From positions 9,640 to 73,639 of the forward strand of contig JABHFS010000154.1 of NCBI GenBank assembly GCA_018672475.1: a stretch of 64,000 nt of DNA, read 5' to 3'. Shown one piece after another: positions 1 through 64,000 of the stretch; within the stretch, counting starts at the first letter, position 1; every line of letters starts with the position of its first letter. The stretch is from Gemmatimonadota bacterium (lineage in GTDB: Bacteria; Latescibacterota; UBA2968; UBA8231). Both the position numbers and the translations under genes were made by a program. The notes under the pieces are model-generated. The model was not told the origin of the DNA. It searched no databases and saw only the letters and a program-made list of their open reading frames with translations.

Positions 1-1
1 C

Positions 2-541
2 GTCGAATCGCGCGACAATGGATTGACCTGGCATACTATCGCGGAGATCTCCATGTTTCCAGATGCTGCGCCGAGTGATCCGCAGGGCATGCGCTATTTG
101 GGCGAACCCCATGTGGTAGAGGTGGCCGACGGGCACCTGCTCGGTATGGCTCGCCACGAGGAGCAGCCCTATGTGGAAGGGCGTGAGACGGGGCGGCTAT
201 GGCAGTTTGAGTCGCTGGACGGGGGGCATAGCTGGAGCGAGCCGCGCGAGACGGAGATACTCGGGAAACCGCCGCATCTTCTGAGGTTAAAAGATGGCCG
301 TATCGTTGTAACGTATGGGTATAGACATGCGCCCTACGGGCAGCGCGCCTGTATCTCCGAAGATGGCGGTAATACGTGGGACTACAAAAACGAAGTTGTG
401 CTACGCGCCGATGGACCCAATAACGATCTGGGCTATCCGGCGACGGTGGAGTGCGCCGATGGCACTCTGCTGAGTGCGTATTATCAACGGCAAGCGCCCG
501 AAGAAAAGCCCTGTCTGATGACGACGCGCTGGCAAATTTAA
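2..541 (+). CDS. BNR/Asp-box repeat glycosidase (sialidase-like), C-terminal part; 5' end truncated by window edge
   Basis: The frame is open from nt 2. Asp-box motifs S-x-D-x-G-x-T/S-W recur three times (SRDNGLTW, SLDGGHSW, SEDGGNTW). Confidence 0.6.
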   Translation, partial: VESRDNGLTWHTIAEISMFPDAAPSDPQGMRYLGEPHVVEVADGHLLGMARHEEQPYVEGRETGRLWQFESLDGGHSWSEPRETEILGKPPHLLRLKDGRIVVTYGYRHAPYGQRACISEDGGNTWDYKNEVVLRADGPNNDLGYPATVECADGTLLSAYYQRQAPEEKPCLMTTRWQI

Positions 542-841
542 AAATAAAAGTGTTTACTCTGGTTGACGGTCACCGTCACTGGGTGATGCTGTTCGATCTG
601 GTCCAGCGATCACCGAGATCGCGCTGCTCCTTACGTCTGCACACGAAGACACCACCCAATACGACCCTGGCGAAAGACAGCCCTTTCAATGCCGCTGTTT
701 TTCCACGGCTCCAGCTTGCATATAAGCTATTGGGGGATCGTCTGGCTATCGACAAAGACAGCCCCCATGCCTCCTTGCAATACAGTGGTTATACAGCCGT
801 GCAGATCGGGGCAATCGGCGAATAGTTCTACCCAGTCCATG

Positions 842-2293
842 CTAATGCCGCCCGGCTTTGTCATCCTGATCTGCGTGCCAGGTATCGAGTTCCTGTTTTA
901 GCGTGGCGATATTCGGTGCAAAACGCGGCTGGTCGAGCTGATTTTTTTCTTCCCAGGGATCGTTCTGCAGATCGTAAAACTCGTATACGGCTTCGGCGCC
1001 GCTGCCTTCGCGCATTAGCTTGCCGTCGTCGCGCACGACAAAGGACTGCTTGCCCTTCTTCCACAAAGTGCGATTGTCCCACATTTCGGTCTGGCCCGAC
1101 CATAAGGGGGTCAAGTCGCGCGACTCGGCATCTGCCGGTACGGTCGCGCCGGCTGCCGTTAAGCAGGTGGCAAAGAGGTCAATATTACTGACGTTGAGGG
1201 CGCAGGTTTTGGGTTGTTGTGCTACTCGCGGGTCGCGCACGATTAAGGGCACGTGCGTCGGGCCTTCGTAGGGCAGGCCCTTGTAAAACGAGCGGTATTG
1301 GCCACCGAATTCGCCGTGGTCGGCCGAAAAAATGACCAGCGTGTCGTCGGCCAGGCCTTCTTCTTGCAATGTCTGCAATAACTGGCCGACGCCGTGGTCG
1401 ATCATTGCCACGTAGCCGTAGTAGGCCGAGAGGATCTTGCGATAGGTGGTCTCGTCCCAACCCGATTCATCGCGGCGCTGGCGCCAGGCCATATGCGCCG
1501 AGTTGCGAAAGATCGGTTTGTCCTCCACTCCGTGGTAGAAGTCCGGTGGCAGCGGGATCTCGTCGGGTGGGTAGAGTTGGTCCCAGGGCTCCGGGCACAA
1601 GAAGGGTTGGTGGGGGCCGAAGAAAGAGCAATTGAGGAAGAAGGGCCGGTCTTTTTGGCGTTCATGGCGCAGGTAATGGATCGATTCGCGCACCGCCCAA
1701 GAGGCCTCGTGGTGCTCTTCGTCGACAAAGTTGCTGCCCAGCATAAAGCGCAACTCGTCGGTGTGCTGGCAGGCCTCGTCTTCGGTGAAGAGGCGCACGG
1801 CTTCTGAGGGTTTCTCGGCGTAGGCGGTTTCCCGCAAATAGCGCAGATAGGCCGAGTCCTCGGCCTCCTCCGACGAATAATTGGTATAGGGCGCGTCGTG
1901 CCGACGCATATAGCGGAAACCGAAATCGCGGTGCATGGGTTTGAGGTGGAGTTTGCCGACTAGGGCGGTGTCATAGTTGTTTTGCGCCAGGTATTCGGGC
2001 AGCACCGGCAGGTCGGGCGGCATCAGGGTGGTTTGGTTGCCCTGCATGCCGTGCGTATCGGCGTAATAACCGGTAAAAAGCGATGCGCGTGCTGGGCCGC
2101 AGGCCATCGTAGGGCAATAGGTGCGGGAAAAGAGCGTGCCCTGTGCGGCAAGCGCATCCAAGTGCGGTGTCTGCACCACGGGATGCCCTAGGGTGCCTAG
2201 GCAATCGTGGCGAAACTGATCGCTGAGAATGAAGAGGATATTCACGGGGAACAGACGCGCAAGATAGATGAGCCACTGCCATACTGCATGCAT
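842..2293 (-). CDS. sulfatase (arylsulfatase family, formylglycine-dependent)
   Basis: 483-aa ORF. N-terminal NILFILSDQFRHD is followed by the C-x-P-x-R sulfatase signature (CGPARASLFTGYY) and sulfatase-like length and architecture. Confidence 0.85.
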   Translation of the reverse strand: MHAVWQWLIYLARLFPVNILFILSDQFRHDCLGTLGHPVVQTPHLDALAAQGTLFSRTYCPTMACGPARASLFTGYYADTHGMQGNQTTLMPPDLPVLPEYLAQNNYDTALVGKLHLKPMHRDFGFRYMRRHDAPYTNYSSEEAEDSAYLRYLRETAYAEKPSEAVRLFTEDEACQHTDELRFMLGSNFVDEEHHEASWAVRESIHYLRHERQKDRPFFLNCSFFGPHQPFLCPEPWDQLYPPDEIPLPPDFYHGVEDKPIFRNSAHMAWRQRRDESGWDETTYRKILSAYYGYVAMIDHGVGQLLQTLQEEGLADDTLVIFSADHGEFGGQYRSFYKGLPYEGPTHVPLIVRDPRVAQQPKTCALNVSNIDLFATCLTAAGATVPADAESRDLTPLWSGQTEMWDNRTLWKKGKQSFVVRDDGKLMREGSGAEAVYEFYDLQNDPWEEKNQLDQPRFAPNIATLKQELDTWHADQDDKAGRH

Positions 2294-2381
2294 AGCCTCC
2301 CTTGGGTGTTTATGGATGGGGAAAGGTTAAGGATATGGCGGGCCGGCGGCAAATTCGCTCGGCGACATTTTGCGATAGCCC

Positions 2382-3023
2382 CTAGTTTCTCAGCTCTTCC
2401 ATGTCGGCCAGTATTTCATCGAGTTTTTTCATTATATTGCCGTAGACCAGCTTCATATCGAAGCGGTAGAGCGCTGGCGCGGTGAGGGCTATAATCCCCG
2501 TGCAGGCGACGGCTGCTAATGCCCAGTAGACGGGCACGCCGTCTACTAGATAGATCTCGGGGCGGATTTCGATCACCTTCTTCAGCATCTTTTCGCCGTG
2601 GTGCGAAAACCATAGTCCCAATACGATGCCGACAAAAAGCACGGGATAGAAAAAGCGGTATATCATCGAAAAGCGGGCGATATTGCCTTTCAGCCAGTTG
2701 TTGAACGCCTTGATATATTCGTAACTATTGACGCCCTTATCGATGGCTTCCAGGCTACGCAAATCCCGCTTGCCGACCACGACTAGCAGGGCGAATAGCG
2801 TGAACAAGGTCGCGCCGACATAGGGCAGCCCGACCGCGACGCAGGTGATGAGCGCCACGATTGCGAAGGCCGCGAGAGCCCGCAGGTTTATTTTGAACAT
2901 GTGGGTCATCTTGTCGACGATATTGCTCGATTTTTGATTGTAGAGGTCGTTGAGCTTGGGAGCTATTGGCGCCTTGTCGTCTAGAAAGCCCTCTTGCCAA
3001 ATCGCTTCAATGGCCTTTTCCAT
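2382..3023 (-). CDS. multi-pass membrane protein, possible anti-sigma factor partner of the upstream ECF sigma
   Basis: 213 aa with several hydrophobic helices. It lies directly downstream of the sigma-factor gene with a 1-nt gap. Confidence 0.45.
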   Translation of the reverse strand: MEKAIEAIWQEGFLDDKAPIAPKLNDLYNQKSSNIVDKMTHMFKINLRALAAFAIVALITCVAVGLPYVGATLFTLFALLVVVGKRDLRSLEAIDKGVNSYEYIKAFNNWLKGNIARFSMIYRFFYPVLFVGIVLGLWFSHHGEKMLKKVIEIRPEIYLVDGVPVYWALAAVACTGIIALTAPALYRFDMKLVYGNIMKKLDEILADMEELRN

Positions 3024-3024
3024 T

Positions 3025-3390
3025 TTAATACAGTTTCCTCAAGCGGTCTTTAATGCGTGTGATGCGCACACCGATATTGTTGGCGTTAGTTCCGGTGATT
3101 TCGGCGATCTCCTGGTATGACTTTTCTTCCAAATAGAGTAGGATCACGCCCCTGTCAACTTCGGATAGCTGCCGGATGGCGTCGTAGAGCTTGTTGATTG
3201 GCGCGTCGGCGAATGCGCGACTGTCTTCGCTAGCTTCGGCCGGTAGGTAATCCGAGGCGAAACGTTGGTGGGCGTTCTTTTTCTTCTTCATCAAGGTCAG
3301 GCATACGTTCAAGGACAATTTATAGATCCAGGTCGACCATTCGGATTGCTCGCGAAAATTATCGCTGCTGCGCCAAATCTGCAGGCACAC
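3025..3390 (-). CDS. ECF-type RNA polymerase sigma factor (sigma-70 family)
   Basis: Region 2 (QEVCLQIWRSSDNFREQSEWSTWIYKLSLNVCL) and region 4 HTH (SYQEIAEITGTNANNIGVRITRIKDRLRKL) are recognisable. No in-frame ATG precedes them; the only candidate start is GTG at 3390, so the N-terminus is ambiguous and a frameshift near 3400-3500 is possible. Confidence 0.7.
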   Translation of the reverse strand: MCLQIWRSSDNFREQSEWSTWIYKLSLNVCLTLMKKKKNAHQRFASDYLPAEASEDSRAFADAPINKLYDAIRQLSEVDRGVILLYLEEKSYQEIAEITGTNANNIGVRITRIKDRLRKLY

Positions 3391-4118
3391 TTCCTGGTAA
3401 TAGTCTTCGAAGTCCTCTTGTGTATTGGTATACCCTGCAGATCTTGATGATGATCGCGGCGTAGGGCAAGATAGAGGCTAGATAAAAATCACTGCTCACA
3501 ATGTTTCGTTTCCCGTTGTTTTTTCTTGGTTAGTGGCAGCAAGCGGTGATTTATTACACCTACGCTTAGATTTTTTTGCGGTTTTTCTTTTGTTGGTAAA
3601 AGGCTATTGCTAGTGAAAATTGGGCGCGGGTATTGTCGTATCGGGGGCAGGCGGCGGCAATATATGTGGGCAGGGCATGGGCAGTGTTGGGGCAATTGTA
3701 CGAGATGATGTTGTGAAGGTCGAGAGAAAACGACGGTAGAAGTGAAATCCGCCCTGCTAACTCAGTAGCAAGTCTACTCGCTTAAACCCGTTTTAATCTG
3801 CCCCGAAGAATGGACTTCAATCGTGGTTATCTGCGGGGTATCGGCCAGCAGTCGCGCGTCATCGAGGAAAAAAGCCCCGGCCAGATGGCCTTCGATACCG
3901 ATCGACTCGATGAGGTCGATTTGGTCCGGAAATCCAGTATTGCAGTAGGTGTCGAGTATACTGAAGGGCTTGAAGGGAATCTCCATCAACTGCTATATCG
4001 CGATGCGCGAAATCGAGCCGGTATTTGTGGTTGGTGCGGGCTAGGTCCACGCCTAACTCGTCGACAAGGAGCGTTTAGTTGGTATTCGAACGGCGGATAT
4101 CCGGCATACCCCTCTAAT

Positions 4119-5723
4119 TTAGTCTGTAAGTCCGGCGGCGTGGCGACCAGCGGCCGGGTCACCGGCGGCGTAATAGGTGCCCTGGTCGGCGAGCAGCATG
4201 ACGGGCGTACCGATGGGGCCGCTCTTGGCTTCGACCGCGTGGCCGCGTTGCGCGAGTTGCTCACGGACGTTTTGTTCGACGGTTTCGCTGATGGTCAGGG
4301 AGCCGACTGCTGCGAAGGTCTGGTCGCGGTCGGGATTGGGGTCGAAGGAGTCCTGGTGATGCTGGGTGGCGAAGCGCGGGGCTATGACGGCCTCGGCGGG
4401 CCCCATGCCGAATTCGATATGGTCGAGTAGCAGGCATAGCGCCGTCTGGTCCTGCAGGTCACCGCCGGCGACACTGATGGCGAGCACGGGCTTGCCGTCT
4501 TTGAGCACCATGGTCGGGGTCAGGGTGATGCGCGGGCGTTTGCCGGCGGCGATGCAATTGGGGTGGCCGGGCGTAGTGTTGAGGCTGCGCAGACGATTGC
4601 CATACGAGACGCCGGTGGTGCCGCTGCCGCCGGGGTGGTAGACATTGGCGCTGGGCGTGGCCGAGACGACCATGCCGTTGCGGTCGGCGATGACGCAGGT
4701 GGTCGTGCCGCCGATACCGGGTCGGAAGACGCCGTCTTCTTTTATGGCTTGCATCGCGATGGGGTCGCCGGGACGGGCTTCTAACGAGGCTTGCGCCATA
4801 TCGATGAGCGGTTGGCGCAGTTGTGTATAGGCGTCGGAGAGCAGGGCGTCGATGGGTACATCGACAAACAGCGGGTCGCCGTAGTGCGCGTCGCGGTCGG
4901 CGGTGGCTAATTTTATCGCCTCAATGGCGGCATGCACATAGTCTGCGGAAAATATGCCCATGCCCTTGAGGTCAAGATTTTCGAGCAGGCGCAGGGCTTG
5001 GCAGAGATAGGGGCCTTGCGTCCAGGTACCACACTTATAGACTTCGTAGCCTTTATAATTGACCGACACCGGGTCTTCGATCAGCGTCTGGTGGGCGGCG
5101 AGATCTTCGCGGCGCAGAAAACCCCCTTGTTCGATATAGAAGGCTTCCAGCTCTTCGGCGATATCGTTGCGCTCGGGGTGGCGGCCGTAGAAGCGGTCAC
5201 AGGCCGATTGCAGTTTTTCTTCGCGGCTGCCGCTGCTGCGTTGTTCTTCGTCGAGCATGCGTCGTAGCGTTGTAGCCAAGTTCGGGTGCCAGGCCTCCTG
5301 GCCTTTGTCGAGCAGGTTCAGGGTCGGAGCGATGATCGTCGAGAAGCTTAGGGTGCCATAGCGCTGTAAGAGGGTGATGCAGAGATCCACGACGGAGGGT
5401 ACCGGGGCCATCTTGATGTCTTTGTCGGGGATGCCGTGTTGCATATACCAGTCGATAGCCGTCTGCGAGCGCGGCGCGCGGCCCATGCCGGACAGGGATT
5501 TGACCTGGTTGCCGTCCCACAGCAGGACCGGGACTTCGCCGCCGATCGAGCAGGCGCCGTGGTCGGTGACATTGAGGGCGAGGATAGTGCCTGCGGCCGC
5601 GTCGGCGGCGTTGCCGCCCTGGTCCAGAATGCTGATGCCCGCTGCGACGGCACCGGCACCTCCTGCGGCGACGACGCCGGTTTTGCTTTCGGCCTGCCAG
5701 CCGATTTCGTCAAAATTTGCCAT
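4119..5723 (-). CDS. ggt: gamma-glutamyltransferase
   Basis: 534 aa. The GGT catalytic-threonine region (IGGTTTCVIADRNGMVVSATPS) and C-terminal small-subunit motifs align with E. coli Ggt. Confidence 0.8.
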   Translation of the reverse strand: MANFDEIGWQAESKTGVVAAGGAGAVAAGISILDQGGNAADAAAGTILALNVTDHGACSIGGEVPVLLWDGNQVKSLSGMGRAPRSQTAIDWYMQHGIPDKDIKMAPVPSVVDLCITLLQRYGTLSFSTIIAPTLNLLDKGQEAWHPNLATTLRRMLDEEQRSSGSREEKLQSACDRFYGRHPERNDIAEELEAFYIEQGGFLRREDLAAHQTLIEDPVSVNYKGYEVYKCGTWTQGPYLCQALRLLENLDLKGMGIFSADYVHAAIEAIKLATADRDAHYGDPLFVDVPIDALLSDAYTQLRQPLIDMAQASLEARPGDPIAMQAIKEDGVFRPGIGGTTTCVIADRNGMVVSATPSANVYHPGGSGTTGVSYGNRLRSLNTTPGHPNCIAAGKRPRITLTPTMVLKDGKPVLAISVAGGDLQDQTALCLLLDHIEFGMGPAEAVIAPRFATQHHQDSFDPNPDRDQTFAAVGSLTISETVEQNVREQLAQRGHAVEAKSGPIGTPVMLLADQGTYYAAGDPAAGRHAAGLTD

Positions 5724-5920
5724 GGTTAGAGCTCCTGGTCGAAGAAGGGATGCAGGGCGAGCAGTGCAATATCGCTCCGTTGTAGCAGTTTGTCGAGAAA
5801 ACAGTGTTTTGTGCCAGGCGCCGAAGGGGATGAGGATGCGCTGGCCGGGGCGCGCGTCGAGGGCGGCGCTGATTAGCGCGTAGTGGGGGGTGTTGATGTT
5901 GGTCCAGTCGCCGTATCGGA

Positions 5921-6619
5921 TTAACCTTGCCCGGCGAGCCAGCGTTTGGGGTAGTCGGTGAGCACGGCGTCGACGCCGGTCGGGGGGATTGAGTCAAAAG
6001 CGCGTTTGTCGTAGTTGGCTTCGAGGTGCATGGCGTGGACTTCAATGCCGAGCTCGTGGGCCATATCGACAAAAAGCGCGTCGATGATTCGCCAATCCAA
6101 TTGTATTATGCTGCAATCGAGGCTGTGGGTCTTTTTGAGGAATGCCGGCGTATTACGCGGATGGGGACCAAGGTGGCAACCGCTGAGCTTTGGTTGTAGA
6201 CTGCGGGCTTGTTGCCAGGTGGGCTCGTTGGTTGCGAGATAGGCGTGGTTGAGCATGGCGTGTTGGGTAATTGCGCTGACGACGGCGGGAACTAGTCTTT
6301 TATCGTCTATGGCTTTGAGGTGGACATTTATGCGCAGCGATTTGCCGAGGGCTTGGAATATCTCGCCCAGGGTAGGCACGCATTCACCGCAACCGGTGTC
6401 GAGTTGTTGCAATTCTTTTAAGGTCAACTCGGCGACGGAGCCCACGCTGTTTGTGGTGCGGTCGACATGGGCATCGTGCAGCACGACGGGATGCCCGTCG
6501 TGGGTCAGATGAACGTCGAGTTCGATACCCTGGGCACCGATTCGGGCGGCAGCGCGAAAGGCGCCCAGGGTGTTTTCGGGGTATTCGGCGAAATGGCCTC
6601 GATGGGCGAAAACCTGCAA
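5921..6619 (-). CDS. glycerophosphodiester phosphodiesterase (GDPD family)
   Basis: N-terminal VFAHRGHFAEYPENTLGAFRAA...GIELDVHLTHDGHPVVLHD is the canonical GDPD His/Arg/Glu/Asp motif. Confidence 0.8.
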   Translation of the reverse strand: MQVFAHRGHFAEYPENTLGAFRAAARIGAQGIELDVHLTHDGHPVVLHDAHVDRTTNSVGSVAELTLKELQQLDTGCGECVPTLGEIFQALGKSLRINVHLKAIDDKRLVPAVVSAITQHAMLNHAYLATNEPTWQQARSLQPKLSGCHLGPHPRNTPAFLKKTHSLDCSIIQLDWRIIDALFVDMAHELGIEVHAMHLEANYDKRAFDSIPPTGVDAVLTDYPKRWLAGQG

Positions 6620-6631
6620 TAGAATACCTGG

Positions 6632-7480
6632 TTATTCCGTTAGTCGCCCGATCGCCTCGCGTGGTCCGACCAAAATCATCCGGCCCCAAGTGATATCGTC
6701 GTCGCCATTGCCATAGATCATAAAGTGGCCGCCGTAGGAACCGCCGTCAGGGTCGGTGTGCACGATCTCCATGCTGTATTCGTCGCCAACCTGGGGGGCT
6801 TGCCAGCGGGGATCGCTTTGGCCGAAGGTCGAGGCCAGGTCGACGCGCGCTTCGAGAATAAAATCTCCCTTGCTCTTACCCCAAGGATTCATCTTTACGC
6901 TATAGTCGACGGAGGGCGCGGGGATCGGCTCTTCGATATAATTCTGCTTGGGCGCGCCGTGGCGCCACCAGGCATTTTTTGGTGTGTGTTCGGGACTGGC
7001 GGTAAAGCAGAAGGCGTTGTCGCCTTGGCCGAATTGCTCGTTGGCGGCGTCGCGCGGACCTTCCATAAACCAACAGATCGCGTCTTTGAAATACCAGCGG
7101 CTGTCGTACAACACATGTCCGTCGAAATCTTCGACCGACACCGGGTCTTCAAGGTCGTTGACATTGTCGTGGACCTCGGCGCCGAAGTAGAGATTTTTGT
7201 CGTCCCAGGCGATATAGTAGCGGGCGCTCAAGTCTTCGGAGAGGTGCGGCTCGTCGCCGTGGTCGGTAAGGCGGTTGCGGGCGCCGCGGTCGAGCGTATA
7301 GAAGGAACTCTCGGCGATACGGCGCATATCCCAGAGGCCGTCGTTGTGCGCGAGGTCCTTCCATTCAGCAAGGTCGCCGTCAATTTTGGGTGCTTCTTCT
7401 AAGAAGGGGACGTTGAGATTCATATCGGCGTAGAGGCCGAGGGGGAGTAGCAGTAGGATGGTGCACAGTGCTTTGAACAT
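6632..7480 (-). CDS. secreted CBM9/DOMON-like carbohydrate-binding domain protein
   Basis: Signal peptide MFKALCTILLLLPLGLYA. PKIDGDLAEW...YIAWDDKNLYFGAEVHD resembles the CBM9 fold signature. The true start is probably the internal Met, not the 297-aa ORF start. Confidence 0.5.
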   Translation of the reverse strand: MFKALCTILLLLPLGLYADMNLNVPFLEEAPKIDGDLAEWKDLAHNDGLWDMRRIAESSFYTLDRGARNRLTDHGDEPHLSEDLSARYYIAWDDKNLYFGAEVHDNVNDLEDPVSVEDFDGHVLYDSRWYFKDAICWFMEGPRDAANEQFGQGDNAFCFTASPEHTPKNAWWRHGAPKQNYIEEPIPAPSVDYSVKMNPWGKSKGDFILEARVDLASTFGQSDPRWQAPQVGDEYSMEIVHTDPDGGSYGGHFMIYGNGDDDITWGRMILVGPREAIGRLTE

Positions 7481-7539
7481 GGTCGGGGCTCCCTGATGAT
7501 TGGTTTGCGCTATAACGATAAACACAAGCGCTATGTCGT

Positions 7540-8286
7540 TTAGCGATAATTTTCGCCGCGGTCTTCGGGCACAAAATCCACTATCTGGCGGGCGTGTCCG
7601 AGATCGCGGTAGCCGTATTTATTGTCGGAGTTGATAAAGAAGGTGTCGAAGGGCAATTCGAGTGGAGCCTCGATACATTTTTCGATCGACTGCACGGCGT
7701 CGCGGTGGCTGCACCAGACGGCGTATTCGCGTGCTTGCGTCGGGCGATTTTCGGGGTTTACGCGGCCGAAACGCAGGCAGAGCACTGAGTAGTGGCCGGC
7801 ATCGGCGAAGGCGCGGGCCAGCTCTTCGCCCCAGACTTTGCTGGCCGCGTAGAGGCCCGCCGGGCGCAAAGGGGACTCGTGCGTGAGCATCGGCCAGGTG
7901 TCGCCGATGGCGCTGTAGTCGCCGGCGAGCAGCTCTTTGTAGGGGGTGTGTTGGCCATAGCCGCCGACGACGGAGCCGCTGCTGGCGAAGATAATGCGGC
8001 GCACGCCGGCGTTGAGGGAGGCTTCGAAGATATTTGTCGTGCCCTGGATATTGGCGTGTTGGATGGCTCGGTGGTTATTGCCGATGTGCGCGGCTAGGTG
8101 GATCACGGTGTCGATGTTTTTGAAGGCGGGCTCGATGGCTTTGAGATCGCTGATGTCGGCGCGGTGGCAAGGGATGGTGGTGAGGCGGCGGCGGTTTAGG
8201 GCACTTAGGTTGTAGCGATTTTTTAGATGCGCGATGGTGGCGGTGCCGATTAGGCCGGTGGCGCCGGTGATGAGGATGTTTTGCAT
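7540..8286 (-). CDS. NAD-dependent epimerase/dehydratase (extended SDR)
   Basis: MQNILITGATGLIGTATIAHL Rossmann motif plus a YxxxK-type SDR core. The 53-codon N-terminal extension of the listed ORF is probably not translated. Confidence 0.7.
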   Translation of the reverse strand: MQNILITGATGLIGTATIAHLKNRYNLSALNRRRLTTIPCHRADISDLKAIEPAFKNIDTVIHLAAHIGNNHRAIQHANIQGTTNIFEASLNAGVRRIIFASSGSVVGGYGQHTPYKELLAGDYSAIGDTWPMLTHESPLRPAGLYAASKVWGEELARAFADAGHYSVLCLRFGRVNPENRPTQAREYAVWCSHRDAVQSIEKCIEAPLELPFDTFFINSDNKYGYRDLGHARQIVDFVPEDRGENYR

Positions 8287-8574
8287 GGGAGGCTCGTGGT
8301 TGATGGTCTTGGTTGGCGGTGTGCCCGCTTGCTCATACCGCGCCCTGCGGGCGCCTCGCCGACCATCCCTAGTCGGCTCCGAGGGGCGGTCTAATCCGAT
8401 TTTGCAATCCTGCAAGATCGGGACAACAAACCGCTGCGGAGGCATGCCTCCAACCAGCCCTGGTAGCTGGCGAGTTTAACTGCTGGACCATATTAGTACG
8501 GAATTGCGAGGGGGGTGTCCAGCAAGTGGAATGAATTGTTGTGGGGTGGAGGTGCTTTGGCTACTATATCCGGC

Positions 8575-9846
8575 ATGCGATGTATAAAGGTTATAGGCGC
8601 GTTGTGCTTGTTGTTGTCTGTCGGTTGTCAGTCCAGTGGTGAGCGCGCGCCTGGCGAACCCGTGCCGGTCTCGATATGGATGTTTGGGGGTTCTACTGAG
8701 CAGAATGCCTGGGTGCGGCGGGCGGTGGATGGGTTTAATGCATCGCAAAGTGAGATCGTCGCTGACTTTGAGGCGAAGGATTGGGCGACGCAGCGGGAGA
8801 GTTTGATTACCTCGACGATCGCCGGGGCCGGGCCAGATATTATTCGTGTGCACCATATGTACTCGGTGGAATTTGGCGAGTTGGGCGGTTTGTATGCGCT
8901 GGATAATTTTGTGGATTTTCCCGCGGTCAAAGAGCGGGTATTGGATAATTTGTGGGACTATGTTTCGTATGATGATAGGCCCTATGGACTGCCGACCCTG
9001 GTGCTGCCCTTTGTGCTGGCGGTGAATCAGGATTTACTCGATCGGCATGGGCTGGATATTCCGCTGACCTGGGAAGACATGATGGCGATGGGGCCGGTGC
9101 TCAAAGAGAGCGGGGTGCATGCTTTTACCATACCGGCCGGGGCCAATCAGGATGCGGCCTATCGTTTTTTGCCGATGTTTTACAAAGCTGGTGGGCGGGT
9201 GTTCAACGAAGATTGGACCAAGGCGGCGTTTAACGGGCCGGCGGGTTTGGCGACATTAGAATATCTGGTGTCGATGAAAGACCAGGGTTTTATGCCGCCG
9301 GCGTGTGCGGCCTATGCCGACGATGAGAATAAGGCGATGTGGTGTACGGAGAAGGCCGCGCTGACGATCGAAGGACCGTGGTGGCAGACGGTATTGGGCA
9401 ATATGTACGACTTTCCTCTGGAGAAGATGCGCCTGGTCAAGCTGCCGGGGCCGGCGGTGCCGGTGGGGCCGCATCCACCGAAGACCCTGCTCGATATGGT
9501 GATGGTGTCGATTACCGGTTATTCGCCGGTGCCCGAAGAGGCGTGGACCGTGCTTAAGGCGCTATGGCTCGAAGATCCGCAGTGGCGCGAGCCCAATCCG
9601 ATGATGGGCGGCTTGCCCGCGCTGAAGGTCGCCTACGGGCCGGATGTGGAATCTAAATTTATCGACGGCGAGGTGCTGGCGGCGGCTGGGCAGAATGGCT
9701 TGGCTTGGCCGGCGCACCCGGCGATTACTCAGATTCAGCGCTCGATGGCGGATGCGTTGAATATGGCGATGAGTGGGGCGCTTGAGCCCCAGGAGGCGCT
9801 CGATCAGGCGGCGGCAGAGGTTGATGAGATTTTACTGGAGTATTAA
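8575..9846 (+). CDS. ABC transporter substrate-binding protein (CUT1 sugar family), lipoprotein
   Basis: Lipobox LSVGCQ and extracellular solute-binding family 1 architecture. It is paralogous to the next gene. Confidence 0.8.
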   Translation: MRCIKVIGALCLLLSVGCQSSGERAPGEPVPVSIWMFGGSTEQNAWVRRAVDGFNASQSEIVADFEAKDWATQRESLITSTIAGAGPDIIRVHHMYSVEFGELGGLYALDNFVDFPAVKERVLDNLWDYVSYDDRPYGLPTLVLPFVLAVNQDLLDRHGLDIPLTWEDMMAMGPVLKESGVHAFTIPAGANQDAAYRFLPMFYKAGGRVFNEDWTKAAFNGPAGLATLEYLVSMKDQGFMPPACAAYADDENKAMWCTEKAALTIEGPWWQTVLGNMYDFPLEKMRLVKLPGPAVPVGPHPPKTLLDMVMVSITGYSPVPEEAWTVLKALWLEDPQWREPNPMMGGLPALKVAYGPDVESKFIDGEVLAAAGQNGLAWPAHPAITQIQRSMADALNMAMSGALEPQEALDQAAAEVDEILLEY

Positions 9847-9910
9847 GTGCGCATTTTCCCTTTGAAGGATGCGTAATAATCCTTGTTGTTCGTCCCCCCG
9901 TCCCTTAGTT

Positions 9911-10000
9911 ATGTTGTTGAAAAAAATACTACTCCCACTATTTATAACCCTTGCAGTCAGTGCCTTCTGTCCTTTATATATACTGCTATTATGTCATTGA
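9911..10000 (+). repeat. partial duplication of the substrate-binding protein 2 start / signal-peptide coding segment (29-codon uORF MLLKKILLPLFITLAVSAFCPLYILLLCH)
   Basis: Nt 9911-9950 and 9991-10030 align at about 32/40 identity (atgttgttgaaaaaaatactact... vs atgtcattgaaaaaaatactact...). Confidence 0.5.
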
Positions 10001-11259
10001 AAAAAATACTACTTCCATTGCTTATAATCCTGGCTGGTTGCGGCGGGGAGGATGGGCCCCGTCCCAATGAGCCGACTACGGTCGTGCTGTGGGAATTTGG
10101 TGGGGTGCCGGGTTTGCGTGATTGGGTGCAACAAGCCGTCGAGGAGTTTAACACCAGTCGCTCCGATATCCAGATCGAATTGGAGTTTCGCGATTGGGCG
10201 ACGCAGCGCGAGAGCTTAATCAGCACGACGATCGTCGGCGATGGGCCGGATGTGGTGCGGGTGCACCACAAATACTCGGTGGAATTCGGCGAGTTGGGCG
10301 GTCTGTATCCGCTGGATAATTTCCCCGATTTCCCCCAGGTCAAAGAGCGCGTGCTCGACAATGTCTGGGAACTGGTCGAATACGAAGGCAAGCACTATGG
10401 CCTGCCGGTGACGATGCTGCCCTTCGTGCTGGCGGTCAATACCGATATTATGGCCAAGAAGGGGCTCGACACGCCTCAGACCTGGGAAGAGATGCTGGCA
10501 TTGGGGCCGGAGTTTGCCGGCTCGGGCGTCGATCTTTTTACTATGCCGGGTGGGGTTAATCTGGATACGGCCTATCGCTTCTTGCCACTTTTGTACAAGG
10601 CCGGTGGGCGGGTCTTTAACGAGGATTGGACCAAGGCGGCGTTTAATGGTCCAGCCGGATTGGCGGCGTTGGAGTTTTTGATGGCGATGAAGAACCAGGG
10701 CTATATGCCTCCGGGCAGTGCGGCCTATGCCTTTGATGAGAATGCGGCGCATTGGGCCACGGGTCGCGCGGCGTTCTCTATTGAAGGGCCGTGGTGGCAG
10801 GATATCGTGCACGGCAATTACGAATTCGATCTGAAGAATTTGGCGTTGGCGCAGGTGCCGCGGCCGGCCGAGCACATCGGCCCGCACGAGTCACGGACAT
10901 TGCTCGATGTGATTATGGTGTCGATCACCGGCTATAGCAAGGTGCCCAATGAGGCTTGGGAGGTGATTAAGGCATTGGATCTGGACCACGAGGTTTGGCG
11001 TAACCCCAATCCAACTATGGGCGGGATCCCGACGCTGAAGGCAGCCTATGCCGAAGGCGTGCAATCCGATTATATCAATTTGGATCAGTTGGCCGAGGCC
11101 GGCGCCAATGGGTTGGGTTGGCCCGGACATCCCGCCGTGACCCAAGTCCAGCGCTATATCGCCGACGCGGTCAATATGGCGCTGACCGGCACGATGAGTC
11201 CCAAGGAGGCGCTGGACTTTGCCGCCGAAGAAGTAAACGAGGTTCTACTTGACTACTAG
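9991..11259 (+). CDS. ABC transporter substrate-binding protein (CUT1 sugar family), lipoprotein; tandem paralog
   Basis: Lipobox ILAGCGG. By eye it is about 65-70% identical to the upstream substrate-binding protein over long stretches (HHxYSVEFGELGGLY..LDNF.DFP.VKERVLDN). Confidence 0.8.
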   Translation: MSLKKILLPLLIILAGCGGEDGPRPNEPTTVVLWEFGGVPGLRDWVQQAVEEFNTSRSDIQIELEFRDWATQRESLISTTIVGDGPDVVRVHHKYSVEFGELGGLYPLDNFPDFPQVKERVLDNVWELVEYEGKHYGLPVTMLPFVLAVNTDIMAKKGLDTPQTWEEMLALGPEFAGSGVDLFTMPGGVNLDTAYRFLPLLYKAGGRVFNEDWTKAAFNGPAGLAALEFLMAMKNQGYMPPGSAAYAFDENAAHWATGRAAFSIEGPWWQDIVHGNYEFDLKNLALAQVPRPAEHIGPHESRTLLDVIMVSITGYSKVPNEAWEVIKALDLDHEVWRNPNPTMGGIPTLKAAYAEGVQSDYINLDQLAEAGANGLGWPGHPAVTQVQRYIADAVNMALTGTMSPKEALDFAAEEVNEVLLDY

Positions 11260-12157
11260 TACGAATAATATGCGCAGAAACATGACGCCGTATTATTTCT
11301 TGTTGCCGGCGATGCTGGTCCTAGCGGTGATCATTCTCTACCCGGTCGTTAGTAACCTGATAATGAGCGTTTATAAGGTAAAGCTCTTTCGTGGGGCCGG
11401 TGACGAATTTATCGGCATGACGAACTACGCCAAGCTCTTGGGCAGCCGCACGTTCGTTAATAGCATCTGGAGTTCGGTGCGTTTTACGGTGTATTCGCTG
11501 CCGGTGGCTTTTGTGTTGGGTCTGGGCATGGCGTTGATCTTTAATGAGATTAAGAAATACCGGCCGGTTTTCACGGGCTTCCTGCTGGTGCCCTGGGCCA
11601 TCGCCCCGGTGGTCACCGGTTATATGTGGCGCTGGCTTTTCCACGACACTTTCGGCCTGGTCAACTACGCGCTATTGAGTCTGGGTATTATCGACGCCAA
11701 TATCCCGTGGCTGGCTCAGCCGGATACTGCGGTCGGCGCGGTAGTCGTCGCAAATGTCTGGCGCTTTATGCCTTATATCACCATCATGCTCTTGGCGGGT
11801 TTGCAAGGGGTCTCGACTGAGCTATACGAGGCGGCGCATGTCGACGGGGCCAATATCTTCGAGCGTTTTTTCCACGTGACCTTGCCGCAGCTCAAACACG
11901 TGATCGGGGTGGTTTTCCTCTTCGCCACGATCTGGATGGTCAACGACTTTGCGCTGATCTTCATTATGACCGAAGGCGGCCCGGCCAAGGCGACGCAGGT
12001 GGTACCGATCACAGTCTATCGCATCGCCTTCGAGCATTTGCGCCTGGGCAAGGGCGCGGCGGCGGCACTGATCCTGCTACTCTTTCTGTTGTCGATGAGC
12101 ATGCTCTTTATCCGCGTACTCTTCCGCGAGCAGAGGAAAAAAGCCGATGCGAGTTAA
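11249..12157 (+). CDS. ABC transporter permease (MalF/UgpA-like)
   Basis: Six TM helices with an EAA-type loop (EAAHVDGANIFERFFHVTLPQL). Confidence 0.85.
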   Translation: MTTSTNNMRRNMTPYYFLLPAMLVLAVIILYPVVSNLIMSVYKVKLFRGAGDEFIGMTNYAKLLGSRTFVNSIWSSVRFTVYSLPVAFVLGLGMALIFNEIKKYRPVFTGFLLVPWAIAPVVTGYMWRWLFHDTFGLVNYALLSLGIIDANIPWLAQPDTAVGAVVVANVWRFMPYITIMLLAGLQGVSTELYEAAHVDGANIFERFFHVTLPQLKHVIGVVFLFATIWMVNDFALIFIMTEGGPAKATQVVPITVYRIAFEHLRLGKGAAAALILLLFLLSMSMLFIRVLFREQRKKADAS

Positions 12158-12986
12158 GACGCAGGCCAAGATCCGCACCTGGTTGGCCTATGGCTTGGGC
12201 GGCACATTCGTATTCGCGCTGGTGTTGCCGTTGATCTGGGTGGTAACGACTTCGGTCAGGCCACTTTCCGAGATGACGCAGACACCGCCGTTGATTTTCC
12301 CGCGTTCGATCACCTTCGACGCCTATGTCGATCTGTGGGATACGGGTCCCTTCGCGAAATATTTCATAAATAGCGTGGTGATCTCCTTTTCGACAGCGCT
12401 GATCGCCCTGATCTTTAGCATTTGCGCCGCCTATGCCTTCGCGCGTTTTCGTTTTAAGGGCGCGACCTTGCTGCTGATGGTAGTGGTGATGTCGCAGATG
12501 TTGCCGGGCTCGTCGATTCTGATCCCGCTGTTTCAGGTGATCCGCGCGATGGGGTTGCTCGATACACATGTGGGCATGGTGCTGATCTATACGGGTTTCG
12601 CCATCCCGTTCTGTACCTGGTTGCTCAACGGTTATTTCCGCGCGATCCCGGTCGATCTTGAACAGGCGGCGTTGATCGACGGATGCAATCGGCTAGAACT
12701 GCTCTATATGATTATTTTGCCGCTGGCGGCGCCGGCCATCGTCGCGGTGGGCACGTTCGCTTTTCTGCTTTCCTGGAATGAGTTTTTGTTCGCCTTTGTC
12801 TTTACTAAATCTCAGGCGTTGACAATTCCGGTCGGGTTGCGGGCGGCATTTTTGGGGCAGTACGTCAATAAATACGATCAGTTGTTTGCGGCTTCGTTGA
12901 TCTTTAGTTTGCCGCCGATCGCTTTGTTTGTGGGGTTGCAGCGGTATTTTGTGCAAGGGTTGACAGCAGGGGCGGTGAAGGAGTAA
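12147..12986 (+). CDS. ABC transporter permease (MalG/UgpE-like)
   Basis: EAA motif (EQAALIDGCNRLELLYMIILPLAAPA). The start overlaps the upstream permease gene. Confidence 0.85.
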   Translation: MRVKTQAKIRTWLAYGLGGTFVFALVLPLIWVVTTSVRPLSEMTQTPPLIFPRSITFDAYVDLWDTGPFAKYFINSVVISFSTALIALIFSICAAYAFARFRFKGATLLLMVVVMSQMLPGSSILIPLFQVIRAMGLLDTHVGMVLIYTGFAIPFCTWLLNGYFRAIPVDLEQAALIDGCNRLELLYMIILPLAAPAIVAVGTFAFLLSWNEFLFAFVFTKSQALTIPVGLRAAFLGQYVNKYDQLFAASLIFSLPPIALFVGLQRYFVQGLTAGAVKE

Positions 12987-13005
12987 ATCTGGGGTGCGCC
13001 TCGTG

Positions 13006-13033
13006 CTGCGGGCTGACCGCGGCAGGTATTTTT
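13006..13033 (+). terminator. weak candidate intrinsic terminator after the permease operon
   Basis: Short GC stem (ctgcgg..ccgcggcag) followed by gtattttt. Confidence 0.3.
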
Positions 13034-13954
13034 CAATCCCCCAGGCCGTCGCCCCTCGCAGCGCTTGTGCGCTGACTCACCACAATCCTGCCCGAACCGA
13101 GGCCCTACGTGGCTCGGACCTCATACCCCCCCCTTAAACACTGGCCGCGGCCACCCCCTCCGCTGGGCCAATGCATGAGCTGAGGGTTTTCAGAGATATC
13201 CTAGTGTATCACTTTTTATATTTTGTGATGCACTAAGCCGTAGTAGACCCCTCTTTTATAGCAAGAAGCTTCTGGCCCGCGTCCCGCCATACTCGCCTTT
13301 GCGGAATTGTTAAATACCCTTGAACGCAAGCAACTGGTTTGAATTCAGCAAAAGAGACGGTAAGAAAACTATATGCCCACACTGGATTGGATCGGAAAAA
13401 ACTGTAGCCAAACACCATAAGGATGTGCCTTCTCGGTGTTTGGAGCCGGTAGCAGAACGCACCCCCCGGCAGCGATGTCCACAGTGCAGACAAAGGGCTA
13501 TTTTTTCACCTCTTGAGTTGGATGATGCGAGCGTAGCGATCAGTAAAAATACCCAACAATTTCGATGAGGCGGTAAAACCAGGAAAAGCAAAGAGCGCTC
13601 GTATGGACTCAGGGGGCATCGCGTTTTCCTATATCGAAAAATAAAACCGTTTCTTTCTGTCACAACATGAATAAATCTACTACTATTTCAGGATAACGCT
13701 TTGATTTACATTGGTTTTACCCACACGTTTCCGCGTAGACCCAATTTTATATCTACGCCTCGCCGTACGGAGCTGTAAAAGTTTTTGCAATGATCGCGGA
13801 ACGGGTGAAGGTGGCGGCGCCATCCGCCGAGCAGCACGTTGCGGATTGTTTGCAAGCAGACGTTCGTTTTGGGATACCGCTGGGGCATATAAATATTTAC
13901 GGGGGAATAGACCGTACTTTTACCGAGCTTAGCTTTTAATCGGAGAATTTAACA

Positions 13955-14941
13955 ATGTTAAAGAAACTGCTGCTGTTTTCCTTTGTCGCGCTTATGGCCT
14001 GCGGGCAAGAGGAAAGCGGGCCGAAAAAAATAAAAATCGGCTATGTGATCAACTTTATGTCGCACGAGTGGTACCAAAATATCAGTAAGTCGGCCATCGC
14101 GCGCGCGGCGGAGTTGGATGTCGAACTGCTCGTCGCGGATGCTAACCTCGATGTCGCGGCACAGATTTCTAAGGCCGAGAATTTTCTCGCGCAGGGCGTC
14201 GACGTGTTGATCTTGTCACCGGTCGACGCCAAGGCAATGGGGCCGATCGTGCGCCAGGCTAAGGAGGTCGGCGCGCGCGTCTTCACCGAGTCGAACCCGG
14301 TGCCAGGCGCCGACAGCTATGTCGGAATCGACAACCACGTCGGCGGAGTTAAGGCGGGGGAGTGGTTTGTCGAATATGCCAGGGAGAAGGGGATCGAGCC
14401 CAAGATCCTGGTGATCGGCTTGCCGAACTTTGAGGATTGCCGGCAAAGGGTCGACGGCTTTAAGGAGGCGCTCGAAAAGGGGGGTATGGCCTATGAGATC
14501 GTGCAGGAGGTCGATGGACAGGGGATGAAGGAGAAGGCGTTCAAGGCGGCGCAGGACGCGCTGACGGCGAACCCGCAGATCAATGTGATCTACGGGATCA
14601 ACGACGATTCGACGACCGGCGGTATGGCGGCCTATAAGGCGGCGGGCCTAGACGAGTCGAAGTTGACGGCCATTGGTTTTGGTTTTGAGGGCACGGTGGG
14701 GCAGGCGGCGTTGACCGGCGATACGACCTACCGGGCGGCGCTGGCGATGTTTCCCAATTTTGTTGGCGCGTCTTTGGTCGACGCGGCGGTGAAACTGGCC
14801 AAGGGCGAAGAGTTGCCGCCGCATTACGAGACGCCGACTATCGTGCTTACCCGCGATAATATCGATCAGTTCTACGATCGCAGCACCGAGCCGCCTTTTG
14901 CATTGAAGACGGACGCGGTGCGGGCGATGATGCCAAAATGA
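13955..14941 (+). CDS. periplasmic sugar-binding protein (RbsB/LacI-family fold, CUT2 ABC)
   Basis: Signal peptide plus periplasmic-binding-protein type I pattern (KIGYVINFMSHEWYQNI..., GVDVLILSPVD). Confidence 0.8.
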   Translation: MLKKLLLFSFVALMACGQEESGPKKIKIGYVINFMSHEWYQNISKSAIARAAELDVELLVADANLDVAAQISKAENFLAQGVDVLILSPVDAKAMGPIVRQAKEVGARVFTESNPVPGADSYVGIDNHVGGVKAGEWFVEYAREKGIEPKILVIGLPNFEDCRQRVDGFKEALEKGGMAYEIVQEVDGQGMKEKAFKAAQDALTANPQINVIYGINDDSTTGGMAAYKAAGLDESKLTAIGFGFEGTVGQAALTGDTTYRAALAMFPNFVGASLVDAAVKLAKGEELPPHYETPTIVLTRDNIDQFYDRSTEPPFALKTDAVRAMMPK

Positions 14942-15921
14942 GCAAGATTTTTTCACGGATTTTTCACAGTGAGCAGGCCGGTTTGTTATTGGCGTTGCTC
15001 GTGCTCTGTTTGGTTATTTCGCTGCTGTCGCCAGTTTTTTTCACCGCGATTAATATCAAGAACGTGCTGCGTGACGCCTCGCTGATCGCCATCGCCGGAA
15101 TCGGTATGGTGATGATTATCCTACTCGGTGAGATCGATTTGAGCGTCGGCTCGACGCAGGCGGTGGCTGGGGTCATTGCGGTGGCGGTGCTCAACCAGAT
15201 GGACAGCGTGTGGTGGGCGTTATTGGCGGCGCTATTGGCCGGGGCATTAGTGGGTTTGTGCAATGGGCTGCTGGTGACCAAGGCGGGCATTAATTCGTTG
15301 ATCGCGACGCTGGGCACTATGGCGATTTTGCGCGGCGGGGCGATGGTCAGCACCCAGGCGGTGTCGATCCAGGGCAAGGTCGAAGGTTTTGTCGAGGTGG
15401 GCACTGGGTATTTGGGGCCGGTGCCAATACCGGTGTTATTGGCCTTCTTGCTTTTTGGACTATTCTATTACGTGCTGCACCATACGATTCTCGGCCGGTA
15501 TATATACGCTATCGGCGGCAATATTCAGGCGGCCCGGCTTTCGGGTTTGGCCGTCGACCGCACGCGAGTTCTGGTTTATGTGATCGGTGGGGTGCTGGCG
15601 GCGTTGAGCGCTTTTATTTTGGCCTCGCGGCTCAACTCCGGGCAACCGAACGCGGGTTTGGGTTTTGAGTTACAGGTCATCGCGGCGGTGATCCTCGGCG
15701 GTATTAGTTTGACCGGCGGGATCGGGACTTTGGGTGGGGCCTTTATCGGGATTCTGATCTTGACGGTGCTCTCCAATGGTTTGGTACTGCTCAATGTGTC
15801 GTCCTTTTACCACGATATTGCGCGCGGCGCGGTGATTATCCTGGCGGTATATCTCGATACTCGGCGCAAGCAGAGTTTGCTGCGGCGTCTGTTGGCGCCC
15901 CCATCCGAAAGCAATTCATGA
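14938..15921 (+). CDS. ABC sugar permease (RbsC-like)
   Basis: Branched-chain/ribose permease family topology. ATGA overlap with the upstream substrate-binding-protein gene. Confidence 0.85.
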   Translation: MSKIFSRIFHSEQAGLLLALLVLCLVISLLSPVFFTAINIKNVLRDASLIAIAGIGMVMIILLGEIDLSVGSTQAVAGVIAVAVLNQMDSVWWALLAALLAGALVGLCNGLLVTKAGINSLIATLGTMAILRGGAMVSTQAVSIQGKVEGFVEVGTGYLGPVPIPVLLAFLLFGLFYYVLHHTILGRYIYAIGGNIQAARLSGLAVDRTRVLVYVIGGVLAALSAFILASRLNSGQPNAGLGFELQVIAAVILGGISLTGGIGTLGGAFIGILILTVLSNGLVLLNVSSFYHDIARGAVIILAVYLDTRRKQSLLRRLLAPPSESNS

Positions 15922-17408
15922 CGCCATTAGTTGAGCTCGTCGGTATCCACAAGCGCTTTCCTGGGGTCTATGCACTCAAGGGCGTGGACTTCGACGTGCG
16001 GGCCGGCGAGGTGCACGCGCTGGTCGGCGAAAATGGCGCGGGCAAGAGCACGTTGATAAAGGTCGCGGCCGGGGTGCATGATTTCGAAAAGGGCAGCTAC
16101 CGTATCGCGGGGCAGGCGGTGGATATCCGCCATCCGCGCCAGGCCCTCGACGAGGGTATCGCGGTGGTCTACCAGGAGTTGGAATTGGTCTTGTCGTTGT
16201 CGGTGGCGGAGAATCTATTCTTCGGGCGCTTGCCGCACGATCGCGGTGGCCGGGTGCGTTGGGGCGAGCTCTACGACGAGTCGGAGAAGCTATTGGCGGA
16301 GGTCGGGCTGGAGGTCGATCCCAAGACCAAGGTTGGGCACTTGGGCGTGGCGGCGCAGCAATTGGTCGAGATCGCGCGGGCGTTGTCGTTTGCGGCCAAG
16401 GTGATCATTATGGACGAGCCGACCTCGGCGCTGAGCCCGCGTGAGATCGAGAAACTCTTTGTGCTGGTTGCCCGGCTCAAGGCGCGCGGCGTGGGGCTGG
16501 TCTATGTCTCGCACAAGCTCGACGAGATTATGGCGTTGGCCGACCGAGTCACGGTCTTGCGCGACGGGCAGCGGGTCGCCTGCAAAGAGACCGTCGACCT
16601 CGATGAAGATCGATTGATCGAACTGATGGTCGGGCGCGAGTTGGGGCAGGGTTTTCCCGCCGCCGGGCGCGAGCCGGGTGAAAACGTGTTGGAGGTGCAG
16701 GGGCTGACGACGGATCAGGTGCAGGATATTTCTTTCCGGGTTTGTGCGGGGGAGATCGTTGGTTTTTCTGGATTGATGGGTGCGGGCCGTACCGAATTGG
16801 CGAGGGGCTTGATGGGGGTGGACCGGCGGTTGGCCGGTTCGGTGGTGATTGCGGGGGTGCCGGTGCCGGCTAATAAACCGCCGGCGGCGCGGAATTTGGG
16901 GCTTGGGTTGGTGCCGGAAGATCGGCGGGCAGACGGGGTTTTTGCGCAATTGAGCGTGCGCGAGAACACGAGTGTGGCAGCGCTGGAACAATTCTGCCGT
17001 CTGGGGTATGTGCAGGGTGGGCTTGAGCGGCGGCAAGTGGGCGGGCTGGTGGAGCGGCTCAAGGTGCGCACGCCGGACCAGGAACAGGAGATGGCCAAGC
17101 TCAGTGGCGGCAATCAGCAGAAGGCACTATTGGCCCGTTGGCTGTTAAAAGAAAACCTCAAAGTGTTGCTGATCGACGAGCCGACTCGGGGTATCGATGT
17201 CGGCGCCAAGGCCGAGATTTACCAATTGTTGGACGAATTGGCGCGCGGTGGTTTGGCGGTGGTATTGCTCTCGTCGGAAATGCCGGAGATACTAGGGCTA
17301 TGTGATCGAATTTACGTGATGAGCCAAGGGCGGATCGCCGCCGAATACGGGCGGGCGGAGGCCACGCCGGAAAAGCTTCTGGCCAGTGCCTTGCCGAATG
17401 TATATTGA
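15918..17408 (+). CDS. sugar ABC ATP-binding protein with duplicated ABC domains (RbsA-like)
   Basis: Two Walker A sites (GENGAGKST / GLMGAGRTE) and two signature motifs (LSGGNQQK). Confidence 0.9.
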   Translation: MTPLVELVGIHKRFPGVYALKGVDFDVRAGEVHALVGENGAGKSTLIKVAAGVHDFEKGSYRIAGQAVDIRHPRQALDEGIAVVYQELELVLSLSVAENLFFGRLPHDRGGRVRWGELYDESEKLLAEVGLEVDPKTKVGHLGVAAQQLVEIARALSFAAKVIIMDEPTSALSPREIEKLFVLVARLKARGVGLVYVSHKLDEIMALADRVTVLRDGQRVACKETVDLDEDRLIELMVGRELGQGFPAAGREPGENVLEVQGLTTDQVQDISFRVCAGEIVGFSGLMGAGRTELARGLMGVDRRLAGSVVIAGVPVPANKPPAARNLGLGLVPEDRRADGVFAQLSVRENTSVAALEQFCRLGYVQGGLERRQVGGLVERLKVRTPDQEQEMAKLSGGNQQKALLARWLLKENLKVLLIDEPTRGIDVGAKAEIYQLLDELARGGLAVVLLSSEMPEILGLCDRIYVMSQGRIAAEYGRAEATPEKLLASALPNVY

Positions 17409-17427
17409 ACTCTATGGAGCGGAATAG

Positions 17428-18084
17428 ATGAACGACGGGCAAGAGGGCACAGTGCGGGTATTGCTCAAAGACCAGGCCTATGAGAATCTGAAAAAGCTCA
17501 TTCTCGAAGAGGTGTTCGCGCCGGGGACAGTTCTCTCCGAGCGGCAATTGGCGGCGCGGTTGGATATGAGCAAGACCCCGATCCTCTCGGCGTTAGAGCG
17601 GCTGGAGACGGAGGGGTTTGTCGCGGTGTCGCCGGAGCAGGGGATCGTAGTAAGGGAACCGTCGTTGCGCGAGATCGTTGACCTCTTCGATATTCGCATC
17701 GCGTTGGAGGTTTTTGTAGTGCAGTCGATCGCCGGGCGACTGAACTCCGAGCAGATTAGTCGGCTACAGGCCAACTTGCAGCCGCAAGCCCGGGCCGCGC
17801 AAGCTAAGGATTTGGTTGAGTGTACGCGTTTGGACGCGGATTTTCATTTGCTGCTCTGCGAGTTTTTAGATAACCGAGAGATTCTGCAGGTGATGCGCGG
17901 GTTGCGCGACAAACTGTATCTGGTGGTGCTGGGGTTGGTGCGGTCGGATACGGGGCGGCTGATGATCAGCTATGGGGAACATGAGGCGATTGTCGAGGCG
18001 GTGGTGAAGGGGCAAGGTGAGGAGGCGGCTAGGCGGTCGAAGGAGCATTTGGAATATGGTAAGAACTTTTTAGTAACGCGGTAG
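17428..18084 (+). CDS. GntR-family transcriptional regulator (FadR/FCD subfamily)
   Basis: N-terminal wHTH (LSERQLAARLDMSKTPILSALERLETEGFV) plus a C-terminal FCD-like helical domain. Confidence 0.85.
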   Translation: MNDGQEGTVRVLLKDQAYENLKKLILEEVFAPGTVLSERQLAARLDMSKTPILSALERLETEGFVAVSPEQGIVVREPSLREIVDLFDIRIALEVFVVQSIAGRLNSEQISRLQANLQPQARAAQAKDLVECTRLDADFHLLLCEFLDNREILQVMRGLRDKLYLVVLGLVRSDTGRLMISYGEHEAIVEAVVKGQGEEAARRSKEHLEYGKNFLVTR

Positions 18085-18196
18085 CTAATGGTCGCAGGTC
18101 CTTGCGGGAAACTTCCTGTGTGGGCGAACATTTTGCAGCTATGTATTCGACTTACGACGGAGATATCAGTAAGATATTTCGCAAAAAGGAGGGCAT

Positions 18197-20110
18197 ATGC
18201 CGTCTAAAAAAGTACTCTGCCATGGCGTGGAGGATATGGCGGAGCGGATACAGTTACGGGTGGGGGCGTTGTCGATGATTTTTGAACCGCAATTGGGCTT
18301 TTTGCGCTATATGACTTATGGGGGCAAGGAGATTTTGCGCGGGGTGTATGCGGCGGTGCGTGATCGCAACTGGGGTACGATCGAGCCGCGGGTGAGCATG
18401 GTGGAGTTGCAAGAAGAGGACGAGGGGTTTGTGCTTTCGTTTGATGTTGAGTGCATAAGTGGGGATGTGGATTTTTTCTGGCGGGGGAGAATCGTCGGTG
18501 AGCCGGGGCGGGTGGAGTTTTCGCTGGATGGGATTGCACGAAAGAGTTTTTCCCGTAATCGACTGGGTTTTTCCGTGTTGCATCCGGCAGAGTGCGCAGG
18601 GCTCGCGTGCCGGGTGGGAAAGGTGGACGGCACGGTAGAGGAGGGTGTGTTTCCGCTATTGATATCACCGCACCAGCCCTTTATGGACATGAAGAGCATC
18701 GCGCACGAGGTCGACGGAGTACGGAGCGAGATCACTTTCGCTGGGGATATCTTTGAGATGGAGGACCAGCGCAATTGGACCGATGCTTCGTATAAGACCT
18801 ATTGTACGCCGCTGGCATTGCCCTTTCCGGTCGATGTGGCAGAAGGCGAGGTGATCCAGCAGACGATTGTGATTGAGGTCGAGGGGACAACGGATATCGT
18901 TGATGAGGATCGGGGGTGCGTATTATTGGCGGTGGAGTCGATTGGCGGGGAGAACTTGATGCATATCGGCTTGGGTCTCGCTAGTGACGCGGGGGAGTTG
19001 AGCGAGGTCGAGTTGGCGCGATTACGCGCGTTGAATTTGTCGCATCTGCGTGTGGATTTGCACTTGGCCGAGCAGGGGTGGCAGACTGTGCTGGCCCGTG
19101 CATGGCGGGAAGCCGAGGCTTTGGCCATTGGGCTTGAAGTAGCGATTTTTGTCAGCGATGCGGCGGCGAGGCAACTGGCGGAGCTGGCCGGGGCATTGGA
19201 TGGGGTGGATATTTGTCGAATACTGGTTTTTCACGAAGATGAGAAATCCACGACGGCGGGGTGGGTGAACTTGGCGCGGGAGTATTTGAGCGGGTTGCAG
19301 GTGCCCATCGGCGCGGGCAGTAACGACTATTTTACCGAACTCAACCGCGAGCGGCCGCCGGTTGAGGTGTTGGATTTGGTCAGTTATTCGCTCAACCCGC
19401 AGGTGCACGCCTTTGATGACGTTTCACTGGCTGAAACGCTTATGATGCAGATGGTAGTAGCGCATAGCGCGCGACAGTTTTGCGGCGATTTGCCGCTTTG
19501 CGTGTCGCCTGTGACGCTATTACCGCGTTTTAACCCCAATGTCACCGGCGCGGAGCCCGAGCCGGGTCCAGGCGATTTACCGCCGCAAGTTGACGTGCGG
19601 CAGATGTCGCTTTTTGGCGCGGGGTGGACGGCGCTCAGCCTGAAGTATTTGGCTTTGCGGGGGGTGGCGAGCAGCACTTATTACGAGACGAGCGGTTGGC
19701 GCGGGGTAATGGAACGCGCGGAAGGCTCGGCGCTGCCGGAGGTTTTTCAGTCGATCGCCGGGGCCGTCTTTCCGCTCTACCACGTATTGGCCGATGTGGG
19801 CGAATATGCGGGTGGCAAGGTCTTTCCGGTGCATACTAGTGACCTGTTGCGGGTCGACGGAGTGGCGTTGGTCAAGGGCGAGCGGCGGCGGCTTTTGCTG
19901 GTCAATCTGACGGGGGAGACCGTGGCGGTACAGATCTCGGGTTGGACTGGGGCGGCGTATGTGGTGCAGCTCGACGAACGCAATGTCGAGCGGGCGATGA
20001 GCGAGCCCGAGGTGTTTCGCGCGGAGCAGGGGGTGCGGTATGTGCGAGTCGAGTCGCTTGATCTGTTGCCCTATGCGGTGACGCGTGTCGATTTGGAGGT
20101 GGATTCGTGA
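18197..20110 (+). CDS. conserved-looking protein of unknown function (637 aa)
   Basis: Long ORF with coding-like composition in the same orientation as the flanking operon. No family was recognised by eye; the central part has TIM-barrel-like alternation. Confidence 0.6.
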   Translation: MPSKKVLCHGVEDMAERIQLRVGALSMIFEPQLGFLRYMTYGGKEILRGVYAAVRDRNWGTIEPRVSMVELQEEDEGFVLSFDVECISGDVDFFWRGRIVGEPGRVEFSLDGIARKSFSRNRLGFSVLHPAECAGLACRVGKVDGTVEEGVFPLLISPHQPFMDMKSIAHEVDGVRSEITFAGDIFEMEDQRNWTDASYKTYCTPLALPFPVDVAEGEVIQQTIVIEVEGTTDIVDEDRGCVLLAVESIGGENLMHIGLGLASDAGELSEVELARLRALNLSHLRVDLHLAEQGWQTVLARAWREAEALAIGLEVAIFVSDAAARQLAELAGALDGVDICRILVFHEDEKSTTAGWVNLAREYLSGLQVPIGAGSNDYFTELNRERPPVEVLDLVSYSLNPQVHAFDDVSLAETLMMQMVVAHSARQFCGDLPLCVSPVTLLPRFNPNVTGAEPEPGPGDLPPQVDVRQMSLFGAGWTALSLKYLALRGVASSTYYETSGWRGVMERAEGSALPEVFQSIAGAVFPLYHVLADVGEYAGGKVFPVHTSDLLRVDGVALVKGERRRLLLVNLTGETVAVQISGWTGAAYVVQLDERNVERAMSEPEVFRAEQGVRYVRVESLDLLPYAVTRVDLEVDS

Positions 20111-20408
20111 GTGGTCTGAGAAGTGGGTTGGTCGGTTGCGCTGGGCGCCGATTATGAGTTGACGGTGGTGCGGGGAGCCCGAGGTGCACAAGCAGCGAGT
20201 ACCGCCGCTCGAGCGGGCTTGGAGCGAAGCGCCGGGCACGGCGATACAGAGATAGCGTGGTCGCTGACCCAACAGCATTGCGTCGACGCGTTGCGGGCGG
20301 GAGAGTCGCCCGAGACTTCTGCAGCCGATAACTTGCGCACGTTAGAATGGGTCTTCGGCGCCTATGTATCCGCGGCAACGGGTCTGCCTTATCGTATGGG
20401 AGAATCAA

Positions 20409-21662
20409 ATGGCGACTGAACGCGTCATAGCGACGTATCTGATCGAAACGCCGTATTCGCTACAAGAAGCGGCAGAGGTATTGGCCGGTGAGCAGTCGAG
20501 TGGGACTTTTGTTTCAGTGCCGGGGGAGACCGATGAATTGCGGGAAAGATTCCGGGCGAGATTGGAATCGCTGCAAGAATTAGAGCCGGTGGCCGAGCCG
20601 AGTTTGCCCGGGGGAAAAGTGCCGGAGGGTGTTGCCCAATATCGCCGGGCGCGGATTGAGGTTTCCTTTTCCCTGGAGAATATGGGGGTTAACTTGCCGA
20701 CGCTTGTCGCCACGGTGGCGGGCAATCTTTTTGAGCTGCGCGAGTTTTCCGGGCTCAAGTTATTGGATATAGAACTACCGCAGGATTTTGTTGCCCGCTA
20801 TCCGGGTCCACAATTCGGCATCGCGGGCACCAGGCAATTGGCCGGGGTGGAAGCACGACCGTTGATTGGTACTATCGTCAAACCGAGTGTGGGGCTGAGT
20901 CCGGCGCAGACGGCTGAGTTGGCCGGGGAGTTGGCCGGGGCGGGCATCGATTTTATTAAAGACGACGAATTGATGGCCGACCCGCCGCACTCTCCACTCA
21001 AAGAGCGGGTAGAGGCGGTGATGAAGGTCCTCAATAAGCACGCCGATAAGACGGGAAAGAAGGTGATGTATGCCTTTAATATCAGCGATTCGCTGGAGGC
21101 AATGTATCGCCACCACGATATCGTGCAGGCGGCGAGTGGCACCTGCGTGATGGTCAGTTTGAACAGTGTGGGGTTGGCGGGGGTCGAGGCTTTGCGTGGC
21201 CGGGCGAGTTTGCCGATCCACGGGCACCGTAATGGTTGGGGCATGTTGAACCGGCACCCGGCGTTGGGTATTGAGTTTACGGCCTATCAGAAGCTGTGGC
21301 GTCTGGCCGGTGTCGACCATCTGCACGTCAATGGTCTGCAGAACAAATTCTCCGAATCCGACGAGTCGGTAGTGCGTTCGATCAAGGCCTGTCTCGAACC
21401 CTTCTTGGGGGGGTATCATCTGATGCCGGTGATCTCCTCGGGACAATGGGGTGGCCAGGCGCCGGAGACCTATCAATTGACCAAGACGGTCGATCTGATG
21501 TATCTGGCCGGTGGCGGCATGATGGCGCACCCCGGGGGGCCGGCGGCGGGTTGTGCGGCGATCCGCCAGGCGTGGGCGGCGGCGGTTAAGGGGGTCGAAC
21601 TCGCCGACTATGCCCGCGAACACGAAGAGCTACGGCTCTCAATTGAGAAATTTGGAGGCTGA
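20409..21662 (+). CDS. RuBisCO-like protein (form IV RLP, RuBisCO large-subunit homolog)
   Basis: GTIVKPSVGLS (RuBisCO KPKLGLS), DFIKDDE (K201/D203/E204), IHGHRNGW (H294/R295), DHLHVNGLQNKF (K334 loop 6) and LAGGGMMAHPGG (C-terminal phosphate site). RBS gggaga 7 nt upstream. No rbcS, prk or cbb genes nearby. Confidence 0.85.
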   Translation: MATERVIATYLIETPYSLQEAAEVLAGEQSSGTFVSVPGETDELRERFRARLESLQELEPVAEPSLPGGKVPEGVAQYRRARIEVSFSLENMGVNLPTLVATVAGNLFELREFSGLKLLDIELPQDFVARYPGPQFGIAGTRQLAGVEARPLIGTIVKPSVGLSPAQTAELAGELAGAGIDFIKDDELMADPPHSPLKERVEAVMKVLNKHADKTGKKVMYAFNISDSLEAMYRHHDIVQAASGTCVMVSLNSVGLAGVEALRGRASLPIHGHRNGWGMLNRHPALGIEFTAYQKLWRLAGVDHLHVNGLQNKFSESDESVVRSIKACLEPFLGGYHLMPVISSGQWGGQAPETYQLTKTVDLMYLAGGGMMAHPGGPAAGCAAIRQAWAAAVKGVELADYAREHEELRLSIEKFGG

Positions 21663-22597
21663 TGAACTATCGCAAGGCAGTGCGCGCGGGGATCGAGTTG
21701 TCGCAGGTGGGTTTGGGCTGTAACCGTTTGGGAGAAGAAGGCAAGGACGATCGGCATTGGATCGATTTGGTACAACGCGCAGTCGAATTGCGGATTAATA
21801 TTTTTGATACGGCGCAAGGGTATGGCGGCGGTCGCAGCGAGCAGATCTTGGGCCAGGCCCTGGGCAATCGCGACGACGTGTATGTGGCGAGCAAGATCGG
21901 CCATAGCGAGGGGGGCTTTACGCCGGAAGAAATGGCGCGGAAAATCGAGATGAGCCTGACCCGGCTCCAACGGGATCGTGTCGATATACTGCAATTGCAC
22001 AGCCCGAGCCGCGAGGAACTCGAGCGTTATGATTGGGCCGAGGGCATGCAGCGGTTGCAGGATGCGGGCAAGGTCGGTTTTAAGGCGATGGCGTTGGATT
22101 CAGTCGAGTCGGCGGTGTGGCTGATCCGGCAGGATGTCGTCGATTTTATGCAGATCACCTATAACATTTTTGATATCGAGGCCGAGCACGAGCTCTTTGC
22201 CTTGGCCGAAGAAAAGGGAGTGGCGTTGCTGTGTCGTTTGCCGCTCGCGCAGGGAGTGCTGACGGGTAAATTTTCGCCCGGGCGGGATATGGGCGATCAT
22301 CGCGCGCGCTTTTCGGGGCCGCGGTTGGCCGCCAGGGTTGAAATGGCCGAGACGCTCAGACCATTGGCTGAGGCCTATCCCGGCGGGATGACGCGGTTGG
22401 CACACGATTTCAGCTTAGGGCCTGTCGCGACGACCTGTATTATCCCCGGCGCGCGGGATGTGGTGCAATTGGAGGAGAATACGGCGGCGGGCGAGGGCAC
22501 GGGTGTCGATGCGGCCACACGGGCCGAGGTCGAGCAATTGCGCCGGACTTGGGGTGAGTGGGCGGGCGGGTATTGGTTCCCGCAACAGCCGGCGTAA
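21662..22597 (+). CDS. aldo/keto reductase
   Basis: AKR signature (IFDTAQGYGGGRSEQILGQAL) and the start overlaps the RLP stop codon. Confidence 0.85.
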   Translation: MNYRKAVRAGIELSQVGLGCNRLGEEGKDDRHWIDLVQRAVELRINIFDTAQGYGGGRSEQILGQALGNRDDVYVASKIGHSEGGFTPEEMARKIEMSLTRLQRDRVDILQLHSPSREELERYDWAEGMQRLQDAGKVGFKAMALDSVESAVWLIRQDVVDFMQITYNIFDIEAEHELFALAEEKGVALLCRLPLAQGVLTGKFSPGRDMGDHRARFSGPRLAARVEMAETLRPLAEAYPGGMTRLAHDFSLGPVATTCIIPGARDVVQLEENTAAGEGTGVDAATRAEVEQLRRTWGEWAGGYWFPQQPA

Positions 22598-23964
22598 TGG
22601 ATCTGCGGCTCGGTTTTTACGGTGATGATTTTACCGGCTCGACCGATGCGTTGGAGGCGCTAAGCACGGCGGGTTTGCGCACGGTGCTTTTTATTGAGCC
22701 GCCGACTGCGGAACAGTTGGCGCGTTTTCCGGGTTTAGAGGCGGTAGGAGTAGCGGGGCGCACGCGTTCGTTGGCGACGGGGGATATTTCGGCTGAACTC
22801 AGGCCGGTTTTTGCGCGTTTCGCCGAGTTGGGCTGTCCGCTGGTTCACTACAAAACCTGTTCGACCTTTGATTCTTCGCCCGAGGTAGGCAGTATCGGGC
22901 GGGCTATTGATGTGGGGCAGGAGATTTTTGCCTCGCCATTTGTGCCACTGGTCGTGGGCGCACCGGTGTTGCAGCGCTTTTGTGTCTTCGGCAATCTCTT
23001 TGCGCGCTCGGGGCTCGATAGCGAGATCTTTCGCCTGGACCGGCACCCGACGATGCGCCAGCATCCGGTTACGCCGATGCACGAAGCGGATCTGCGCTTG
23101 CACCTTGGGCGGCAGACCGAGCGGCAGATCGGGCTTTTTGATGTGCAGGCGCTTGCTTTATCGCAACGCGAAAGGGAGGTGGCACTCGACGCTCTATTGG
23201 CCGAAGGCGCGGAGATCGTGCTATTCGATGTATTGACCGATGAGCACTTGCAGCGCATTGGTCAATTGCTTTCCACGCGGGCGGAGCCCGGTAAGACCTT
23301 ATTCGTCGCCGGGTCGTCGGGGATCGAATATGCGTTGTGCCAATATTGGGGGGTGGGTAATTCGCAACTCCCGGCCGGCGGCGCAGCGGTGGATCATGCG
23401 CTGGTGGTGTCGGGCAGTTGTTCGCCGGTGACCGAGCGACAGATCGCGCGGGCGCTGACCAAGGGCTTTGCCGGTGTAGCGGCCGATACGGCACTTTTGG
23501 TCCAAGGCGGACCGGTAGCGGAGGCCGAGACGGCGCGCTTGGTGGTGGAGAGTTTAAAGGCGCTCGAAGCGGGAAAAAGTCCCTTGGTGCATACGGCTCT
23601 GGGGCCTGCAGACGAACGAATCGGTGCGACGGCGGCGAAACTTCAGGCGATGGGCTATGATCTCTTAGATCTCAAGTTGAAAAGCGGCGAGATCTTCGGT
23701 CGGGTGCTTGGCAATATAGTGCAGACGATTTTTGCGGGCACGGGGCTTCGTCGCGCGTGTGTAGCCGGCGGTGACACTTCGACCTATGCGGCGCGGCAAT
23801 TGCGCATCGAAGCTCTGGAGATGGTCGGGCCGATGGCGCCGGGCTCGCCGCTGTGTCGGGTTTCCGCAGCGAACGGAGTAATCGACGGAGCTGAAATCAC
23901 GTTTAAAGGTGGCCAGGTGGGGCGCGACGACTTTTTTACTTCTGTATTGAAAGGAAAACCATGA
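22597..23964 (+). CDS. four-carbon acid-sugar kinase family protein (DUF1537 N-domain + DUF2090 C-domain; OtnK/OiaK-like)
   Basis: N-terminal LGFYGDDFTGSTDALEAL motif typical of DUF1537 kinases. The start is coupled to the AKR stop by a taATGg overlap. Confidence 0.8.
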   Translation: MDLRLGFYGDDFTGSTDALEALSTAGLRTVLFIEPPTAEQLARFPGLEAVGVAGRTRSLATGDISAELRPVFARFAELGCPLVHYKTCSTFDSSPEVGSIGRAIDVGQEIFASPFVPLVVGAPVLQRFCVFGNLFARSGLDSEIFRLDRHPTMRQHPVTPMHEADLRLHLGRQTERQIGLFDVQALALSQREREVALDALLAEGAEIVLFDVLTDEHLQRIGQLLSTRAEPGKTLFVAGSSGIEYALCQYWGVGNSQLPAGGAAVDHALVVSGSCSPVTERQIARALTKGFAGVAADTALLVQGGPVAEAETARLVVESLKALEAGKSPLVHTALGPADERIGATAAKLQAMGYDLLDLKLKSGEIFGRVLGNIVQTIFAGTGLRRACVAGGDTSTYAARQLRIEALEMVGPMAPGSPLCRVSAANGVIDGAEITFKGGQVGRDDFFTSVLKGKP

Positions 23965-24803
23965 CAGATAAAACAACGGTAGCTATTTTCGGCGCGGCCG
24001 GCAGTATGGGGACGCGTTCTTCGAATGCGCTCAAAAACGATTTGGTCTATGATGTGCTCTATGTGGAGGCTGGCAAGGAGGGAATGGCTCGGTTGCGCGA
24101 GCGGGGTGTGGAGCCGACAGAGCAGGCGGTGGCGCTCAAACAGGCTGAAGTGATCGTGCTGGCGGTGCCCGACGCGCTGATCGCTACTGTCGCTGCCGAG
24201 ATTGTGCCCGAGATGCAGAGCGGGGCGATGCTGATTGGGCTTGATCCGGCTGCACCACATGCTGGGCGTCTGCCCGAGCGCCAGGACGTGAGCTATTTCT
24301 TTTCACACCCTTCGCACCCGCCGATCTTCAACGACGAGACGGAAGCCGAGGCGCGCAGGGATTTTTTTGGCGGTGTGGCGAAGCAGTCGATCGTCAGCGC
24401 CCTATTGCAGGGGCCGGAAGAAGATTATGCCAAGGGCGAGGTGATCGCCAGCAAGCTCTTCGGGCCGATCCTGCGTTCGCACCGGATCAGCATCGAGCAG
24501 ATGGCGATCTTGGAGCCAGCGCTTTCCGAGACGGTGACGGCGACCTGTTTGACGGTGATCCGCGAGGCGCTGGACGAGGCGGTCAAGAGGGGTGTGCCGG
24601 CCGAGGCGGCGCGGGATTTCCTTTTGGGCCACCTCAACGTCGAGCTGGCGATTCTCTTCGACGAGATCGACTGGGAGTTGTCGGACGGGGCGAAGGAGGC
24701 GGTCGCCGACGCGATGCCGGTTATTTTCCAGCCGGATTGGAAGAAGGTCTTTGATGCCGAGCAGCTACTGGTGTCTACACGCAAGATCACTGAGATCAAA
24801 TAG
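23961..24803 (+). CDS. NAD(P)-binding dehydrogenase (6-phosphogluconate/3-hydroxyisobutyrate dehydrogenase-like Rossmann fold)
   Basis: VAIFGAAGSMG glycine-rich motif followed by AEVIVLAVPD. ATGA overlap with the kinase gene. The C-terminal half is divergent. Confidence 0.55.
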   Translation: MTDKTTVAIFGAAGSMGTRSSNALKNDLVYDVLYVEAGKEGMARLRERGVEPTEQAVALKQAEVIVLAVPDALIATVAAEIVPEMQSGAMLIGLDPAAPHAGRLPERQDVSYFFSHPSHPPIFNDETEAEARRDFFGGVAKQSIVSALLQGPEEDYAKGEVIASKLFGPILRSHRISIEQMAILEPALSETVTATCLTVIREALDEAVKRGVPAEAARDFLLGHLNVELAILFDEIDWELSDGAKEAVADAMPVIFQPDWKKVFDAEQLLVSTRKITEIK

Positions 24804-24811
24804 GCGAGGTT

Positions 24812-25909
24812 ATGAAAGAGACGATATTGCAGTTCGGTGGTGGCAAGTTCCTGCGCTCCTTTGCTGATTTCTTCGTGCACGAGGCCAACCAAGCCGGGCA
24901 GGAGGTCGGACAGGTCGTGGTGGTGCAATCGACCGATAGTCCACGCGCGCAGTGGCTCAACGCGCAGCAGGGGAAATACCAGGTTTTGGTGCGTGGGTTG
25001 GTGGAAGGCGGACAGGTCGATGAGGCGCGGGAGATCGCTAGTATCAGCCGGGCGTTGGTCGCGAGCCAGCAATGGCCCGAAGTGCTGCAGGTGGCGAGAT
25101 CGGCCGATTTGCGGTGGATCGTCTCGAATGTGACTGAGGCGGGTTATGGTCTCGATGCGGGAGATGTGATCGAGGCGCCGCGTAGCTTTCCTGCCAAGCT
25201 AACGGCGGTGCTCAAGGCGCGTTTTGACGCGGATTTGCCGGGGTTGCCGATTTTGCCCTGCGAATTGATTGCGGAGAATGGCGAGCGATTATTGGAATTA
25301 GTGTTGCAACAGGTGGCGCATTGGAAACTAGAAGATAAATTCGTCGATTGGCTGGGTGGCCAATGTATCTGGCCGAACGCGTTGGTCGACCGCATTGTCA
25401 GCTCGCCGCCCGACGATCATCCGCTGCTGGCGGCGGATCCGTTGCTGGCAGTGGCTGAGCCCTTTGCGCTGTGGGCGATTGAGGAATTCGAAGGTGTAGA
25501 CCTCTTTGAGCATCCGGCGATAAAACTCGTCGACGATGTAGAACCCTATGCGCTGCGCAAGGTGCGGATTTTGAATGGCGCGCATCAGGCATTGGTCTGC
25601 CGCGCGTTAAATCGCTTCGCGACGGTGCGCGAGGCGCTGGCCGACGCGGAGACCGAGGCTTGGTTGCAACAGTTGCTGGCCGCAGAGATCGTGCCGGTGG
25701 TTGATGCGCGTGTCGAGGGGGCTTCGGCTTTTGCCCAGGAAACGATGCAGCGTTTCGCCAATCCTTTCCTCGACCACAAGCTGAGCGATATCGCCGTCTA
25801 TCACGAGCAGAAGATCGAGACGCGGTTGATGCCGACTTATCGCGAATACAAGCAGCACTTTGGTCAAGAGCCGGTGTTACTGAGCGAGATTCTCAAGCCC
25901 TTTTTGTAG
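24812..25909 (+). CDS. mannitol dehydrogenase family oxidoreductase (altronate/tagaturonate reductase UxaB-like), shorter than UxaB
   Basis: Blocks align with E. coli UxaB: ILQFGGGKFLRSF, RWIVSNVTEAG, ILPCELIAENGERLLELVL, NALVDRIV, KVRILNGAHQALV. Confidence 0.75.
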   Translation: MKETILQFGGGKFLRSFADFFVHEANQAGQEVGQVVVVQSTDSPRAQWLNAQQGKYQVLVRGLVEGGQVDEAREIASISRALVASQQWPEVLQVARSADLRWIVSNVTEAGYGLDAGDVIEAPRSFPAKLTAVLKARFDADLPGLPILPCELIAENGERLLELVLQQVAHWKLEDKFVDWLGGQCIWPNALVDRIVSSPPDDHPLLAADPLLAVAEPFALWAIEEFEGVDLFEHPAIKLVDDVEPYALRKVRILNGAHQALVCRALNRFATVREALADAETEAWLQQLLAAEIVPVVDARVEGASAFAQETMQRFANPFLDHKLSDIAVYHEQKIETRLMPTYREYKQHFGQEPVLLSEILKPFL

Positions 25910-26075
25910 TATTTTCCCGTAGAGCCGAACGGAAAGCGCTAAGAATTTTTTTCCAATATCTGCGGATAAGTGGGGGCGGTGGGCTGTGTCGATCCCCTCC
26001 GCTCAGCCAGCTTTTGGGATGAGGGAGGGGAGGCCGAGCGGTAGTACGCGCAAACAGCGGAATCTTAAACGCTTC

Positions 26076-26378
26076 TTAGGCTTCGGTGTATGGCTTGTAA
26101 TCGATTTCTATAAAGTCGGCGACCTCGGGGATCCAGCGGGTTTCGACGAACTGCACGTGTAGCGGATGTGCGTTGTAGGTTTGATAGTCTTCCTCTGAAG
26201 CGAATTCCATCGACAGGCCAAAGTCGTAATTGTTCTTTTTGCTGGTCTGACGCAGAGCCTCGAAGTTTTTTACCACCGGAATATCTGTGGCCAGTTTTTG
26301 CGCTGAGCGAAGGAAGTCGAGCTCGGCCTCGGATCCTGCGGCGTGTTTGAGTTTGAAGACTACGGTGTGGCGAATCAT
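26076..26378 (-). CDS. Dabb (stress-responsive dimeric alpha/beta-barrel) domain protein
   Basis: 100 aa: MIRHTVVFKLK...NAHPLHVQFVE, the typical Dabb pattern. Confidence 0.7.
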   Translation of the reverse strand: MIRHTVVFKLKHAAGSEAELDFLRSAQKLATDIPVVKNFEALRQTSKKNNYDFGLSMEFASEEDYQTYNAHPLHVQFVETRWIPEVADFIEIDYKPYTEA

Positions 26379-26447
26379 CTATTCCCTTTTGGTTGTCGTG
26401 GACGCGGTTAAAAAGAAGGTGTGGGCCACGCGATAGGTGAGGATCCT

Positions 26448-27575
26448 TTAGACGACCTGTTCTAAGACCTCGGTGAAATTGGCGACTGTGCGCTCGACGT
26501 TTTGCAGTTTGTCGAGGCCGAAGAGCCCGAGACGAAAGGTCTGGAAACCTTCGGGCTCGTCGCACTGCAGCGGCACGCCGGCGGCGATCTGCAGGCCGTT
26601 GGCGGCAAATTTCTTGCCCGTTTGTATCTCGCCGTCTTCGGTATAACAGACGACGACGCCCGGGGCCTGAAAACCTTCGGCAGCGACGCTCTTGACGCCT
26701 TTGTCGGTGAGCGCTGCGCGGATCTTATCCCCGAGCTCTTGCTGTTGTTGGCGTACGGTGTCGAAGCCTATGGCTTCGATTTCGCCCATCACCTTGTGAA
26801 AGGTGGCCAATGCGTCGGTGGGCATGGTCGCGTGGTAGGCGTGGCCGCCATTCTCGTAGGCCTCCATGATCGATAGCCATTTACCGAGGTCACAGGCGAA
26901 GCTGCTGCTGGTGGTGCTGTTAATTTTTTCGCGCGCGGCGGCATTGAGCATGACTAGCCCGCAACAGGGCGAGCCGCTCCAGCCCTTTTGCGGCGCGCTG
27001 ATCAAGATGTCGACGCCGGAAGCTTCCATGTCGACCCATAGCGCGCCCGAGGCGATGCAGTCGAGCACGAACAAACCACCCGCAGCGTGCACGGCGTCAG
27101 CTACCTGGCGGATATAGTCGTCGGGCAGGATGATGCCAGCGGAGGTTTCGACGTGCGGGGCGAAGACCATATCCGGCTTTTCGCTTTGGATCGTCTGCAC
27201 AACCTCCTCGATGGGGGCGGGGGCGAAGGCCGCCTGCGGGCCGTCTTCTACGGGACGGGCTTTCAAGACGGTGGTGCTCGCGGGAATGTTGCCCATATCG
27301 AGGATCTGGCTCCAGCGGAAACTGAAAAAACCATTGCGGATGACCAGGCATTTTTTATCGTTGGCGAACTGGCGGGCGACCGCTTCCATGCCGTAGGTGC
27401 CGCTGCCGGGCACGATGGCGACGGCTTTGGCGTTGTAGACCTTTTTGAGGGTGGCGGAAATATCCCGCATCGACCCTTGGAACGATTGCGACATATGGTT
27501 GAGCGCGCGGTCGGTGAAGACCACGGAGTATTCTAACAGTCCATCGGGGTCGACGTCGGGTAATAAGCCTGGCAT
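26448..27575 (-). CDS. class V aminotransferase (serine-pyruvate / alanine-glyoxylate aminotransferase family)
   Basis: PLP fold-type I with a QK lysine motif (ILISAPQKGWSGSPCCGLV), as in SGAT/AGXT enzymes. Confidence 0.85.
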   Translation of the reverse strand: MPGLLPDVDPDGLLEYSVVFTDRALNHMSQSFQGSMRDISATLKKVYNAKAVAIVPGSGTYGMEAVARQFANDKKCLVIRNGFFSFRWSQILDMGNIPASTTVLKARPVEDGPQAAFAPAPIEEVVQTIQSEKPDMVFAPHVETSAGIILPDDYIRQVADAVHAAGGLFVLDCIASGALWVDMEASGVDILISAPQKGWSGSPCCGLVMLNAAAREKINSTTSSSFACDLGKWLSIMEAYENGGHAYHATMPTDALATFHKVMGEIEAIGFDTVRQQQQELGDKIRAALTDKGVKSVAAEGFQAPGVVVCYTEDGEIQTGKKFAANGLQIAAGVPLQCDEPEGFQTFRLGLFGLDKLQNVERTVANFTEVLEQVV

Positions 27576-27616
27576 GTTAGCCTCTTTCTAATAGTTGTAT
27601 TGGTATGATAAGCATA

Positions 27617-27650
27617 GAATGTCGGTGTTTATGAATCCGGTGCAACGCCT
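27617..27650. repeat. 34-bp direct repeat, copy 1 (in the aminotransferase / TPR divergent intergenic region)
   Basis: gaatgtcggtgtttatgaatccggtgcaacgcct. It shares a 14-mer (ccggtgcaacgcct), a 9-mer (cggtgttta) and a 5-mer in register with copy 2. Confidence 0.7.
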
Positions 27651-27767
27651 ATTATTGAGTAATATATCGCTTTTATTGTTCTTTATAAATGGTATATGTT
27701 TTTCACCCGGGAATATTTGGTCGAGTTCGCTGTGACGCTTATCCGTCCATAGCGTATACTTTCATTT

Positions 27768-30593
27768 ATGGTATCTGCATCACTCGACAAAAACGATTGC
27801 TTGCGCCTGCGCGAGACGCGCCCGGTCTGGGCGATCTATGCTCTCGTACTGGCTTTAGTCGCCGCGTTCTTCTTTGCCGACTTGCGCGACTTCCTGCAAC
27901 GGACTGATGATGCCGATGTTTTTCGCGCGCACGAGGCCATCAGAGGCGACTTCTCATTTTTTCTATCGCCCGAAAAACCCATGGCCTCGGGGCGCATCGT
28001 CGACGAGTTCGCGCTCTATCTGGTCTATTTGTTCTGTGGCAACGATCCGGGTGCTTTTCATCTGTTGGCCGCAATTGTACACGCGATGGCCAGCTTTGCC
28101 CTGGCTTTTGCCTTTCGGCGTTTGGGCGCGGATATGGCAACCAGTCTCGTCGGCGGTCTGCTCTTTTTATGCAATATCGCGCATGTCGAAACGGTGCAGT
28201 GGATCTCGGCGCTTGAATATCCCTTTGCCGTGCTCAATATCTCCTGTACGCTGTGTGTATACGCCAGCTATATCGAGGGTCGTCGCCGTGCGCTATTGCT
28301 ATTTTTTTATGGTGCTGTGCTGCTCTGCGCATTGACGCACTTCGTCTCGGTGCTGGTCCTGCCGTTGTGCTTGTTGTGGGGCTGGTGGCGTGGTGGGGCG
28401 ATAGTGGAAAGGGCCAAGGAATTGGCGCCGCTTTTGCTGTTGTTGCCGCCGGTGCTCTTTTTCGTCTTCGGTCTCACCGGTAGCCATACGACGACTTCGG
28501 TGGCATTGCATGCTTTACTGAATCAGTCGGTAGTGCTCTTGTTCGCCGATAGCGCAGGTTCCCTTTTATGGTTGTTGGGGCGTCTGCTGTCTTTGGCGCA
28601 CTGGGTCTCTGTGGTGCCGGGCGAGCGGGCGATGGTGGAGTTGTGGTTGGGTGGAGCCGTGTTGTTGCTTTTGCTGTGGGGCATATGGAAGGGGCGGACG
28701 GAGGTGCAGATATGGGGGCTGTGGACCTTGTTGTTTACGGTGCCCTTTGTGCCGGCCGTGGCCGTACACGCTGGTATCGCACGCTACGTCTATCTGGCCA
28801 CAGCCGGCTCGTCCTTTCTCATCGCCTGGGCATTGGTGCACGCCAGTAGCCGGCTGGGGCGGCGTGGTCTGCCTATCGGAGGAGTTGTTTTACTAGGAGT
28901 TGTCGCCTCGAGCTATGTCGCGGAGGATCGCATTGCTAACCTGACGCGATACCATACTGGGCGTTTTTTTGTTGTGGACGCGGATCCGCGGGTCGGGATG
29001 TCGCTTATTGACCAGGCACTGGAAATCGACCGCAGTCTGATCCCGGTGGCCGAAGCCCATTTATATTTGCTTGACGGCGCACTCCGGGCGGGGGTCGATT
29101 ATGAGGAGATCTTGCGGCGCGGCTTGCACGAATTACCGGAAGATCAGGATCTCCGTTTGGCGGCGCAACTGAGCGCGCAATTTGCGGGCATGGCAGAGAG
29201 GGATGACTTGGCTCGACTGCAGGCAGAGTATGCTACGGGTGAAAAGGTCTTTGCGCATCGGGTCGCTATTTTGAGCCAGCATTTTGGCAACTACTACACC
29301 GAGCGCGGTGAGTTCGCTCATGCCGTGCAGGCGTATCGCACCTCTTTGCATTATAGCATATCTGCACCGACTAATGCGAATACGGCCATGCGCTTGATCG
29401 AGAGCCAGCGCCGAAATGGCCGTTATGAAGAAGCTGTCGCCACCGTTGAAAAAGTCTGGATGCTGTACCAGGACGCCCCGGATTTTCTCTATTTAGCCGC
29501 ATTGTGTCTGCTGGAAGCAGGGGATCTCGACAAGGCGCAAAACGCCATTGAGCGCGGTTTGAGCCTGACGCCCACGGCCAATTTCTATGCGTTGGAGGGC
29601 GAAATATGGGCGCAGCGCGGTTTGTATGAGCGAGCCGCCGAGGCCTATCGCCACGCCATTTCCGTCGTTCCGCAAACCCCCGATCCCTTTTTGCTACTGG
29701 CGCGGCTGCACCGTGAACAAGGTGATATGGCGAGCGCTGTCGAGGTGTTGGAAAGAGCCATCGGCGTCTATCCGGATGCGGCGTTGGTATGGTATAATCT
29801 CGGCAATATCCGCCATGCGCTCGGCCGCAACGAGGAGGCTGCAATGGCGTATGGACACGCGGCGCGCTTGAACCCGGATCACGCCCAGGCCCACGCCAAT
29901 CTGGGCTTGCTGCTGGCCGGCTTGGGGCGCGGGGACGAAGCGGAAGCGGCGTTGCGTCGCGCGATTGCCGCACAACCCGAAAGCCCCGTATTCCACCATG
30001 AGTTGGGCATGTTAGTCCAGGAGCGCGGCGATAGGCAAATGGCGCTCGCCGAGTTGGAACAGGCGGTGCACTTGCAATCGCAAGATTTCGCGACTTACAC
30101 AGTACTGGCCCGCCTCTACCTAGATGCAAATCAGCACGAAAAGGCGCTGGCCGCCTATGTGCATTTTGTGCACGGTGATTGGAGGGCGGTTGCCGGCAGC
30201 GACTACGTGCGCGCGGGTATCGATTTGCAGGCATTGGGCGCAGGCGACCTGGCCGCCGAGGCTTACCGCCATGCGCTGGAGCGTGATAGCGGCGATGCGG
30301 CGGCGCGTATAAATCTGGGTTGGTTGTCGTATGAGCGCGGGGATTATGACAAGGCGATAGAGCAATACGAACATGTCTTGGCGAGGGAGGAAAATGCTAC
30401 GGCACAATTTAATTTGGGCCTGGCCCTCCTGGCGCGAGGTGACCTGGGCAGGGCGCGTGCGGCCTACGAGGAAGGGGTGGAGCTCTTCGGCGCACAGGAA
30501 GCGGTGCGCATTGGCGCGGTAGAAGATTTGCGCGCACTCACCGGGCACAATACAGAGGCGGCGGTGTTGTTGCGTCAACATTGGCCTCGCTGA
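27768..30593 (+). CDS. integral membrane protein with a polytopic N-terminal domain and a C-terminal tetratricopeptide-repeat region
   Basis: About 11 hydrophobic helices in the first 400 aa, then multiple 34-aa TPR units (AxxYRxAL...NLG motifs). Confidence 0.75.
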   Translation: MVSASLDKNDCLRLRETRPVWAIYALVLALVAAFFFADLRDFLQRTDDADVFRAHEAIRGDFSFFLSPEKPMASGRIVDEFALYLVYLFCGNDPGAFHLLAAIVHAMASFALAFAFRRLGADMATSLVGGLLFLCNIAHVETVQWISALEYPFAVLNISCTLCVYASYIEGRRRALLLFFYGAVLLCALTHFVSVLVLPLCLLWGWWRGGAIVERAKELAPLLLLLPPVLFFVFGLTGSHTTTSVALHALLNQSVVLLFADSAGSLLWLLGRLLSLAHWVSVVPGERAMVELWLGGAVLLLLLWGIWKGRTEVQIWGLWTLLFTVPFVPAVAVHAGIARYVYLATAGSSFLIAWALVHASSRLGRRGLPIGGVVLLGVVASSYVAEDRIANLTRYHTGRFFVVDADPRVGMSLIDQALEIDRSLIPVAEAHLYLLDGALRAGVDYEEILRRGLHELPEDQDLRLAAQLSAQFAGMAERDDLARLQAEYATGEKVFAHRVAILSQHFGNYYTERGEFAHAVQAYRTSLHYSISAPTNANTAMRLIESQRRNGRYEEAVATVEKVWMLYQDAPDFLYLAALCLLEAGDLDKAQNAIERGLSLTPTANFYALEGEIWAQRGLYERAAEAYRHAISVVPQTPDPFLLLARLHREQGDMASAVEVLERAIGVYPDAALVWYNLGNIRHALGRNEEAAMAYGHAARLNPDHAQAHANLGLLLAGLGRGDEAEAALRRAIAAQPESPVFHHELGMLVQERGDRQMALAELEQAVHLQSQDFATYTVLARLYLDANQHEKALAAYVHFVHGDWRAVAGSDYVRAGIDLQALGAGDLAAEAYRHALERDSGDAAARINLGWLSYERGDYDKAIEQYEHVLAREENATAQFNLGLALLARGDLGRARAAYEEGVELFGAQEAVRIGAVEDLRALTGHNTEAAVLLRQHWPR

Positions 30594-30600
30594 GCGTTGG

Positions 30601-30634
30601 GAATGCCGGTGTTTACGCGCCCGGTGCAACGCCT
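30601..30634. repeat. 34-bp direct repeat, copy 2 (immediately 3' of the TPR gene, overlapping the 3' end of the convergent hydrolase gene)
   Basis: gaatgccggtgtttacgcgcccggtgcaacgcct. Confidence 0.7.
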
Positions 30635-31206
30635 GATTTGCGGATCTGCGCCAAGCCCTCTTCGAGCCAGCCGGTGTTCCAGTGGTGTTTTATTTTTGCT
30701 CGAGGCAGAAAGATATGCTCAAGGCCGGTTTTGCACAGGGCTTGCGAGAATAGGTGCATTTCCGCGTGGAAGCTTTCGCCTGAAATCAATATCAGCGAAT
30801 GCGTCGGCGGCATAGCGGCTTGGAATGCCGTTATGGTATGCAGTGGCAGGTCCTGTTGCCATGCTGCGTCGTTTGCGTAGAATGGTTCGGTGCCCCACGG
30901 GGGCAACTGGTAGCGGACGACCGGGGAGTCGAAGATGATGGTGCCGGCGACGCGTTCGGGCATCGCCCGGGCGATATGCCAGGCGCCGAGACCCGACTTG
31001 CTGAAACCGACCAAGACGATCTCGCTGAGTCCGAGGGCTTCAATTTGCGCGATCGTCTCTTTGCAGACGGTCTCGTTATACCAGACCATTTTCGGAAAAC
31101 GGATCTGGTGGACTACGGCGTCAGGATAGGCCTCGATGTGCATCGGGGCCGTACCGTAGGTGGTGTCGTCCGGCTCTGTCGCCGGCAGGATAACGAGATT
31201 AGGCAT
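30613..31206 (-). CDS. alpha/beta-hydrolase-like protein
   Basis: GFSKSG (G-x-S-x-G nucleophile elbow) in a 197-aa protein. Confidence 0.5.
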   Translation of the reverse strand: MPNLVILPATEPDDTTYGTAPMHIEAYPDAVVHQIRFPKMVWYNETVCKETIAQIEALGLSEIVLVGFSKSGLGAWHIARAMPERVAGTIIFDSPVVRYQLPPWGTEPFYANDAAWQQDLPLHTITAFQAAMPPTHSLILISGESFHAEMHLFSQALCKTGLEHIFLPRAKIKHHWNTGWLEEGLAQIRKSGVAPGA

Positions 31207-31519
31207 AGGGCTTCTTCGTTGGTGTTTATCAGGTCCGGATGGACTGCGAGAGATTGCAGTGCTTTACTTGCTGTCATGGTCATGGCCATGGCTGTATGGA
31301 TTCACTGGCATGGGTGTGGAAAACTAATGCGGTGCTCAGGTGTCGCCTGGCTTTATTTTGCAGGGCGAAAAACAAGGGCCTTGAGGAAAAACAGCGGGTA
31401 GACGAGTGGGAACACATTGGGCAACCACCAGAAAAAGTCAAAATCCAGGCGGATGGCCTAAACCGACAGCGCCTGCAGGCCAGAACGGGACGTCAACACC
31501 AGCGAAACCGAGCCCAATT

Positions 31520-31831
31520 CTATGCATCGGTCATCGTCGCGCCGCCGCGCTTGCTCAGGGTCGGCGGTATGAGCATCTTGCGCCGCTCGCCGACCCGCAT
31601 GCCGACGATCCTTCGTCGACCCCGGCGATGACCTATTGGCCGCCGCGCGTGCTGTAGAGTGCACCCGTCGGTAAAAGTCGCACCCTCGTGGATAGACACG
31701 TGCTGGCTTGCGCGGGCGGCGGGTCCGGACCCCTTGGTGATTACAGTATAGGAGAGCCCGGACTCTGTGGAAAAGGTCTTGCCCGAACCCACGCAGCCGG
31801 CGACGAGTAATAGCAAGGCCAACGCCCTCAT
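31520..31831 (-). pseudogene. FKBP-type peptidyl-prolyl isomerase lipoprotein, apparently frameshifted
   Basis: Lipoprotein signal MRALALLLLVAGC and an FKBP start (GLSYTVITKGSGPAARASQHVSIHEGATFTDG). Later FKBP motifs occur in other frames (VIAGVDEG in +2; IVGMRVGERRKMLIPP in +1) with an in-frame TAG between them. Confidence 0.4.
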
Positions 31832-32790
31832 TTTTTCTCGATAATCTCTGCTGCCTCAATCCGGTCGACAAGAGCGACCGAGTGCACCACGTCGCGGATA
31901 TCGGTGAGCGGCTGGGTGTTGTTGTTGACGCTGTCGATAAAGTGCTCGTGCATATGCAACAGGCCTTCGTAGGCCGGTATGTCGTTTTCTTCGACACCGT
32001 CGACTTCCCAACCGCCGAGCTTGCGCACCTGATTGTCCTCGTGGATCTCGATACCTTCGGGGATATGCATATAGCAGCCGATGCCGACGCCGTGCAACTC
32101 GGAGCGGATGACTCGGCCGCCGGAGGCGCGGTTGCCGAACATTACACCGGTGGCGTCGTTGTCGAAGCGCACCATCGCGGTGTAGTGGCTAAAACCCTCG
32201 CCGCCGAACTTGTCCTGGTAGGCGGTGACCTCGGTCGGCTCGCCCCCGGCCATATAGCGCAGCAGGTCGACGACGTGGATCAGGTCATTCCACAAGGTGG
32301 TGGTGAATTCTTGGCCATTGGCGAAGAGCTGCTTGTTGAAGGTGGTCGTCGCCAGTGAGACGGGGCCTTTGGCATTGACCAGCCGCATCGCTTCGCGGGT
32401 GACGGCAGTGTGGCGGCGTTGCAGGCCGACCGCGACCCAGACATTGTGCTTCTCTGCCGCTTCGAGGATCTGGCGGGTCTCGTCGCTGTTGGCGCCGGTC
32501 GGTTTTTCGATAAAGAGGTGTTTGCCGGCGGCGATGCAGTCGAGCACCGGTTGCAATAGCCACTTCTCGTGCATGACGCAATAGACGATATCGGGGTCGA
32601 TCTCGTCGAGCATCGTGCGGTGGTCTTTGTAGGTGCGCTCGAAACCGTATTTTCCGACGACTTGCTTTAAGCGCTCATCGTCCAATTCGCAGACGGCGGC
32701 CATCTCGACCCGGTCGGCGAGGCGATGGACCGTGGGATAGTGGGCTTGTAGCCCGCGTCCGCCGGCGCCGATAAATCCCGCTTTTAACAT
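31828..32790 (-). CDS. Gfo/Idh/MocA family oxidoreductase
   Basis: MLKAGFIGAGGRG Rossmann start and a family-typical C-terminal alpha/beta domain. Confidence 0.85.
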   Translation of the reverse strand: MLKAGFIGAGGRGLQAHYPTVHRLADRVEMAAVCELDDERLKQVVGKYGFERTYKDHRTMLDEIDPDIVYCVMHEKWLLQPVLDCIAAGKHLFIEKPTGANSDETRQILEAAEKHNVWVAVGLQRRHTAVTREAMRLVNAKGPVSLATTTFNKQLFANGQEFTTTLWNDLIHVVDLLRYMAGGEPTEVTAYQDKFGGEGFSHYTAMVRFDNDATGVMFGNRASGGRVIRSELHGVGIGCYMHIPEGIEIHEDNQVRKLGGWEVDGVEENDIPAYEGLLHMHEHFIDSVNNNTQPLTDIRDVVHSVALVDRIEAAEIIEKK

Positions 32791-32794
32791 TGCA

Positions 32795-33622
32795 TTACTC
32801 CTTTGTGCGCAGGTTGTTAAAGAAGCGCACGTCGATGCGTGCCAGGTCGATGACGGTTTCGACGGTCTCGCCGCTGTACTCGCTGTGGAAGCTGACGGGG
32901 CCTTTGAAGTCGAGGCGTTCGAGGGTGGCGATTAGAGCCGGCCAATCGCCGAATCCTTGGCCGAGGCGCATTACGCCGACGGAGGGAGGACCCTGTTTGG
33001 TACTGCCGAGGGGGCGTTGGTGGATCAGGTCCTTGAAGGCCAACAGGCTCAAATATTCTTTGACGATATCGAGGGCCATTTCGATCGGCTCGCCGCAAAT
33101 CGAGAGGTGGCCCGGGTCGGCGAAGATGCCGACGTGCTGCGGGTCGCAGTCCTTGACGATATTCATCGCGGCGCAGGAGTTGAGGCCCATGGATTTGCCC
33201 GAGTGGTTGTGCACGACGGTTTTGACGCCGTGTTTGGCCGATAGTGCCTGGAAACCTTCCATATAGCCGCGAATCTTGTCGAGCTGGTCCCAATAGCCTT
33301 TTTCGGGCTCCCAGTACCAGTAGCCGAGTTTGACATGACCAACACCGGCTTCACCCATCGCGGCGTAGTAGGCCTCGGCATAGTCGATATCGGGGCGGTT
33401 GAAATCGCCCGGGGCGGTGACCAAGGGGATCGACAGACCCTGGTCGGCGAAGCGTTTGGCGGCTTCGGGCAAGGCGGTAGCAATATTACCGGGGTTGACA
33501 GGGTAGCCGTCGCGTACACAAAGGTCGGCTCCCTGCACGCCGACCGATTGCAAGGCGTCGATGATGCCCGGCACGTCCAAGCCCTCCAAATGCTTGGTGA
33601 ACATGATATAGGTCAGGTCCAT
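32795..33622 (-). CDS. sugar phosphate isomerase/epimerase (xylose isomerase-like TIM barrel)
   Basis: 275 aa with a TIM-barrel pattern. Conserved H, D and E metal ligands are spaced as in AP-endonuclease-2/xylose-isomerase-like proteins. Confidence 0.75.
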   Translation of the reverse strand: MDLTYIMFTKHLEGLDVPGIIDALQSVGVQGADLCVRDGYPVNPGNIATALPEAAKRFADQGLSIPLVTAPGDFNRPDIDYAEAYYAAMGEAGVGHVKLGYWYWEPEKGYWDQLDKIRGYMEGFQALSAKHGVKTVVHNHSGKSMGLNSCAAMNIVKDCDPQHVGIFADPGHLSICGEPIEMALDIVKEYLSLLAFKDLIHQRPLGSTKQGPPSVGVMRLGQGFGDWPALIATLERLDFKGPVSFHSEYSGETVETVIDLARIDVRFFNNLRTKE

Positions 33623-33705
33623 AAATTAGCTCCTTTTGGGTTTGACAGATCGGGGTAATGGTAGCAAAATAACAGAGTGGTGTAAACGGTATAGACGGAG
33701 AAACT

Positions 33706-34632
33706 ATGGAAGCGATCAAGATGGAATCGGGCCCGGAGATTGCGGTGCCCAAAATACTCGACGACGAGCAAGTGCAGTTTTTTATCGAGAACGGGTATCT
33801 GGTGGTGCCGGACTTGATGGAAGAAGCTGAACTGGATGAACTTAAAGCGGACCTGGTTGCCGTGGCGCGCGGCGGCTACGAGTGCGAGAATATCGAGCCG
33901 GTCGACTCCGCTTTGAGCGACCAAGAGGTCTTGGAGACGATTCTCTGTATTCACCAGCCGCATCATATCAGCTCGGTGATCGAAAAATACGTCCGCCACC
34001 CCAAGATCTGCGGGATCCTGAGCCAGATCACCGCCGCGCATTTGCCCTTCTGGGATGGCAGCGTCAAGTGTATGCAGTCGATGTATTTTGTTAAACCGCC
34101 GAATTTCCAAGGGCAGGCCTGGCACCAGGACGAAGTCTATATCCCGACGAGGGATCGCTCGCTGATTGGCGCCTGGATCGCGGTCGACGACGCGACGGTC
34201 GAAAATGGCTGCCTCTACGTGGTGCCGGGCTCGAATCGTTCGGGGTATCTCTATCCGCAGCACACGCACGAAAACCCCGACGAGTTCGATTTTGCGCCCG
34301 AGAGTTATGGTTTTGACGAGAGCGTTGAAATTCCCGTCGAGGTCAAGGCGGGTGCGTTGGTCTTTTTTAACGGCTATTTGTTACACCGCTCATATAAGAA
34401 TCGCGGCGACACTTATCGCCGGGTGTTGGTTAATCACTACTGCAATGCTTGGAGTCTGCTGCCTTGGAGTATTGAGGAGGGTGAGCGGCCGGCGAATGCG
34501 GATAGGCGCAATGTGTTGCCGGTAGCTGGGACCGACCCGTATGCCTGGAAAGGGTATCAGACGTCGACGAAGTCGGTGGGGTTGCGGCATTGTAAGGCGA
34601 TTGATGAGGTGCGGGCGAGCCGCGGAGAGTAG
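33706..34632 (+). CDS. phytanoyl-CoA dioxygenase (PhyH) family Fe(II)/2-oxoglutarate oxygenase
   Basis: N-terminal FFIENGYLVVPDLM...EL..LK motif and an H-x-D...H facial triad (WHQDEVY...LHRS). Confidence 0.8.
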   Translation: MEAIKMESGPEIAVPKILDDEQVQFFIENGYLVVPDLMEEAELDELKADLVAVARGGYECENIEPVDSALSDQEVLETILCIHQPHHISSVIEKYVRHPKICGILSQITAAHLPFWDGSVKCMQSMYFVKPPNFQGQAWHQDEVYIPTRDRSLIGAWIAVDDATVENGCLYVVPGSNRSGYLYPQHTHENPDEFDFAPESYGFDESVEIPVEVKAGALVFFNGYLLHRSYKNRGDTYRRVLVNHYCNAWSLLPWSIEEGERPANADRRNVLPVAGTDPYAWKGYQTSTKSVGLRHCKAIDEVRASRGE

Positions 34633-34904
34633 AGCGTTGGTGCGGTGGACGGCGAATTATAGGTATTACCGTCGCTCATTCTCTGAACACATCCTGTGTT
34701 CCTGCGAGGGCTATCCGCCTACGCCGCTTCCTGCGGCTATCGGGGGATAGAAATCCTTTCGGTAATTCCCTCAAATACCCCTCAGCTAACTCTGGGAGTA
34801 GAAGGGCAGAGAACGAAAAAGAGGGCTATTCGTAGCGTAATAAAAATAATCTACTCTTTCCAGTGTGCACACCAGAGGACGCTCCCCTGTTAAGGAGAAT
34901 CGCC

Positions 34905-36107
34905 ATGAGTCGGAAACTGCGCGTCGCAGCGATCTGCACTATTTATTATCCGATGTCACACGCCGACGCCATCGTTACAAAATTTCTCAAGGGCATGTCC
35001 ACCGACGAAGGTTTCTTCGCGCCTGAGGTCGAGGTGGTCTCGATGTATATCGACCATGTGCTCGAAAGCGATATCGGCGTCGGGTTGGCCCAAGCGCATG
35101 GCGTGCCGATTCATCCGAGCATTCGCCGCGCGCTGCATGCTGGGGCCGACGAACTCAATGTCGACGCGGTGCTGTTGGTCGGTGAGCACGGCGATTATCC
35201 GTGGAATGAGCGCGGTCGGCATATGTATCCTCGGCGCTATTTTTTTGAGCAGATCGCTGGGGTCTTCGCCGAGAGTGGGCGTTCGGTGCCGGTGTTTAGC
35301 GATAAACATTTTGCCTACGATTTTCGCGACGCGCAGTGGATGTGGGATCGCGCGGTAGAGTTGGGGATTCCGCTGATGGCCGGGTCCTGTTTACCGCTCG
35401 CCTGGCGTCGGCCTTGGTTGGAATACGCGTTGGATACGCCCGTAGAAGCGGCGTTGGCGGTCGGTTATGGTGGGATCGAGGCCTATGGTTATCATACGAT
35501 CGAGACGCTATTGTGCATGGTCGAGCGGCGGCCGGGCGGTGAGACCGGGGTGACAGCGGTGCAGTGTTTGGAAGGGGATGCGGTCTGGCAAGCCCGCGAC
35601 GAGGGGTTGTGGTCGGCCGAATTGGCCGAGGCAGCCTGCGCTGCGGTCGAGGACAAGCAGGACGGGGCGATGGAGGAACACGCGGCAAAACCGGCGGTCT
35701 TTCTGATCGAACACCGCGATGGATTGCGCACGGCCTGTTTGATGGTCAATGGCTATGTCCGGCATTGGTCTTATGCCGGCCGGGTCGCTGGTGCGGTCGA
35801 AGCGACGGAGTGTTTCCTGCAACCCGACGGGCCCGGTGCTAACTTCGGCTACCTGAACCTCAATATCCAGCGTTTCTTCGCTACGGGCCGTGCCCCCTAT
35901 CCACCGGAGCGCACCTTATTGGCAACGGGCATAATCGACGCGGCGATGAACTCGCGCCACGAGGGGCAGCGCAGAGTCGATACGCCGCATCTGGATATCG
36001 CGTATCGATCGTATGAAGAATTGCCTGCGCGTCCGTTGGGGCCGCGTCCGACGGGGGCGTGTTTGCAGCGCGATGCGCCGGATTTGTTAATCGAATGGCG
36101 GTCTTGA
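34905..36107 (+). CDS. hypothetical protein
   Basis: Long ORF with an AAGGAG RBS 8 nt upstream of the ATG at 34905. No family recognised. Confidence 0.5.
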   Translation: MSRKLRVAAICTIYYPMSHADAIVTKFLKGMSTDEGFFAPEVEVVSMYIDHVLESDIGVGLAQAHGVPIHPSIRRALHAGADELNVDAVLLVGEHGDYPWNERGRHMYPRRYFFEQIAGVFAESGRSVPVFSDKHFAYDFRDAQWMWDRAVELGIPLMAGSCLPLAWRRPWLEYALDTPVEAALAVGYGGIEAYGYHTIETLLCMVERRPGGETGVTAVQCLEGDAVWQARDEGLWSAELAEAACAAVEDKQDGAMEEHAAKPAVFLIEHRDGLRTACLMVNGYVRHWSYAGRVAGAVEATECFLQPDGPGANFGYLNLNIQRFFATGRAPYPPERTLLATGIIDAAMNSRHEGQRRVDTPHLDIAYRSYEELPARPLGPRPTGACLQRDAPDLLIEWRS

Positions 36108-36144
36108 CCGTGTTTCTTTAATGGGTGAATGAAAGCATGGTGGT

Positions 36145-37377
36145 ATGAGGCAACTGAAACCGAGGGAAAAGGGGTATGAAGAAGGGCTGGCGGCTGGGCG
36201 GGCGATCGTCGGCAAGTGGCGGCCAAGTTCGACCAGTCGGCTGGAAAACTGGATACTAGCGACAAGGGAAGCGCCGACGATTATCTGTGAGGATCGCGAT
36301 TTCGCGGAAGCTATGGGTGATTTACAGCGTTTGCATCAAGAGGACCTACCGGTGCTCGCGACGGATTTGCACCGGCACAAGATGGACGCGTTGCCCGATT
36401 TGAAGATATTCCCCGAGTTGGCGGGCATGGACCAGTATCTCGACGAAGAGGCCAAGGGATTTGCGGTGGGGGCGGGGATCGATGTCGGCGAGGTACTGTT
36501 GGACCGCTACTGCGAGGAGATCTACCTCGATATCGCGAGGGGCTATGGGCTGACGGTGGCGCAGTGTTCGGAATACTGGTTTCCCGAGACGCCGAATGGC
36601 CCGTTGTTGGGCAAGGGGTGGGACGATGCGATGGCTTGGTATCGCGAAACGCCCTTTGCGCTGCCTTCGACCGATCGAGGCGAGCCGGCGGTAGACGAAA
36701 TTCCGCCCCAGGCCGAGGGGCTGGGCTATCGCTGTGGTGGTTCGGGCAACGAAGTCGGTTTGTGCATCAGCATCGGCGGTGGGGCTGTATATGAGTACGA
36801 GGCGAAACCGGACAGGGTGCTTTTTCCGGTGCCGGTCAACGACCTGGTCCTGCGTTCCTGTGCCACGGTCTACGAGGCGGTCGAGATGCTGATCCGCTAC
36901 AATAGCTATTGGGGGCCGTGCAACCTCGTGGTCGGCGACGCGCAAGGCCGGGGGGCGCTCTTTGAAAAGTCGCGTTATACCTATGCCGTGCGCATGAGTG
37001 GTCGCAATGTGCTGATTACGACCTATGGCGGTTGCGAGGAAGAGGATATGCGCGCGCTCTGCGACACGAGTACCGCTTTGTTCGTGTACTACGAGCGGCG
37101 GTTGCAGGTGATGAAGGAGATCGTCGCCGAGGCGGAAGCCGGGGAAGGATTGGATCTGGACGTCTATTGGCGGTCGATTCTCCACCACGACGAAGAGGCA
37201 CCTGGTTGCACGCATCAGGAGACCCGGCCGGAGGGTATCGAGTTGTTTACCTTCGGCGCTTATGCGCATTTGCCGCGCGAGGGGCGGAGTTTGGCGAGGA
37301 CCTTGGCACGGGTAGACGGTGGGCTGCGCTATGGGTGCGAGACGCCGGCGGTGGAAAGCCGCTGGCGATTTACCTGA
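36145..37377 (+). CDS. hypothetical protein (possibly Ntn-hydrolase/peptidase C45-like)
   Basis: 410-aa ORF located 38 nt after the preceding gene. A Cys-rich glycine loop (GYRCGGSGNEVGLC) is present. The functional call is speculative. Confidence 0.45.
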   Translation: MRQLKPREKGYEEGLAAGRAIVGKWRPSSTSRLENWILATREAPTIICEDRDFAEAMGDLQRLHQEDLPVLATDLHRHKMDALPDLKIFPELAGMDQYLDEEAKGFAVGAGIDVGEVLLDRYCEEIYLDIARGYGLTVAQCSEYWFPETPNGPLLGKGWDDAMAWYRETPFALPSTDRGEPAVDEIPPQAEGLGYRCGGSGNEVGLCISIGGGAVYEYEAKPDRVLFPVPVNDLVLRSCATVYEAVEMLIRYNSYWGPCNLVVGDAQGRGALFEKSRYTYAVRMSGRNVLITTYGGCEEEDMRALCDTSTALFVYYERRLQVMKEIVAEAEAGEGLDLDVYWRSILHHDEEAPGCTHQETRPEGIELFTFGAYAHLPREGRSLARTLARVDGGLRYGCETPAVESRWRFT

Positions 37378-37387
37378 GGAGAGGTGC

Positions 37388-37571
37388 ATGTCGATTGAAA
37401 CACAGCTCGACCGTTTTCGCGACCAGGGCTTTTTTGTCGCCGATAATCTGGTGGAGCCTGCGCCAGTGGCGGGAGGACGAGCTGCCGGAGAAGGAAGTGG
37501 ACGAATGCTATGCCTGGCGACCGGCCGACAAGATTCGCGAGACGTTACCGGAGAAGATGCAACTTTATTAG
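37388..37571 (+). pseudogene. PhyH-family dioxygenase N-terminal fragment (~60 codons) with a 1-nt frameshift
   Basis: MSIETQLDRFRDQGFFVADNLVEPA reads as the PhyH N-terminal motif (compare FFIENGYLVVPDLMEEAEL). After a +1 shift near 37455 the reading continues as WREDELPEKEVDECYA... and stops at 37571. Confidence 0.4.
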
Positions 37572-37610
37572 GACCGCTGGCGGTCGTTGCAGCTGGTGTG
37601 ATGTAATCGC

Positions 37611-38366
37611 TTAATGGGTCGGGGTGAAGCGGCAGACTCCGTCAAAGGAGACGCGCAGGCGGGGGTCGCTTTCATAGGGCCAGGGATTATACGAACGGGG
37701 GATGTAGTGTCCGGCCCAGCTGTGGCGGAAGGAACCCGGCTCAAGGATTGGGCCGCCGCGGTGGATCAGCCGGCCGTCGAAGAAGACCACGTCGCCTTTT
37801 TGCGCTTCGACCGAGATTTCGGGCAGGCCGTTCTGTTCGAATAGCGCGTCGAAGGTGTCTTCCTGGTTCCAGCCGTGCCAGCGCCCCTTGCTGCCGTCGA
37901 CGTCCTCCCTGAAATCTTGCTTGTGTATCAGCGGTTTCTTGTGCGATCCGACCTGGATCGCGATGCTGCCGTTTTGCGCGTTGACCTGTTGCAGTGCGAC
38001 CCAGGCCGACATACAGCCGGGCAAGTAGAACGCGTCCTGGTGCCGGCGTTGCTCTGAGCCCTGGTAGAAATACATGCTCTGCACTCCGTCGGGCTCTTCG
38101 CCCAATAGGGTCTGTAGCGGTTGGCGCAGGCGGGCGTCGAGCATCCAGGCGAGGCCGAGCGGGTGGTGCAGGTTGCGGCTGATCACGCGATTCCAGTCGT
38201 CGGGCTCGCGGGGGCCGAAACCTTCAATCTGGATGCGGCCGGCGTGCACATCCAGCATATGGCGCACGAACTCGTCGCATTCGGCGGCGGTATAGGCACC
38301 GGCGAGGGTGGTATAGCCGTCGCGCTCGTATTGCAAGAGATGGTCTGGCGTTAATGTGATGGACAT
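37611..38366 (-). CDS. phytanoyl-CoA dioxygenase (PhyH) family oxygenase
   Basis: LLQYERDGYTTLAGAYTAAECDEF... and H-x-D facial-triad context (RRHQDAFY). Confidence 0.8.
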   Translation of the reverse strand: MSITLTPDHLLQYERDGYTTLAGAYTAAECDEFVRHMLDVHAGRIQIEGFGPREPDDWNRVISRNLHHPLGLAWMLDARLRQPLQTLLGEEPDGVQSMYFYQGSEQRRHQDAFYLPGCMSAWVALQQVNAQNGSIAIQVGSHKKPLIHKQDFREDVDGSKGRWHGWNQEDTFDALFEQNGLPEISVEAQKGDVVFFDGRLIHRGGPILEPGSFRHSWAGHYIPRSYNPWPYESDPRLRVSFDGVCRFTPTH

Positions 38367-38407
38367 GGTTGTGGACCTTTCGGTGGTGTTGCGAGTCTTC
38401 TAAAGGC

Positions 38408-39214
38408 TTAGGCGTTTGATCCCTGAGTGATGGCATCGGTCGCCTGCAGCGCGTCGCGATAGCCATTCGTCAGCGCGCCCAACTCATGGCTGCAGTTGAA
38501 CCAGCGCCCGCCCTTTTCCGCGACGCGGCGCATCGATTCGCCCGGGCCGACCGCGGTGCCCATGGTCTTGCCATTTTTGGCGGCTGCGGCACGGACTCGG
38601 TCGAAGGCGATCTGCACCGGCTCGCTTTCGATGTGGACCCCTTCGCGTTCGACCCCGTAGCTATGCGCCAGGTCACTCGGTCCGACGAAGAGCAGGTCGA
38701 TGCCTTCGACGGCGGCGATGGCTTCGACATTGTCGACCCCGGCGACATCTTCGATCATCACCCCGAGCAAGGTTTCCGTATTAGCCCGGTCGGCGTAATG
38801 CACGAAATCGAGTGTGCCATAGCGTGAATCGCGCCCGCCGCCGACGCCTCTCAGGCCCAGCGGTCGGAACTTGGCCATTTGCACGAATTCGCGCGCTTCG
38901 TCCGCGCTTCCACAATGCGGCCAGACCAATCCGTTGGCGCCTATCTCTAAAGGCTTGATGACCTGGTTATAGGGCCCTTTGGGGATGCGGACGACCACGT
39001 CGAGGTCGACGGTACGCGCTGCCAGGACCATTGCCGATAGCGCGACGAGGTCGAGATGGGAATGCTCCATGTCGATCCAGGCGCAACCGAAGCCGGCCTG
39101 GGCGATGATTTCGACGACAGCGGGGTCGAAGACCCGGTTAATTTCGGCGACCTTTATGGTTTGGCCGCTGAGCATGGCGGCTTTGGTTTTATTGGTTCTG
39201 AAGTCTTCGGTCAT
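38408..39214 (-). CDS. HpcH/HpaI family aldolase (2-keto-3-deoxy acid aldolase)
   Basis: GCAWIDMEHSHLD...VVRIP...LDFGANGLVWPHC pattern of the HpcH/HpaI/citrate-lyase-beta family. Confidence 0.85.
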   Translation of the reverse strand: MTEDFRTNKTKAAMLSGQTIKVAEINRVFDPAVVEIIAQAGFGCAWIDMEHSHLDLVALSAMVLAARTVDLDVVVRIPKGPYNQVIKPLEIGANGLVWPHCGSADEAREFVQMAKFRPLGLRGVGGGRDSRYGTLDFVHYADRANTETLLGVMIEDVAGVDNVEAIAAVEGIDLLFVGPSDLAHSYGVEREGVHIESEPVQIAFDRVRAAAAKNGKTMGTAVGPGESMRRVAEKGGRWFNCSHELGALTNGYRDALQATDAITQGSNA

Positions 39215-39284
39215 GGTGGCTCCGTAGTGAGGCGGGATAGCGATCTTCCCGATTGCGGGGACCGGGGCGAGTTGGCGAGGTGGA

Positions 39285-40073
39285 TCAAGATGGCATATTT
39301 ACTAGGTCGCCACCGATGTTTTCGTCACGGAAGAGTTGTTGGGCTCTTGGCGATAATCCGTCATAGGTCGCCTGGGGAATGCTGACCGATGGATAATGCG
39401 TCTTGAGCCAGCGCTGTGCGTAGATCATTGCCATATTGGGGCGGGCGTTGTCGGAGCGGTTGGGCGTCCCGCGATGCCATAGGCGCAAATCGCGGATCAA
39501 CAGGGAACCGGCGGGCATCAGCACTTCTTCGCTTTGCATCAACGGCGCTAACGTGGCCATATCGGTGCCGGGTGCGGTCAAGTGGGTGCCGGGCCAGATC
39601 TCGATAGGGCCGTTGTCGGTGTGAAAATCGACCAGTGGGATATTGAAGCCGATATTGTAGGTGGGCACCGCCAGGCCGGTTTCGGGAAAGAGCGGATGGG
39701 TATCGGCGTGCACAGCCTGGTATTCGGACCCGTACAAGGGAGTATCCGAAGCGAAATAGGTACAGACGCAGTCGTTGCCGACGATCGCTTCGACTATCGC
39801 TAATACAAAGGGGTTTTCGATAACGCGCGGGTCGATGAATGGTTCGGCAAAGGGCAGGTGCATCTGGTAACGGTTGCTGCCGCGGTTTTGCTCGGTGCTG
39901 GCGATATGCGCGTTGAAGACCTGCATGAATTCGGCGTGCATTGCCGCTATGAGGTCGGGCGGCAGGACGTTCTCGAAGAGCACGTAGCCATTGCTTTTGA
40001 AATGTTGTACGGAGAGGTTAAGCGTTTCGGGGTTTAGGGTGTTGCTGGCGAGTTCGGTTGCGCTGAGTTGCAT
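39285..40073 (-). CDS. phytanoyl-CoA dioxygenase (PhyH) family oxygenase
   Basis: FKSNGYVLFENVLPPDLIAAMHAEF... plus the HADTHP facial-triad region. The start is placed at the MQLSATE methionine. Confidence 0.8.
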   Translation of the reverse strand: MQLSATELASNTLNPETLNLSVQHFKSNGYVLFENVLPPDLIAAMHAEFMQVFNAHIASTEQNRGSNRYQMHLPFAEPFIDPRVIENPFVLAIVEAIVGNDCVCTYFASDTPLYGSEYQAVHADTHPLFPETGLAVPTYNIGFNIPLVDFHTDNGPIEIWPGTHLTAPGTDMATLAPLMQSEEVLMPAGSLLIRDLRLWHRGTPNRSDNARPNMAMIYAQRWLKTHYPSVSIPQATYDGLSPRAQQLFRDENIGGDLVNMPS

Positions 40074-40304
40074 GGGGCCTCGTTGGTGTCGATTGCGTCT
40101 TATGATAATTAACTGTTTCTCAGCCCACAAGTACCGCGATTGGAAGTGGGAATGGAGAATGGTATATTACGATTTTTAACGATTTATCCGTCTACAAATA
40201 CAGGGATTTATAGGGGGGGGGATTGACCATGGCCGAATACGATAGGCAATTGTTTCCCAACCCGCGGGCACAGGAGTTTTCTGGCGTATGGTCCCGAGCA
40301 ATAG

Positions 40305-40685
40305 GAGAGACTAAACCAGGACGCTTTTGCCGCGGCCAAGGCCGAAACTACCCGTTGGCCGGGCTATGAACAGACGCCGTTGATTGCGCTCGATGGGCTG
40401 GTGGCCACAAAAGGAGTTGGTGCTTTGTGGTGCAAACACGAGGGGTTTCGCTTTGGGATCGGGAGTTTTAAGCCGACGGGGCCGACCTATGCGATGTTGA
40501 CAGTGTTGAAGGGGGAGGTGCAAAAGGCCACTGGATTACAGAACGTGGATACGCGGGATATTGTGGTGACGGCGGCGACAGAGCGGGCGACCGACCCGGA
40601 GGTGTATCGGGCGATTGTCGGGCGAGAGGCAGATGAAGTGATGGCCATAGGTTCTATCGGGAATCACGAAGGTTGCAGAATGTAG
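40305..40685 (+). pseudogene. diaminopropionate ammonia-lyase-like (PLP fold-type II) gene relic, N- and C-terminally truncated
   Basis: PGYEQTPLIALDGLVATKGVGALWCKHEGFRFGIGSFKPTG...GSIGNHEG aligns with E. coli YgeX residues ~40-135 (GYRPTPLCALDDLANLFGVKKILVKDESKRFGLNAFKMLG...DGNHGRG). There is no ATG start, and a stop follows the GNHEG motif. Confidence 0.5.
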
Positions 40686-40713
40686 AAGCCCGCCTCGATC
40701 GACCCGCCTCCTC

Positions 40714-41709
40714 TCAGTATTCCAGCAGGACCTTGCCGGTCTGGCCGGCGGCCATCATGCGGAAGGCCTCGGGGGCTTCCGCGAAGGGGAAGCGATGGGT
40801 GATCAGGCGGTCAACGGCCAACCCCCCACGATAGAGTTCGAGCATGGCCGGAAATTGGCCGAAGTGATAGTACCAGGACCCGAGCGCGGTGATATCGCGG
40901 CGGATAAAGTCGGCGCTCGGGGAAAGCTCTATGGCGGGTTGCTCGCCGTTGAAGGCCACGGTGCCGGCGGTGCGCACGGCGGCGAAACATTGTTTGGCGC
41001 TTTCGGGGCGTCCGGCCGCCTCAATACAGACGTCGGCGCCACGACCCGCGGTCAGTTCGCGGATGGCTGCGACGGGGTCCAGGTCTTTGCTGGCTTGCAA
41101 TACATGAGCCGCGCCGAGTTCCCCGGCGAACTCCAGGCGTTTGGCAACGACATCGACGGCGATTACTTGGCGGCCGAGATGGCTGTGCAATAGGGCATTG
41201 CCTAGGCCGATCGGGCCCATGCCAAAGATCGCGACGGATTCGATCGGCTCATTCTTAAGTTTGGTGGAGGTGTGGTAAGGCACGCCGAAGCCGTCCCCGG
41301 AAATTAACAGACCCACTTCCCAGGAAAGCTCGTCGGGCAGCAGATGGCAGGCGTTGGCCTTGGTGATGAAATACTCGGCGTGCATGCTGTTGTGTGTGAC
41401 TAGGTCGGGGCAGTAGGTATATTGGCCTTTGGCGCAGTAGGTGCATGCGCCGCAGCCGGCGACCGCGCTGACGCCGACGCGCTGTCCCTCTTTGAGTTGA
41501 GTGACATCGGGGCCGAGTTGTGCGACGATGCCGGCGGACTCGTGACCCGTATTGCCCATCTGCATGCCGGCGCCGTGGTAGGGTTTTAGTTCGCTGCCGC
41601 AGAGGGCGGAGACTTGCGTTTGAATCAGGACCTCGCCGGGACCGGGTGCGGGGGCGGGGGTGTCGATACAGACGACGGTGGATTGGCCTGGCATTTGCAA
41701 TGATCGCAT
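40714..41709 (-). CDS. zinc-dependent alcohol dehydrogenase (MDR; threonine/sorbitol dehydrogenase-like)
   Basis: GHE catalytic Zn motif (NTGHESAGIV), structural Zn cysteines (CGACTYC), and GxGxxG (GMGPIGLG). Confidence 0.85.
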   Translation of the reverse strand: MRSLQMPGQSTVVCIDTPAPAPGPGEVLIQTQVSALCGSELKPYHGAGMQMGNTGHESAGIVAQLGPDVTQLKEGQRVGVSAVAGCGACTYCAKGQYTYCPDLVTHNSMHAEYFITKANACHLLPDELSWEVGLLISGDGFGVPYHTSTKLKNEPIESVAIFGMGPIGLGNALLHSHLGRQVIAVDVVAKRLEFAGELGAAHVLQASKDLDPVAAIRELTAGRGADVCIEAAGRPESAKQCFAAVRTAGTVAFNGEQPAIELSPSADFIRRDITALGSWYYHFGQFPAMLELYRGGLAVDRLITHRFPFAEAPEAFRMMAAGQTGKVLLEY

Positions 41710-41712
41710 AGC

Positions 41713-42708
41713 TTATAGTTCCAGGGGGAGTTCGGTGGCGAGGTTTATGGGGCGTTTTTGCGCGATTGATCGTTTGATCGCCGCCTCGACTTGCAACTCC
41801 TGCAGGCCGGCTAGCCCGGGCACGGGCGGCGGTTGGCCCTGGCGCAGCGATTCGAGATAGGCGAGGATGGACTTGACGAAGGAGGCGTCATACTGGTCCC
41901 AGCGCGAGCGGTCGCGGGCGATGGCGTGTGTTTCGTGGCGGCCGCTGTGGTGGTCGAGTACTTCCATATCCCCGTCGAGGTCGCGGATGTGGATGCGGCC
42001 CTTTTCGAAGTTGAAGGTCAATTCGAGCAGCGGCAAGGTCCAGTCCAACATCGAAGTGCCGATCAGGGTGCCGGTGGCGTCCTGCCCGGTGCGGAAGGCG
42101 GCGGTAACGTCTTGGGCGGCCATGCGTTCGCCGCGCACGTTTTGGCTTTGCAGGGCGGTGAGTTCGACGATGGGGTCGGCGAAGTGGTGCACGAGGTCGA
42201 TAGCGTGGCTCCAGCAGGCGTAGTGCACCAACCCGGTGATATTGACCGCGTGGCCAAAATGGCGCTCGGCGATCAGCTCTTTGGCTTTGAGCGGCTGGTC
42301 GAAGAAGCGGTAGTTGAAGATCATCGCCGTTTCGCAGTCTTGCGCGGCGGCTTGCTGTAACAGGGCACGGGCTTCGGTGAAGTCCTCTTCGCGCACGTCT
42401 TCCTGGCCATTGGCGGCAACCAGCGGTTTTTCAAAAAATAGCCGTTTGGGTTTCAGTTCGAGCAGCGCTTGCGCTGTGGCGAGGCGTTCGCTTTCGCGGG
42501 TCAGAACGAAGATCGAATCTGGCGCCCAGGCGACAAGGGCCGCGAGCGAGTCGAATACGTCGCCGCCGAATTCCGCGGCGACCGCGTCGGCTTTCTCCTT
42601 GGTGCGGTTGTAGTAGCCTAACTGGACGTCTTCCTGGCCTGCCAGGCACGGGATGTAATTTCGCTTGGCGACGTTGCCGGTACCGACTATGCCGATTTTC
42701 AATGTCAT
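41713..42708 (-). CDS. Gfo/Idh/MocA family oxidoreductase
   Basis: MTLKIGIVGTGNVAKRNYIPCL N-terminus. The listed 433-aa ORF carries a 102-aa N-terminal extension that is probably not translated. Confidence 0.85.
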   Translation of the reverse strand: MTLKIGIVGTGNVAKRNYIPCLAGQEDVQLGYYNRTKEKADAVAAEFGGDVFDSLAALVAWAPDSIFVLTRESERLATAQALLELKPKRLFFEKPLVAANGQEDVREEDFTEARALLQQAAAQDCETAMIFNYRFFDQPLKAKELIAERHFGHAVNITGLVHYACWSHAIDLVHHFADPIVELTALQSQNVRGERMAAQDVTAAFRTGQDATGTLIGTSMLDWTLPLLELTFNFEKGRIHIRDLDGDMEVLDHHSGRHETHAIARDRSRWDQYDASFVKSILAYLESLRQGQPPPVPGLAGLQELQVEAAIKRSIAQKRPINLATELPLEL

Positions 42709-42834
42709 GGTAGTTATTCCCCGTGGTTGAAGTGGCTCGAATATAGATCTATTATCCCGGCGATTCAATAAGGCTTGTCGATCCTTCGGATATTTTTCTA
42801 TACTTGTCGCACATCCACCAACAGGAGCAGCAGA

Positions 42835-43539
42835 ATGATACCATTGGACTATGGGCGTTCGTTTTTGATCGGCAAGGCGCCGGATAACAAAGTGCGGTTT
42901 TGGGTTGAATCGAGGACGCGGATCATTGACGAGGCGTCGGGGCAGTTTGAGGACTATGTACAGGTCGGTTCGTGCAAGAGCGAGCATACCTTCGCAGAAA
43001 AGGACCTGTTGCACGAAGACAATTACGATTTTCTCCCCGTATTCGGTCCCGAATGGTCGGTCATCTATCGGCGTCCCGCCGCGTTGAGCGAAAACTATCG
43101 GGAAATTCGCCGGTCAGTGGAGTGGTGGGACGGACAGAAATACCATTTGCTCGAAGGCAAGGATGTCGAGGAATTGACGAGTAATGAGGCGATTCGCGAG
43201 GCGACCTACGACTTCGCGCCGATCGTCACCCAGACCGAGGTATGGAACAAGGATACGGGTTTGCGGGCTATTATCGAATGTCCGGTCAAGACGATGAACA
43301 CTAAACGCGAAGGCGATATCTACCAGGTTGACACCGGCCCTGTGGCTTTTCCCGATTTAAGCCAGCGTTATGATCGCCACGTTGATAGTCTCTCGCTGGC
43401 CTATGTCGTCTTTAATGCGCCGGGCTTCGCTGATTTCGTGTTAGAAGCCCCGACCGCGGTGGGCAGCGAACAGGTCCACCACTATTCTAAGATAATATCG
43501 TTGGACGCTGAGAATCGCGTCTATGCGGTGCGTGGCTGA
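42835..43539 (+). CDS. hypothetical protein
   Basis: 235-aa ORF directly upstream of, and probably co-transcribed with, the enolase-superfamily gene. No family recognised. Confidence 0.5.
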   Translation: MIPLDYGRSFLIGKAPDNKVRFWVESRTRIIDEASGQFEDYVQVGSCKSEHTFAEKDLLHEDNYDFLPVFGPEWSVIYRRPAALSENYREIRRSVEWWDGQKYHLLEGKDVEELTSNEAIREATYDFAPIVTQTEVWNKDTGLRAIIECPVKTMNTKREGDIYQVDTGPVAFPDLSQRYDRHVDSLSLAYVVFNAPGFADFVLEAPTAVGSEQVHHYSKIISLDAENRVYAVRG

Positions 43540-43573
43540 ATATACATTTATAGTAGAGTGTAAAGGGGATATT

Positions 43574-44662
43574 GTGAAAATCACTGCGGTAAAAACGATT
43601 CCGATCGATAGGGCGCGTCACGGGGTTTTGGGCTATCTGGTCACTGTCGAGACCGACGAGGGCATCGTGGGTTTAGGGGAAGTCGCGGCGGATTGCCATC
43701 CGGCGACCGTTGCCTTCGCCATTCGCGGGATGGATCTGGTAGGGCGCGACCCGATGGCGATCGAGGCGCTATGGCAGACTTTCTACCAGCAGCAATTCTG
43801 GCGCGGCGGGCCGATTTGGACCAGCGCGATCAGCGGGGTAGAGCAGGCGCTGTGGGATATCAAGGGTAAGGCCTTAGGCGTGCCGGTATATCAGTTGTTA
43901 GGCGGCAAGTTGCGGGAGGAGATTCCGCTGTATACACATACGCTCTTTGGCAACCAGTCTCCGGGCGAATTTGCTACATCGGCGCGCGAGGCGGTGGCGT
44001 TGGGTTTTAAGGCGGTGAAATTTGACCCGCTGGGTTTGGCACAGCAGCGGATGGATATCGGCGAGATGCGTTTGGCGGTGGAGCGGGTTAGGGCGACCCG
44101 TGCGGCCGTCGGCGACGACGTGGATATTTTAATCGAAGGCCACGGTAGGCTCAGCCCCAATACGGCGATCCGTATGGCGCGTATGTTCGAGGAGTTCAAC
44201 CCCTTCTTTTTTGAAGAGCCGGTGCCGCCGGAGAATGTCGACGAGATGGCCAAGGTCGCCGCGGCGATCAATATTCCGGTCGCCGCCGGGGAGCGGCTGT
44301 ACACCCGTTGGAGTTTTCGCGAATTGCTGGAAAAACAGGCCGTCGATTATATACAGCCGGACCTGTGCCATTGCGGCGGCTTTTACGAAGGGCACAAGAT
44401 TGCGACATTAGCTGAGACCTATCATATTCGCGTTTTACCGCACAATCCGAATGGCCCGATCTCGACGTTGGTCGGGGTGCATCTCGGCGCCTGCACCGCC
44501 AATTTCGAGATGTTGGAATATCCACGTCAACCGGAGGACCGGGTGGTGGTCCTGAAGAATATGCCGGTGGTTGAACATGGTGCGATCCGGGTGCCGGAGG
44601 GACCGGGTTGGGGGGTAGAAATTGATGAAGAGGCGTTGGCGGAGTTTAGTCCGGAGGTGTAA
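43574..44662 (+). CDS. enolase-superfamily dehydratase (mandelate racemase/muconate lactonising enzyme family; D-galactonate dehydratase-like)
   Basis: VKITAVKTIPI...VETDEGIVGLGE...EQALWDIKGKALGVPVYQLLGG N-terminal capping domain, plus barrel-domain metal-ligand context (KFDPLG...EEP...E). GTG start with an aaagggga RBS. Confidence 0.85.
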   Translation: MKITAVKTIPIDRARHGVLGYLVTVETDEGIVGLGEVAADCHPATVAFAIRGMDLVGRDPMAIEALWQTFYQQQFWRGGPIWTSAISGVEQALWDIKGKALGVPVYQLLGGKLREEIPLYTHTLFGNQSPGEFATSAREAVALGFKAVKFDPLGLAQQRMDIGEMRLAVERVRATRAAVGDDVDILIEGHGRLSPNTAIRMARMFEEFNPFFFEEPVPPENVDEMAKVAAAINIPVAAGERLYTRWSFRELLEKQAVDYIQPDLCHCGGFYEGHKIATLAETYHIRVLPHNPNGPISTLVGVHLGACTANFEMLEYPRQPEDRVVVLKNMPVVEHGAIRVPEGPGWGVEIDEEALAEFSPEV

Positions 44663-44918
44663 GAGGCCGTCTTTGGCGGGGTTGTTTATTGGGTTTAAAA
44701 CGCTCAGGGCGATCCGATCAAGCCTATTGCATCGAGTACCGTGCCAATTTTTTCGACCTCTTCGTCCGTCGACGCCAAGGCCGGCGCGCGCAAATGCCGC
44801 GAGGCGATCCCAAGGTAGGGGAAAAACGTTTAGGCTTCCAGCGCGCGAGTTGATCGCATTGGGATTAAGCAGCAAATTATTCTGGGTGAAAACTTCATCG
44901 TACGGACGGGGAATCTAG

Positions 44919-45743
44919 ATGTTATTTACCGACGCGGAAATCGAACAATACAAAGAGCAGGGTTATCTACAGGGACCGCGCGTATTTTCCGATGGGCAGA
45001 TCGTCGTTTTGCAGCAGCACATCGACGAGATCCTCGACGGACGGGTCGACTTCCCCAAACACCTGATGGGCGAGACCATCGAGCAATCTGGTGCCAAGGG
45101 GCAATTGCCCTCGGTCAAGGTGGTCAATCTGTTTCGCCACGATCCGGTTTTCGCCGAAGTGGTCGACAATGTTGGAATCGGCGAGCTGGCGCATCAATTG
45201 ATGCAGGGGCCGGTACGGCTATGGGAAGACCAGATGATCTACAAGCCCTCGTTCGACGAGCGCACGGTGTTGGCCTGGCACCAAGACTATACGTATTGGG
45301 ACCACGTGGGGCCGGCCGATATGGGCACCTGCTGGATCGCGTTAGAGGACGCGACAGTCGACAATGGCTGTATGCACGTGGTGCCGGGCAGCCACCGCTG
45401 GGATCTCGATTATACGCGTGAGGACGTCGATGGCAGCGACCCGGACTGGCTGTTGAAGCGGCCGGATATTCCGGTCGGCGCGGATCTTGCACCGGTGGCC
45501 TGCGAGGTTGCGGCCGGGCATTGCCATTTTCACCACTGTAAGACATTTCACGGCTCCTTCGGCAATCGCACCGCCGACGCTCGCCGCAGTTATATCATGC
45601 ACCTGATGCCCGGCAATACCCGGCGTCTGGGCGACAACTGGAACGAACGCCAAGGTGATGTCGAAATCGTGCCGGTCGGCGCGGTGCTTGAGGGCGCGAC
45701 CTATCCCGAGTTGAAAACTGCGGCGTCGCAGGATTCAGCATAA
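44919..45743 (+). CDS. phytanoyl-CoA dioxygenase (PhyH) family oxygenase
   Basis: FTDAEIEQYKEQGYLQGPRVF... plus the WHQDYTYW (H-x-D) and C-terminal His context. Confidence 0.8.
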   Translation: MLFTDAEIEQYKEQGYLQGPRVFSDGQIVVLQQHIDEILDGRVDFPKHLMGETIEQSGAKGQLPSVKVVNLFRHDPVFAEVVDNVGIGELAHQLMQGPVRLWEDQMIYKPSFDERTVLAWHQDYTYWDHVGPADMGTCWIALEDATVDNGCMHVVPGSHRWDLDYTREDVDGSDPDWLLKRPDIPVGADLAPVACEVAAGHCHFHHCKTFHGSFGNRTADARRSYIMHLMPGNTRRLGDNWNERQGDVEIVPVGAVLEGATYPELKTAASQDSA

Positions 45744-45766
45744 CCTGCTACTACGGAATTTTAATC

Positions 45767-47050
45767 ATGAGCGTTGATTCAATTGAAATGCAAGCACTGC
45801 AAAAACCCCTCGATGTTACGGTCGCGGTGCCCGGTTCGAAAAGCTATACCAACCGGGCGTTATTGGTCGCGGCCTTGGCCGAGGGGGAGTCGTCGCTTAC
45901 AGGCGCGCTTTTCAGCGATGACACCGACTATATGGTCCAGTCGTTGCGCAAGCTCGGTGTCGCGGTGGAGGCGGACCCGGCGACGGCTCGTTTCGTCGTG
46001 CCCGGCAATGGCGGGAAGATTCCGGTCGACAAAGCTGAGCTCTATATTGGGAATTCGGGCACTACTTCTCGGTCAATCATCAGCTATGTCGCACTCGGTG
46101 ACGGGACCTTCGTCGTCGATGGCGATGAACCGATGCGCACGAGTCGCCCGATCTCCGATTTGCTTGAGGCGCTCGGCCGTTTAGGGGTCGACGCGCGTTC
46201 GCGCTTTGACAATGGCTGCCTGCCGGTCGAGGTGCGGGCGCGGGGTTTTAAAGGAGGTACAACACAGCTTGATGCCAGCAAGAGCAGCCAGTTCCTCACC
46301 TCGTTGATGCTCGCCGGTCCGCATACGCAAGAAGGGCTCGATATCGAAATGCTCGGAGAGTACAAGACCCAGTATATCGATATCACCATGGCGGTGATGC
46401 GGGCGTTCGGGGCCGAGGTCGAGCATGAGAATTACCGGCGTTTTCGCATCGCCGGCGGCCAGTGTTATCAAGCGCGGGACTATGCGATCGAGCCGGACGC
46501 CTCAAACGCCTCGTATTTCTTTGCCGCCGCCGCGCTGACGGGCGGGCGAGTGCGCGTCGACGATATAACCGCTGATTCGGCGCAAGGTGATATCCGCTTC
46601 GTCGACGTACTCGAGCAAATGGGTTGCACGGTGAACCGCGACGACAAGGGGATTGAAGTTATCGGGCCGAAAAAACTCAAGGGCATCGACGTCGACATGA
46701 AGGCGATTTCCGATACCTCCCTGACGCTGGCGGCGATTGCACCCTTTGCCGAAGGCCCCGTACATATCCGCAATGTCGAGCATTCGCGCTGGCAGGAGAC
46801 CGATCGAGTCGCCGCGATGGCCACCGAGTTGCGGCGTCTCGGCGTCGAAGTCGAGGAGCACCAGGACGGGATATCGGTTAGTCCTTCGCAACCGCAGCCC
46901 GCCGCTGTCGACACCTATGAAGATCATCGCGTGGCGATGAGTTTTGCGCTGATTGGGCTGAAGGTGCCGGGTATTCGCATCAATAATCCGGGGTGCGTCA
47001 GCAAGACTTTTCCGACGTATTTTGAGGTTTGGCAGGCGTTGAGGAACTAG
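45767..47050 (+). CDS. aroA: 3-phosphoshikimate 1-carboxyvinyltransferase (EPSP synthase) homolog
   Basis: LPGSKSYTNRALL, GNSGTTSR, DASNASYFFAAAAL, RWQETDRVAAMATELRRLGVEVEE and YEDHRVAMSFALIGL all match E. coli AroA blocks. Confidence 0.8.
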   Translation: MSVDSIEMQALQKPLDVTVAVPGSKSYTNRALLVAALAEGESSLTGALFSDDTDYMVQSLRKLGVAVEADPATARFVVPGNGGKIPVDKAELYIGNSGTTSRSIISYVALGDGTFVVDGDEPMRTSRPISDLLEALGRLGVDARSRFDNGCLPVEVRARGFKGGTTQLDASKSSQFLTSLMLAGPHTQEGLDIEMLGEYKTQYIDITMAVMRAFGAEVEHENYRRFRIAGGQCYQARDYAIEPDASNASYFFAAAALTGGRVRVDDITADSAQGDIRFVDVLEQMGCTVNRDDKGIEVIGPKKLKGIDVDMKAISDTSLTLAAIAPFAEGPVHIRNVEHSRWQETDRVAAMATELRRLGVEVEEHQDGISVSPSQPQPAAVDTYEDHRVAMSFALIGLKVPGIRINNPGCVSKTFPTYFEVWQALRN

Positions 47051-47057
47051 GTGGGTT

Positions 47058-48089
47058 ATGGGAATAAGGGGTAGGTGGGTAAAGGAAGAGGGTTGGCGGT
47101 TGGTCGGGTCGCGGCTTCTCGATCGCGCCAAATTGCAGGCGCCGGGCATCATACGCGTGCCCGGGGGAGGTTTTCGTCTGTTCTATACTGCGGTCGGCCC
47201 CGCAAAGCCCTTCCCTACATGTCAGGGGTATATCCTCAGTGCTTTTTCTGAGGACGGAATTTCGTTTGAACCGGAGCCGGGTATCCGCGTAGCGCCGCAA
47301 CCGGGGCTTGCGCATATGGCGCTGCGGGTGATTGCTCCAGCAGTTACTCCGTGTGAGGGCGGTCGTTGGCGTATGTATTTTGAAGCGCGTGGGGCCGCTA
47401 CGGAACCTATGGTAATTTGTAGCGCTATCTCCGATGATATGTTGGATTGGCAGCACGAGCCGGGCATTCGGCTCCAGGGCCCGGGCAGTGTGCGGGCGCC
47501 GCGTTATTTGTCGCTGGCTGATGGCCGGGGGCGTTTGTATTGTTGTGGAATAGAATACGGAACGGGTGGTCCAGCGGGTGGTGAAGTCTTGTCCGAAGGT
47601 ATCTTGAGTGCGCATAGCGAAGATGGTTTGCATTTCGAGCTTGAGTTGGGTTATCGGTTGCAGCCGCTTGCTATCGAGTGCGAATCGGGTGGTTTTTCGG
47701 CGGCGGAAGTGGTGCCTCCGACAGGGACCGACGATGATTGGGCTATGGTCTATTCGGCTTGGCAGGATGTGTCGCCGGGTGCGGTGGTGCCGGTGCATCC
47801 GAGCCGTGACAGCGCTCTCAGCGAGGATTTCGCCGCCGCGTCTATCGCGTCGGATATGGCGGGTTTCCGCTCGCGGATCTATACGGCTTTTTCGCGCGAT
47901 GGTGCGGTGTGGGAACGAGGCAATTGCGTGGTTGAGGGCGCCGGATATGGCGAAGAGGGCGTGGATGCAGTGCATGCCGAGGATATGTCGCTGCTTGCGT
48001 TGGGTGGGGGCATGTATCGGATGTATTATGCCGCCTGCGACAAGGATGGCCACTGGGGAGTCGCCAGTGCAGTGATGGAAGCCGAGTGA
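47058..48089 (+). CDS. BNR/Asp-box repeat beta-propeller protein (predicted glycosidase/sialidase-like)
   Basis: Four spaced S-x-D-x-x-x-F/W-E repeats (SEDGISFEPEPG, SDDMLDWQHEPG, SEDGLHFELELG, SRDGAVWERG). Confidence 0.5.
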   Translation: MGIRGRWVKEEGWRLVGSRLLDRAKLQAPGIIRVPGGGFRLFYTAVGPAKPFPTCQGYILSAFSEDGISFEPEPGIRVAPQPGLAHMALRVIAPAVTPCEGGRWRMYFEARGAATEPMVICSAISDDMLDWQHEPGIRLQGPGSVRAPRYLSLADGRGRLYCCGIEYGTGGPAGGEVLSEGILSAHSEDGLHFELELGYRLQPLAIECESGGFSAAEVVPPTGTDDDWAMVYSAWQDVSPGAVVPVHPSRDSALSEDFAAASIASDMAGFRSRIYTAFSRDGAVWERGNCVVEGAGYGEEGVDAVHAEDMSLLALGGGMYRMYYAACDKDGHWGVASAVMEAE

Positions 48090-48137
48090 ACCGGTTAGCT
48101 ATTTTTTGGCTAGGTGATAACGATAGGGGAAATACTC

Positions 48138-49715
48138 ATGGCAAAACTTGACGAGGTCAATGACCGGGATATCGCTGCGGCGATTCGGTTGGGCTGTCGG
48201 ACGATGCAGAATGTGTTTAACGCCGATGACGACGGAGTGCCTTTTTTCCGCTCACTTATCGAGCCTGAGACGCTGTTGGCGCACAGCGAGTACCACAGCG
48301 AGTCACACGTGCCCGGGCGGCATCTGAATGCGTTATTGAACGCCGAGGATGTGTTAGGCATTTCGCTAGACGAACAGGCGGTAGATAACCATCGCCGTGC
48401 GACCTTGTTATCCTATAGCGGGCCAGTTGCGTTGCCGATGAATCGCCACGAAGTCGGTGGTCCGCTGGTTAATTTTTGCCCGCACAATTTGCGCGAAGGT
48501 TTCCACGCGCTCTATGCGCTGGCAAAATACCGCGACGACGCCGAGGCGCGCGAACTGGCCGAGCGCAGCATCGCGGATATCGGCAAGTTGTGGAGCCCAG
48601 ACGGCGGTTGGGATTTGCCAGCGATAAAAGATCTCGGGATCGATTATATGGACTCCAGGGGTTTTATACAGAGCGAGGGGCGAATGCTCGGTCCGTTGGT
48701 CAAGTACTACCGCGCCACTGGCTACGCACCGGCGCTCGAATTGGCGTTGGCGTTGAAGGAGAAGGCCGTAGATGAGTTCTATCTCGCCGATGGCAGTTTC
48801 GACCAGCAGCGTTTCGATACTTCGCATAGCCATTCGATCACCTGCGTGCTGTCATCGCTGGCGCAATTGGCCGATTTGCTCGGCGACGGCGCGCTGATGC
48901 TGCAGGTCATGGCCTTTTGTGAAGATGGCCTGTGGGCGATACGCGACGAACTGGGTTGGTCGTGTGAATCGACAGTGCAGGAGGACAGCGACCACGGCGA
49001 GGCCAATAATTCCGGCGATATACTAGAGACGGCGCTGATTTTAGGGCGCTGGGGTTTTACCGAGTACTATCACGATGCCGAGCGCATATTGCGCGGCCAT
49101 CTGCTGCCGTCGCAAGTGCGCGATACCTCGTTTATCATCGATCCGCCGAACCCCGACGGCGTCGATGGGTTGCGCGATGTGGCCGACCGCCATCTGGGCT
49201 CGTACGGTTTCCCGGCACCCTATGGCCACAAGTCGGTCGGCAAAGGCCGGGGCAATCTCTCGTTTAATATGGATATCGTCGGCGGCACGGTAGCTTCGTT
49301 ATGCGAGGCGTATCGCGAAGTGGTGCGCCAAGAGGTGACAGGCCATTGGGTCAATATGCTTTTCGACCACGAGACGGACGCGGTGCGGGTGCGGTCGCCC
49401 TATGGAGGCGGTGGGCTGACGGTTGAAGTGCTGAAAGCCGGACCGCTCTTCGTGCGAATTCCGCCGTGGGTCGATCGGGCCAAATTAAAGGTCGAAGGTA
49501 CCGGCGGGCCGCCGAACTGGAGCGACGACTATTTGTTTATTTCGCAACCTACGGTAAGGCAGCCGATTCGTATAAACTTCCCGCTGGAAGATCAAGACCT
49601 GGTGCTCTCAGAGCGTCTTCATATCCGGCCTATCCGCGTGCGGATGCGTGGCGACGTGGTGGTCGCTATGGATGACTTTGCGGCGGCGCTGACGTTTTTT
49701 GACGCTTATGAGTAG
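48138..49715 (+). CDS. hypothetical protein (possibly an (alpha/alpha)6-barrel glycosidase-like fold)
   Basis: 526-aa ORF with an agggga RBS. No confident family assignment. Confidence 0.45.
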   Translation: MAKLDEVNDRDIAAAIRLGCRTMQNVFNADDDGVPFFRSLIEPETLLAHSEYHSESHVPGRHLNALLNAEDVLGISLDEQAVDNHRRATLLSYSGPVALPMNRHEVGGPLVNFCPHNLREGFHALYALAKYRDDAEARELAERSIADIGKLWSPDGGWDLPAIKDLGIDYMDSRGFIQSEGRMLGPLVKYYRATGYAPALELALALKEKAVDEFYLADGSFDQQRFDTSHSHSITCVLSSLAQLADLLGDGALMLQVMAFCEDGLWAIRDELGWSCESTVQEDSDHGEANNSGDILETALILGRWGFTEYYHDAERILRGHLLPSQVRDTSFIIDPPNPDGVDGLRDVADRHLGSYGFPAPYGHKSVGKGRGNLSFNMDIVGGTVASLCEAYREVVRQEVTGHWVNMLFDHETDAVRVRSPYGGGGLTVEVLKAGPLFVRIPPWVDRAKLKVEGTGGPPNWSDDYLFISQPTVRQPIRINFPLEDQDLVLSERLHIRPIRVRMRGDVVVAMDDFAAALTFFDAYE

Positions 49716-49935
49716 GCGCTATATGTGCGAACCCCCGCGTATCTTACCCGCCGTCGCAGGCGACTAGGATCTGTTGCAACTCCAACGGATAGTGCGACCG
49801 AGTTAAGCCCGCGCCGAATTCGTCAGGTGCGACCAGCAGTGTGGTACGCCGGATACGAGGGCGTTGTAAAACCCCATCAGCGATGGGTCAAAAGAAGGCT
49901 CATGTGCGACTAGGTCTATTGCGTTTGCTCCGGGT

Positions 49936-51186
49936 TTAGTTCGCTGTTTCAGGTGCGACGGTATAGCGCATGTCGTGAAAACGTCCGGCGAGGGATTTGA
50001 CACGCATTGCGACTTGGCGGGGTTCCTCGCCTTGCAACGCGGCGGCTATACAGTCGGCGATGTCGCCCGCGTCTTCCGGGTCCATACCCGTGCGGGTGAG
50101 TTCCTGTACGCCCATACGCAGCCCGTGACTGCCCATTTCGTCGGGCACATCGGCGCCACCGGCGATAATACCGCAGGACTCTAGGCGGTCGGCTACGGCT
50201 TTGCTTTCACCAAATTCGCCAATGGCCAGAATCAGCGTGTGTGATTCGCTGAAGCCCAAATCGGCACCGAGCAGGCGGATGCCCCGGTCGTCCAACGCTT
50301 GGCCCAGGGCTTTGGCGTTGGTGATAATGGCTGCGGCGTGTTCGCTGCCGTAGGTGCGCCATTCCCAAAAGGTCGCTGCCAGCGCCGGCAGGCGGCCGAG
50401 GTGGTGGTTGCTGGCGATCAAGGGGGCGAGGGCCGGGCCGATCAGGGCGGCGCGCTCGCGTTTGTTCGTTAGGATCAGGCCGCCTTGCGGCCCCGCAAAT
50501 GTTTTATGGGTGCTCGAGACGATGACGTCGGCGCCTTCGGCGAGCGGATTCTGGAAGCGGCCACCGGCGATAAGGCCGAGCACGTGGGCGGCGTCGTAGA
50601 TAAGATGGGCGCCGGGGCTATGGCGGTCTAACGCTTGGCGTAGCGCCTCTACGGGCTGCGGGAAGAGGAAGATACCCGAGCCGATAATGAGCATTTGCGG
50701 TTTGTGTTCGGCGATGAGGTCCACCGTCGCTTCGAGATCGATATTGGAGCGCATAGCGTCCCAGGGGATCGATAGGGAATTTAGATCGATCCGTAGATTC
50801 GATTGCGCGAGTTTGTGGGCGTAACGATGGCCATTGTCGACTTCGAGGACCGTGTTGCCCGGTTGGCCCAAGCCGAAGGTGGCGGCTAGCCCGGCGACGT
50901 TGCCCGAGAGCGGACGCAAGTCGATGTGGGCGGCGCCGAAGAGTTCGCGCCCGAGTCGGTGCGCGTATTCTTCGATTTCCGCGATATAGCGATTGCCCTG
51001 GTAGTGGCGGTCCTGCAGGTCGATGCCGATATAGTTGCCGTAGCGCCGCTGTAGGTCTTCACTGATCAGGCCTTCGACTAGCGGGCTCGGGATATTCTCC
51101 GAGGCGATGAGGTTGAGGCTGTCGGCGCGGTAGATGCAGTGTTGCGCGAGTAGAGATTTGAGCGGCTGTAGCTCGTCGGGTAGCAT
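49936..51186 (-). CDS. serine hydroxymethyltransferase-family PLP enzyme (divergent SHMT/aldolase paralog)
   Basis: LIASENIPSPLV (GlyA LIASENYTSP) and the PLP-lysine block VIVSSTHKTFAGPQGGLIL (GlyA TTTTHKTLAGPRGGLIL). The GYPGKRYYGG region is not conserved, so it is probably not the housekeeping glyA. Confidence 0.75.
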   Translation of the reverse strand: MLPDELQPLKSLLAQHCIYRADSLNLIASENIPSPLVEGLISEDLQRRYGNYIGIDLQDRHYQGNRYIAEIEEYAHRLGRELFGAAHIDLRPLSGNVAGLAATFGLGQPGNTVLEVDNGHRYAHKLAQSNLRIDLNSLSIPWDAMRSNIDLEATVDLIAEHKPQMLIIGSGIFLFPQPVEALRQALDRHSPGAHLIYDAAHVLGLIAGGRFQNPLAEGADVIVSSTHKTFAGPQGGLILTNKRERAALIGPALAPLIASNHHLGRLPALAATFWEWRTYGSEHAAAIITNAKALGQALDDRGIRLLGADLGFSESHTLILAIGEFGESKAVADRLESCGIIAGGADVPDEMGSHGLRMGVQELTRTGMDPEDAGDIADCIAAALQGEEPRQVAMRVKSLAGRFHDMRYTVAPETAN

Positions 51187-51376
51187 GTGTTTTACTTTAT
51201 GGTAAGGGCCGTATGGTGAAAATACTTAATCTCGGCTCGTTCGAGTGTGCTAGGTTTTACTTAATTGCCAACGGCAGCGGTCGTAATAATTGTGGTCGCC
51301 TAGTCGACCGCGCGGACCTGGCGGTTGATCAAGTCGGCGAAGCAATGTATATCGCGGTTGGCATCTATGATGCCTC

Positions 51377-52258
51377 TTAGCCGGGGGTGTGCTGGCCGAT
51401 CCCCAGGCGTTCGCAGACCTGATCGAATTCGCGCTGGGTGGTTTCGTCGAGTGGCAAGGCCGGTGTGGGTTCGCGGAAGCGCGGCGTAGCGATAATGCCC
51501 TGGCGGTAGAGGATCTCCTTGTGTACCAGGCCGCCGATGCGGATTACCGGCATGATTTCTTGCAGCCAGGTTTGTTGCGCCGACTCTTCGTCGCCGGCTT
51601 GCCATTGATCCCAGGTTTTCACGAAGGCATGCGGCAGGCTCGGCCAGGGCATGGTGCCTTGTGAGCCACGGCGAAGTTCTTCGATAAGGTGGGTGCCGCT
51701 GGCCCCACCCATTACGGTGAATAACCCGGCGCTGTATTCGACGGCTTCGCCGACCTTGTGCGGCGCCGGTGCGCTTTCGACTTTGGCGTAGCGCAGATTT
51801 TCGCTTTCTTCGGCGATCTGGCGCATTAGCGGGCCGCCTAGAGCATCCCCGGCTTCTAAGAAAAAGATGGGGATATCGACGGCGTCGGAAATGGCTTTAA
51901 AATAAGCACGATGCTGCTTAGCGGTGGCCCCCGTCGGTGGTAGGCTCATTATGGCGTCGACGCCGAGGTCGGCGGCTTGTCGGCTATATTGCACCGCGAC
52001 CGCTGTTGCGGGAGAGCCTGTAGTTACCACGATCGGCACTCGCTTCGCAGTCCGGTCGATAATTATTTTGCACACTTGTAGGCGCTCGGCCTCGGTCAGC
52101 TTGGGAATTTCACTGGCGTAGGCAATGCCGAAACCGTGCACGCCTGCGTCGATGCAATAGTCGACGAGGTTTTCCAGGCTATCCTCGTCGATGCGGTCCC
52201 GCTCGTCGAAGGGGGTGACCAAGATGGGAAATACGCCGCGCATGGGTTCTGCAGTCAT
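51377..52258 (-). CDS. dihydrodipicolinate synthase / N-acetylneuraminate lyase family class I aldolase
   Basis: GVFPILVTPFDE..., GVHGFGIAYASEI and the VTTG...Y...SLPP pattern with a Schiff-base Lys context. Confidence 0.8.
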   Translation of the reverse strand: MTAEPMRGVFPILVTPFDERDRIDEDSLENLVDYCIDAGVHGFGIAYASEIPKLTEAERLQVCKIIIDRTAKRVPIVVTTGSPATAVAVQYSRQAADLGVDAIMSLPPTGATAKQHRAYFKAISDAVDIPIFFLEAGDALGGPLMRQIAEESENLRYAKVESAPAPHKVGEAVEYSAGLFTVMGGASGTHLIEELRRGSQGTMPWPSLPHAFVKTWDQWQAGDEESAQQTWLQEIMPVIRIGGLVHKEILYRQGIIATPRFREPTPALPLDETTQREFDQVCERLGIGQHTPG

Positions 52259-52478
52259 GGGCTTCTCTCTGGTATAGTAGACATAAGATGGCTACTTAGG
52301 CGTGCTGGATCAAGGTGATGCAATATCGAATATCGGCGGTGGGTAGAGTGGGGCATGGGGGTGGAGCTGAAAAAATATACTGGCGATCGGGAGAGTTGAA
52401 ACGGGTGTTGGTAGGGATTGGGGATTAATTTAAAAGAAGCCCCAGAAGCTTGAAATCGCTTCCAGGGCCTTCTTTTAA

Positions 52479-52555
52479 TGGTGGGCAATCGCAGACTTGA
52501 ACTGCGGACCTCCGGTATGTGAAACCGGCGCTCTAGCCAGCTGAGCTAATCGCCC
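52479..52555 (-). tRNA. tRNA-Val (anticodon CAC)
   Basis: 77-nt cloverleaf on the reverse strand: GGGCGAT acceptor stem, anticodon loop TTCACAT, T-loop TTCAAGT, CCA end encoded. Confidence 0.85.
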
Positions 52556-52669
52556 GAATTACGTAGGGGCAAAATATAGTACTTGCTGCGAATTAAATCA
52601 AGGGAGCTGCTAGGTATGCTGTTTGCATGTCGGCAAGACCAAGCGCCATGTCGAAATGGCATAGAAACA

Positions 52670-52697
52670 GGGCGGTGTATACCTGATTACACCGCCC
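52670..52697 (-). terminator. candidate intrinsic terminator downstream of cspA
   Basis: 10-bp GC-rich inverted repeat (gggcggtgta..tacaccgccc) followed on the minus strand by TGTTTCTAT. Confidence 0.45.
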
Positions 52698-52725
52698 TAT
52701 TTCTAATGCTAATGTCGCTAGTATA

Positions 52726-52935
52726 CTAAAGAGCGACTACGCCCTCAGCTGCGGGACCCTTCTGGCCCTGAACAACTTCAAATTCGACCTTCTGGCCGTC
52801 GGTGAGCGAGCGAAAACCCTCGCCGCGAATGGCGCTATGGTGGACGAAGACGTCGTCGCCGCTTTCGCGCTCGATAAAACCGAAGCCCTTGGCGTCGTTA
52901 AACCACTTGACGGTTCCAGTCTCGCGATCTGCCAT
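52726..52935 (-). CDS. cspA: cold-shock protein (CspA family)
   Basis: 69 aa: [15 protein letters not shown]...DVFVHHSAI, the canonical CSD RNP1/RNP2 motifs. Confidence 0.9.
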
Positions 52936-53190
52936 GATTACTATCCTTTGATGTATCGTTGGAACAGAGTGTGCCGAAAGGTTCAGGTAGGGATCGACTG
53001 ATGAAGGCTTAAAGGATAGGATCTACTTGGTAGGAAACTACTTTGGGCCTAGGTCGGAATCTACGAGCATTCGAACAACTGCCAACATGCGTAAGACGTT
53101 TCTGCAACGGTTGTAGAAACGAGATATAAACTTAATATAGATCATCTTAGAAAAAACGCAAGTCGCCAGATTATCCCGCCGACATTTACA

Positions 53191-53232
53191 TAAAAAGCGG
53201 TTGCAGGCTCCAATGCAAGAGCCTGCAACCGC
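53191..53232 (-). terminator. rho-independent terminator downstream of tRNA-Met
   Basis: Perfect 14-bp inverted repeat (gcggttgcaggctc / gagcctgcaaccgc) with an 8-nt loop, followed on the minus strand by TTTTTA. Confidence 0.7.
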
Positions 53233-53253
53233 TTGTCAGACAACGCAATGATT

Positions 53254-53330
<77 letters not shown>

Positions 53331-53368
53331 ATTTAACAAAATTAAAACTAGGGCATTTCCTAGATGGG

Positions 53369-55171
53369 TCAAGAGTTTTGTTCGGCGACAAAGGCCTGGC
53401 GTTGCCGGTTGAGCTGCACGAGTTCGGTGCTGATACGCGCGATTTCGTCCTCGTCGTTGCTGGCCGCCGCCTGCCCGAGCGCCTGGCGAGCGGCATCGAT
53501 ATGGGCTTGGTTCGACTTTTTTTGGAAATGGCGCAAATAGTCGCGCCATTGTTGTTCCGATTGTTCTTCATCAAACCCCTCGGCTTCGCATTTGGTGATC
53601 AGACGAGAGAGTGTGTCGTCGTCCAATTCATTTATCATCATGCCAACATCGATGGTTTTGTTCTCGGCATGGCGATTAAAAAGCATGCGACACAGTGCCT
53701 GGACGCGGGGGTCAGTCAGCGTTTCTATGGCGAATTCTCGAGCAGTATCCGGAATGTATTGCGGAAAATTGAGCAGTAGGCCGATGAATTCAAGTTCTAG
53801 TTTTGGAGGATCGGGAAGAGGCGCTTGTCGTGGTTCGTTTTCAATACGACGGGGCGCCCGCGGATGGCGCACCGAGGCTTTTACCTCATCGCGCAAGGCC
53901 TGTTCGTCAATGGAGAGGCGTTGTGAGACTTCGCGCAGCAACAAGTCGCGGCGAATCGCATCTTGCGGCTTGTCCAATTTAGTCAGCAATGGTTTGAATG
54001 TTTCAACGGCACGACTCTTGCCCTCGACGCTGGAAAGGTCGTGGTGCAGGGCGAGTTGTTGGAGGTAGAAGTCTAGGACGGACTGCGCGTTTTCAGCTCG
54101 CGCCAAAAGCGTGTCGGGACCGTGCTCTTGTACGAAAGTATCGGGATCGTGCTCAGGAGGCAGCGAGACGACGCGGGCGTCGATTTTAGTGCTCAAGAGT
54201 ACTTCCAGGCCGCGCATCGCGGCGGTGGAGCCCGCGGCATCACCGTCGAAGAGCAGTACGACTTTGTGTGCATAGCGGGCCAATGTGCGACAGTGGTCTT
54301 CGGTCAGCGCTGTGCCCGAGGTGGCGGCCACATGTTCGATACCAGCCTGTACCAGGCTAATCAAATCCATGTATCCTTCCACAACTATAACGCTATCCTG
54401 GCGGCGAACGGCGTCGCGAGTATCGGAAAGACCGTAGAGTACGCGCCCTTTGTGATAGATCGGTGTTTCGGGTGAATTGAGATATTTGGGTTCCTGGTCC
54501 GGCTGTAGGGCACGGGCTCCGAAGGCAATGGTGCGGTTGGAGAGGTTGGCAATGGGGAAGGTTACCCTGTCGCGGAAGCGGTCATAATGGCCGTTGCCGC
54601 TTTGGCGTGGCAGGGCGAGCCCTGCTTGCTCCATGATTTGGGGGGGTAAATCCCGATGCCCGGCGGCTTTGAGCAGGCCGTCCCATCCCGGTGTCGCGTA
54701 GCCTATGCCGAAACGCTCTATCGTTTCAGGTTCAAGTCTGCGGGCCAGTAGATACTCTCGTGCCTCTGTACCGGCTTCATCGTTGAGCAACATATGATGA
54801 AAGTATTTCTGCGCGAGATCGTTGGCTCGGTAGAGTCGATCGGCGGAATCGGCTTCTTCACGAGATGGGCCAGAGCGCTCAGGCAGATTAATGCCGGTGC
54901 GCTCAGCGAGGAATTTGACCGCCTCCATAAAGGTGACTCGGTCGACTTCCTGAAGGAACTTGAATACATTGCCTCCAACTCCACAGCCGAAGCAATGATA
55001 GATCTGGCGGTCGGGGTTGACACTGAAAGATGGAGATTTCTCGTCATGGAAAGGGCAGAGCCCAAAAAAATTCCGGCCTTTTTTACCCAGTTGCACGTGT
55101 TCGGAGACCACGTCTACAATATCGGTGGCGTCGCGAATGCGCTCGAGAATGTCTTCGGGTATGCGTGGCAT
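53369..55171 (-). CDS. dnaG: DNA primase
   Basis: Zinc-ribbon CPFHDEKSPSFSVNPDRQIYHCFGCGVGGNVFKFL, TOPRIM region (VIVVEGYMDLISL...FDGDAAG), 600 aa. Confidence 0.9.
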   Translation of the reverse strand: MPRIPEDILERIRDATDIVDVVSEHVQLGKKGRNFFGLCPFHDEKSPSFSVNPDRQIYHCFGCGVGGNVFKFLQEVDRVTFMEAVKFLAERTGINLPERSGPSREEADSADRLYRANDLAQKYFHHMLLNDEAGTEAREYLLARRLEPETIERFGIGYATPGWDGLLKAAGHRDLPPQIMEQAGLALPRQSGNGHYDRFRDRVTFPIANLSNRTIAFGARALQPDQEPKYLNSPETPIYHKGRVLYGLSDTRDAVRRQDSVIVVEGYMDLISLVQAGIEHVAATSGTALTEDHCRTLARYAHKVVLLFDGDAAGSTAAMRGLEVLLSTKIDARVVSLPPEHDPDTFVQEHGPDTLLARAENAQSVLDFYLQQLALHHDLSSVEGKSRAVETFKPLLTKLDKPQDAIRRDLLLREVSQRLSIDEQALRDEVKASVRHPRAPRRIENEPRQAPLPDPPKLELEFIGLLLNFPQYIPDTAREFAIETLTDPRVQALCRMLFNRHAENKTIDVGMMINELDDDTLSRLITKCEAEGFDEEQSEQQWRDYLRHFQKKSNQAHIDAARQALGQAAASNDEDEIARISTELVQLNRQRQAFVAEQNS

Positions 55172-55762
55172 TGCTAGGGGTCACTCTTCTTTATATATTT
55201 GGCACTGCGTTAGTGTTTTTAAGATATTCGGGCTCGCTAGCTGGGTCAAGGAAGCAAGTAGAGCATCAAAAAAATGCAATTTTGGCGTGCTGAATCACGT
55301 CTAAGATTAGTAAATACTTTAACTTACAGTCTGATTATACTTGTCTTTCACGAGCGCTAAAGGAGCGGAATACACCGTACCTTTTTTCTAAGCCAATTCA
55401 TATACTTCTTAGCGTTATCGTGTTCTATAGCTTATTCTCTTAGATCTCCCGCAAGATAGCCTCTACTCCACAAGGGATATTAGGGGCTGTTGTTGCTCTA
55501 AGTGCAGCCTCTTTGCTTAGTCTTAGCAACTTGGCGCGGAAAGGGAGGCAGTGCAGTCCGGAAGAACAAAAGAAATTGCTTGACTCTGAGGTATAATACT
55601 ATAAGTTTACGTCAATTCTCTCCCTGATTCTTAAGCTATATTTTAGTATAAAAAAACACTTTCTATTTCAGTTGTGGCCTCTGCAGGAGGTCCAAATCAA
55701 GGGCCGACTATTTCCGCGTTTGCAGGGAATAGGATCGAGCATCGATGAGGAGGAAAACGGAC

Positions 55763-57451
55763 ATGTCGAGAGGCAAAAAAGCTTTTATTACAAGCTTAGC
55801 CCTAATGGGGTTGAGTGTTTTTCTGTGCGCGAGTCCGGTTACCGCTGCGATGACAGTAAGCTCAGCGGCTGTCGGTAGCGCGGACAATCTTGCACCAGGT
55901 CCCGTTGGTACAGTAACGGCAGCGCTTGATATAGTGACCGGGAATAGTGTAAACGTCGCTTGGACTTTGGCAGCCGATGATTTTGGTCGCCAGGCTCCGG
56001 TGGGTAGCGACTTCACGTCGGACGGCGTATTTGTTAACGTCAACGATGTGGCTGGTTACAATGTCTGGCGTCAAGTAATTGGTACTACCGACCCGGTGTT
56101 GGTTGGCAGTGCTGGTGCTGGCGCGACTTCGTTTGTCGATGATACCGTCATCACGGGCGAAACCTATACCTACTTGGTGACCGTCGCTGATGGTGCCGGT
56201 AACGAGAGCAGCGCGGTTGAGTCGGACCAAGTCAATTTGGGGCCGCCGCCGACCGCTGAGGGAGAAGCACCCGCTGGATACGAAGAGGTCAAAAGTGTCA
56301 CTTTGACTTTTGACCGAGTGTTGGATTTGGAAGATGAGGTCGCGGTTGATGACTTCAAGACTGATTTTATAGCTGAGTTGGCTGCATTGCTGGGTATTGA
56401 CCCTGCGCTCATTACCATTACTGCTATCGTAGAGGGCAGTGTCATCGTTTCGTTTGAAATTGCTGGTCCGGACGCGGCGGAGGCCGTGAACGAGCTTGAG
56501 GCTGAACTTGAGGCGGATCCGACGGTTCTTTCGTCGGGCCCAGTGCTTTCGTCTGCCTCGTTCGCTTCGGGCTCGCAGGACTTGGGAGTTGCAGATATCG
56601 ACGAGGAATTGATCGATACGTTTACCTTCCTCAATAATCCCGATGATCCCAACGCGGTATTGGTAGTTACGGCTGAGATCGCAGGCACCGGCTTCTCTGT
56701 CGATGTTGCTTCTTTGAGTCTCGCCGCAGGGGAGAGTGACGGCATCGATGTGATATTCACCGCCGGTGCTGTTGGCAATCTTAACGGCGATTATGCGGGT
56801 GAATTGGTCTTAACTACCAATGATCCCAACAACCGCACTACGGTTGTTGCTTTGACCGCCTCGATTGAAGACGGGCTCGACGTTGGTGATATCTCGATTA
56901 GTGGTGCTTTCAATTTTGCTAGCATCGCGATTGGGACGACCAAAAGCCTCGATCTCACGTTGACAAATGTTGGTGATTTATTAATCACCGGTGAAATAGC
57001 TCTCAGCGGCAACGCTGCATTTACCGCTGTTGGCAGTGATGAAGACGGAAATGTCGTATCGTTGACCCAGGTGCCTTTCACCTTGGCCGGTGGGGAAGAG
57101 ATTGATATCGGGGTCGCGTTTGCACCACTGCTGGCCGAGTCATACGCTGGCACGATAACGATCACCAGTGACGATGTAGATGAGCCGACACTGACTGTTG
57201 ATCTTTCGGGTGCGGGTTTTGACCCGGGCGAGATTTCTATCTTGGTCGACGCTGATGGCAATACGATTGTCGGCGATTTTGATGCCAGCGCCACGGTTAA
57301 CTTCGATGACTTCTTCATCTTCGCCGATAACTTTGGCCAAGCGGTTTTTACTCCGGCGACTGATTTGGATGCCAGCGGTGCAGTCAACTTCGACGATTTC
57401 TTTATCTTCGCCGATAACTTTGGCAAGACCGGGACCTACGTCGGCGGTTAG
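55763..57451 (+). CDS. secreted protein with N-terminal FN3/Ig-like domain and two C-terminal dockerin-like Ca-binding repeats
   Basis: Signal peptide (KKAFITSLALMGLSVFLCASPVTAA). The C-terminus has two copies of D-x-D-A-S-G/A-x-V-N-F-D-D-F-F-I-F-A-D-N-F-G. A GAGGAGG RBS precedes the ATG at 55763. Confidence 0.65.
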   Translation: MSRGKKAFITSLALMGLSVFLCASPVTAAMTVSSAAVGSADNLAPGPVGTVTAALDIVTGNSVNVAWTLAADDFGRQAPVGSDFTSDGVFVNVNDVAGYNVWRQVIGTTDPVLVGSAGAGATSFVDDTVITGETYTYLVTVADGAGNESSAVESDQVNLGPPPTAEGEAPAGYEEVKSVTLTFDRVLDLEDEVAVDDFKTDFIAELAALLGIDPALITITAIVEGSVIVSFEIAGPDAAEAVNELEAELEADPTVLSSGPVLSSASFASGSQDLGVADIDEELIDTFTFLNNPDDPNAVLVVTAEIAGTGFSVDVASLSLAAGESDGIDVIFTAGAVGNLNGDYAGELVLTTNDPNNRTTVVALTASIEDGLDVGDISISGAFNFASIAIGTTKSLDLTLTNVGDLLITGEIALSGNAAFTAVGSDEDGNVVSLTQVPFTLAGGEEIDIGVAFAPLLAESYAGTITITSDDVDEPTLTVDLSGAGFDPGEISILVDADGNTIVGDFDASATVNFDDFFIFADNFGQAVFTPATDLDASGAVNFDDFFIFADNFGKTGTYVGG

Positions 57452-57491
57452 TATTCAGTAAGCATAGGCTTTATGGCTTTGCTTATCTTAT

Positions 57492-57531
57492 AAAAAAAAC
57501 GCGATGCCTAATTAGGCATCGCGTTTTTTGT
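57492..57531. terminator. strong bidirectional rho-independent terminator
   Basis: AAAAAAAA-cgcgatgcctaa|ttaggcatcgcg-TTTTTT: a perfect palindromic stem flanked by an A-run and a T-run. Confidence 0.85.
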
Positions 57532-57633
57532 TCTCTAAAAACTGCTTGACCCAGGGCAAGCAAACGGCTTAGATTTAAGGCCAATATCAATTTACGTCCT
57601 GTACTCCCATCCTTTCCTTACAAGGAGGGCATT

Positions 57634-58683
57634 GTGAAGAAACTTACGATTCTCATCGCGTTGGCGGCCTTTTGCGCTGTTCCCGTGACGGCGCAGTTGG
57701 CTACTTCTGGAGCCGTCGCCGCCATTGACAATATTCCTCCCGCACCGGTAACCGAGCTACAAGCCCTAGTGGCCTCTGGTAGCGATACGAGGACCGTAGC
57801 ACTCACGTGGGCGCTGTCGGCCGATGACGCCCGGTCTTTTACGACCTTTGGTGGCCAAATTGTACCGACCGGTGATGTGCGGGGTTATCGCGTTTATCGC
57901 CAGCAAGAAGAAGGCGTTGAAGAATTGGTCGCTACGTTGGGCGCGGGTGTATCTGAGTTTGTCGACGATGTTGTCATTGAAGGGGCTTCTTATATATATG
58001 ATGTTAGACCCTTCGATTCAGATAACGAGACGAATGTCGATGTAATACCTGGCTCTACTGAAGATTTGGCCCGGATCGTGCTAGTCGGTGGGGCTTCCGA
58101 AGTCGTTGTCGAAACTAGGATTGAAGGTGAATTGACTTTTGATAGCAACCTAGATCTTCAGGATCCGGAAGCTGTAACTATCTTCACTGATGAGTTTATA
58201 CGGCAATTGGCCGAGGCGCTCGGGATCGATCCTAGTCGGATTATCATCACCGATATTCAACAGGGCAGTATTGTCGTCTCGTTCCAAATCGCCGGTGGTG
58301 TCGACAATTTCCCCAACGAGCCCACGCCAGTAGATGCATTGGTTGAGTTGAAACGGCAGGTACAGGAGACACAAGATCTCTTTGTAACACTGGCCCCGCT
58401 TCTGGCCTTTGTCGATCAGTCGTCGACGGTGCTAGTGCCGGTAACGGTTCCAGTTGATGCCGATGGCAATGCGATTTTCGGATGGTTTACCCGCGAAGGT
58501 GATGCGGTTGATTTCGACGATTTCTTTCTCTTTGCCGATAATTTTGGTAAGAGCGAGGGCGATGTTGGTTACGATCCGCTCTTCGATATTTCGCCGAATG
58601 GTGCAGTTGATTTCGATGATTTTTTCCGTTTTGCTGATGATTTTGGCAAGGTTGTCGCTAACGCTCTCAGTATACAGGGTTAG
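57634..58683 (+). CDS. secreted paralog: FN3-like N-domain plus two dockerin-like repeats
   Basis: GTG start with an AAGGAGGG RBS. Signal peptide KKLTILIALAAFCAVPVTAQ. The C-terminus carries AVDFDDFFLFADNFG and AVDFDDFFRFADDFG. The N-domain shares motifs with the upstream gene (LTWALSADD, VRGYRVYRQ). Confidence 0.65.
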   Translation: MKKLTILIALAAFCAVPVTAQLATSGAVAAIDNIPPAPVTELQALVASGSDTRTVALTWALSADDARSFTTFGGQIVPTGDVRGYRVYRQQEEGVEELVATLGAGVSEFVDDVVIEGASYIYDVRPFDSDNETNVDVIPGSTEDLARIVLVGGASEVVVETRIEGELTFDSNLDLQDPEAVTIFTDEFIRQLAEALGIDPSRIIITDIQQGSIVVSFQIAGGVDNFPNEPTPVDALVELKRQVQETQDLFVTLAPLLAFVDQSSTVLVPVTVPVDADGNAIFGWFTREGDAVDFDDFFLFADNFGKSEGDVGYDPLFDISPNGAVDFDDFFRFADDFGKVVANALSIQG

Positions 58684-58703
58684 CTTTAGCCAATATAGTT
58701 AAA

Positions 58704-58745
58704 CGTAAGGACCGTGCTTATCTCAGCGCGGTCCTTACGTTTAAT
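58704..58745 (+). terminator. candidate intrinsic terminator
   Basis: 11-bp stem (cgtaaggaccg...cggtccttacg) followed by TTTAAT. Confidence 0.5.
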
Positions 58746-59122
58746 GGCAAAAGAGCTTGACAAAGCAAGGGTTCCTCTATAATTTTCTTTAAGTACACTA
58801 CATGCTGTTCGGTTGTACATTCCCTTTCTCAAAGCAGATGATCCAACCCGGTGGCTACAGTATAGACTGGTGGTTCATTCCGCTCTAAATCCACTCGCTC
58901 TTTAAGTCTTATCAATCTCACGACAATCCTTCTGCAGCTATCCTTTAAAATCTAATCAAGGCGCGTTGCATGCCTAGGTTCCGACGTTTTTGCTGCGTCG
59001 TCGCGTTCCGATACTAATTTTACTCTCGCATTTTTTCAAATACTTATTGGTGTTGCATTGGGACTAGATGTCCGTGTTGGCATCCCCCGCACCTTAACCG
59101 TTAGAAAGGTAGCAAGGAAGAA

Positions 59123-60397
59123 ATGCCGCCTGAGAACGATACACAAAAAATGAACATCGTCGAGCTCCAGCGCATGAATATCCTGGACTTACAGGAGCTG
59201 GCCAAGAAATTGGAAGTTTCTGAGTTCACTGTCCTGCGCAAGCAAGAGCTGATCTTTGCCATCCTCAAGCACCAGACCGAGCGCAGTGGGTTGATTTTTG
59301 CCCAGGGAACTTTGGAAGTGTTGGAGGAGGGGTTCGGCTTTTTGCGTTCGCCGAGCTATAACTATCTTCCCGGGCCCGACGATATTTACGTTTCGCACTC
59401 GCAGATAAAGCGATTCAGTTTGCGCACTGGGGATACGATTTCCGGTCAGATTCGTCCGCCAAAAAATGACGAGAAGTATTTCGCGCTCTTGCGGGTCGAG
59501 GCGATCAATTTCGACGATCCGGAAGTGACGAAGAGCAAGACGATCTTCGAGAATTTGACCGCCTTGCATCCGACGGACCGTTTCAAACTGGAGCACGATC
59601 CGAAGGATATGACCACGCGGATTCTCGATCTGCTATCGCCGATCGGCAAAGGCCAGCGCGGTCTGATCGTCGCACCGCCCTTTACCGGCAAGACGGTGCT
59701 GCTGCAGAAGATCGCCAACGCCATTACTACGAACCATCCAGAGGCGGTTCTCATCGTGTTACTTATCGACGAGCGCCCCGAGGAAGTCACCGACATGCTG
59801 CGTTCGGTTAATGGTGAAGTCGTTAGCTCGACCTTCGACGAACCGGCTACGCGGCACGTGCAGGTGGCGGAGATGGTGATCGAGAAGGCACGGCGTCTTG
59901 TCGAGCACAAACGCGACGTGGTCGTCCTGCTCGACAGTATCACCCGCTTGGCGCGGGCCTACAATACGGTGACGCCGCACTCCGGACGGATTCTCACCGG
60001 TGGTGTCGATTCGACGGCTTTGCAGTGGCCGCGGCGCTTTTTCGCTGCCGCTCGCAATCTCGAAGAAGGCGGTAGCCTTACGATTGTCGCCACGGCGCTT
60101 ATCGAAACCGGTAGCCGAATGGACGAGGTGATCTTCGAGGAATTCAAGGGTACCGGCAACATGCAGGTGCAATTGGATCGTCGGTTGAGCAATCGCCGCG
60201 TTTATCCGGCGGTCGACGTAACCGCGACCAGTACTCGTAAAGAAGAGCTGTTGCTCTCGGAGTTCGAGTTGAACCGCTCGTGGGTTTTGCGCCGCATTCT
60301 TAACCAGATGGGGGTCATCGAAGGCATGGAATTTCTGCAGGAGCGCATGAGGGGCTCCAAGTCCAACGAGGAATTCCTCAAGGCGATGAACGACTAA
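59123..60397 (+). CDS. rho: transcription termination factor Rho
   Basis: N-terminal RNA-binding domain ([12 protein letters not shown]), Walker A (APPFTGKT), Q- and R-loop regions; 424 aa. Confidence 0.95.
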
Positions 60398-60475
60398 CAG
60401 CCTTGCTTTTTTGCGGTTAGACCCTATTTTATCTAGCTCTTAGACAAGAACTTTAGTTGGTAGAGGAGTGTAAAG

Positions 60476-60799
60476 GTGAAAACGGATATCCATCCCGAGT
60501 ATCAAACGGTCATTTTTCTCGATACGAGCTGTGACCACAAGATTCTATCGCGTTCGACTATCCAGTCCGAAGAGATGATGGAATGGGAAGATGGCAACTC
60601 CTATCCGGTGGTCCGGGTAGAAATTAGCTCGGCTTCGCATCCTTTCTACACGGGCAAGAAGCAGTTGATTATGGATCGCGGTGGGCGTATCGAACAGTTC
60701 AATCGCCGCTATGGCGGTGCCGAGGAGGCGACTGAGGGCGCCACCGAAGAAGCGGCAACCGAAGGCGGAGAGGAAACGGCGGCCGAAGCTCAGGCTTAG
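60476..60799 (+). CDS. rpmE: 50S ribosomal protein L31 with an acidic C-terminal extension
   Basis: [12 protein letters not shown]...HPFYTGKKQ...[11 protein letters not shown]. Only one Cys is present (type-B-like). The tail [27 protein letters not shown] is unusual. Confidence 0.85.
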
Positions 60800-60817
60800 C
60801 TACACCCATTTGACGAT

Positions 60818-60861
60818 AAGGTGGTAAGATCCTCTTGCAAAAGAGGTCTTACCACCTTTTT
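60818..60861 (+). terminator. strong rho-independent terminator after rpmE
   Basis: 18-bp stem aaggtggtaagatcctctt-gcaa-aagaggtcttaccacctt followed by TTTTT. Confidence 0.85.
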
Positions 60862-60876
60862 CGTGTACGAGGCCCC

Positions 60877-61872
60877 ATGGACAGGGAACAACTCACTGAG
60901 GACCTGCCGGTCGGCGGCCAAGCGGTCATCGAGGGGGTAATGATGCGGGTACCGGGTAAGATCGTCACCGCGGTGCGCGCGTCCGACCAGGAGATCGTGC
61001 TACGCGAAGAAGAATACGATTCCCTGTCACGGCGTTATCGCATATTGAATTTGCCCATATTGCGCGGTGCCGTTTCTTTTTTTGAGATGATGATAATCGG
61101 TCTCAAGGCGCTCAATTTTTCCGCTGATGTTGCGATGCAATACAGCGAGGAAGAGCAGGGGAATGCGGCGGCGGGCGAGAGTCTTGTGGGGCGGGAGACA
61201 GGGGTGCGGGAGAATGGTTGGAAGGAGCAGGCGGCGTTAGGTGCAACACTGGTCTTTTCGCTCGGATTGGGCATCGGCCTGTTTTTCTTTTTGCCCCTAT
61301 TGGTCGCGCAATTCCTCGGTTTGCAGCAGAACGCCCTGGAATTCAACCTGGTAGCAGGGGCGGTGCGGACGACCTTGCTCGTCCTCTATATGTGGACGAT
61401 CAGCCAATGGCGCGAGATCCAACGCGTTTTCCAGTACCACGGTGCTGAGCACAAGAGTATCTTTACTTTGGAGGCCGGTGCCGAACTGACGGTGGCGGCG
61501 GCGCGGGGTTTTGGTCGGTTGCATCCGCGTTGCGGGACCAGTTTTATGCTGATTGTCGTGCTTTTCGCGATTGCGGTTTTCGCCTGTGTCGATTCGCTCT
61601 TCGTCGTTGTTTTCGGGCATACTCAGAGTCTCTTTGAGCGTTTTGCCACCCATTTTTCACTATTGCCCTTTATTGCTGGGATCAGCTTCGAATTGCTCAA
61701 GATTTCGGGCAAGAAGCGCAATCACCCCTTGACCCGGGTGCTGATTGCTCCGGGTCTTTGGTTGCAGCGTATTACGACCCGCGAGCCTGATGACGACCAG
61801 TTGGAGGTCGCGTTGGTGGCTTTGCGCTGTGTCCTTGGCGAAGAGGCCAAGGCGGTTCAAGTTATAGATTGA
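60877..61872 (+). CDS. DUF1385 family membrane protein (YqhQ-like), the conserved upstream partner of prfA-prmC
   Basis: AVIEGVMMRVPGKIVTAVR... and HGAEHK motifs. The start is placed after the terminator hairpin at the MDREQ methionine. Confidence 0.7.
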   Translation: MDREQLTEDLPVGGQAVIEGVMMRVPGKIVTAVRASDQEIVLREEEYDSLSRRYRILNLPILRGAVSFFEMMIIGLKALNFSADVAMQYSEEEQGNAAAGESLVGRETGVRENGWKEQAALGATLVFSLGLGIGLFFFLPLLVAQFLGLQQNALEFNLVAGAVRTTLLVLYMWTISQWREIQRVFQYHGAEHKSIFTLEAGAELTVAAARGFGRLHPRCGTSFMLIVVLFAIAVFACVDSLFVVVFGHTQSLFERFATHFSLLPFIAGISFELLKISGKKRNHPLTRVLIAPGLWLQRITTREPDDDQLEVALVALRCVLGEEAKAVQVID

Positions 61873-61882
61873 GGTAGGTGCC

Positions 61883-62962
61883 ATGCTGGATAAATTGAGC
61901 CAATACGAACGACGCTACGAAGACCTGAGTGCGCAGATGTCCGATCCGGCGATCACCAAGAATCCGGCTTTGTATCAGAAACTGGCGCGGGAATTGGGCG
62001 ATTTGCAGGAGCTGATCGATGTTGCGGCCAAATACCGCGAAGCGCATGGGCAACTGGCCGAAGCTGAGGAGATCATTGCCGACGGTAGCGAGCCGGACCT
62101 GGTCGAATTGGCCGAGGTCGAGCGCGACGAGTTGCAAGGGGAAGTCGCGCGTATGGAAGAAGAGCTCAAGGTGTTGCTTGTCCCCAAGGATCCCAACGAC
62201 GGTCGCAACGCGATTATCGAGATCCGTGCAGGAGCTGGCGGTGATGAGGCGGGGCTTTTTGCCAGCAATCTTTACCGGATGTATCATCGTTTCGCCGAGC
62301 GCAATAGTTTGAAGATCGAAGAACTGTCCTCCAGCCAGAATCCGGCGGGTGGTTTTAAGGAAGCGGTGTTTATGGTGTCGGGGAAAGGGGCTTTCGGTCA
62401 GCTCAAATTTGAGAGCGGGGTGCACCGCGTGCAGCGCGTTCCCAAAACCGAGGCCTCGGGTCGGATTCACACCTCGGCGGCTTCAGTGGCAGTGCTGCCC
62501 GAAGCCGAGGACGTGGAAGTGGATATCGCAACGGAGGATCTCAAGATCGAGGTCTATCGCTCTAGTGGCCCGGGCGGCCAAAGTGTCAATACGACTGATT
62601 CAGCGGTAAAAATTACGCATGAACCCACCGGTTTGGTCGTTTCATGTCAGGACGAGAAGTCGCAGCTAAAAAATAAGAATAAGGCCTTGAAAATCCTCCG
62701 CGCCCGGCTATTCGATAAGATTCAAGCCGAACAGAAAGCCAAACGTGACGCGACGCGCGCCGGTCAAATCGGCAGTGGCGATCGCAGCGCCAAGATCCGC
62801 ACTTATAATTTCCCCCAGGGGCGGGTCACTGATCACCGGATTACTTTGTCGCTTTATCGTCTAGAGGAAGTTCTCGACGGCGATTTCGGCGAATTCGTGC
62901 AGCAGTTGGCTCTGGCCGCGCAAGAGGATGCGTTGGAGACGGCCAGTGCAACGGCCGACTAA
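61883..62962 (+). CDS. prfA: peptide chain release factor 1
   Basis: PxT-type recognition region, GGQ motif (SGPGGQSVNTTDSAVKITHEPTG), 359 aa. Confidence 0.95.
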   Translation: MLDKLSQYERRYEDLSAQMSDPAITKNPALYQKLARELGDLQELIDVAAKYREAHGQLAEAEEIIADGSEPDLVELAEVERDELQGEVARMEEELKVLLVPKDPNDGRNAIIEIRAGAGGDEAGLFASNLYRMYHRFAERNSLKIEELSSSQNPAGGFKEAVFMVSGKGAFGQLKFESGVHRVQRVPKTEASGRIHTSAASVAVLPEAEDVEVDIATEDLKIEVYRSSGPGGQSVNTTDSAVKITHEPTGLVVSCQDEKSQLKNKNKALKILRARLFDKIQAEQKAKRDATRAGQIGSGDRSAKIRTYNFPQGRVTDHRITLSLYRLEEVLDGDFGEFVQQLALAAQEDALETASATAD

Positions 62963-62971
62963 CTGACGGCG

Positions 62972-63838
62972 ATGAGCCAGCGCGCCTGGAAGCTGCTCGA
63001 GATTCTCGAGGAAACGACTCGTTTCTTTGATTCAAGAGATATGGAAAACGGCCGCTTGCAGGCCGAACTTCTGTTGGCGGCCATTCTGGACATCAAACGC
63101 CTCGACCTCTATCTGCAATTCGAACGCCTTCTGCTCGCCGATGAAGTAGACCTCTACCGCGATTATGTACGCCAACGGTTACAGCGTGTTCCGGTGCAGT
63201 ATATCGTTGGCGTGGCCGCTTTCCGCAATTTAGAGCTCAGCGTAACCCCCGATGTGTTGATACCGCGCCCCGAGACCGAAATATTGGTCGATGTGGCGTT
63301 GCAATATCTGCCGGATGGAGGCCGGGTGCTCGATCTGTGTTGTGGGTCGGGGGCGATCGCCTTGTCCTTGGCTCAAGAGGCGGCCACCGCGCAAGTCGTC
63401 GCCGCGGATATATCGGAGGCCGCGCTAAAGGTGGCCAAAGCTAATGGTGTAAGCCATGAGTTGCAGGAACGCGTCGAGTGGTTTTGCGGCGATTTCTTTG
63501 CGCCGCTCGCAGGAGCAGCACCATTCGATATTGTCGTTTGCAATCCGCCCTATGTGCGTCATGGGGATTTGGCGTGTCTCGAACCGGAAGTGCAAGACCA
63601 CGAACCCCATCTGGCCTTGGATGGGGGGGAGGACGGTCTGGACTGTTATCGTCGGATCGTGCAGGAAGCACCTGGGTTTATCCGCCCTGGAGGCTATCTG
63701 CTCATGGAAGTCGGCGAAGGGCAAAGTACAGCGGTTGAAGCGCTACTTGCGCAGGTTGCATCCTTCTCCGAGGTTCAGACGAAACCCGATTTGAACGAAG
63801 TACCGCGAGTCGTCGTTGCGCGTATTTCTTCTTCCTAA
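62972..63838 (+). CDS. prmC: release factor glutamine N5-methyltransferase
   Basis: SAM-binding LDLCCGSGAIAL and NPPY motif (VCNPPYV). Confidence 0.9.
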   Translation: MSQRAWKLLEILEETTRFFDSRDMENGRLQAELLLAAILDIKRLDLYLQFERLLLADEVDLYRDYVRQRLQRVPVQYIVGVAAFRNLELSVTPDVLIPRPETEILVDVALQYLPDGGRVLDLCCGSGAIALSLAQEAATAQVVAADISEAALKVAKANGVSHELQERVEWFCGDFFAPLAGAAPFDIVVCNPPYVRHGDLACLEPEVQDHEPHLALDGGEDGLDCYRRIVQEAPGFIRPGGYLLMEVGEGQSTAVEALLAQVASFSEVQTKPDLNEVPRVVVARISSS

Positions 63839-63852
63839 ACGGATAAAAAACC

Positions 63853-64000
63853 ATGGCCAAAAAAAGCCGTTCCGTCTATGTATGCCAATCCTGTGGCCAA
63901 AACGCCGCGCGCTGGTTTGGGCGTTGCGCCGCTTGCAGCGAGTGGAATACTTGTGTCGAAGAGCGGCCGCAGGAGGTCGATAAGCGTCGCGAGCATCTCG
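63853..64000 (+). CDS. radA: DNA repair protein RadA, N-terminal zinc-finger part; 3' end outside window
   Basis: MAKKSRSVYVCQSCGQNAARWFGRCAACSEWNT matches the RadA/Sms C4 zinc ribbon. Confidence 0.7.
   Translation, partial: MAKKSRSVYVCQSCGQNAARWFGRCAACSEWNTCVEERPQEVDKRREHL

Follow-up and report, generated by a model that had tools for sequence, protein, structure and literature searches.

A 34-bp imperfect direct repeat as the probable junctions of a TPR gene insertion at the end of an esterase-like gene in marine Latescibacterota

Why should a gene encoding a large membrane protein with TPR repeats be bracketed, almost to the nucleotide, by two similar 34-bp sequences in the same orientation? 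An earlier note on this DNA had offered two answers, namely that the gene was acquired by recombination, the repeats marking its ends, or that both ends carry a shared regulator or RNA-structure motif. Here we describe the repeat pair in the window (the whole 64-kb stretch of DNA that was analysed) and compare the locus with its counterparts in relatives. All comparison sequences are metagenome assemblies, and both states of the site, with and without the TPR gene, recur in independent assemblies. The features of the locus are collected in Table 1.

Table 1. Features of the TPR locus, in positions of the 64-kb window
Feature	Positions	Strand	Size or sequence	Reading
Class-V aminotransferase gene	26448-27575	-	375 aa	Probable original downstream neighbour of the esterase gene
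Aminotransferase leader	27576-27616	-	41 nt, Shine-Dalgarno-like AGAAAGAGG	Probable original spacer after the esterase stop region
Repeat copy 1	27617-27650	-	GAATGTCGGTGTTTATGAATCCGGTGCAACGCCT	Putative relic: esterase 3' end, duplicated and displaced
Inserted segment (putative)	27651-30600	+	2,950 nt (2,984 nt with one repeat copy)	Comprises the AT-rich promoter region, the TPR gene and a further 7 nt
AT-rich upstream region	27651-27767		117 nt, 34% GC	Probably came in with the TPR gene
TPR cargo gene	27768-30593	+	941 aa	Predicted N-terminal polytopic membrane domain, then ~12 TPR repeats
Repeat copy 2	30601-30634	-	GAATGCCGGTGTTTACGCGCCCGGTGCAACGCCT	Working 3' end of the esterase-like gene
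Esterase-like alpha/beta-hydrolase gene	30613-31206	-	197 aa	Probable target gene, end duplicated

The repeat pair and the esterase gene end

The direct repeat described in the earlier note is real and lies where it had been placed, although alignment of the two copies gives 29 identical positions of 34 rather than 28. The exact 14-mer, the 9-mer and GAATG were all recovered in register in both copies, and copy 2 does begin 7 nt past the stop codon of the TPR gene (30591-30593), as claimed; between the end of copy 1 and the TPR start codon (ATG, 27768) lie 117 nt. The likeness between the copies ends abruptly at both edges of the 34 nt. No other gene-end duplication of the same kind was found within the window, in which the remaining strong repeats are paralogous coding sequences.

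What the earlier note had missed is that copy 2 is not intergenic, since it belongs to a convergent gene. It spans the last 7 codons, the stop and 12 nt past the stop of the minus-strand esterase-like open reading frame; read on that strand, it gives the codons G-V-A-P-G-A followed by the stop TAA at 30613-30615, contiguous with the rest of the frame. Copy 1 reads GVAPDS-TAA in the same register, is still attached to the 41-nt aminotransferase leader and would have lost its translation. Copy 1 is best read as a displaced duplicate of the esterase gene end, an origin that would fully account for the similarity between the two copies. The tail concerned is a variable one, as the esterase C terminus beyond ...HHWNSGW(I/L)EEGL differs in sequence and length among homologues.

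Sequences of both kinds occur in other genomes that carry the TPR gene. The equivalent of copy 2 in L013, L019, L100 and L106 is of the same type (GCGCG/CCGCG ... ACCGGCATT), and L019/L103, as well as the more distant L015/L104/L099, have a homologous relic whose TAA is in register and which adjoins the same AT-rich stretch and TPR gene. The stop-distal half of copy 1 (TAAACACCGACATTC) is identical to the single copy found in relatives that lack the gene. One base is diagnostic, the sequence being ACCG-A-CATTC in all of these empty sites and all relics and ACCG-G-CATT in all working copies of filled genomes.

Empty and filled sites in relatives

The earlier note had suggested comparing related genomes for presence or absence of the TPR gene between single-copy repeats, and this comparison reveals unoccupied sites in three relative lineages, where the TPR gene is missing and the repeat occurs once. 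In L102, L014 and L010/L011/L012, the esterase gene is followed by the aminotransferase gene at a distance of 53 to 69 nt, with one 34-mer. When the window was aligned to L014 by BLAST, the segments 26485-27650 and 30601-31218 overlapped on that sequence at 2072-2105, which is exactly the 34 nt. Because both flanks of the window align onto one single copy in relatives, the segment 27651-30600 appears to be inserted DNA flanked on both sides by its duplicated target. The 41-nt leader also follows the single repeat copy in empty sites (38/41 identical positions in L102 and 35/41 in L014). These empty sites lend support to the first answer of the earlier note, acquisition of the TPR gene by recombination, with the repeats as its junctions. 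The anatomy of insertion and duplication, the unoccupied sites and the polymorphism among close relatives are all documented in the assemblies.

Among the filled sites, the window, L019 and L015 have the same junctions. In L015, the TPR gene is accompanied by five further genes and the esterase gene is absent; the extra genes are not bounded by a second repeat copy, and given these five genes the original insert may have been larger. L102, although empty, has 93-97% DNA identity to the window in the flanking genes and nests among filled genomes (the window, L019 and L013). Occupied, decaying and empty states coexist in ocean metagenomes, and mosaic tracts beside the site indicate that homologous recombination between lineages is active there. 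Distant esterase homologues have no adjoining aminotransferase gene and are hence uninformative for polarity.

The genes around the locus form a sugar-acid (apionate-type) catabolic cluster, while TPR homologues in other Latescibacterota occur in tandem, upstream of genes for transketolase-N, transketolase-C, GT2 and a methyltransferase; judged by this gene context against the surrounding cluster, the TPR cargo is probably foreign to its neighbourhood. A 58%-identical homologue in L110 sits at an unrelated locus. Foreign composition was not found in the insert, the TPR open reading frame having 58.5% GC compared with 57% across the window; AT richness is confined to the 117 nt of the promoter region. 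This region is kept in L019 (87%) and L015 (69%) and contains a promoter-like match toward the TPR gene (27732-27760, plus strand) and another toward the aminotransferase gene (27689-27661, minus strand), both of which are consensus matches only and no commoner than in shuffles. The membrane domain of the TPR protein comprises ~7-9 hydrophobic segments (aa 17-386) and gave no Pfam or PDB sequence match; a structure search with the protein was dominated by its TPR half.

With respect to known mobile elements, no terminal inverted repeats were detected, the ends of the insert (ATTATTGAGTAAT... and ...GCTGAGCGTTGG) having been read directly, and no integrase or transposase occurs among the long open reading frames of the window or in the relatives' gene tables at the locus. 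Target-site duplications of transposable elements likewise flank an insertion and are single copy at the empty site; here, unlike in those elements, the duplication of 34 bp is much longer than usual, terminal inverted repeats and transposase are missing and one locus only is affected, and a transposon or insertion sequence was rejected on these grounds. Integration linked to a tRNA was rejected as well, there being no nearby tRNA gene (those of the window lie at 52-53 kb only). In a dif/XerCD-type site, inverted arms would be expected; the 34-mer has two direct CGGTG half-motifs and no inverted arms and derives from the esterase gene, so this candidate was also set aside.

It is very improbable, in our view, that a single regulator binds both copies, or that they form a common RNA element, with selection at either end of the TPR gene keeping them alike. 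In favour of such a role, the blocks TTGC(A/C)C, TAA and ACCG(A/G)CATT are invariant in every lineage, in relic and working copy alike, and the stop-distal block, lying ~45 nt upstream of the aminotransferase start, may belong to the control region of that gene. However, copy 2 consists of esterase coding sequence plus 12 nt and corresponds to a single copy in relatives, the relics of L019 and L015 are decaying in their esterase-proximal half, and the motif, as read from the sequence, is not palindromic. Both strands of both copies folded no better than shuffles (z from +0.2 to +1.4 for three folds and -0.15 for the minus strand of copy 1), an Rfam search returned no match at E<=1, and there was no terminator-like site at either copy. 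With no fold, Rfam or terminator signal, and with the similarity explained by duplication of the esterase end, little is left of the shared motif proposed earlier. A sigma-70-type promoter within the repeat (TTGCAC...) was rejected for its poor hexamer fit and was not flagged in the promoter scan. A dispersed REP-like repeat or a chance match has a next to negligible probability. Chance would be favoured by the frequency of exact 14-mer direct repeats, about nine of which arise per shuffled 64-kb window (51 in the real one), so that the figure of below ~1e-3 put forward in the earlier note holds only for pre-specified positions. The full match of 29/34 is significant: the best 34-nt match in any shuffle was 25/34, and a degenerate 34-nt pattern had no match in 100 shuffles. 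As in REP/BIME repeats, the sequence is short (~34 nt) and stands beside gene ends, but unlike them it is not palindromic, forms no stable hairpin, is partly coding in copy 2 and is not dispersed. The window contains two copies only, and a scan of 241 million metagenome records gave eight matches, five of them loci at this site and three (L101, L105 and L107, metagenome/viral matches) one unrelated sequence, which is alike only at the specified pattern bases and which we ascribe to chance. The repeat thus did not turn out to be the frequent genome-wide REP-like element that the earlier note had considered as a counter-explanation. What decides the matter is homology rather than statistics, as both copies align to one orthologous segment that is single copy in relatives.

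Entry and loss of the TPR segment

We regard the repeats as very probably the junctions of a gene insertion, with the TPR segment entering at the esterase end, most likely by reciprocal recombination; the type of recombination, and the enzyme that would perform it, are what we infer. In the ancestral order, the esterase-like gene, a spacer of ~53 nt and the aminotransferase gene would all have lain on one strand. A 2.95-kb segment with the membrane/TPR gene and its own AT-rich promoter region would then have entered, inverted, right where the esterase gene ends, and this entry would have duplicated the last 22 nt of the gene and the 12 nt past its stop. Copy 2, adjoining the esterase gene, would have become the real gene end, and copy 1 would have been left behind on the aminotransferase leader, displaced and untranslated. 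The most likely route would be reciprocal recombination at a short site, in which a DNA circle bearing both the TPR gene and its own copy of that site recombines with the chromosome; be it att-like or of the short-homology "Campbell" type, such recombination would automatically leave one copy on each side. Short-homology recombination could account for the first insertion only if the incoming DNA already carried an esterase end. That the copies differ at five positions could reflect a diverged incoming site or, equally, later drift in an unconstrained protein tail. A circular (attP-type) junction, in which the TPR end is joined to the AT-rich end via one 34-mer, was seen in 0/8 metagenome loci; assembled contigs provide a weak test for such a form.

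Precise loss of the gene, with one hybrid copy left in place, would follow from the same reaction run backwards or from template switching between the copies during replication; the repeat would then be both a scar of entry and a substrate for clean loss. RecA-independent deletion is known to act on direct repeats of <200 bp that lie no more than a few kb apart (PMC7145654). The single copy of L102 combines the esterase-side flank of the window, the shared 14-mer and a copy-1-type remainder (32/34), followed by the copy-1-side spacer; it is one hybrid copy, the sides of which match the respective flanks of a filled relative, as is looked for in precise repeat-mediated deletion. This pattern fits a crossover within the 14-mer and would be equally expected if L102 had never been occupied. 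In the window, copy 1 agrees with its own copy 2 at 14 of 14 esterase-proximal positions, including the lineage-specific G5 and G14, whereas the relics of L019 and L015 differ at these positions and are more alike to each other (29/34) than their flanks are. The nested empty site of L102 and the shared lineage-specific bases would fit recombination between copies, that is, precise loss, re-entry or conversion. Either L102 may have lost the gene or the window may have regained it, and any direction given to these events is presumptive.

Entry by reciprocal recombination has to be weighed against other routes to the same anatomy. We hold it possible, though on the unlikely side, that a one-off illegitimate insertion took place, in which a staggered double-strand break of ~34 nt at the esterase end captured a stray TPR fragment and fill-in repair created a target-site duplication, with vertical descent, drift of the copies and occasional repeat-mediated deletion or allele exchange via flanking homology thereafter and no site-specific system involved. 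No recombinase, terminal repeats or circular junction was found, the junctions shared by the window, L019 and L015 are what a single old event would leave, an unconstrained esterase tail lets the copies diverge fast, and the inter-lineage homologous recombination active beside the site could spread either allele. Yet enzyme-made target duplications are typically 2-15 bp, which a stagger of 34 nt far exceeds; the 14/14 lineage-specific match of the window relic to its own working copy is not predicted by pure vertical descent, nor is the likeness of the L019 and L015 relics, above that of their flanks, predicted without interaction between copies. Somewhat doubtful to us is a second route, by which the repeats would be the attL and attR sites left by an integrative element in decay, its integrase lost but its movement still driven by a tyrosine or serine integrase encoded elsewhere. 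Islands made by integrases typically have direct repeats that take in and restore the target gene's 3' end, and this route is further favoured by the identical 14-nt block between diverged arms, the polymorphic state of the site among near-identical genomes and hints of a young or reset relic in the window. It is opposed by the lack of any integrase in the window or in the relatives' versions of the locus, by an element consisting of a single gene, by the absence of tandem accretion and of a second cargo type bounded by the same repeat (the extra genes of L015 come without a second copy) and by the failure to recover an attP junction. Elements that retain attL and attR but not integration genes have been described, as cis-mobilizable elements among streptococcal islands (PMC5704250). 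We consider improbable the stronger proposition that the TPR gene and its promoter form a recombinase-less single-gene cassette repeatedly entering and leaving one 34-bp site in marine Latescibacterota by means of a recombinase encoded elsewhere, toward which the window relic, young-looking compared with those of L019 and L015, the nested empty site and the identical 14-nt core with diverged arms give hints.

Known systems and meaning

The closest likeness is to genomic islands that have integrated at the 3' end of a tRNA or protein gene, among them CIMEs, remnants without an integrase (PMC5704250). There, as here, the foreign DNA lies between two imperfect direct repeats, each some tens of bp long, and the target gene depends on one of them for its functional end (copy 2 in the esterase gene); the unoccupied site (attB) is single copy in relatives (L102, L014 and L010/L011/L012) and no recombination gene lies inside the element. 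Unlike those islands, the present insert has one cargo gene (3 kb) and no tandem accretion, no excised circle was found in assembled contigs, and the recombinase that would be expected is lacking among the long open reading frames of the window and the relatives' tables at the locus. The likeness to attL/attR islands is thus put forward as a resemblance, which does not establish membership. RecA-independent template switching or slippage deletion (PMC7145654) likewise concerns repeats of <200 bp, 3 kb apart as in this locus, and L102 would be its expected product; this process would account for loss only and not for the origin of the duplication.

To conclude, the locus is a clean but ordinary insertion scar, a known, textbook-type kind of feature that calls for no new mechanism. 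It provides a base-pair-resolved example of a single accessory gene gained and cleanly lost within a conserved catabolic cluster of an uncultured marine phylum. It also illustrates that what looks like a short "intergenic" repeat can have arisen by duplication of the end of an adjacent gene, which is worth checking before regulatory motifs are proposed. To our knowledge, Latescibacterota is a phylum without characterised mobile elements; the cassette possibility, if true, would mean an att-type gene-cassette system in this phylum, and the discovery of a dedicated recombinase would make the site a first handle on site-specific gene mobility in Latescibacterota.

Anatomy of the repeat and of the genes it brackets

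Both copies of the 34-bp imperfect direct repeat are present where the earlier note had placed them, with 29 of 34 positions identical rather than the 28 it counted, and their likeness stops sharply at both ends of the 34 nt. No further copy was found in the 64-kb window with mismatches allowed. The exact 14-mer on which the significance of the repeat had been based is weak evidence by itself, since block-shuffled windows hold about 9 exact 14-mer pairs and the real window 51, but the full match stands: the best 34-nt match in shuffles was 25/34, so that 29/34 was never neared, a degenerate-pattern search matched 0 of 100 shuffles, and all other repeat pairs of this quality in the window are paralogous coding sequence. 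The five mismatches all lie within the 20 nt distal to the perfectly shared 14-mer.

Copy 2 had been overlooked as part of a gene; it is not intergenic, and on the minus strand (GGC GTT GCA CCG GGC GCG TAA, then ACACCGGCATTC) it comprises the last codons and stop of the esterase gene plus 12 further nt. Copy 1, on the same strand (GGC GTT GCA CCG GAT TCA TAA, then ACACCGACATTC), is a second gene end with its stop codon in the register of copy 2; no gene lies upstream of it, and it is followed by a 41-nt leader and the start of the aminotransferase gene. We refer to copy 1 as the relic and to copy 2 as the working copy. The target duplication is about 34 nt long, its left edge being uncertain by about 3 nt.

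Coordinates of the repeat, its bracketed genes and other features (window positions unless a contig is named)
Feature	Position	Strand	Remarks
Repeat copy 1	27617-27650		GAATGTCGGTGTTTATGAATCCGGTGCAACGCCT
Repeat copy 2	30601-30634		GAATGCCGGTGTTTACGCGCCCGGTGCAACGCCT
Unique insert	27651-30600		2,950 nt: 117 nt upstream sequence (34% GC), TPR ORF, 7 nt
Class-V aminotransferase gene	26448-27575	minus	
941-aa TPR protein gene	27768-30593	plus	
Esterase-like alpha/beta hydrolase gene	30613-31206	minus	197 aa
Extra segment beside esterase	31217-31825		about 609 nt
Small lipoprotein-like ORF	31520-31831	minus	MRALALLLLVAGC...
Sugar-acid catabolic cluster	17428-25909		NCBIfam scores below curated cut-offs
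ApnL-like lactonase	18197-20110		NCBIfam score below curated cut-off
OiaX-like RuBisCO-like protein	20364-21662		NCBIfam score below curated cut-off
Tandem SBP_bac_1 genes	8515-9846, 9883-11259		followed by two ABC permease genes
46-nt direct repeat	9909-9954, 9989-10034		83% identical, 80 nt apart
63-nt coding repeat	57275-57424, 58486-58647		four copies, 62-86% identical, ...TTCGATGACTTCTTCATCTTCGCCGATAACTTTGGC
ORFs holding 63-nt repeat	55745-57451, 57634-58683		adjacent
TPR-paralogue cluster	L108 1312-14850		

Empty and filled sites in relatives

The esterase protein is found on many marine metagenome contigs (labelled L, all metagenome assemblies), and the nine nearest by this protein (L001-L009) are identical to the window at both repeat copies. 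Comparison of relatives, which the earlier note had proposed, revealed an unoccupied site without the TPR gene in three lineages. In L010/L011/L012 (esterase 73% identical) and L014 (71%), the esterase and aminotransferase genes share a strand and are separated by 69 and 53 nt, respectively. L102 has this empty arrangement too; it is a close relative, whose DNA identity to the window is 93% for the esterase, 94% for the aminotransferase and 97% for a mannitol-dehydrogenase-like gene. In BLAST alignments, window positions 26485-27650 correspond to L014 3237-2072 and 30601-31218 to L014 2105-1490, so that both flanks overlap on exactly the 34 nt of the repeat, the hallmark of an insertion that duplicated its target.

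The site is filled in L013 (Tara Oceans), L100, L106, L019/L103 and the more distant L015/L104/L099 (aminotransferase DNA 81% identical), and all filled sites that reach the aminotransferase side have a homologous relic (AGCCATTGCACCAAAACCTTAAATACCGACATTC in L019, GCCCATTGCACTAAAAGCATAAATACCGACATTC in L015) joined to the same AT-rich segment. A diagnostic base reads ACCG-A-CATTC in all empty sites and all relics and ACCG-G-CATT in the working copy of every filled genome. Insertion with target duplication, polymorphic for presence and absence, is established at this locus, and the acquisition by recombination suggested earlier was right.

A second variable spot adjoins the insertion site: the extra segment that separates the esterase start from the stop codon of a GFO/IDH/MocA-type oxidoreductase gene and contains the small lipoprotein-like ORF, whose ATG overlaps that stop codon. 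The segment is absent in L013, L019 and L010, degenerate in L014 and present in L102, there accompanied by some 710 additional nt; direct repeats flanking it were not found.

The cargo gene and its surroundings

Some 7 to 9 hydrophobic segments fall within residues 1-390 of the TPR protein, and its TPR repeats span residues 500 to 920, approximately; its membrane half matched no Pfam family or PDB sequence. In L108 (Latescibacterota), four tandem TPR paralogues immediately precede genes for transketolase-N, transketolase-C, GT2 and a methyltransferase, probably the native cluster of the cargo, and in L015 (3078-10384) the TPR gene is followed by the same four types plus an epimerase gene, the esterase gene being missing. 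This gene order places the origin of the cargo in a glycan-type cluster from within the phylum; the original insert may have comprised that entire cluster or no more than the TPR gene. The gene now sits within the apionate-like sugar-acid cluster, to which it is foreign, and its GC content matches the host. In some strains it is decaying: in L019/L103 an in-frame internal deletion of 1,998 nt removes residues 101-766 (window 28069-30064; L019 7574-7575) and has 2-nt microhomology at its junction, and in L019 and L106 (about 758-760) a single base added behind window position 30506 (GCGGTG[A/G]CGC) shifts the last 28 codons. Because of these lesions and its absence from L102, the gene looks dispensable.

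The sugar-acid cluster resembles D-apionate pathways and also includes a GntR/FCD regulator, an aldo-keto reductase, dehydrogenases and a protein of the four-carbon acid sugar kinase type. At the protein level, the aminotransferase shares 71-78% identity with proteins from Pseudomonas, Burkholderia, SAR324, Desulfobacterales and others, and other Latescibacterota (L051, L073) score about 74%. These values may reflect either unusually strong conservation across phyla or lateral transfer; the aminotransferase scored below the cut-off of PhnW-type models. Elsewhere in the window, the paralogous extracellular solute-binding protein genes are 74-76% identical in DNA over several hundred nt, and in the 46-nt repeat the start and signal-peptide codons of the second of these genes occur twice; the upstream copy of this repeat opens a 29-codon ORF ending over the real start codon, and it represents either a gene 5' end that was duplicated or an upstream ORF. 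The 63-nt repeat encodes a protein module that recurs at the C termini of its two ORFs.

Proposed origin of the duplication and removal of the gene

A regulator or RNA-structure motif shared by both ends, as the earlier note had alternatively suggested, is rejected: the copies fold no better than shuffles, no terminator-like sites were found at them, Rfam gave no match, and the relics of L019 and L015 are decaying in their esterase-proximal half. The repeat does contain invariant blocks, TTGC(A/C)C, TAA and ACCG(A/G)CATT; the stop-distal block already preceded the aminotransferase gene when the site was still empty and may be part of the control region of that gene, not a shared function of the two copies. 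Nor is the repeat a frequent REP-like element, a family ruled out by copy number: there are two in 64 kb, and a metagenome scan hit this locus and one unrelated sequence. A degenerate 29-nt pattern also matched L101 1338-1366, L105 4053-4081 and L107 3993-4021, one unrelated sequence on three contigs, one of them in a viral collection; it fits the specified bases only (4/13 free positions agree), tblastn of these contigs found none of the proteins of the repeat locus, and we take it as a chance match.

We favor reciprocal recombination at the 34-nt site, att-like or by short homology, through which the TPR DNA would enter and whose reverse reaction would take the gene out, for several reasons: (i) 34 nt far exceeds the duplications made by transposases; (ii) all five mismatches are distal to the shared 14-mer; (iii) in gene trees the empty-site L102 nests among filled genomes, and its single copy is of hybrid type (32/34), with the window esterase flank and 14-mer joined to a copy-1-type remainder and copy-1-side spacer (38/41); and (iv) the window relic shares lineage-specific bases, G5 (of GTT) and G14, with its own working copy. 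This sharing, together with C3, A5, A13, A14 and T24 common to the L019 and L015 relics (29/34 alike, with flanks only 71-82%), suggests either that gene conversion took place between the copies or that the window lineage saw a more recent re-integration, the positions being few and not decisive. No integrase, transposase or terminal inverted repeat was found among long window ORFs, locus gene tables of relatives and insert ends, and no tRNA gene at the site; the metagenome-scan matches to the repeat included no circular-junction contig, assembled contigs being a weak test. RecA-independent deletion is known to act on short direct repeats separated by a few kilobases (PMC7145654), and islands keeping attL and attR after integrase loss have been described as cis-mobilizable elements (PMC5704250).

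The feature is a clean and well-documented case of a known kind: the insertion of a gene, flanked by two copies of a duplicated target to which the end of a neighboring gene belongs, with probable recombination between the copies. Mosaic homologous recombination between lineages is also active right beside the site: some 900 nt of the L102 aminotransferase gene (about 2800-3700) form a tract with 97-98.5% identity to L019 and 90-95% to the window, both the esterase side and what lies beyond resemble the window, and trees of neighboring genes disagree accordingly. Filled and empty alleles may therefore spread by flanking recombination as well.
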